Below, piece by piece: positions 1 through 28,090 of a stretch of 28,090 nt of DNA. Within the stretch, counting starts at the first letter, position 1. Each line of letters begins with the position of its first letter. Below the pieces are notes generated by a model, which ran no database searches, was not told where the DNA came from, and saw only the letters and a program-made list of their open reading frames with translations. This DNA is from a virus (Duplodnaviria > Caudoviricetes): positions 1 through 28,090 of IMG/VR virus record IMGVR_UViG_3300030708_000834; one strand, written 5' to 3'. A program made the position numbers and the translations under genes.

Positions 1-1992
1 TTCATAAACTCCCATACTAGTATCAAACTCTGAAAGCTCTAAATTTTTATTTCCTATTGCTAAAGAGTATAATAAGTTTTGTTCAGCAGTTAATCCTTCT
101 CCTGCAATATAGCCATAATTTAAACCTCTTGCTAAAACAGTAGCTTTTTGTTCTAAATTCATATTATTAAAAGCTTGAGCACTAGGAGGAGCAATATAAT
201 CTGCGTAATACTTTAATTCAGATATGTCATAATCACCATTTTCTAACTCTTTATCAAACTTCTTTTCTGCCGTTGTATATAAGAAATCGTCAATAGGTGT
301 ATCTGTTGGTTTATTTCTTGCTTCTTTAGCAGAATCTACTACATCTTTTATATAAGGTTCTGAATTTAATAAAGTATTTAAATCAACTGCTAAATTCTTA
401 CCATCATTAGTAACATACTTTCCTAAATTAGGACGACCTATTAAGTAATCAGTTAATAAGTTAATTGATTGTTTTATCCAATCTTTAGTTTCATCTATAT
501 TTAATAAAGCAGAAAAACCTTCTTCACCAGGATTAACGCCTACTGATGACATAACAGCTTTTAAAATAGTTTCTCCTGCTTGTAAAGTGCCTCCGTCTTG
601 AATATCTAATAAGTTATTGTAGTCTTCGTCTGTTAAGTAAGGATAATTTAAATGAACGTCATTTTCATTTAAGTTGCCATTTAATCTTTGAATACTTAAT
701 CTTCGTAATATAGTAGGGTCAGAAGTTTTAACATCATATAAATCTCCACTAGCATACTTTTGTAATAGAATTTTATATTTATCAACTTGTTGAGTATACT
801 TTTCATTACCGGGGAAACCATAGCCATTTGCATGAGATGTTCTTGTTAAGTTTCTTAATTCTATACTAGACTTAACCATTATATCTGCTCGTTGTTTAGC
901 AAAATGAGAAGAAGCATCAGGATAAAGTCTTCTATATTCTTCAACTTTCTCTGGAGTAAGAGTACTTAAATATGTTTCATATGCCTTATTTGGGTCACTT
1001 AACATTAATAGATTATTTGATATACCTTTAACCATTTCTCCTGTCTTACTATTTAAATCACTAATTAAAGCAATTTCATCCCCTGCATTTCTACTTGTGT
1101 CTGAAACTTCAAGAGCACTTTGATAATCAAAAGTATCTTTTAAGGCTATACCATTTTCATTTGTTATGTTTTCTAAAGCTGATAAAACTTCAAGTTGTCC
1201 AGTATTAATTAATGCTTGAACAACTGTTTTTAAACTTTTACTATGGCTATAATCTTCATCACCTAACTCAACAAATTTTCTTCTTCCTAGCTCTAATTGT
1301 TTATAAATTTCTTCTGCTTTAAATAAATTTGCAGCACCTTCGCTTAACTCAGCTCCTTCTGGTAATGCAGGTTTTGTTATTACTATGTTTTGTAAACTAC
1401 TATAATAATTATTCTCAAAGGTTTTTAGTGTATTTGAAGTACGAGCTTTATTTCCATCTGATATTGCCTTATTCATTTTAGGCATAACTTTACTAGAAAA
1501 AGTAGAAAACCAAATACCATCTGCTTGAGGAGAGTTTCTTGTAAAACTATTAAATACCTGTTGAGGAATAGCATCGTATTCTTCTTGTTTATATTCTATA
1601 TACTTATCGTCATTTTTAGGAAGTTGAGATGCTTTTAAGTAAGCTTCTTGTTTAGTAGCTACATCTACTTCCCATTTATAAGAATCATTGCTAGCTCTTA
1701 ATTCACTATAAGCTCTCCACTTATTATCTGTCCAGCCTTCGGGAGGACTACTATATTTACTTAAAGCTTCAATACCTTCATCAGCTATTAATTGTTGTAA
1801 GTCAACTTTAGCTTGTGCGTCTTGTCTTTCTTCATAAACTTTTTTTATACCTATTGCAGCCTTAGCAGTATCATCTAGTAACGTAGAAAAAGCTCTTACA
1901 ATCTCAGGAGTTCTATCATATTCTTGCTCAGCTCGTACTTCAGGAGCAGTAGGATTTACTTTAAATTGTTCTGTTCTTTGTTGTGTACTCAT
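1..1992 (-). CDS. Internal virion (ejection) protein, gp15-like; runs off the window edge (partial, >=664 aa)
   Basis: Not in the ORF track. Manual translation from ATG 1992 (TAATG overlap with the upstream stop) gives MSTQQRTEQFKVNPTAPEVRAEQ... and stays open to base 1. It lies directly after the gp13/gp14-like genes. Confidence 0.7.
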   Translation of the reverse strand, partial: MSTQQRTEQFKVNPTAPEVRAEQEYDRTPEIVRAFSTLLDDTAKAAIGIKKVYEERQDAQAKVDLQQLIADEGIEALSKYSSPPEGWTDNKWRAYSELRASNDSYKWEVDVATKQEAYLKASQLPKNDDKYIEYKQEEYDAIPQQVFNSFTRNSPQADGIWFSTFSSKVMPKMNKAISDGNKARTSNTLKTFENNYYSSLQNIVITKPALPEGAELSEGAANLFKAEEIYKQLELGRRKFVELGDEDYSHSKSLKTVVQALINTGQLEVLSALENITNENGIALKDTFDYQSALEVSDTSRNAGDEIALISDLNSKTGEMVKGISNNLLMLSDPNKAYETYLSTLTPEKVEEYRRLYPDASSHFAKQRADIMVKSSIELRNLTRTSHANGYGFPGNEKYTQQVDKYKILLQKYASGDLYDVKTSDPTILRRLSIQRLNGNLNENDVHLNYPYLTDEDYNNLLDIQDGGTLQAGETILKAVMSSVGVNPGEEGFSALLNIDETKDWIKQSINLLTDYLIGRPNLGKYVTNDGKNLAVDLNTLLNSEPYIKDVVDSAKEARNKPTDTPIDDFLYTTAEKKFDKELENGDYDISELKYYADYIAPPSAQAFNNMNLEQKATVLARGLNYGYIAGEGLTAEQNLLYSLAIGNKNLELSEFDTSMGVYE

Positions 1993-2603
1993 TAAAATAA
2001 TCCTTTCGTATCTGTTGAACCACCTTCAACTTCTACTTGGTTAGAACTAGTAGAAGTAGCACCTTTTTCAAAAGCACTTCCTATTGTATATCCTGTCATA
2101 AATCCACTTACTCCTGCTCCAAGCCCTTCCATTGCTATTTCTTCACCTGACTTAAAGTTTTTATTTAAATTATTTCTTATGTCTTGCAGTGTTCCTAAGT
2201 ACTTTCCTTTATTATCAGCAAATTGACTAACTGCTTGTCTTCTTCTATTTTGTTTACTAGTAGCAATAGCAGATAAATCTAAAGCGTTTTCTGCTACAAC
2301 AGATTGAAATATCTTACTAGTAGAATTACCCATAGGTTGTTTATCTCCTATTGCCATTAATATATCAGATTCTTCTGCAGCATTTTTTCTATCAGCAATA
2401 TTTTCTACTTCTTCTAAACGCTCTAAATCCATTCCATAATTTAATTCTGTACGAACTCTATTATTATAGTATTGTTCTTTAGCTGCTGCAGCTTGTGCTC
2501 TAGCTATTTTATTAGCTCTTTTATTAGCTTTTGTATTTCCAAAAATACTTAGTCCAGTTTGAGTGGCTGCCATAGTTATTCCCATTGTTACAGGTTCACA
2601 CAT
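1992..2603 (-). CDS. Internal virion protein, gp14-like
   Basis: 203 aa with an MCEPVT N-terminus, Ala/Gln-rich helical body and Gly-rich hydrophobic C-terminal segment; syntenic after the gp13-like gene. Confidence 0.75.
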   Translation of the reverse strand: MCEPVTMGITMAATQTGLSIFGNTKANKRANKIARAQAAAAKEQYYNNRVRTELNYGMDLERLEEVENIADRKNAAEESDILMAIGDKQPMGNSTSKIFQSVVAENALDLSAIATSKQNRRRQAVSQFADNKGKYLGTLQDIRNNLNKNFKSGEEIAMEGLGAGVSGFMTGYTIGSAFEKGATSTSSNQVEVEGGSTDTKGLF

Positions 2604-3070
2604 TATTTACCTCTCTTTCCCAAGTAAAATTTATAAAATTTAGTTTCATGATAAAATTCATATTCCTTATTTTTTTCTACTACAAAACCTAATCTTTCAA
2701 GCCATTTTATAGTTTTTGTATTTTTATTCCATACGTAATTAACAACAGGTTTTTCGAAAGTTCTTAAAAGTTCTACAAACTTTTTACCTTCTTCCAACCA
2801 ACTTCTTTTTTCATGCTTGCTTTTATTAGTACCTGCAAACCAAGGTATTACTGCGTCTGGTAAAATAACTACACCACCTACTGAAACTATTTCTTGTTTT
2901 TCATTTACTCCTTTCCAAAGTAAATCACTAACTGAAATAGATTCTGCTAATTCTTTTTGCCAAGGTTGTCCCGAAGCACATGTAAATTCTATAATATCTG
3001 AAGGACGTAATGTAATATTACTAGCTTCAAATTTATCTTCTGATGTAGTTATTAACTCTAATTTAAACAT
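2603..3070 (-). CDS. gp13-like internal virion protein A / GNAT acetyltransferase-fold protein
   Basis: Motifs LRPSDIIE, PWFAGT and NYVWNKNTKTIKWLERLGF are typical of gp13/GNAT-like proteins. Start moved to ATG 3070 because of the TAATG overlap with the upstream stop. Confidence 0.75.
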   Translation of the reverse strand: MFKLELITTSEDKFEASNITLRPSDIIEFTCASGQPWQKELAESISVSDLLWKGVNEKQEIVSVGGVVILPDAVIPWFAGTNKSKHEKRSWLEEGKKFVELLRTFEKPVVNYVWNKNTKTIKWLERLGFVVEKNKEYEFYHETKFYKFYLGKRGK

Positions 3071-4047
3071 TATGCTGAACGATACCAAAGACTTCCAGTT
3101 ATGTAAGGTTGTAAGTTATTATGAGGTTGGTCTCCTCCAGTAGACGAAGTAGTAGTACTGCCTCCCGAAACTATAGTATGTTTATTTTCATCGTCATCTC
3201 TGTCATTAATACTTTGAATCCCTACTGTGTGAGTATGACTTGGCATTTCATCTACAGTTAAAGTATGAGTTTTAGAACCTCCAGTTTCTAGTAAGTTATC
3301 AAAATCTGTATCTGCAGTATTATAACCTACTATAACTCTTCCTTCTATTCTAGTCCAAGAACCAAAGCCTAGTAAAGTAGCAGGGTCTTGTGTATTTAAC
3401 ATATTACAATATACTGAACCTAATGGATATAATACATCACCTATTGCTGCTTTTACGCTTGATATATTTAAATCAGTACCTTGTATTGTTCCATCTTCAA
3501 TTTCATTTGTTCCTACTGCTCCAGTAGCTATTCTTGTTTGAGTAACGAAATCGTTAGCAGTTATAGCTGTTATACTATTTTTATTAGAATTAATAGTACC
3601 TGTTAAAGCTAAAGCAGTTGTATCATAACCATCAGCTTGTTGTTCACTTAACTCTTGTAGTTTAAATAAACTTTGTCTTACTGCTTGGTTAAGGTTAGTA
3701 TCTGTTAATAAACTTGTATCTGCAAAAGATACTGAAGGACTACTAATATCTGTAGTTCTTAGTAATGCTATTTTATCTAAAGTAGTATCAATAGTAAGTC
3801 CCGACACTGTATTATCTAATAATGTTAGTTCTTTACTATTAGTATCATTTGTAAAATGAGTACCTTCTTCTAATATAGTTTCTGTTTGATTGTTGTCCCC
3901 AGTCCCAATATAATAATCTTTAATGTGCAAAACAGTTATAGTTGTTATGTTAGGCAAAAGGTCTAAACTACTATAGTCTAAAACTCTGTCTTGTCCATTA
4001 TTATTTACTTCTGAGCCTGAAAACTCTTTAATTGACTTTGCCGCCAT
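3070..4047 (-). CDS. Short tail fibre/adaptor protein with C-terminal tail-collar/baseplate-like domain
   Basis: The N-terminus resembles the T7 gp17 attachment domain (LLRTTD...VSFADTSLLTDTNLNQAVRQSLFKLQE). The C-terminus YPLGSVY..DPATLLGFGSWTRI.GRVIVG..GGSKTHTLTVDEMPSHTH..HNNLQPY is a collar/baseplate-type motif. Confidence 0.7.
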   Translation of the reverse strand: MAAKSIKEFSGSEVNNNGQDRVLDYSSLDLLPNITTITVLHIKDYYIGTGDNNQTETILEEGTHFTNDTNSKELTLLDNTVSGLTIDTTLDKIALLRTTDISSPSVSFADTSLLTDTNLNQAVRQSLFKLQELSEQQADGYDTTALALTGTINSNKNSITAITANDFVTQTRIATGAVGTNEIEDGTIQGTDLNISSVKAAIGDVLYPLGSVYCNMLNTQDPATLLGFGSWTRIEGRVIVGYNTADTDFDNLLETGGSKTHTLTVDEMPSHTHTVGIQSINDRDDDENKHTIVSGGSTTTSSTGGDQPHNNLQPYITGSLWYRSA

Positions 4048-7000
4048 ATTTTATCTTGCTCCTATTTATATAAGTTCCTTCATAAGCAATTCCCACGAAC
4101 TGAGACCTATAAGGACTATTGTTTTTTAAAGTTAATGTTAAGTTTTCTGTATTACTATTTACTCCAAATTTATGTATACCACTTTCTTTTTGAGGTACAT
4201 CAGAGCTAACTAATCCTACTTTACCTGTAAATTGTTTCTCATAAGTTTCTCTACCTTTGGTCTTTACTTCTAATGAAAAGTTTACTGCGTCTTGGAAACT
4301 AATATCAATAGATTTTAGATTTAAACGTCCTGTAGGATAATTTTTATTTTGTACTTGTAAGAAGTATGGAGATAAAGTGTATGAACTTTCTACTGGATAA
4401 CCAAAGAATAATACTCTTCCATAATAAGTTATATTAGGAGGAGTTACCCAAACATCAGTATATTTACTTAATTGGTTAATTACTACAGTTCCATGATAAT
4501 TATTACTACTATCATCTTTAGCTCTACTACCTTCTCTAGTATTAACAATGTCAACAGATGCAGTAGGTTCTTCTTCTAGATTATCTACAAAATTGTAATT
4601 AAATATATCATTGTTAGTTTCTGAATTAGCAACCCAAGCATATGAAGAAATACTTCCAAGTATATTATAAGTGCTTGAAGAATAGAAATCAACTACTGAC
4701 GTTCCTGACCCATCCTGAAATCTTATATCAAATACATTATTTTTATTTCCAAAAATATCTGTAGTAACTAATTTAAAGTGATTTAAAGAACCTTTAGAAG
4801 AAACTTCTTGAACACTTGTAGGTCTATCTCCTTGTACAGTTACGCTATTATTTATAGTATAAATATCAGTACTCATAATTTTTGAATCTAATGATGCAGT
4901 CCTAAAGTTTTCATAGTTAGTTATAGTATCTTTAGGAGTAGCTTTATCTGAATCATACAGAGTTTGTTGTACATTGTCAAGATAAACTTTTACAGTTCCA
5001 TCATTATAATCAACATCTAACCTTTTTTCTATTCCTGTCCAAAGATTATCAAAGTAAAGGCTTTCACTTCCATCAATATATTGTGGTTCAAAAGCAGTAG
5101 TATAAGTATGTGAAGTTATTATTCCACTACTAAGAATATTAGAAGTATCATCTCCCCAGTCTATAGGAACTCCTGTATTAGCAGCCGTATGTGTAACAGC
5201 CAGTCCTGTTATTTTTTGTCCTATAGTTCCTCCATGTACCCAAAAGTAATTTATAGTATCATCTATTTCTTCAAAGACTTTGTGAGCAGTAGAACTAGTA
5301 GGTATAAATTTAAGTTTAGTCCAACTAGTATTACCATCTTTTTGTATAGCAAAAGTACCTTTACTATCAAAACCTTGTGTATCTTTTTTATTACAATAAA
5401 TAACTGAATTATCTGATGTAGTACTATCAAAAGTTCCTCGAACAGTAAGATTAAATTTATCTCCTAAGGTATGTTCATCTAAAGCTATAGCAGCATTTAC
5501 TGTATCTAAGTCTTCAACTCTAGTAGTAGATGCTCCATTAAATGTTAATTTACCATTAGTTTTATTTTCAGAATGTTTAAATTGTGAGATATAACCTTTT
5601 AATTGTACACTAGCACCATCTTCATTTCCAATATAAGAAACTGAAGTTGCAGAAGAAGGTGTTAAAGAATTTGCTAAATCTATTCTATCTATAACTACTC
5701 TATCTCCAGAATCTAATATTGACCTATCAAATAAAGGTAAGTTAACTCCGTGATTAGTTACACTTATTATTCCATAATACCAAGTTATTATTATATCATT
5801 CCAAGCATTGTTAAATAAATTATCAATAAAAAACTTATTTCTTGTACTGTTTTTATATATTTCTAAAACTGCATTTTTTGTATTTCTATCTCTATAAATA
5901 TTTATTCTTTCATTACTAGCTTGTCTATTACCACCTAAAGATAAAACAGAAACATTGTCTCTACTTTCAGATGATAAGTATATTTTTAAATTAGTTGTAA
6001 ATTCATTTAAAGAACTTAAAGTTACTGCAGGTATTTTTACATAGTTACCTTGTACTCCTGCTACTCCATTACCTTTAAACTCTAACATAGCTTTTCTAAT
6101 AGATTCAGTACCATTAAAGTTAAGATTTAAATGCCAAGTATTAGTATCTGTTAAGCTATCAATTTCTTGAGAAGGTAAGATTCCACCTACTATTCTTGTA
6201 TAAGTATTACTACCTCTACTTGCTTGACTAACAAAATCAGGAAATCTTCCATCATCTCCTAAGCCTTTAATCTCATAACGATTAGTGTCACTATTATAAT
6301 CTATAAGTTTCTTAGTTCCTGTAGCTAGTTTATAAGCTTTATCATTACTACTGTTAGCATCTATTGATTCATTATAAGTACCATTATAGTCATCAATATA
6401 AGAGTTACTTAATATAATATCACTAGGAACATAAGACGTTAATTCTGGAACTCCTATAGTAGAAGTATATGTTTCTCCTAAAGAACTATCAGGATTATTA
6501 GCTTCTAATAATTGTGTAGGAAATATTTGTTTTAATTCATTATTAACAGTAGCTACTGCTAATAAACTGTTATCTAGTTCTGCTCTAAAAGGTAAATCAA
6601 ATTTAGTTACTTCTGTTGTATTATCTTCTGTTATTGTATAGTTAGGATTATCTTTAAAAACTTTTTGGTCAATTTGTAGTTGTGATGAATAATCAAACAA
6701 ATCTAATTTAGCTATATTAATATTTAATCCAGAATTTTCTACAAGATAAATTGTATTATCAAAGACTACTGCACCAAATATATCTGCATTAAAATTAAAT
6801 TTAGACCACGCAGATTGTAATTGTTTCTTATTACTTTCATAGTAACTATAAACGTAAATATTTTTAGGTTCTGAAACTGTTCCTAAGAATATCATATTTT
6901 TATTAGATATGCTAGTCATGTACTTTATATCTTTAGGAATATATGTATCTACATGTGCAGTTATTTCTATAGCATCTTTTACTAAGTTATCATCTTTTAC

Positions 7001-8542
7001 TACATACTTTCTAATAACAGCATTTGCACCTATATTATCTGCAAAGTATACATTACTACCTAATTTTTCAGGTCTAACATCTTCATCTACACTATAAGAT
7101 GTAATTAATTCTGTTCGAACAGTTGAAGGACTTAAAGCTTCTGCAGATGAGTTTACTAAAAATTGTTGGTTTTCTGTAAAGACTATTAGTCCATTACCAT
7201 ATACTTCCATATATTTAGGTCTAACAGAAAAGTTACTTCCTAAGAAAATATCAATAGGGTTATCAGAATTATTTATAATAGCAGAAGAAGCAAATAAATT
7301 AAAGTAGTCATTAGATTTTGACATTACTACACTATCTTGTCCTAAATAAACTAATCTATTTCTAAAGAACTGTACATCAATAATTGATTTACCTATAAAT
7401 GAAGGGATAGGGTTAGAGTCATCATCTCCTACTAATCTATTAGCATAAGATTGAGCTGACCTTTGATTACTTAATCCAGTATCACCAGATACTACAAAAC
7501 TAAATTCAGCTACTCCATCAGAGTTAGGTGCTCCTGTTCTAATTAAAAAGTGTGGCATTGTATCAGGGTCTATTTCAAAGTCAAGACCAGGCTCAAGAGC
7601 TTCTTCCCAAATCTGTTTGCTAGCATTCCAACTAACATAATAATTTGCTAAAGTGTTTTGTTCATCTACTCCTACAACATTTAAGACATATCCATCATAT
7701 CCACCTAGTTTAGGAAGTGCTGCTGCTGAAGAAACATTTTGATTAATAACATTTATCTCTAACTCTATATCTTTACGAACATAAATATCTTGAGTTAATA
7801 TATCTGTATCATGAGTTATTTTAACAATATTATCATCTGTTGTAATAGTTAAATTAGTTAACGAAGCATTTGCTTCAATAGCAGTTTTAATTGCACTAGC
7901 TATTTGTACAAAAGTACTAGAAGAAGTTATTCCAGTTGTAGTACAAGTTTGAACTGCTGCCGCTCCTTGTTTAATAAATATATCAAAGTTTGCAGTAGGG
8001 TTGCCTTCAACTGAAATAATAGCAGTTTGTCCATTATTAGTATTGGTTGTTGCATTAGTTTTCATTGATGTAACTTTTTCTGCATTACTTACAATAACGT
8101 AATCTTCTATCACGGCGGTTCTAATGCTTTGTCTTGGAGTTGTAGTTGCTACGTACGTATTAGTATTACTTCCACCTGCACTAGAACTTCCATATAAAAC
8201 TGTTTGTTTTACTCCATCTTTATTATAAACTTCTATAGGCTTAGAAGCACTATCAGTAAATACTAATATATAATCATCAGTTACTGCATTAACATCAGTA
8301 GCAGAAGCTTTGTTGTTTTTGTCTATCTTAGTAATAAAAGAATTAGCATTTATACTAGTATCAATAGGTTCTAAAGAAGTAATTAATTCTGTACCATTTC
8401 TAGTTTCTAGTCCTCTAGCTATACTTGATACAAAATTTATTTGTTCTTCTGCCTGATTACCTAACTTTACTAAGTCAGGTTGAGTTGACACTCCGTTTGA
8501 TAGTCCTGTTACTTGATGACTAAAGAAAGATTTAGATGCCAT
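4028..8542 (-). CDS. Tail tubular protein B (gp12, nozzle) with a large internal lectin-like insertion, ~1504 aa
   Basis: gp12 motifs GVSTQP, GLETRNG, TMPHFLIR, RLVGDDDSNPIPSFIG..FFRNRL, QSAWSKF and C-terminal GRLNLK..YEGTY. Start placed at ATG 8542 (MASKSFF), overlapping the gp11 end. Confidence 0.9.
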   Translation of the reverse strand: MASKSFFSHQVTGLSNGVSTQPDLVKLGNQAEEQINFVSSIARGLETRNGTELITSLEPIDTSINANSFITKIDKNNKASATDVNAVTDDYILVFTDSASKPIEVYNKDGVKQTVLYGSSSAGGSNTNTYVATTTPRQSIRTAVIEDYVIVSNAEKVTSMKTNATTNTNNGQTAIISVEGNPTANFDIFIKQGAAAVQTCTTTGITSSSTFVQIASAIKTAIEANASLTNLTITTDDNIVKITHDTDILTQDIYVRKDIELEINVINQNVSSAAALPKLGGYDGYVLNVVGVDEQNTLANYYVSWNASKQIWEEALEPGLDFEIDPDTMPHFLIRTGAPNSDGVAEFSFVVSGDTGLSNQRSAQSYANRLVGDDDSNPIPSFIGKSIIDVQFFRNRLVYLGQDSVVMSKSNDYFNLFASSAIINNSDNPIDIFLGSNFSVRPKYMEVYGNGLIVFTENQQFLVNSSAEALSPSTVRTELITSYSVDEDVRPEKLGSNVYFADNIGANAVIRKYVVKDDNLVKDAIEITAHVDTYIPKDIKYMTSISNKNMIFLGTVSEPKNIYVYSYYESNKKQLQSAWSKFNFNADIFGAVVFDNTIYLVENSGLNINIAKLDLFDYSSQLQIDQKVFKDNPNYTITEDNTTEVTKFDLPFRAELDNSLLAVATVNNELKQIFPTQLLEANNPDSSLGETYTSTIGVPELTSYVPSDIILSNSYIDDYNGTYNESIDANSSNDKAYKLATGTKKLIDYNSDTNRYEIKGLGDDGRFPDFVSQASRGSNTYTRIVGGILPSQEIDSLTDTNTWHLNLNFNGTESIRKAMLEFKGNGVAGVQGNYVKIPAVTLSSLNEFTTNLKIYLSSESRDNVSVLSLGGNRQASNERINIYRDRNTKNAVLEIYKNSTRNKFFIDNLFNNAWNDIIITWYYGIISVTNHGVNLPLFDRSILDSGDRVVIDRIDLANSLTPSSATSVSYIGNEDGASVQLKGYISQFKHSENKTNGKLTFNGASTTRVEDLDTVNAAIALDEHTLGDKFNLTVRGTFDSTTSDNSVIYCNKKDTQGFDSKGTFAIQKDGNTSWTKLKFIPTSSTAHKVFEEIDDTINYFWVHGGTIGQKITGLAVTHTAANTGVPIDWGDDTSNILSSGIITSHTYTTAFEPQYIDGSESLYFDNLWTGIEKRLDVDYNDGTVKVYLDNVQQTLYDSDKATPKDTITNYENFRTASLDSKIMSTDIYTINNSVTVQGDRPTSVQEVSSKGSLNHFKLVTTDIFGNKNNVFDIRFQDGSGTSVVDFYSSSTYNILGSISSYAWVANSETNNDIFNYNFVDNLEEEPTASVDIVNTREGSRAKDDSSNNYHGTVVINQLSKYTDVWVTPPNITYYGRVLFFGYPVESSYTLSPYFLQVQNKNYPTGRLNLKSIDISFQDAVNFSLEVKTKGRETYEKQFTGKVGLVSSDVPQKESGIHKFGVNSNTENLTLTLKNNSPYRSQFVGIAYEGTYINRSKIKYGGKVN

Positions 8543-9140
8543 AATTTGGATAATCCCTTGTTCTATGAAGTACTCCAAAGGAAGCTTCAGAGTCATATAA
8601 TATATTTGCTTGTTCTACGTCTATTTGTTCTCTACGAAATTCTATTCTAGCTTCTAGTTCGTCTTGTTCTGTTAATTTAAATAAATCAACATCACCTACA
8701 ACTTGTGAGCCAAACTTTCTAGCAGTATTAACTGTTATATAACTTCTTACTACTTGAGGTAAATCTTCCCATGTCAAGAAACTAACTAGAGTAACTTTTA
8801 AATCTTCATCAAATTCATAAGTATTATTTTTTCTATCGTAAAGTTTTTGCCCTCGTTGAACCACGTCTCGCTTACCTTCGTTTGTTTTTCTAGGAATATA
8901 AACTTTTAAAGTATTTGTAGGTAAACTAATATGTTTTGAAGAGTCCCTAGATAAAGTAAGTTCATAGTCAGTATTACATACTAAACCGATAGATTGTATT
9001 TTTCTTGAGTTATCATGAAGCATTTGACGAGCCATTAATGCGTCTGCAAATGCAGTATCAAGGCTGCTTACGGGACTTTCATTAATGTTTTGCAAACAAA
9101 CATTTACTGCTTCTAATTCTGTTTGAGGTAATAAATTCAT
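8532..9140 (-). CDS. Tail tubular protein A (gp11)
   Basis: TELEAVNVCLQNINESPV, VQRGQKLYDRKNNTYEF and WEDLPQVVRSYI..ARKF motifs; follows the capsid gene. Confidence 0.93.
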   Translation of the reverse strand: MNLLPQTELEAVNVCLQNINESPVSSLDTAFADALMARQMLHDNSRKIQSIGLVCNTDYELTLSRDSSKHISLPTNTLKVYIPRKTNEGKRDVVQRGQKLYDRKNNTYEFDEDLKVTLVSFLTWEDLPQVVRSYITVNTARKFGSQVVGDVDLFKLTEQDELEARIEFRREQIDVEQANILYDSEASFGVLHRTRDYPNYGI

Positions 9141-9159
9141 GTTGTCCTTTTAAAATTAT

Positions 9160-9184
9160 AAAAAACCCCTCAAGAAGAGGGGTT
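9160..9184 (-). terminator. Intrinsic terminator after capsid, Tphi-like
   Basis: Minus strand reads AACCCCTC-TTCTT-GAGGGGTT-TTTT. Its 3' end TCTTGAGGGGTTTTTT matches the end of T7 Tphi, at the equivalent position. Confidence 0.88.
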
Positions 9185-9198
9185 GAAATTACTCAAGA

Positions 9199-10242
9199 TT
9201 ATGCAATCTTAAGCTCTACAGCACACTCAGGTCTAAGTGTTCCGATACCTACTGACTGACGAGCAACCATTAGAGTTCCTTGTCTTTCAACTTGGTAATC
9301 AGTTTGTACACCTAATCCAAGTAAACGTACCACACCGATAGCGTCAGCAGAGAAGATAACACCAACAGTCTTACTGAAATCACCATAATGGTAATAATCA
9401 ATACCTGTTGCTGCACCACTTTGTGCGACATTAGTGCTTGGTAAGTTTGGAGTCTTAAGAATAGTTACTCCACCAATCTTAAGAACTTTACCATCAGCAT
9501 AAGAACCTGCTCCATCATAATCACGATTGATTACTGAGAAACCAGACTCTTGTGTGCCTGCTAATAGGTCATAATAATCCTTAGGTCTTAAGATACAGAT
9601 TTTTTCATCTGTTTCTGAGACAAAAGCATTATCGAATTTTTCTTGTGCTGCAAAGATAGCGTTAGCTAAAGCTTCTGCTTTTGCTGCTACTGAAGATGCA
9701 TCACCTGTTAATGTATCACCTGCAGTTAACTGGAAAGTATCGTCTTCAATTTGATTGTCTCCACCAGCCGCTGGTAATTGTGTATTATCTGCTGCATATA
9801 AAGCATTAGCTTCACGAGCAGTTAAGATAAGTTTTCTAAGCAAATGTTGGTCATAAGTAAAACCAAGAGTTGCCCCTAGTTCTTTAGCGTAAGCTGAACG
9901 AACTTCGTAATGATTTAACATATCTTCAAAGTCATCTACGAAAGTAGACGCATACATTAAACCATCAATAGATATAACTTGCTCGTTATGAGCAATAGAT
10001 GTTGGTTCGATTTCTGTACCAGCAGCATGATAGCCAGTAGTAGAAGCACGACCAATCAAGGGGAAAGAAGCTGACTTCTGTCCACTAATTGTACGCTCTC
10101 TGACTTTGCCTTGCATTACTGTAGCTCGTTCAAAGCTTGCAAGTACTTCACCAGAGAACAACTCCAAGAACATTGCGTCTGTCGCACCAGTATTGTTTAC
10201 CTGACCCGGACGACCAAAGTTCGAATAATCGAGAGCTGCCAT
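9199..10242 (-). CDS. Major capsid protein (gp10)
   Basis: AMFLELFSGEVLASF, RTISGQKSASFP.IGR, YEVRSAYAKELG and GTLRPECAVEL motifs; AGGAG RBS. Confidence 0.96.
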   Translation of the reverse strand: MAALDYSNFGRPGQVNNTGATDAMFLELFSGEVLASFERATVMQGKVRERTISGQKSASFPLIGRASTTGYHAAGTEIEPTSIAHNEQVISIDGLMYASTFVDDFEDMLNHYEVRSAYAKELGATLGFTYDQHLLRKLILTAREANALYAADNTQLPAAGGDNQIEDDTFQLTAGDTLTGDASSVAAKAEALANAIFAAQEKFDNAFVSETDEKICILRPKDYYDLLAGTQESGFSVINRDYDGAGSYADGKVLKIGGVTILKTPNLPSTNVAQSGAATGIDYYHYGDFSKTVGVIFSADAIGVVRLLGLGVQTDYQVERQGTLMVARQSVGIGTLRPECAVELKIA

Positions 10243-10357
10243 TTTAATATCTCCTATGAGGTTAATAATTAATAATAAAAATAATCAATTATATATTTAC
10301 TTACAAGTTGTCTTACAATTAACATACCTTAGTAGTTTAAAGTAAGGCTTTAAATAT

Positions 10358-11089
10358 CTATAGTCTTGACCGCTTAAGTTTTCTTTGAACTCTTTCACGT
10401 TCAGCGGGGTCTTTTTGGTAAAGCTTAGTGTTAATATCAGCAGTTAGCTGAGCCCAACTTTCATAAACATCACCAGCCTCAGACCCTGAGACTCCATCAA
10501 GCAGTTGTGGCTCACCAGATGAGTACATGCTCTTTAAAGCTTCTATAGCCATTTGAGCTTTGTTCTTATCCATTGAAGCTACTGCTTCGTCAAACTGTTG
10601 AGCAAACGCATCGTCTACTCCACCTTGACTTGCCCAATTAATTAGATTATCATAATCTTCTTTTGAGCCTGCCATTTCTACTACGCTTGATTTCCATTGG
10701 TCTACTAATGCTTGTTGACCTGCAACATAAGCATCAATCATAGGTTTACCAAAACCTAATTCTTCTAGTTCTTTATAACTATCTTCTGATAATTCACCTT
10801 TATTCGCATACTCTTCTGAATACTTATCAAAGTTAAAATTACCTTCTTCACTAACAGTAGGAGTAGGTTCTACTTCTTTACTTCCTAATTTAGTTTCTAA
10901 TTCTTGATAAGCTTTTACAAGGTCTTCTTGTGATTCAAACTTACCTAGAATTTTTTCTTGTGGTTCTTCTTTAGGTGTTTCAGGTGCAGTTTCTCCCATA
11001 GGAATATTAACACCATTTGGTATAGGTGTTGCTCCTTGTGGTTCTGAAACTCCTGTTACTACCTCCTCGCTTAATTTTTCTTCGCTCAT
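10358..11089 (-). CDS. Capsid scaffolding protein (gp9)
   Basis: Acidic 243 aa protein with GKFESQEDLVKAYQELETKLG, GELSEDSY.ELE and YQKDPAERERVQRKL; lies between portal and capsid. Confidence 0.92.
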   Translation of the reverse strand: MSEEKLSEEVVTGVSEPQGATPIPNGVNIPMGETAPETPKEEPQEKILGKFESQEDLVKAYQELETKLGSKEVEPTPTVSEEGNFNFDKYSEEYANKGELSEDSYKELEELGFGKPMIDAYVAGQQALVDQWKSSVVEMAGSKEDYDNLINWASQGGVDDAFAQQFDEAVASMDKNKAQMAIEALKSMYSSGEPQLLDGVSGSEAGDVYESWAQLTADINTKLYQKDPAERERVQRKLKRSRL

Positions 11090-11092
11090 ATA

Positions 11093-12697
11093 TTACTCTT
11101 CTTCCTTAATTAATTCACCTGCTATTTTACTTGCAGCTCCAGCAGAGCCTTGAACAGCAGCTTGTTGTTGCATCATAGCTTGTTGTTGTTGCATAGCAGC
11201 TTGTTGTTCTTGTTGTAATTGTTCTTCTGTCTTAATCAATCCAGCCATTTCAACACCTTGAGATACTCCTATTCGAGTAATTAAGTCAGGCATATTTATA
11301 AATGAGCCAGCTTGTAAATTCATTACATCTCCAACAAATTGTCTTAGTTTACCATAATCATGTCCTCTACCTAATGCTTCTAGTCCTGCTATAATAGTAG
11401 GTTCTACTGAACCAGTTGGTAATGCAGGTAATCTATTTTGTGAAGCATACCTAGCCATCAATGCTTTTATTAAAGGTAACTGTAAAGTCTGTGAAAGTAC
11501 AGAATATTCTCCACCTAAATTGTCTTCTAAATCTGCTGCTACATATCTAATTTCTTCAGCAGTTACACGTTCTGCATTTCTTCGTACTGCTACATTTAAT
11601 AAGAACGCATGAGATAAAGCTTCTTCTAATCCTACTTTAGTTTGATAAGCAACTTGAAAGTCATTTTGTTTTTGTACTTGTAATGTATTAACGTCTTGAA
11701 TATTACCTACTACAAAATCTCCAGATTCTTTTCTAGCTAAATCTCTTACTTTTGTAGTACCATTAGGATTAACCATAAATAAAATCTTAGAAGATACTGC
11801 TGCCATTTGTACAATAGATTTAGATATAGCTTCTAATGAATTTAAATCACCAAGATATTCTTCTACTAAACCTCTACCATAATGTTCTCCTGCAATAGAA
11901 GACCAACGTACAGGAATCCAAGGCATATCTTCAGCTTTATATTCTCCTTCTGTTCCAGTAATAACAGTACCATTCTTAAGTTCTTGCCAACCCTCATAGG
12001 TATCTTTATCTTTTCTAAGAACATAAGTAAATATACTTACTTCTGTTTTCTCTTGGTCTTTTTTACTAAGACTATTAAAAGCTTCTTCTGGTAAAGCTTT
12101 AGGAGATAGAGTTTCACATACAATCCATCTAATAGGATTTCCAGAATAGTCTCTTTCTATAACAAATTTTTCTATTGAATAAACTTTTACATCCCCTTTT
12201 TTAGGGACAAATAATAAAGCATTACCTGTAGCAATACATAGTTTTAATGTATCAAACATAGGAACTCGTAACGAATCTTTCTCTGCTTCTTTAATTAATA
12301 TACGCTCATATCTAGTCATAGCTTCTTCTAAACTAGATAAGAAAGATTTACCTTTTGCTAGTCCTAATTGACTTGCTTGGTTTTGTAATTCTAAAGCTTC
12401 TTTGTCTGATAGAGATAATTTAAAGAAAGGAGTGTTAGGAGGAAACAAAGCTAGTAGTAATTTAGAAGCTAAAGTATTAACACCTCTTGCTCCTAAAGAC
12501 TGGAAAGGAGTAGTTAATACATCTGATTCATTTGAATAATCGGGAGTTAATAAAGCAGGTAATGTTAACTGACAACATCTTCGTGCTCTTTCTAATATGT
12601 TATGTCTTTTTCCAGACATAGTAGCATAATGTTTAGCAGCTTTACCTTTGTGGTTGCTAACATCTTCGACTGGTATTGTTGCGTTTCTCTTATACAT
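11093..12697 (-). CDS. Head-to-tail connector / portal protein (gp8)
   Basis: PFQSLGARGVNTLASKLLLALFP, GEHYGRGLVEEYLGDL and RNAERVTAEEIR motifs. Confidence 0.96.
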   Translation of the reverse strand: MYKRNATIPVEDVSNHKGKAAKHYATMSGKRHNILERARRCCQLTLPALLTPDYSNESDVLTTPFQSLGARGVNTLASKLLLALFPPNTPFFKLSLSDKEALELQNQASQLGLAKGKSFLSSLEEAMTRYERILIKEAEKDSLRVPMFDTLKLCIATGNALLFVPKKGDVKVYSIEKFVIERDYSGNPIRWIVCETLSPKALPEEAFNSLSKKDQEKTEVSIFTYVLRKDKDTYEGWQELKNGTVITGTEGEYKAEDMPWIPVRWSSIAGEHYGRGLVEEYLGDLNSLEAISKSIVQMAAVSSKILFMVNPNGTTKVRDLARKESGDFVVGNIQDVNTLQVQKQNDFQVAYQTKVGLEEALSHAFLLNVAVRRNAERVTAEEIRYVAADLEDNLGGEYSVLSQTLQLPLIKALMARYASQNRLPALPTGSVEPTIIAGLEALGRGHDYGKLRQFVGDVMNLQAGSFINMPDLITRIGVSQGVEMAGLIKTEEQLQQEQQAAMQQQQAMMQQQAAVQGSAGAASKIAGELIKEEE

Positions 12698-12954
12698 TAG
12701 TACTGCATTCCTGTTGAATTGTTTATTTGTAACATTCCCATATTAGTATTCTTAGGTTTTATTTGTGGGACGTTTCTTTCGCTTCTAGTTGTACTAGTAA
12801 ATCCTAATTGTCGTATACCCATTCCAGATTGTTGTTGTTGTAGAGGACTATTTTGTCCTATCTGCAAATCTCCTAAACCAATAAAATCTATATTAGGCAT
12901 AATATCTGAACCTACTTGGTCAGTAATTCTTGCCTTATTCATCTTAGTACACAT
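12697..12954 (-). CDS. Small virion assembly protein (gp6.7/gp7.3-like by position)
   Basis: 85 aa with an MC- N-terminus, immediately upstream of and translationally coupled to the portal gene. Confidence 0.5.
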   Translation of the reverse strand: MCTKMNKARITDQVGSDIMPNIDFIGLGDLQIGQNSPLQQQQSGMGIRQLGFTSTTRSERNVPQIKPKNTNMGMLQINNSTGMQY

Positions 12955-13159
12955 CTTCTTCTTCCTTTTTAAGTTTGTTTTTTAAGAAGTTTACGACTTC
13001 TTGTTTACCTACTTCTATCCATATTTCTCTATCAGGTGTGTTTTTATTAGGTAAGGTAGGAGGATGTACTACTTCTAGTAAATCAACTACGTCTTTTAAA
13101 TTCCTAGGGAAAAATTCAGCTAGTTGTTCTGCCGATAATTCTTTTAATTTTTCATTCAT
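12944..13159 (-). CDS. Hypothetical phage protein
   Basis: 71 aa with DREIWIEVGKQEVVNFLK, resembling small proteins found upstream of the portal in T7-like phages; overlaps the next gene. Confidence 0.6.
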   Translation of the reverse strand: MNEKLKELSAEQLAEFFPRNLKDVVDLLEVVHPPTLPNKNTPDREIWIEVGKQEVVNFLKNKLKKEEEDVY

Positions 13160-13162
13160 AAT

Positions 13163-13196
13163 AAATAAAACCCTCTTAAGATAGTCCTAAGAGGGT
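13163..13196 (-). terminator. Hairpin followed by a T-rich tract at the replication/structural module boundary (terminator or processing site)
   Basis: Minus strand reads ACCCTCTTAG-GACTAT-CTTAAGAGGGT-TTTATTT. Confidence 0.6.
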
Positions 13197-13253
13197 AGAT
13201 TAAACTAATAAAGGAGGATAGTTTACGGGATTATTTCCCTATTAGGGAGCATG

Positions 13254-14030
13254 TTAAATCCAATAATCTATTTCTTTTGTAGTAAAATCGTATTCCTTTC
13301 CTCTTAATATTCGTACTGCTCTAGTGTTTGATACTAAATATTTGTTAATAAAATTATCACTAGCATCTTCATCAATATATTTTCGGTATTGTTCTTGGTA
13401 TATTTCTTTTATTGTTTCCCAAATTTCTTCATCCGACAACTGGTCTTCAATACACTTATCCAAAATTTTAACAGCTTTAACCTTACCAATTTTAGGAGCA
13501 CCTTTAATATTATCAGTTGAGTCTCCCATAAGTACTTGAGAGTAGAAGAAGTGTCTTGCTTGTAGTTCGTCGATTTCATATATTTCCTTTTTATTCCAAT
13601 TAAAGTGCATGCCTTCTATTTGGTCTAAGTCTTTATCTATTGTACATATTATACTATTACTATCTTGAAGTAGACCCATTAAATCATCAGCTTCTAATTT
13701 ACTTTCTGTTTTAGCATCCCAAGATTTAGTCATATATTTTTTTAATACATCTACTAAAGTAGGAACAGTAGAAGCATTTCTATTATCTTTATAACCTTCT
13801 AGTTCATTGTATCTAAAGTTATCTTTACCCGATAAGCAAACAACTGCTTTGTCTGCTCCAGTAGTATCAAGAATCCATTGGATAAAGTTATCAACATCTA
13901 CCATAGCTTCTTCTGCTTTAGCTATAGTAATGATACTAGGTTCTCCTTCATCACCAAAGTCAATATCAAATTCATTAATGAAAGCAAATCTGTATGCTAT
14001 AATGTCTCCGTCTATTAATGCTGTTTTCAT
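13254..14030 (-). CDS. 5'-3' exonuclease (gp6-like)
   Basis: ALIDGDIIAY, NFR..YKDNR, LEADDLMG, IDKDLDQIEG and GDSTDNIKGAPKIGKVKA motifs. Start placed at 14030 (ATGA overlap). Confidence 0.93.
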   Translation of the reverse strand: MKTALIDGDIIAYRFAFINEFDIDFGDEGEPSIITIAKAEEAMVDVDNFIQWILDTTGADKAVVCLSGKDNFRYNELEGYKDNRNASTVPTLVDVLKKYMTKSWDAKTESKLEADDLMGLLQDSNSIICTIDKDLDQIEGMHFNWNKKEIYEIDELQARHFFYSQVLMGDSTDNIKGAPKIGKVKAVKILDKCIEDQLSDEEIWETIKEIYQEQYRKYIDEDASDNFINKYLVSNTRAVRILRGKEYDFTTKEIDYWI

Positions 14031-14500
14031 TTTGTTTCCTTGTAATATACTAACCAATGTGTCTTGCCTCCTTTACCACTTCGGTTTCCAAATAAAGGTT
14101 GCTGACTAAATATCTTAACAACGTCTGCTACTTTAACAGATTGTTCTCCCCACTTAAAGATTAAAGTGCCACCCTTTTTTAGTACTCGCCAACACTCTTC
14201 AAATCCTTGTGATAAATACTCTTCCCAATTATCCATTTCTAATGAGCCATACTTAATACCCATAACAGAGTTAACTACAAACTTTCTGAAAGGTGGGTCA
14301 AAGACTACTAAGTTAAAGCTTTCATCATCAAACTTTAAATCTCTAAAGTCCATAATCATATCGGGTTGAACTTTAAAGTTAGGTCTTACTTCTAAAATAC
14401 CTTCATCTGCTTTTCGTATGTCTAAGTATAAAGCGTTATCATAAGCTTTGTTAAACCAAAACTGTCTACCGCCACAACAAACATCTAATACTTCTTTCAT
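14027..14500 (-). CDS. Small class I SAM-dependent methyltransferase (putative N6-adenine/N4-cytosine DNA MTase)
   Basis: Motif I VLDVCCGGR, motif IV-like VVFDPPF, and ECWRVLKKGGTLIFKW. Confidence 0.78.
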   Translation of the reverse strand: MKEVLDVCCGGRQFWFNKAYDNALYLDIRKADEGILEVRPNFKVQPDMIMDFRDLKFDDESFNLVVFDPPFRKFVVNSVMGIKYGSLEMDNWEEYLSQGFEECWRVLKKGGTLIFKWGEQSVKVADVVKIFSQQPLFGNRSGKGGKTHWLVYYKETK

Positions 14501-14583
14501 AATATTAACTCCATAAGTAAAGCAAATAAAATTGTTGCCATCATTATTATATAGACTTTAAACATAATATCATATTTATTCAT
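14497..14583 (-). CDS. 28 aa hydrophobic peptide
   Basis: MNKYDIMFKVYIIMMATILFALLMELIL, below the ORF-track cutoff. It fills the gap exactly, with TAATG and ATGA overlaps at its two ends. Confidence 0.6.
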   Translation of the reverse strand: MNKYDIMFKVYIIMMATILFALLMELIL

Positions 14584-14795
14584 TAGTCATCTCGTCTTAT
14601 GTCTCTTCTTATTTCACGCTCAAGTCTATTTAATATCTCTTGCATAAAAGTAACCAAGTCTCTACGTTTAGATATTTTATGTGTAAATGAATTAGCGATT
14701 TCTTTTAGTAAAGCTCTCACTGCTCTTATCCAAATTAATCTTTTTCTAATTCTAACTTTTGCAGGATTAATAATTTTCTTCTTCAGTGTCGTCAT
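14583..14795 (-). CDS. Basic hypothetical protein (~70 aa)
   Basis: GGAGG RBS before ATG 14795; Lys/Arg-rich and helical; coupled to the downstream peptide. Confidence 0.55.
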   Translation of the reverse strand: MTTLKKKIINPAKVRIRKRLIWIRAVRALLKEIANSFTHKISKRRDLVTFMQEILNRLEREIRRDIRRDD

Positions 14796-14985
14796 CTTCG
14801 CCTCCATCTATATGTATAGTTCTAGTAAAATGTGCACCACAGTAAGGACAATAAGTAGGGTCATTTATACCCGACATCATCTCTACTATAAAGAAAAAGT
14901 TCTTACAACTAGTACACTCTAAATAAGATAAGTCTTCCATTTTTGGAATATATATCTCATCTTCATTTCTTTCATCGTCTGCCAT
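14767..14985 (-). CDS. Acidic zinc-ribbon protein (~72 aa)
   Basis: CTSC...CPYC pairs; GAGGA RBS before ATG 14985, just after the polymerase stop. Confidence 0.65.
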   Translation of the reverse strand: MADDERNEDEIYIPKMEDLSYLECTSCKNFFFIVEMMSGINDPTYCPYCGAHFTRTIHIDGGEDDDTEEENY

Positions 14986-14995
14986 AGCTTCCTCA

Positions 14996-16750
14996 TTAAT
15001 GGGTCTCCGCCCAGTTGTTTCCAACTTTATACTCTCCATCTAATGGACATAGAAAGTTGAAGTCCTTACCCGCTTGTCTTATAGCTTCTACTGCATGTCG
15101 TCCTACAGTATCAGCATTATTAGCAGGAACATCTATTTGCCACTCGTCATGTATGTTACCAACAAACTCTGCATTGTTTTCATACACGTGAGGGGCTAGA
15201 TTATGTAATGCTTGTTTCATAACTATAGCACCTGCTGATTGTAGTAAGGTATTGAGAGCACTATGTGCTGACCTAATTGGTATTCTTCTTTTATCTAAGC
15301 CATACAAGAAACCTCTTGTACTAGCTTCTCTTACTTTTGTTTGTAGTTCTTTTAATGCAGGTAACTTTTCTAAGAAAGATTCTTTCATAGCATTAGCTTT
15401 ATAACTACTACAATCAAGAATAAGTCCTAGCTTCTCTGCACCTGCACCATATAAGAAAGCGTAAATCCAAGTCTTGGCTACGTTTCTATCTGTTATACCT
15501 AAAGCTTCCATATTAGTAGTATGTACATCTCCATGAACAACTACATCTGCATACTGTCCATCATCATACTTACCCATGTAATGAGCCAAACATCTTAACT
15601 CTAAACCACTAGCATCACAACCTACTAGTTTGTTATTATTACTAGCCTTGAATAGAGTTCTACACTCCTTACCATAAGGACTATAGCAAGCAGGGACTTG
15701 ACTCATGTTTGGTTTTCTATGAGTCATACGTCCAGTAACTGCACCCACAGTATCTACTGCTCCATGTATACGCTCTTTTCTAGACATCTTAAGCCAAGCA
15801 TTCTTACCTTCACCTACCATGCCTAGTATCTTTTGTATTATAAAATACTCCCCGAGTTTTTGAGCACCTTCATATTTAAGGTTAGCTAGTATACCTTCAT
15901 TAATTTTAGGTATACCAGTTTCAGTATACTCTTCGGGTTTCCAATTATATTGTTCTTGTAATCCTCTTGCTATATGTTGTCTACTTCCACAGTTAAAAGT
16001 AGTCAGCTTCTTTTTAATAAAAGGAACTCCAGCTTCGTAACCTCTAGCTTTATTATTTACTTTAGGAATAAAGACTTCTTCATCTACAAAGTCTGGAAAG
16101 AATTGTTTTACTTCTTCTTCTATTGTTAACTTTTTAATTAACAAAGATTTATATAACTTGTCTGCTTCTCTTTGATTGAATGACCAACCATTAAATGTTT
16201 GTCTAGTAATTATCTTTCTAACACTATGTTCTAAATCTAATGCTTCTTTAGATACTTCTTTCTCTTGTATCTTTTTATATAGTGTCTTTGTTACTACTAC
16301 ATCTTGTTCACAATACTCTACCATCTCCTCAGTAAGTACTGACCAATCAGATTGAAAGTGTTGCTTGTGTTCGCCAAGACGTAAACCAAAAGCTTCAAGA
16401 CTATATGCACCTATAAGATTATTAGGAAGTGTGCCTGCTTTTACTCTCCATATATCAGAGTCTTTTATATCGGGGAAAGCTAGCTTGGAAGCAACTAAAG
16501 TATCATACACTTTACTGTAGTCAAACTTCCAACCTAATACTTTTTCCAAAACCAAGCAATCGTAATCAATAACATTATGACCAATCCATAAAGTAATGTT
16601 TTTAAAAACAGTATCATAAAAGTTATCAAACTGTTCCTCCGTTCTAAGTATCCATTTTCTATCCGAGTCAATATCAATAGCTACAATACAATGTATTTTA
16701 TCTACATCTAGTTGTAATCCATTTGTCTCTATATCAAATGCTACTCTCAT
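14996..16750 (-). CDS. DNA polymerase family A (gp5-like) with 3'-5' exonuclease
   Basis: FDIETNG (ExoI), GHNVIDYD, YCEQDV, DASGLELRCLAHY (motif A), RNVAKTWIYAFLYG (motif B) and IHDEWQ (motif C). Confidence 0.97.
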   Translation of the reverse strand: MRVAFDIETNGLQLDVDKIHCIVAIDIDSDRKWILRTEEQFDNFYDTVFKNITLWIGHNVIDYDCLVLEKVLGWKFDYSKVYDTLVASKLAFPDIKDSDIWRVKAGTLPNNLIGAYSLEAFGLRLGEHKQHFQSDWSVLTEEMVEYCEQDVVVTKTLYKKIQEKEVSKEALDLEHSVRKIITRQTFNGWSFNQREADKLYKSLLIKKLTIEEEVKQFFPDFVDEEVFIPKVNNKARGYEAGVPFIKKKLTTFNCGSRQHIARGLQEQYNWKPEEYTETGIPKINEGILANLKYEGAQKLGEYFIIQKILGMVGEGKNAWLKMSRKERIHGAVDTVGAVTGRMTHRKPNMSQVPACYSPYGKECRTLFKASNNNKLVGCDASGLELRCLAHYMGKYDDGQYADVVVHGDVHTTNMEALGITDRNVAKTWIYAFLYGAGAEKLGLILDCSSYKANAMKESFLEKLPALKELQTKVREASTRGFLYGLDKRRIPIRSAHSALNTLLQSAGAIVMKQALHNLAPHVYENNAEFVGNIHDEWQIDVPANNADTVGRHAVEAIRQAGKDFNFLCPLDGEYKVGNNWAETH

Positions 16751-18350
16751 TATAATCCTTTAGCCCTAACTTATCGAAGTCATCTTGCCAACTAGGAAGT
16801 AACCTACCAGTCTCTTTATTAAATGTCAACTTATCAGCAACACCAACTTCTCCAGTAGTACGATTCTTTAGTACTCGAAGTCTTGCAAGGTTACCATACT
16901 CAGCATGTTGTTGGTTTCTTTCTATTGCTATTACTGCATCTGATAATTGTTCTAATGAACCCGAGCCACGTAAGTCACGAAGACTAATCTGTCCTCCTTC
17001 ATTAGCATTATTACCCGACCTATTAATATGTACTACACACAACAGACACGCTCCAGTTTCTTCAGCTAAACTTCTTAAGTCTGTCATTAACCTATCAATA
17101 GCTTTACGTTCATCTCCAATAGGCATACCACTAATAACAATACTTAAGTGGTCAAGTATAATATATTTACAACCTAAAGATACAATCATAAATCTTATCT
17201 TGCTCATTAAGTTATCACTATCAAGTGAACCGAAGTGGTCATACAAATGAAACTTATCATTGTTAATAGTAGCTTCATAAGCATCACGAAGTAAATCATT
17301 ATCTACTGGGTCTAGTTCTAATCTTTTATTTAGATACAAACTAGGATAACGAAGTGCAGTCTTTTGTGTACTGTCTTCTAATGCAACAACTCCTAAAGGA
17401 ACTTTGTGGTGTTGTATTATATGATAACCAATCTCATGTACAAAGGTTGACTTACCTGCTCCCGAGCCTGCAGTAAACATATATACTCCCTTTTGTAATC
17501 CTCGTAACATATGGTTTAGTTCGGGGTAAGGAATAGATATGCCATCTTCTACTGGAGTAGAAACATAAGACCATAGTTCTTCACCAGACAAAATGCCATC
17601 GGGTCTGTACTGTCTAGCTTGAAAGATAGAAGCAACTAGTACTGCAGCTTTACCATTCACTAGCATATCGTTAGCATCTTTATATCCATCAGAATATTGC
17701 ATGACTCTTATCTTTCCACACGATATTAGATTGACTGCTTCTTGTACTGCTTGTCTACCCGCCTCATCATTATCAAAAGCTAATACAATATCATCAAATG
17801 ATTCTATAAACTCTAGATTCTTTTTGATATACTTACCAACAGATGATGCACCATTAGGAATAGAAACTACTGCCCACTTATTATTAAAGACTTGACTGAT
17901 AGACATAGCATCAATCTCTCCTTCTGTAATAATAAGTCTAGGGTTTTCTCCTTGAGGTGTCCAAAGGTGTTGACCAAATAATTCTATGTCATCGGGTTCT
18001 CCAGTCCAAGGGAATTGCTTGTCGGGTGTTCTGATATGTTGTGCTACTTCACTTCCATTTTTATAGTAAGATGCTACATGACAAGGATGACCTTTCCATG
18101 TTCCTACTTTATAATTAAACTTTCTGCAGGTTTCTTCTGTAATGTTACGTTTAGTTAACGCTTGATATTTACCTTCAATTAAGTCTAATCTTTTTGGTTC
18201 TTGTACTTCCATATTTTTATTATCCTCTTTCGTATAAGTCTTGCATGAGAAACAATATGTACCATTAGAATATATAGCAAGAGCATCACTACTTCCACAG
18301 TCACTACAAGGCAAATGTGTTTGTATTGCTCCTCCATTACATTCCATCAT
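16734..18350 (-). CDS. Primase-helicase (gp4-like)
   Basis: Zn finger CSDCGSSDA..CFSC, TOPRIM ITEGEIDAMS..FDNDEAG, Walker A AGSGAGKST, ILDHLS and DLRGSGSLEQLSD. Confidence 0.97.
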   Translation of the reverse strand: MMECNGGAIQTHLPCSDCGSSDALAIYSNGTYCFSCKTYTKEDNKNMEVQEPKRLDLIEGKYQALTKRNITEETCRKFNYKVGTWKGHPCHVASYYKNGSEVAQHIRTPDKQFPWTGEPDDIELFGQHLWTPQGENPRLIITEGEIDAMSISQVFNNKWAVVSIPNGASSVGKYIKKNLEFIESFDDIVLAFDNDEAGRQAVQEAVNLISCGKIRVMQYSDGYKDANDMLVNGKAAVLVASIFQARQYRPDGILSGEELWSYVSTPVEDGISIPYPELNHMLRGLQKGVYMFTAGSGAGKSTFVHEIGYHIIQHHKVPLGVVALEDSTQKTALRYPSLYLNKRLELDPVDNDLLRDAYEATINNDKFHLYDHFGSLDSDNLMSKIRFMIVSLGCKYIILDHLSIVISGMPIGDERKAIDRLMTDLRSLAEETGACLLCVVHINRSGNNANEGGQISLRDLRGSGSLEQLSDAVIAIERNQQHAEYGNLARLRVLKNRTTGEVGVADKLTFNKETGRLLPSWQDDFDKLGLKDYNESSI

Positions 18351-18744
18351 ATGTTTCCTCCATCTTATTTAGTTCTTTAGAAGTAGGTGCTTCGTCAGTA
18401 TTTAGTATTTTAGTTTCAGTTGTTTCATGAGCAAGTATATTAAACATGACTGCTGACGCATGGTCTTCATCATTTGCTCCACTCAACCATTGTACTAAAT
18501 GTCTGAACGCAGATTCTTTATATCTTTCTAATTCTTCTTCTGAGTTTGCTTGTTCCCAATTACGAGGTGTATACTTCTCTCCTCCTCTTGTCAGTAACTC
18601 TGCAAACCTAGTAAGCATTTGTTCTTCGTATCTAATACCTTTTGGAATAAGAAGATTAAAGTTAGGTTTGTTCTTACTTGTATCTCTGACCATACCCGAT
18701 TTAAATTGTATATGCTCCCCACTATCCTTAGTTTCATAATCCAT
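18337..18744 (-). CDS. DUF5664-like dATP/dGTP diphosphohydrolase domain protein
   Basis: KPNFNLL, GGEKYTPRNWEQ, SAFRHL..W and DEDHASAVMFN pattern; AAGGAG RBS before ATG 18744. Confidence 0.72.
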   Translation of the reverse strand: MDYETKDSGEHIQFKSGMVRDTSKNKPNFNLLIPKGIRYEEQMLTRFAELLTRGGEKYTPRNWEQANSEEELERYKESAFRHLVQWLSGANDEDHASAVMFNILAHETTETKILNTDEAPTSKELNKMEETYDGM

Positions 18745-18746
18745 AA

Positions 18747-19172
18747 TCACTCCTTTAACCACTCATCGGGCATAGTAGTTTCGGCATATTTAAATCCATG
18801 TCTTTCACACCATTCCCCATAAGTAGTTTTGCTACGTTTACTTAATCGTTGTTTAACTTTACTAAATACGAAACGAATGTCAAGGTCTGGGTATTGTCTT
18901 TTAATTAATAAATGTTTAACTCTATCTGATGAAACAAATCTACCTTTGGTTTCTATTATAATAGTTTTACCCGACTTAGTCTTAACAATAAAGTCGGGAG
19001 TATATCTATGATTAGATTCGGGTTTTACATAAGTAATTACTTTTGACTCATAACCATAATCGACATTCTTTTCGTCTAGGTCTTTTGCAAAAGAATGCTC
19101 CAAGCCCGAGCGATAACCATGCCTCAGACTTGGGTCATTTCTTTTAAACCTCTTTGGTTTCTTAGAAGTCAT
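18747..19172 (-). CDS. Endonuclease I / Holliday junction resolvase (gp3-like)
   Basis: GYRSGLE, YTPDF, IIETKGRF, DIRFVF and TTYGEWCERHGF motifs. Start placed at 19172 to avoid a long overlap with the ssDNA-binding protein gene. Confidence 0.95.
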   Translation of the reverse strand: MTSKKPKRFKRNDPSLRHGYRSGLEHSFAKDLDEKNVDYGYESKVITYVKPESNHRYTPDFIVKTKSGKTIIIETKGRFVSSDRVKHLLIKRQYPDLDIRFVFSKVKQRLSKRSKTTYGEWCERHGFKYAETTMPDEWLKE

Positions 19173-19764
19173 CGGGGTTGCTTTCAACTGCTGAGATTTT
19201 TTCTTCAGCAATCGCAGTACTAACGAATCCTTCTTCTTCTGCAAAGTCAGATACGTCTACCCCTTTCAATTCAATTACTTGAACTGCTGATAAGAAACAA
19301 GATACACCATAAGCATTAGCAGATGGCATGTAATATGGACGTGCGTTAAACGCAACTTTTAGTTTAGAACCACTACCAACTATTTCGCTAACAGTATTTC
19401 TTTTAGTGTCAACTATGGTAGGCTTACGCTCTCTTACTTCTCCATCTCGTGTAGTATACTTAGCAGTCATCTTGAATTTAAATTCAATGTTGCCAGTTTC
19501 TACACCATTGTCATCATACTCTCTAGTGTATGGTTTGTTAATACTTAAACTATCCCTCTTCTGAGGTTTAGCAGTTTCTAGTGCTTGCGTCTTTGCAAGT
19601 TCTAGTTGTTCATCTAATGTAGTCATCAATGGACTAGCATCTTTTTCTGACATAACGAGGCTAACATTGTACACCCCATTAGGGTCGAACTTTGTTTGCG
19701 GTTCGTTAATGAACACGTATTTACCTACACCCACTGGTGTAACTAATCGAACTATGTTGCTCAT
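19162..19764 (-). CDS. Single-stranded DNA-binding protein (gp2.5-like)
   Basis: TPVG..Y..INEP.TKF...G.Y, GSGSKLKV and GVSCFLSAVQVIEL motifs; acidic tail ending in Phe (ESNPDDF). Confidence 0.93.
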   Translation of the reverse strand: MSNIVRLVTPVGVGKYVFINEPQTKFDPNGVYNVSLVMSEKDASPLMTTLDEQLELAKTQALETAKPQKRDSLSINKPYTREYDDNGVETGNIEFKFKMTAKYTTRDGEVRERKPTIVDTKRNTVSEIVGSGSKLKVAFNARPYYMPSANAYGVSCFLSAVQVIELKGVDVSDFAEEEGFVSTAIAEEKISAVESNPDDF

Positions 19765-19815
19765 ACTTATTCTCCTTATAAGTTTATATTTAAGTAGTTA
19801 TTATAACTACTACTT

Positions 19816-22287
19816 TTAATGGAAGAAGTATTTACTTTTAAGTACCTCTTCAATGTTTAACTTTCCAAGCTTAGGAGGTTCTGTCTTAGCTCCTAATTGA
19901 CTCTTAATACTTTGAAGTATATCACCATTTTTATAGATGTCAACAAAAACTTTTCGTAAAATTTTATGTAAATCATCTACATGGTTTGCATGAGTACCAT
20001 AAGAGTCATGTATTAAACTAAACTCTCGTACTCCTTTATCTTCAAATAATCTTATTAAAGTTTCCATTAACATACAAGCATCTATACTATGTACAAAGTT
20101 AGGAGAGAAGCCAGACTTCTGTTTACCTTCGGCAGCTATATCTACTCTCTTTTGTATATGTAGTTGTACTCTTTGATTACCAATAAACAAACTTACTCTT
20201 TTCTTTTTACTCTTTTGATAACTTTGAATTACTGGGAAGTTTGTTAATGGAGTATACCATTTAATAAATTGTTGATTGCTTTCTTCTACTATAGTATCAA
20301 ACCAGTCCATTGTTTTCCTCGCACCCACAACGACATTTCTTATGGACTCGCCTAGCTTATCTGCTAGGTACACTGAAGCTCTAAATTTGTCTACTGTGTA
20401 TCCCTCTAGTTTTTCTTTAGCTTGTTCTAGTATTTGGTCTTTTAATCCATACTGACTTACACCATATGGAGTAGTCATAGTACCAGACTTAACTAATTTT
20501 CTATCTACTTTATCTTGCCACATCTGACAATAGTTTCTTTCTATTCCTGCTTCATCATCTAACTTTAATTGTTCTTTTAATTCTTCTGCTACTTCAGTAT
20601 AAATATCTTGTGGTTCTTTTGAGTCTAATAAGTTTACTGCTTTACCTCCTATCTCGTCAAGTGTCATAGCAGATAAATGTTGTAACCCATTACAAGTTCC
20701 ATCCATGTTAATTGGTAGATAAGATATGTTATCTCCTTTAGCATACTCTAAACAAAATCCAAGAAACTGAAAAGGACTATCAGCATCACACCAATAAGAA
20801 CACTCTAAGGGTTTTCTTCCACATTCAAGAATCCATTTTTTATTTTCTTCAAACCATTTTACTCTTGAATCAAAATCTATTTTATCTTCTCCATACGCAT
20901 TAGCACATCCCACTTTCCACCAGTACATACCTTTGTCTGTTAACTTGTAACCTCTAGAAAATTTTAATAGAGACTTACCTATATCATTTGATTGTGGATT
21001 TAATGTAGTAGGTATAGGATATATCCTCCCTCTAAAATCTAAATTCCATGGGAAGTATATCTCTTTGTATTTAGAATAATCTTCTGCTATCTGCATTTGT
21101 GAAAGTAAAGCTATACGTTTAGATGACATCTCTCTATTCTCTGCATATACATTAGCACAAGCTTTACTATATCTAGAAACTAAATCTTTATTTTCTTTTT
21201 TAAATTTTATCCATTCTTCTTTAGACATTTTATCCCAAGGTCTTGGAGGAAGCTCAGCGTTTTCTGTAGTAGGTAATCCTGCTATACCTCCACACTCTAC
21301 CCACAACGTCTTCATAACATCAAGCACCTCTGTGTTAATTGCCCAAGAAGTTTGTTGTGCCGTGTTAACAGCTTTCATAGCAATGGTTAAATCCTCCTGC
21401 CCCAAATCTCTGTGTTGTTTAATAGTCATACGCCTAATAAAATCAGGCTTCCAGTTTGGGTGTTGACTTAAGTAGCCACCAGAATATAAGCTAGTCCAAT
21501 TCACAGGAGGAACAACCATAGGTCTGTATGTTGGAGTAAAAAATGCTAGTAGTTCTGAGCTTTCATTTAGAAATTTTTTAATTTTTTCTGATAACGTAAC
21601 CACAAAGGCGGTTTTGTTTTTACCTACTCTTATTCTTTTGCTTTCAAACATTCCAGTTTGTTCGATAGCTAATTCTAAAAGTTTGTGACCTAGTCGTAGT
21701 TTATCTTCTTTATCAAGTGTATGTTTTAACATTCCTCTTTCACTCATGCACTTCTCTACAAATTCTAATTCTTTATTCTTATACGCATCTATATGTTTAA
21801 CATGAGTTTGAATTGAACGCAACATTTTTGGTTCTTGTTTTTTAAATTTTCTGTAGTTAGCTTCATGTATTAATGTTTCTGCTAACGCTATACATATAGA
21901 AGTTTGTTTTGCTAAATCATTATTAGTAGTTACTATATGATTAAACACAACCTTCAATGTACAAAAAGCATATTCAAATGGTGAGAGTTCAAGGCTTTTA
22001 AATATAGAACGAGTAGTAGCTTTTCTACCTGCATTCCAACCTCTTTCTTTTGTTGAAGGATATATCCAGTCTTCGATTGATTTGGATAGTTGTTGAGTAG
22101 AACGAGAAATAAGAAGTATGACTGGTTTTGTTTCACCAGCCCTACCTCTTTTCTCCATGTCCGAAAGAGCTTTCTGATACCTCTCTACAGTAATTTCTAT
22201 AGATTGGTTCTCTAATTCTTTTTGTTGTTTGTATAAAGGTTCTATGACAGTGTCATAGAAAGTATTGAAAGAATCATTACTGCTCAC
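19816..22287 (-). CDS. Single-subunit T7-like RNA polymerase (gp1)
   Basis: PMVVPP..W, LDFRGRIYP, DGTCNGLQH (motif A), RKLVKSGTMTTPYG (motif B), PNFVHSIDA and IHDSYGTH (motif C); GTG start with GGAG RBS. Confidence 0.97.
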   Translation of the reverse strand: MSSNDSFNTFYDTVIEPLYKQQKELENQSIEITVERYQKALSDMEKRGRAGETKPVILLISRSTQQLSKSIEDWIYPSTKERGWNAGRKATTRSIFKSLELSPFEYAFCTLKVVFNHIVTTNNDLAKQTSICIALAETLIHEANYRKFKKQEPKMLRSIQTHVKHIDAYKNKELEFVEKCMSERGMLKHTLDKEDKLRLGHKLLELAIEQTGMFESKRIRVGKNKTAFVVTLSEKIKKFLNESSELLAFFTPTYRPMVVPPVNWTSLYSGGYLSQHPNWKPDFIRRMTIKQHRDLGQEDLTIAMKAVNTAQQTSWAINTEVLDVMKTLWVECGGIAGLPTTENAELPPRPWDKMSKEEWIKFKKENKDLVSRYSKACANVYAENREMSSKRIALLSQMQIAEDYSKYKEIYFPWNLDFRGRIYPIPTTLNPQSNDIGKSLLKFSRGYKLTDKGMYWWKVGCANAYGEDKIDFDSRVKWFEENKKWILECGRKPLECSYWCDADSPFQFLGFCLEYAKGDNISYLPINMDGTCNGLQHLSAMTLDEIGGKAVNLLDSKEPQDIYTEVAEELKEQLKLDDEAGIERNYCQMWQDKVDRKLVKSGTMTTPYGVSQYGLKDQILEQAKEKLEGYTVDKFRASVYLADKLGESIRNVVVGARKTMDWFDTIVEESNQQFIKWYTPLTNFPVIQSYQKSKKKRVSLFIGNQRVQLHIQKRVDIAAEGKQKSGFSPNFVHSIDACMLMETLIRLFEDKGVREFSLIHDSYGTHANHVDDLHKILRKVFVDIYKNGDILQSIKSQLGAKTEPPKLGKLNIEEVLKSKYFFH
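22240..22260. repeat. Early-region palindrome, copy 1 (TTCTATGACA-G-TGTCATAGAA)
   Basis: Perfect 10-1-10 inverted repeat inside the 5' end of the RNA polymerase gene (encodes FYDTVIE). Confidence 0.92.
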
Positions 22288-22492
22288 GTTTAGCTCTCCA
22301 TTCGTCTAATCCTTGTTCGTGATTAGGGTCGAATAACTCTGAGCCACAACGACCACAGTTAGTTCCTATCTCTAGTGTACCAAACATAAGACCACAACTA
22401 CCACAGTAACCTGCGTGTTTTCCCAAACTTTTTGTTTGACAAGTATCTTTTTCTACTAAATAGTTGTAGGGTCGTAATTTAAATATACTCAT
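22277..22492 (-). CDS. Small zinc-finger protein
   Basis: CGSC...CGRC pairs; GGAGG RBS; overlaps the RNA polymerase start. Confidence 0.7.
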   Translation of the reverse strand: MSIFKLRPYNYLVEKDTCQTKSLGKHAGYCGSCGLMFGTLEIGTNCGRCGSELFDPNHEQGLDEWRAKREQ

Positions 22493-22524
22493 ATAACCAC
22501 CTCCAATTAAGTTATGGTTATAAG

Positions 22525-22552
22525 AGTATCATTATTTTTTAATAGTTGTCAA
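22525..22552 (-). promoter_or_regulatory. Host sigma70-type promoter for the Zn-finger/RNA polymerase operon
   Basis: TTGACA-N16-GATACT on the minus strand; the -35 lies within a 9-1-9 palindrome (22540-22558). Confidence 0.62.
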
Positions 22553-22561
22553 CTATTATTT

Positions 22562-22915
22562 TTATTTTTCTATATCTAATTCTAATTGATTAGCATTAGT
22601 ATCATTATCTAAATACCAACCTTTGTCTTTACATCTTAATATATATTCAGCGTACTCTTTTCTGCCTTCAAATATTTGTTCACTTCCATCAGTTACTTCA
22701 TTGACTGCTTTGTTACAATCATCTATCTCATTGTTACAAGCATCTTCAATAAATTTTTCTATTTTAAATATTCTAGTTTCTAACCACCTAACGTAGTTTT
22801 CATTAAAAGAATATTGTACTATTGGTTGGAACGACTTCTCACATTCTACAGTTTTTTCTTTCATTGGTTGTTCTCCAGTGACTGCTGTGAATGTGTCATA
22901 TATTTTTTCTCGCAT
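22562..22915 (-). CDS. Acidic hypothetical early protein
   Basis: 117 aa ORF with AAAGGA RBS; no recognisable motif. Confidence 0.6.
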   Translation of the reverse strand: MREKIYDTFTAVTGEQPMKEKTVECEKSFQPIVQYSFNENYVRWLETRIFKIEKFIEDACNNEIDDCNKAVNEVTDGSEQIFEGRKEYAEYILRCKDKGWYLDNDTNANQLELDIEK

Positions 22916-22946
22916 AATTATTTCCTTTGTTATTGTTAAATAAAAG

Positions 22947-22963
22947 CTATGACAGTGTCATAG
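22947..22963. repeat. Early-region palindrome, copy 2 (CTATGACA-G-TGTCATAG)
   Basis: Perfect 8-1-8; intergenic, about 30 nt upstream of ATG 22915. Confidence 0.92.
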
Positions 22964-23049
22964 GATTTTGGGTTAACCTATACACCCAAAGGTTTCATCG
23001 CACTATAAACTAAAGGTTATTATCCCCCTTTCTTTGTTAGTAGTTTAAT

Positions 23050-23088
23050 AAAAAAGTGAGTGTTTTTAACTAGGAAACAGAACACTCA
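23050..23088 (-). terminator. Possible intrinsic terminator after the GATase/amidoligase cluster
   Basis: TGAGTGTT...AACACTCA stem with a large loop, followed by CTTTTTT on the minus strand. Confidence 0.4.
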
Positions 23089-23142
23089 AACTGCCTACAA
23101 AGGCGTGAAAATGAATAAGGAACACTCCTTTGTATATGTGTA

Positions 23143-23994
23143 TTATACTATATCTGTAAAATGTGTGCAACAAGAATGACAAGATATAATATAGTTACTA
23201 CCTTTCTTAGTTTCTCCCAAGAAGGCTAAGCAATATGGACAGATAGATTCATTCAAATCTAACTGTGCTTGTGTAGATAAGTTCTGTACATTTACAGTGT
23301 TGTAACCATACTTTAAGAACGTATCTCTATCTTTCTTTTTCTTCTTCTTCCTCTTGGTATAGAAGTTGTTGAAACTAAAGTTATCATAGTACTTACCATA
23401 AAAACCCATAGTACCACAACCATAACTGTAAGTAGAATTAGAATACCAATTCCCATCGTCAGCTTCAGTCCACCCCTTACCAATCATAGTAATACCTCTA
23501 CTAGTAAGAATAGCAACTTTGTTAGTACCACTTACAACTGTATTCATAATAGATTTGAAGCCCTTGCCAAAGCTTCTGAACTGAGCTTCGTCAATGTATC
23601 TAGTAAGTACCATTGTATCTGATACCCCATCTCTAGCTTCTTCTCCAAACCTACCACCCAAGACACCATTGTGTATAAGTATCTTGTCAGTCTTACCCTC
23701 TGTCTTTCTCATTTGTTTGTAGGAACTAGTAATCGGAAAAGGATGACAACATTCTTTGGATGTACCACCATGAGTAGTAATCCTCATATGAATCAATGCT
23801 TCATCTTCTGTTCTGATATTCTGTTCCAACTCTTTGTAATACTCATCTACATCAAAGTAACCTTTGGCATACTTGATATAGCCATTACGTTTAACTGCAT
23901 ACCCACCCCCGTCGGGATTGTGTTCAAAAGAATTTTGTATATACTTCTTTGAAGGTATGGCTTGACCTTTCGGTTTAATTATTGCAATACACAT
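23143..23994 (-). CDS. Class II (Ntn) glutamine amidotransferase, copy B
   Basis: N-terminal M-C nucleophile, NPDGGG, HMRITTHG, CHPF, HNG and SDT motifs; C-terminal CPYC..CHSC. Confidence 0.87.
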   Translation of the reverse strand: MCIAIIKPKGQAIPSKKYIQNSFEHNPDGGGYAVKRNGYIKYAKGYFDVDEYYKELEQNIRTEDEALIHMRITTHGGTSKECCHPFPITSSYKQMRKTEGKTDKILIHNGVLGGRFGEEARDGVSDTMVLTRYIDEAQFRSFGKGFKSIMNTVVSGTNKVAILTSRGITMIGKGWTEADDGNWYSNSTYSYGCGTMGFYGKYYDNFSFNNFYTKRKKKKKKDRDTFLKYGYNTVNVQNLSTQAQLDLNESICPYCLAFLGETKKGSNYIISCHSCCTHFTDIV

Positions 23995-24004
23995 ACTTAC
24001 CTTT

Positions 24005-24021
24005 CTATGACAACTGTCATA
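24005..24021. repeat. Early-region palindrome, copy 3 (CTATGACA-AC-TGTCATA)
   Basis: Contains the amidoligase stop codon and abuts the GAAAGG RBS of GATase B. Confidence 0.88.
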
Positions 24022-25876
24022 CTTTTTTTCTGAAATAACTATCGTTAGTCAACACCTTGTGTAGTTGTTGATACTTCTTCTCTCTGTTGTGAACAAACGC
24101 TTTGTAGTAATCCCAAGCACTATCATTCATAACCTCTTGTTTAGTTGCTTGCATCGACCAATGAACAAGCGAATCCACAAAGTCAATATATCGCATCATA
24201 TGTATCCCATCATAATCGGGAGTAGCAAAGACACGAAACTCAACAGTATTGAAATTGTTGAAGTTGATAGCTTGGTATCTATTCTCATGATTATCTTTAC
24301 CGAAGTATTCCCAAGAATCTCTTGAATAGTCTTTGCTGAAGCGAGCCCAACTTGCACTGCGTCTACCTGCAATCCTACACACATAGGGTTTGTACCTATG
24401 AAAGAACCAATCCATCTTACGACACGTTTCGTTGTCCTCACCATACCCTATGAAACTTCTGTTGATATGGATATGAACACCACAATCATTAGACTCTCCT
24501 TCAGGGTCATGATAATGTTCTATCATGTCTGACGAAAAGGTAGGTAAATACTTCTGATGATACCTATGACTTGAAGGATGAGTAATGAACTCACAACCCT
24601 CTGATAGACTCCCATCATGTTGAATGTCGCCAAGTATTTTATATCTCTTACGAATGCTATGACAGTCGTCATAGTCGGGTCTACCATACCCATCAACCTC
24701 TAACTCTACGCCCATCAGCAAAGTCTTGAGTGGATTCTCTGATGCCATACATCTTATCATCCAAGCATCAAAGTTGTGGTAACTATTGATATCCCTTTGC
24801 ATAGCGTAAGCAAGAGCCTTATCTCCACAATCCATACATTTGTTGATATACATAGACGTTTCTTCTACTGCTTGACCACATCTACTACAGAAGCGAACAC
24901 CAATAGAAAGTAAACCCTCTTTACTAGCCCACCTACCATTGTATTCAATAAGAGTGTCTTTGTGAGTCCACTCATCAGTGATAGGACAACGAACAAAGTT
25001 TTCCTCAACGTGTTCGGGTTTGTATCTACTACCATTGATAATTGGTGCTTCCCACCTATGACCAATGACTCTGTCACTAGAGTAATCACAACGCCACCAT
25101 TGTGGAATTACAATGTAGCAATCTTCATACAACTCCTCAAAGAACTCTGGCATTACTATCATGTCGACTTGTTCTCTGAGAGCTGGGTCGTGAACGTAAA
25201 GACACAAATCATCCTTCATTCTTCTGAGCCATTCTTCATAGTGCTCACAACATAGGATATGACTTGTGATAGTCCTTGAATGAGTATAGTTACGAGCAAA
25301 GCAACGCTCTAGAGCATTCTGCTCATCTAGAATATTTAGTAACTTTGCATACTCCTCTTGGTCACTCGTCTGTATACCCATTTGATTAGCAGTATTTTCC
25401 TTGACTCTAGCATAATCATACTTGACCATTTTACTTCTTTCAGCTTCCCACTCTCGCAAGGTTAGATTAGATGCTAGTGTACCTACTTCTCTGAAGTAAT
25501 CATGGTGTCGTTGAGAATATATACCTATCAACTCTACTCGTTTACCCTCGTACCTTGCAGTATTCCTAGACCAACAGTCATAGTGTCTTACTCTACAGAT
25601 ATACTTTCTCTCTCGCATTGTAAAGAAAGCTCTGACTCTTTGTTTGTTATCCACATCAACTCTGTATCGAACATCACAAGATGAGCCATGACCATCACTA
25701 TCCATACAACAAGGAAGCTTCAAGAACTGATACAATTCTTCTAGAGTAGTAATATCAACTTGCACTTCGGGATAAGCACACACATCCTCATAACTTGGAA
25801 AGTTTTTATGGAAGCTTTTCCAATACTCTTTATCACGATTGTGAAAGTCTACAAGCTCTGTCATTGGCATAGTCAT
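24017..25876 (-). CDS. Putative amidoligase (COOH-NH2 ligase, glutamine synthetase/gamma-glutamylcysteine ligase-like fold) with a long Cys-rich N-terminal region
   Basis: GVELEV, HDGSL..GCEFITHP, CGVHIHINR, RYQAINF and TVEFRVF motifs in the C-terminal ~240 aa; CxxC pairs upstream. Confidence 0.82.
   Translation of the reverse strand: MTMPMTELVDFHNRDKEYWKSFHKNFPSYEDVCAYPEVQVDITTLEELYQFLKLPCCMDSDGHGSSCDVRYRVDVDNKQRVRAFFTMRERKYICRVRHYDCWSRNTARYEGKRVELIGIYSQRHHDYFREVGTLASNLTLREWEAERSKMVKYDYARVKENTANQMGIQTSDQEEYAKLLNILDEQNALERCFARNYTHSRTITSHILCCEHYEEWLRRMKDDLCLYVHDPALREQVDMIVMPEFFEELYEDCYIVIPQWWRCDYSSDRVIGHRWEAPIINGSRYKPEHVEENFVRCPITDEWTHKDTLIEYNGRWASKEGLLSIGVRFCSRCGQAVEETSMYINKCMDCGDKALAYAMQRDINSYHNFDAWMIRCMASENPLKTLLMGVELEVDGYGRPDYDDCHSIRKRYKILGDIQHDGSLSEGCEFITHPSSHRYHQKYLPTFSSDMIEHYHDPEGESNDCGVHIHINRSFIGYGEDNETCRKMDWFFHRYKPYVCRIAGRRSASWARFSKDYSRDSWEYFGKDNHENRYQAINFNNFNTVEFRVFATPDYDGIHMMRYIDFVDSLVHWSMQATKQEVMNDSAWDYYKAFVHNREKKYQQLHKVLTNDSYFRKKV
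24657..24674. repeat. Early-region palindrome, copy 4 (CTATGAC-AGTC-GTCATAG)
   Basis: One mismatch from consensus; inside the amidoligase coding sequence (YDDCHS). Confidence 0.75.
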
Positions 25877-26814
25877 TTGTTAGTCTCCTTTTCTATGACA
25901 GGTGTCATATCTTTTCTGCTACTCACAATATCGTAGGCTTGTGAGCTACTCAATCCCTCAAGCATCAGCTCTGTAACAGTAGCTTTCTTGAGCCACTTGA
26001 CTACGTTAGCATATGAATACTTGCCACAATCGGATACGTAATCTTTCTTCATAGGTTTGTTACTGTACACACAAATACCTTTGGATACTAGATACAAGTC
26101 ATCGCCCTCCAAAGAGTCATAGTCTTCCATGTAGATATTACCCACACTAGAATACCCATAAGAGTTTACCCACTTCTTGTTAGCAGTAGTTACAACACTT
26201 GGTGCTAGTGGTCTTTCGTAACTGTCATTGGAATACAAACAATCTTCATGTTCTTCCCAAGTACCCACAGTAACCCATTCTTCTTTGCCTTTGTCCAATC
26301 GCATATAAGCAAGTCTGCAAGGGTCTGAAGCCATGGCAAGCATACGTCTTGACTCCTTCTTGAAAGGGTCTAGACCACACTTCATGGTCATACGATTGAA
26401 CGTCATAGTATCGCTGACATCGTTGCCATCATAGGTTTCTGTTTCAATATCAATCATGCCATTGTGCATGAACACAGTACCCACAGAACATTCAAGTTTA
26501 GTCATCTGATAATATGACATTGTCATAGGAAATGGATGACATTGTTCTGCAACAGCATACAACTTACCATTCTTTGTAACGCCATGAGTAGCGATACGCA
26601 TATGAATAAACGCAACGTCTTCAGTACTCACATTGTTCTTTAGATGTTTGTAAAAGACTTCAAAGTCAAAGAAGCCTTTAGTTATTTTGAATCTACGTCT
26701 GCCTTTGTCTAACGTAGCCAAGCCACCACCATGTGAGTTGTGCATGAAACATCTTTGAAGCACTTCTCGATTTGGTAGCTCAACTCCATTAGGTTTAATA
26801 ATTGCTACACACAT
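25873..26814 (-). CDS. Class II (Ntn) glutamine amidotransferase, copy A
   Basis: N-terminal M-C nucleophile, NSHGGG, HMRIATHG, CHPF, MHNG and SDT motifs; AAGGAGG RBS; ATGA overlap with the amidoligase. Confidence 0.87.
   Translation of the reverse strand: MCVAIIKPNGVELPNREVLQRCFMHNSHGGGLATLDKGRRRFKITKGFFDFEVFYKHLKNNVSTEDVAFIHMRIATHGVTKNGKLYAVAEQCHPFPMTMSYYQMTKLECSVGTVFMHNGMIDIETETYDGNDVSDTMTFNRMTMKCGLDPFKKESRRMLAMASDPCRLAYMRLDKGKEEWVTVGTWEEHEDCLYSNDSYERPLAPSVVTTANKKWVNSYGYSSVGNIYMEDYDSLEGDDLYLVSKGICVYSNKPMKKDYVSDCGKYSYANVVKWLKKATVTELMLEGLSSSQAYDIVSSRKDMTPVIEKETNK
25893..25909. repeat. Early-region palindrome, copy 5 (CTATGACA-GG-TGTCATA)
   Basis: In the last codons of GATase A, abutting the AAGGAG RBS of the amidoligase. 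Confidence 0.88.
26513..26528. repeat. Early-region palindrome, copy 6 (TATGACA-T-TGTCATAG)
   Basis: Inside GATase A (PMTMSY). Confidence 0.8.
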
Positions 26815-26909
26815 TACTTAACCTCCTTGTTGATGATAAGATAAAGTATTAGTTTCTTTCTTCTATCTAATATCTTTATCCAATCAATGATTAGATAATC
26901 TATAAACAT
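26814..26909 (-). CDS. 31 aa peptide, first ORF of the early operon
   Basis: MFIDYLIIDWIKILDRRKKLILYLIINKEVK; GAAAGGAAAG RBS; TAATG overlap with the GATase A start. Confidence 0.6.
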   Translation of the reverse strand: MFIDYLIIDWIKILDRRKKLILYLIINKEVK

Positions 26910-26924
26910 AATACACTTTCCTTT

Positions 26925-26941
26925 CTATGACAGTGTCATAG
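26925..26941. repeat. Early-region palindrome, copy 7 (CTATGACA-G-TGTCATAG)
   Basis: Perfect 8-1-8; abuts the RBS of the 31 aa ORF. Confidence 0.92.
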
Positions 26942-26984
26942 CTTTTGTTTACAATACACACAGTACCCACAAAATATGATTGTG

Positions 26985-27060
26985 CCTTGCTACTCGTAGC
27001 TCATATTGACACAGTCTTTCAAAGCGTAAAGGTCGCCACAAGACTACGAGTAATGCAAGG
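26985..27060. other. Long interrupted stem-loop in the early leader (RNase III site-like or structured RNA)
   Basis: CCTTGC-TACTCGTAG (26985-26999) pairs with CTACGAGTA-AT-GCAAGG (27044-27060). Confidence 0.55.
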
Positions 27061-27093
27061 TATGGTCTGTAAGAATCGCACCTAGTTCAATTC

Positions 27094-27111
27094 CTATGAC
27101 AAGTGTCATAG
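27094..27111. repeat. Early-region palindrome, copy 8 (CTATGACA-AG-TGTCATAG)
   Basis: Perfect 8-2-8; about 50 nt downstream of the early promoter -10. Confidence 0.92.
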
Positions 27112-27160
27112 AAAAGTATTAGACACGTAGTAGATATATTCCTCTACTGTTAATATAAAT

Positions 27161-27189
27161 AGTATATCACAACAACCACAATATGTCAA
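27161..27189 (-). promoter_or_regulatory. Strong host sigma70-type early promoter
   Basis: TTGACA-N17-TATACT with an extended -10 TG (TGATATACT) on the minus strand. Confidence 0.82.
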
Positions 27190-27240
27190 CTAAGACAGGA
27201 AACTTTTTATTGTACCCACAAACTTCGAAATCTGAAAAAA

Positions 27241-27257
27241 TATGACAGTTGTCATAG
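27241..27257. repeat. Early-region palindrome, copy 9 (TATGACA-GT-TGTCATAG)
   Basis: About 50 nt upstream of the early promoter -35, flanked by A-tracts. Confidence 0.88.
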
Positions 27258-27266
27258 AAAAAAAAT

Positions 27267-27352
27267 GTTACAAAATTGTAATTGTTACAAAATTGTTATG
27301 AGCTCTCAAAAAGTTACAAAATTGTAATTGTTACAAAATTGTTATGAGCTCT
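27267..27352. repeat. Exact 40 bp direct repeat, two copies, 46 bp period
   Basis: GTTACAAAATTGTAATTGTTACAAAATTGTTATGAGCTCT at 27267-27306 and 27313-27352; each copy contains two GTTACAAAATTGT subunits. Confidence 0.93.
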
Positions 27353-27363
27353 GGAAATGAGAT

Positions 27364-27395
27364 AAAAAAAACCCTTACATTTCTGCAAGGGTTTT
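27364..27395 (-). terminator. Intrinsic terminator
   Basis: Minus strand CCCTTGCA-GAAA-TGTAAGGG followed by T8, 20 nt after the upstream stop codon. Confidence 0.85.
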
Positions 27396-27414
27396 CAATG
27401 TTACATTTTTGTAA

Positions 27415-27954
27415 CTATTTCTTTTTATCTTTTTTCTTCGTAACTTTCACGTCATAAAGATAAATTAAATCTTCAGTACTTCCGAAGATTTCTTGAACTG
27501 CAACTTTTGTTCTGTCTTCCTCTTCCTTAGTTAGTGTAACATCGCCTTCAAGAGCATCGACAAGATTCGCTAGTTTTTTAGCAATTTTTTCAATCTCTAG
27601 CGTTTCGTCAATTTTAGTGATTTTGTAATTTAGAGATTTTTTGGCTCTCTCTAAATGCTTATTCACTAAGTTGTATTGTTTACGACCATCACTGCCGTCG
27701 GGCATTTCCGACTGCTTTTTGCAACCATGGTTTTTAACAATTTCAGCTCGAGCCAATTTGCCTACTTCAGCAATAATTTTCAAACCCGATTTTTTAATTT
27801 CATCGGCTTTAGTGTGGCTCATAGAATTAGTAACAGTTTTGCATCCTAACTCTTTCAAGTAACCTAATAGCGTAGAGTCATGATTAACAGTATTCTCGCA
27901 ACTATTGACGATTAATTGTGTAGCTTTCATTCTAATTGTATCTAGTTTATTCAT
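27415..27954 (-). CDS. Basic, helical hypothetical protein (179 aa; frame open to 28080)
   Basis: The ORF track gives 221 aa from 28080. An internal ATG at 27954 (MNKLDTIR) preceded by TAGGA is the likelier start. No family recognised. Confidence 0.6.
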   Translation of the reverse strand: MNKLDTIRMKATQLIVNSCENTVNHDSTLLGYLKELGCKTVTNSMSHTKADEIKKSGLKIIAEVGKLARAEIVKNHGCKKQSEMPDGSDGRKQYNLVNKHLERAKKSLNYKITKIDETLEIEKIAKKLANLVDALEGDVTLTKEEEDRTKVAVQEIFGSTEDLIYLYDVKVTKKKDKKK

Positions 27955-28019
27955 TTTATTTTTTCCTAATGGCAAGGCAACTTCCACTTTAGAAGTAACA
28001 ATCCTTGCGAAATCGTTTC

Positions 28020-28036
28020 CTATGACAGTGTCATAG
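28020..28036. repeat. Early-region palindrome, copy 10 (CTATGACA-G-TGTCATAG)
   Basis: Perfect 8-1-8; shares the downstream flank CTTTTGT with copy 7. Confidence 0.92.
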
Positions 28037-28090
28037 CTTTTGTCGATTTGCTCATTTAGGATGTATTTCTCAACTAACATAAATAGATTA

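Follow-up and report, generated by a model that had tools for sequence, protein, structure and literature searches.

Lineage-specific palindromes confined to the early arm of T7-like phages as candidate operators for a phage-encoded protein

T7-like phages are the textbook example of control without repressors: early genes are transcribed by the host polymerase, which an inhibitory protein subsequently shuts off; T7 uses gp2 and gp0.7 to this end. RNase III hairpins, with long stems of differing sequence, lie between the T7 early genes and, to our knowledge, T7 has no operator array. A symmetric operator pair flanking a promoter, with one operator near +50, is known from a host catabolic operon, in the form of OE and OI of gal, which are controlled by a LacI-family repressor. 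The action of gp2 on the host polymerase is treated in the accessible part of PMC7852362. Among mycobacteriophages, members of Cluster A (L5, Bxb1, TipsytheTRex) are described, in the portions available of 2 reports, as carrying many short stoperators recognized by one phage repressor (PMC9283540, PMC6550527). The Cluster O mycobacteriophages, which the accessible text of PMC4351075 presents as not obviously temperate, carry dozens of 17-bp palindromes, TGTTCGG-N3-CCGAACA, with invariant 7-bp arms and a free centre; these are located both between and within genes, are absent from the host and have been proposed to be sites for a dimeric protein (PMC4351075).

The window analysed here, a 28,090-nt stretch of DNA from a marine T7-like phage, contains 9 exact matches to TATGACA-N(0-3)-TGTCATA and 1 single-mismatch copy, all at 22243-28035. 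The palindrome array reported in the original prediction is real (9 exact copies against a shuffle mean of 0.01, with 1 being the largest number among 100 shuffles); its tenth copy, placed near 24657, is present at 24658-24673 with one mismatch, the centres are indeed 1 nt long in five copies and 2 nt in five, and the left part is as empty as claimed, with zero matches at ≤2 mismatches in 1-22200. By contrast, a degenerate copy proposed at 22885-22900 (here 22886-22900) was dropped, because its 3 mismatches are equalled at five places in 1-22200 and it has no counterpart at the matching place in 2 relatives, L002 and L001. Another relative, L157, the polymerase of which is 100% identical and the sequence of which extends 4.2 kb past the window end, adds two further copies, for a total of 12; the outermost of these is located in a glutamine riboswitch outside the window, within its variable stem. 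In the complete relative G001 (38,789 nt), all 11 core matches lie within 28,014-34,498. This stretch (6.5 of 38.8 kb) begins shortly behind terL and reaches the opening codons of the RNA polymerase gene. Spacing between the sites is irregular (129-1236 bp), with about one site per 0.6 kb. Judging from the T7-like gene order, this early arm is presumably the first-injected end of the genome, with which the absence of GCNGC (0 in the early arm vs 31 elsewhere) is consistent.

The array shares features with several of the above systems. As in Cluster A, for which the available text places stoperators at promoters and in short gaps between genes and describes co-divergence of motif and repressor among relatives (PMC9283540, PMC6550527), the sites studied here occupy such positions, and motif and candidate binder (gp1, see below) co-diverge. 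However, stoperators are asymmetric 13-mers oriented with transcription, spread genome-wide in temperate phages and bound by a monomeric helix-turn-helix (HTH) repressor, whereas the present sites are palindromic, have a 1- or 2-nt centre and do not extend beyond the early arm; their T7-like phage seemingly has no integrase, and its gp1 shows no HTH. Inspection of the early ORFs revealed no serine integrase or parAB. The Cluster O palindromes, as far as the accessible text covers them, share the invariant arms, free centre and inter- and intragenic copies, but differ in the arms, the fixed 3-bp centre, the siphovirus carrier and the spread over the whole genome rather than 6.5 of 38.8 kb; one motif serves the entire cluster with no candidate protein attached (PMC4351075), whereas motifs here are lineage-specific and accompanied by gp1. 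By this comparison, the array resembles stoperators and Cluster O palindromes but is a member of neither. With T7, the window phage shares the gene order, the marking of early gene junctions and, upstream of the phage polymerase gene, predicted early promoters of the sigma-70 type. The flanking of a promoter by 2 sites recalls gal OE/OI, although looping is here suggested by spacing (about 129 and 146 bp).

The early arm is read on the minus strand, and the palindromes are listed without strand. A predicted sigma-70-type promoter, P1 (L157:4173-4201, mostly just outside the window), precedes a site with a 1-nt centre (28021..28035) centred at +52 from the predicted start; this site lies 67 nt before the ATG at 27954. 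The following gene (27415..27954) encodes gp1, a 179-aa orphan protein and candidate site binder, and an in-frame ATG at 28080 would lengthen it by 42 aa. The gp1 unit is separate, consisting of a promoter-like sequence, the gene and an intrinsic-terminator-like hairpin found by consensus scan (27367..27396), with sites on both sides. A second, looser palindrome, TTACA-N4-TGTAA, has 6 matches with at most 1 mismatch at 27268..27414, partly arranged as a 46-bp direct repeat; Rfam covariance models run over 19000-28090 matched no family at the sites and returned only a sub-threshold mir-96 over this second motif. The early operon is preceded by predicted sigma-70-type promoter P2 (27161..27189; TTGACA-17-TATACT, 11/12 consensus positions, plus TG), flanked by sites with 2-nt centres at 27241..27256 (centred at −94) and 27095..27110 (centred at +52). 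The next site, with a 1-nt centre (26926..26940), adjoins the ribosome-binding site of a 31-aa ORF, 17 nt before its ATG. Early gene 1 (25873..26814), which has no Pfam match and which, from its N-terminal Cys motif, we take to encode a class-II glutamine-amidotransferase-like protein, carries a site at codon 96 (26513..26527, PMTMSY) and another in its last codons (25894..25909), 18 nt before the start of an amidoligase-like gene (24017..25876; phrog_7469, E 1.7e-8). The latter contains the single-mismatch copy at codon 402 (24658..24673, YDDCHS), identical in L002, and its stop codon is provided by a further site (24006..24021), 12 nt before the start of a second amidotransferase-like gene (23143..23994; 31% identical to the first). 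A site followed by a T-rich run (22948..22962) lies 33 nt before a 117-aa gene, and the last one (22243..22257), the arms of which extend to 9 bp (22240-22260), occupies codons 11-15 (YDTVI) of the T7-type single-subunit RNA polymerase gene (19816..22287; PF00940, E 7.6e-102, and PF14700), where the array ends. The single-subunit RNA polymerase, T7-type replication and virion genes and location of the genes on one strand are Autographiviridae-like; in the accessible text of PMC12361551, the complete relative is listed as AG-unclassified, with a best host prediction score of 0.146. A search of genome_contigs with the polymerase revealed no relative.

Selection acts on the nucleotides of the sites themselves. 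Comparison of L157 with L002 revealed differences at 0 of 168 arm positions, whereas centres changed in 5 of the 12 copies, flanks differed at 53/264 positions (an ungapped comparison, inflated by indels), and synonymous change in the genes carrying in-gene sites amounts to 27-35%. Consistently, among 40 of the 180 substitutions in run X6 of another study, in-site changes hit the centres only (L157:4131-4132, 8275 and 9333). The 4 in-gene readings proposed originally are all correct, YDTVI and YDDCHS being in one frame and PMTMSY and DMTPVI in another. Retention of all 4 copies under synonymous resampling has P ~1e-4 (0.081 × 0.058 × 0.24 × 0.090), and 300 resamplings gave a mean of 0.55 and a maximum of 3 in-gene copies vs the 4 observed. 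The A and T flanking the centre are complementary in 11/12 copies, although they are unpairable in a 3- or 4-nt loop, while the central base can be A, C, G or T, all on the same strand. These features fit a two-fold site read in duplex DNA and run against the earlier suggestion that a hairpin is the likelier reading because the centres vary in length. The notion of a dedicated cis system with nucleotide-level constraint, limited to the early arm, is thus borne out: the sites are two-fold symmetric, confined to the stretch from terL to the first polymerase codons and lineage-specific at matching slots.

Indeed, phages with polymerases 71-73% identical to that of the window carry different palindromes in the same slots, namely, GTAGACA-W-TGTCTAC (6 copies in L167 and 2 in L003), GTAGACA-WW-TGTCTAC (6 in L161), GTAGAK-N3-YTCTAC (7 in L004) and GTTGACA-W-TGTCAAC (2 each in L162, L165, L166 and L169). 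No examined genome carries the motif of another lineage, and early gene order is the same across all lineages. Even the three GTAGA phages, with 84-86% identical polymerases, differ in the spacer and inner bases of their sites. In these phages, sites stand on both sides of almost all early genes; the GTTGACA lineage has just two sites, and these flank gp1. The motif diverges together with this phage-encoded protein, with five motif versions matching five gp1 versions, although the covariation rests on few independent contrasts, given the three main lineages detected, with motif and gp1 shared among kin. gp1 is the fastest-changing early gene among phages with differing motifs: it is 27-42% identical among the three GTAGA phages, vs 54-97% for other early genes. 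Between the window and L002, which share the motif, it is 70% identical, with an identical 19-residue helix segment; its homology to gp1 of L167 and L165 is weak (E 8e-5 to 0.006), and no similarity to that of L161 and L004 was found. Counting against gp1 as the binder, conservation within the window's lineage is lower for the amidoligase (64%) than for gp1, and one late gene (39%) is equally variable in the GTAGA phages. The protein is basic (35 K+R vs 28 D+E) and predicted to be all-helical, with no Pfam, PHROG, PDB or HTH family match; its structure model (pTM 0.48, mean pLDDT 62) is of low confidence, with no recognizable DNA-binding fold and no clear fold match.

We consider it moderately probable that the palindromes are operators for gp1, the putative binder, which would block host-polymerase transcription of the early arm; of the roles listed in the original prediction, we thus adopt operators for coordinated early-gene shut-off bound by a phage dimeric protein as the best reading. 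Here, gp1, as the first early protein, would bind the palindromes in duplex DNA as a dimer and, after phage polymerase has been made, stop the host RNA polymerase from transcribing the early arm. The site pairs at about −76/−94 and +52 would repress the two strong sigma-70-type promoters, by looping or roadblock, and gp1 may thereby also be autoregulatory; sites before ribosome-binding sites and inside genes would be additional roadblocks as far as the polymerase gene. At each of the two strong promoters, a site lies at exactly +52; L161, L004 and L162 do not preserve this geometry, and in the window's lineage the −35 and −10 boxes are overlapped by no site. The gp1 system would replace the T7-style host-polymerase inhibitor, which this phage seemingly lacks: the complete relative is listed without an RNA polymerase inhibitor, MarR regulator or integrase in the available part of PMC12361551, and searches for gp2 and Ocr gave no match here, with the controls likewise silent. 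If so, a self-made regulator and a dozen operators would end early transcription differently, leaving the host polymerase working; a helical orphan fold able to recognize sites with either 1 or 2 bp between the arms would represent a new DNA-binding family, and the five motif-protein pairs would form a specificity matrix usable without host or phage culture. A more speculative extension, which we regard as doubtful, is that gp1 and the palindromes serve T7-like phages that do not integrate as a rapidly diversifying immunity module. Because the host polymerase would draw the early arm in by transcribing it, gp1 would act on DNA entry, with the gp1 of a resident phage clamping the first 6 kb of any incoming phage that shares its specificity; alternatively, gp1 may keep the genome encoding it dormant at a stage when the polymerase gene is still unread. 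The arm sequence and spacer of each lineage would then define an immunity type, which could explain how marine non-integrating T7-like phages exclude kin or sit out unfavourable conditions.

Other readings of the array account for part of the data. RNA-level hairpins, serving as weak, mainly antisense, terminators, pause sites or processing/stabilizing stems before early genes, could form at every copy (stems of 6-10 bp, −4.0 to −11.1 kcal/mol); four copies sit 12-33 nt ahead of gene starts, the outermost copy is part of the riboswitch stem, 3/7 inner changes in L004 give G-U on the transcript, and the GTAGACA 17-mer in gut Bacilli is terminator-like, lying between A and T tracts. An antisense T-rich run accompanies 22/47 sites vs a background of 16% (8/8 in L167 and L003), and a sense T run 10/47 vs 9%. 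Nevertheless, intergenic DNA is AT-rich here anyway, in L157 an antisense T run is found at only 5/12 copies and a sense run at 3/12, mid-gene copies are kept with no start behind them, and the symmetry around a free central base extends to the unpairable A/T. Moreover, terminators need no identical sequence and RNase III substrates have far longer stems, so that we find this explanation unlikely. Slightly further down the scale, the sites might bind gp1 or another phage protein for a physical task rather than for transcriptional control: the leading DNA might be coated, protected, drawn in or positioned. The same selection and covariation data fit this reading, the array stops where the phage polymerase would take over DNA entry, GCNGC is avoided in the arm, spacing is irregular and several sites are far from promoters; however, the proximity of sites to ribosome-binding sites and the +52 position found at both promoters point to transcription, two sites suffice in the GTTGACA lineage, and gp1, which must first be expressed, cannot protect its own encoding DNA at entry.

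Recruitment or titration of a host dimeric regulator, for instance a TetR-like one, with motif changes mirroring different hosts, appears improbable. In its favour, the best host prediction for the relative scores 0.146, gp1 of the window shows none of the known DNA-binding folds, and in 11/64 bacterial matches the GTAGACA 17-mer lies just ahead of genes with N-termini that we presume to be TetR-like. Yet, spacer and inner bases differ between phages with 84-86% identical polymerases, and the two exact 17-mers scanned gave scattered matches in unrelated taxa: that of the window is enriched in no bacterial genome (26 single matches in 185,579 species) and the other has 64 matches, at most 3 per genome, the maximum being in a soil actinobacterium (a looser host motif could escape scans for exact 17-mers). 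Recombination or cassette exchange shuffling the early genes would suit the bracketing of nearly all GTAGA early genes, a 38-aa ORF that L165 and L162 have but L169, directly behind a site, lacks, and the deletions between Cluster O repeats mentioned in the available text of PMC4351075. It is very improbable, given that contigs of 4 runs show no site-to-site joints (contigs drop rare forms), early gene order is conserved, recombining in-gene copies would break genes and PF00589 (tyrosine integrase) has no match in the complete G001, with the control detected in 14/14. To matS mimicry recruiting host MatP we give almost no credence. matS of E. coli and Vibrio and the 1-nt-centre copies share the core TGACA-N-TGTCA and clustering in one region, and the previously claimed 11/13 likeness is arithmetically right for these copies against GTGAC[AG]N[TC]GTCAC (PMC3603311), but exact matS occurs 0 times in 12 sequences. 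The MatP lead also fails on the 2-nt centres of half of the copies and on the other arms of relatives (AGACA or AGAG in sister phages); both mismatches are fixed in all copies, invariance runs one to two bases past the 13-mer, and there is no evidence for a MatP-bearing host. Furthermore, matS has a fixed 13 bp and occurs once per 49 kb, vs about one variable-centre site per 0.6 kb here, and enterobacterial prophages avoid it (PMC3603311). Finally, bidirectional sigma-70 promoters were considered and rejected, since the scores for a −10 hexamer at a distance of 16-18 nt from the TTGACA-like half-site, on its downstream side, are at background level in five genomes; the scan returned one antisense 5/6 −10 match, at the 26926 site.

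The palindrome TATGACA-N1-2-TGTCATA forms a real, selected and operator-like array that is specific to a phage lineage. The ten copies of the original prediction were recovered, nine exact and one with a single mismatch, all within 22243-28035, against 0.01 expected from shuffles. The proposed restriction to the early region was borne out by 0 copies in window 1-22200, but in L003, a related phage with a motif of its own, one copy lies just past the polymerase gene, so that such arrays are not strictly limited to the early arm. The additional degenerate copy at 22886 had to be dropped, being equalled by five other places with 3 mismatches and not conserved in relatives. In L157, a relative that has a polymerase 100% identical to that of the window and reaches beyond the window end, 12 copies run from 110 bases past terL to polymerase codons 11-15, and in the complete relative L002 (record G001, 38,789 bases; polymerase 97% identical) each of the 11 matches to the loose core WGACA-N1,2-TGTCW lies inside 6.5 kb. 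A viral scan with a 14-base pattern, covering 23 of 64 database parts, found several full sites in only one of 122 loci, L083, which belongs to the same lineage; of a set of 38 loci, 31 belong to phages further removed, in which the core does not form an array. A literature search, with most subscription journals outside its reach, found no account of a comparable array in a T7-like phage.

The minus strand carries every long gene of the window, and the gene set is T7-like: RNA polymerase (19816-22287, minus strand), SSB, endonuclease, primase-helicase, DNA polymerase, exonuclease, portal, scaffold, capsid and tail genes, likewise on the minus strand. The early arm reads, in order, gp1 (27954-27415), a terminator-like stem, the promoter-like P2, a tiny ORF, an amidotransferase-like gene, an amidoligase-like gene, a second amidotransferase-like gene, a 117-aa acidic gene, a 71-aa cysteine-rich gene and the polymerase. 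The source record is a linear virus fragment of 28,090 bases, 73% complete; the stretch is present in marine metagenome runs, with no RNA datasets among the listed runs containing it. The closest GenBank phages are ~32% identical, and a search for the host found no polymerase relatives in genome_contigs. PMC12361551 places G001 among the unclassified marine Autographiviridae, and its rows for that record give no integrase, no MarR regulator, no RNA polymerase inhibitor and no credible host.

The arms of the palindrome are under selection. Between L157 and L002, 0 of 168 arm positions differ, compared with 53 of 264 flanking positions (an ungapped count) and 5 of 12 centres, two of them in length; synonymous change amounts to 27-35% in three genes upstream of the polymerase and 12% in the polymerase itself. 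The earlier claim that the constraint acts on the nucleotides was upheld, since the four in-gene copies would survive synonymous resampling, with the proteins fixed, with a probability of ~1e-4. In X6, a sequencing run from another study, the changes inside sites among those listed (40 of 180 substitution rows) were shortened centres at L157:4131-4132 and 8275 and a central substitution at 9333. On the same strand the central base may be A, C, G or T, and the A and T flanking the centre, which are unable to pair in so short a loop, are complementary in 11 of 12 copies. These features argue for a two-fold site that is probably read in duplex DNA.

In L157, each of the two strong sigma-70-type promoters that were predicted has one site whose centre lies at +52 relative to the transcription start, itself a prediction, and a second site at -76 or -94; P2 of L002 has sites at +52 and -95, its P1 (the predicted gp1 promoter) falling below the promoter filter. 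L167 has a site at +56 at one promoter, and L161, L004 and L162 differ. No site in the window overlaps a -35 or -10 box. The sites were also considered as promoters themselves and rejected, since -10 matches following their TTGACA-like arms do not exceed background. A start codon lies 12-33 bases after each of four window copies, and one copy supplies the amidoligase stop codon. The outermost copy (L002:3557) is located within a glutamine riboswitch (35.7 bits, cut-off 35), in its variable stem. In the L167 riboswitch, which scores 49.9 bits, that stem is ordinary, so that the site seems to have been inserted at a position tolerant of any hairpin.

Phages whose polymerase is 71-73% identical and whose early genes follow the same order do not carry the motif of the window and have others instead. 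GTAGACA-W-TGTCTAC occurs in 6 copies in L167 and 2 in L003 (non-overlapping records counted as one phage from their common motif and record prefix), GTAGACA-WW-TGTCTAC in 6 copies in L161, GTAGAK-N3-YTCTAC in 7 copies in L004, two of them as tandem pairs, and GTTGACA-W-TGTCAAC in 2 copies each in L162, L165, L166 and L169. None of the sequences contains the motif of another lineage. As in the window, copies in the GTAGA phages stand on either side of gp1 and just before the amidotransferase and amidoligase ribosome-binding sites, and the sole two copies of the GTTGACA lineage flank gp1.

The candidate reader of the sites is gp1, which has 179 aa in the window, is basic in all six versions and has diverged strongly. 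The three GTAGA phages, set apart by the spacers or inner bases of their motifs, have polymerases that are 84-86% identical and other early genes that are 54-97% identical, while their gp1 is 27-42% identical; the window and L002, with a common motif, have an identical gp1 stretch around the helix with the shared residues and a conserved Y-x-x-x-N-K pattern (Y94, K99, L108 and K114 are common to the gp1 versions). Several points count against gp1 as the reader: in the lineage of the window the amidoligase is more variable than gp1, among the GTAGA phages one late gene is as variable as gp1, the window gp1 matches two other versions weakly (E 8e-5 to 0.006) and two not at all, and only three main lineages were found. 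A wider profile search gathered only 5 proteins, all from these lineages. No sequence matches were found in Pfam, PHROGs or PDB. The predicted model consists of helices throughout, with a pTM of 0.48 and its highest confidence over residues 50-110, and has no Foldseek match at E 0.001. VIA matched it at best to helical bundles of a generic kind (Z 7.9). Atlas gave nothing for P0004 and otherwise just unnamed viral clusters at 0.90, with low recognition, and a DUF3102 row (0.77) serves only as a lead. Three lineages have an in-frame ATG at, or adjacent to, the start predicted for the gp1 transcript (window 27955-28080, L161:320-418, L167:8524-8622), which would extend gp1 by 33-42 aa, to 221 aa in the window; gp1 may be longer than annotated and leaderless, in which case one site would fall within its coding frame.

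We lean, with modest confidence, towards a model in which gp1 would be expressed first, from its own unit, bind the palindromes as a dimer, limit its own promoter and P2, and stop host polymerase at additional positions as far as the polymerase gene start. Selection on the sites, their confinement, their lineage specificity and the divergence of gp1 are observed; binding, dimerization and repression are what we infer here. In T7, according to PMC7852362, gp2 silences the host polymerase; profile searches for gp2 and Ocr gave no match in this phage, the search controls also being silent. By analogy, the array would work like the stoperators of Cluster A mycobacteriophages, many sites being read by one phage protein, here a proposed one. 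In PMC9283540 and PMC6550527, one Cluster A repressor reads many stoperators and motif distance tracks repressor distance. Unlike the array, however, stoperators are asymmetric, oriented and from temperate phages. Nearest in form are the 17-bp palindromes of Cluster O mycobacteriophages, described without a known function in PMC4351075.

The boldest reading, to which we give a low probability, is a module for immunity or dormancy whose target is DNA entry driven by transcription. Rival readings of the sites appear less probable than the gp1 model. We consider it unlikely that the copies act as RNA stems or antisense terminators: in favour of this reading, an antisense T run accompanies 22 of 47 sites against a 16% background, and against it, the complementary, unpairable A and T point to duplex DNA. 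Similarly unlikely is that a phage protein acts physically on the leading DNA. Reading by a host regulator is improbable; when 185,579 species were scanned for exact 17-mers, that of the window had 26 single hits and a GTAGACA 17-mer had 64 scattered ones, 11 of the latter preceding genes that we take to be TetR-like. Recombination sites, suggested by one indel beside a site, are very improbable; no joints were seen in 4 runs. The resemblance to the E. coli MatP site matS, raised in the original prediction, led nowhere: matS occurs in 0 of 12 sequences, and mimicry of it has hardly any likelihood. PMC3603311 gives the matS pattern and describes that prophages avoid it, and PMC11564523 contributed no further information on spacer length.

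Several further observations were made. A second palindrome, TTACA-N4-TGTAA, has six matches around the gp1 terminator (window 27268-27414) and four in L002, and could be the target of another protein or represent short terminal repeats; the GTTGACA lineage instead repeats TAAAG-N-CTTTA near and over its first promoters. The glutamine riboswitch (RF01739; L002:3545-3616, L167:7933-7990, with the corresponding L157:3598-3669 below threshold) lies right after terL and a putative phage-polymerase promoter and before a tiny peptide ORF; the phages bearing it have an early arm with two amidotransferase-like genes and an amidoligase, and it may tie the phage to host nitrogen status. The putative phage-polymerase promoter (core TGCTCCCTAATAGG) is found at window ~13238-13263 (minus strand), L157:3508-3533 and L162:3841, 12043 and 18819, with just 2-3 copies per sequence examined; it directly follows the polymerase gene in L161, L004 and L162 and not in the window, L002 or L003. 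GATC, GGCC, CGCG and GCGC are absent across window 1-28090, and GCNGC occurs 0 times in the early arm (22201-28090) versus 31 in the rest, which suggests restriction avoidance in first-entering DNA. The DNA methyltransferase gene (window 14027-14500) is 98% identical to that of the distant L161 (L161:13598-14071) and unmatched in the close L002, which points to recent exchange. The tail nozzle protein (window 4028-8596) has 1522 aa, roughly double the length of its profile; PF25675 spans residues 25-689, and the long C-terminal portion is uncharacterised. The sequence AGTAGACA-W-TGTCTACT stands just before genes with a TetR-like N-terminus in L204, L206, L213, L220, L225, L226, L240, L244, L255, L258 and L260, from actinobacteria, streptococci and a spirochaete bin, and is likely an autoregulatory operator family. 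Finally, an unrelated 441-kb virus record (L183:7760-8540) carries ~12 repeats with a regular 62-64 bp spacing, CRISPR-like in spacing.
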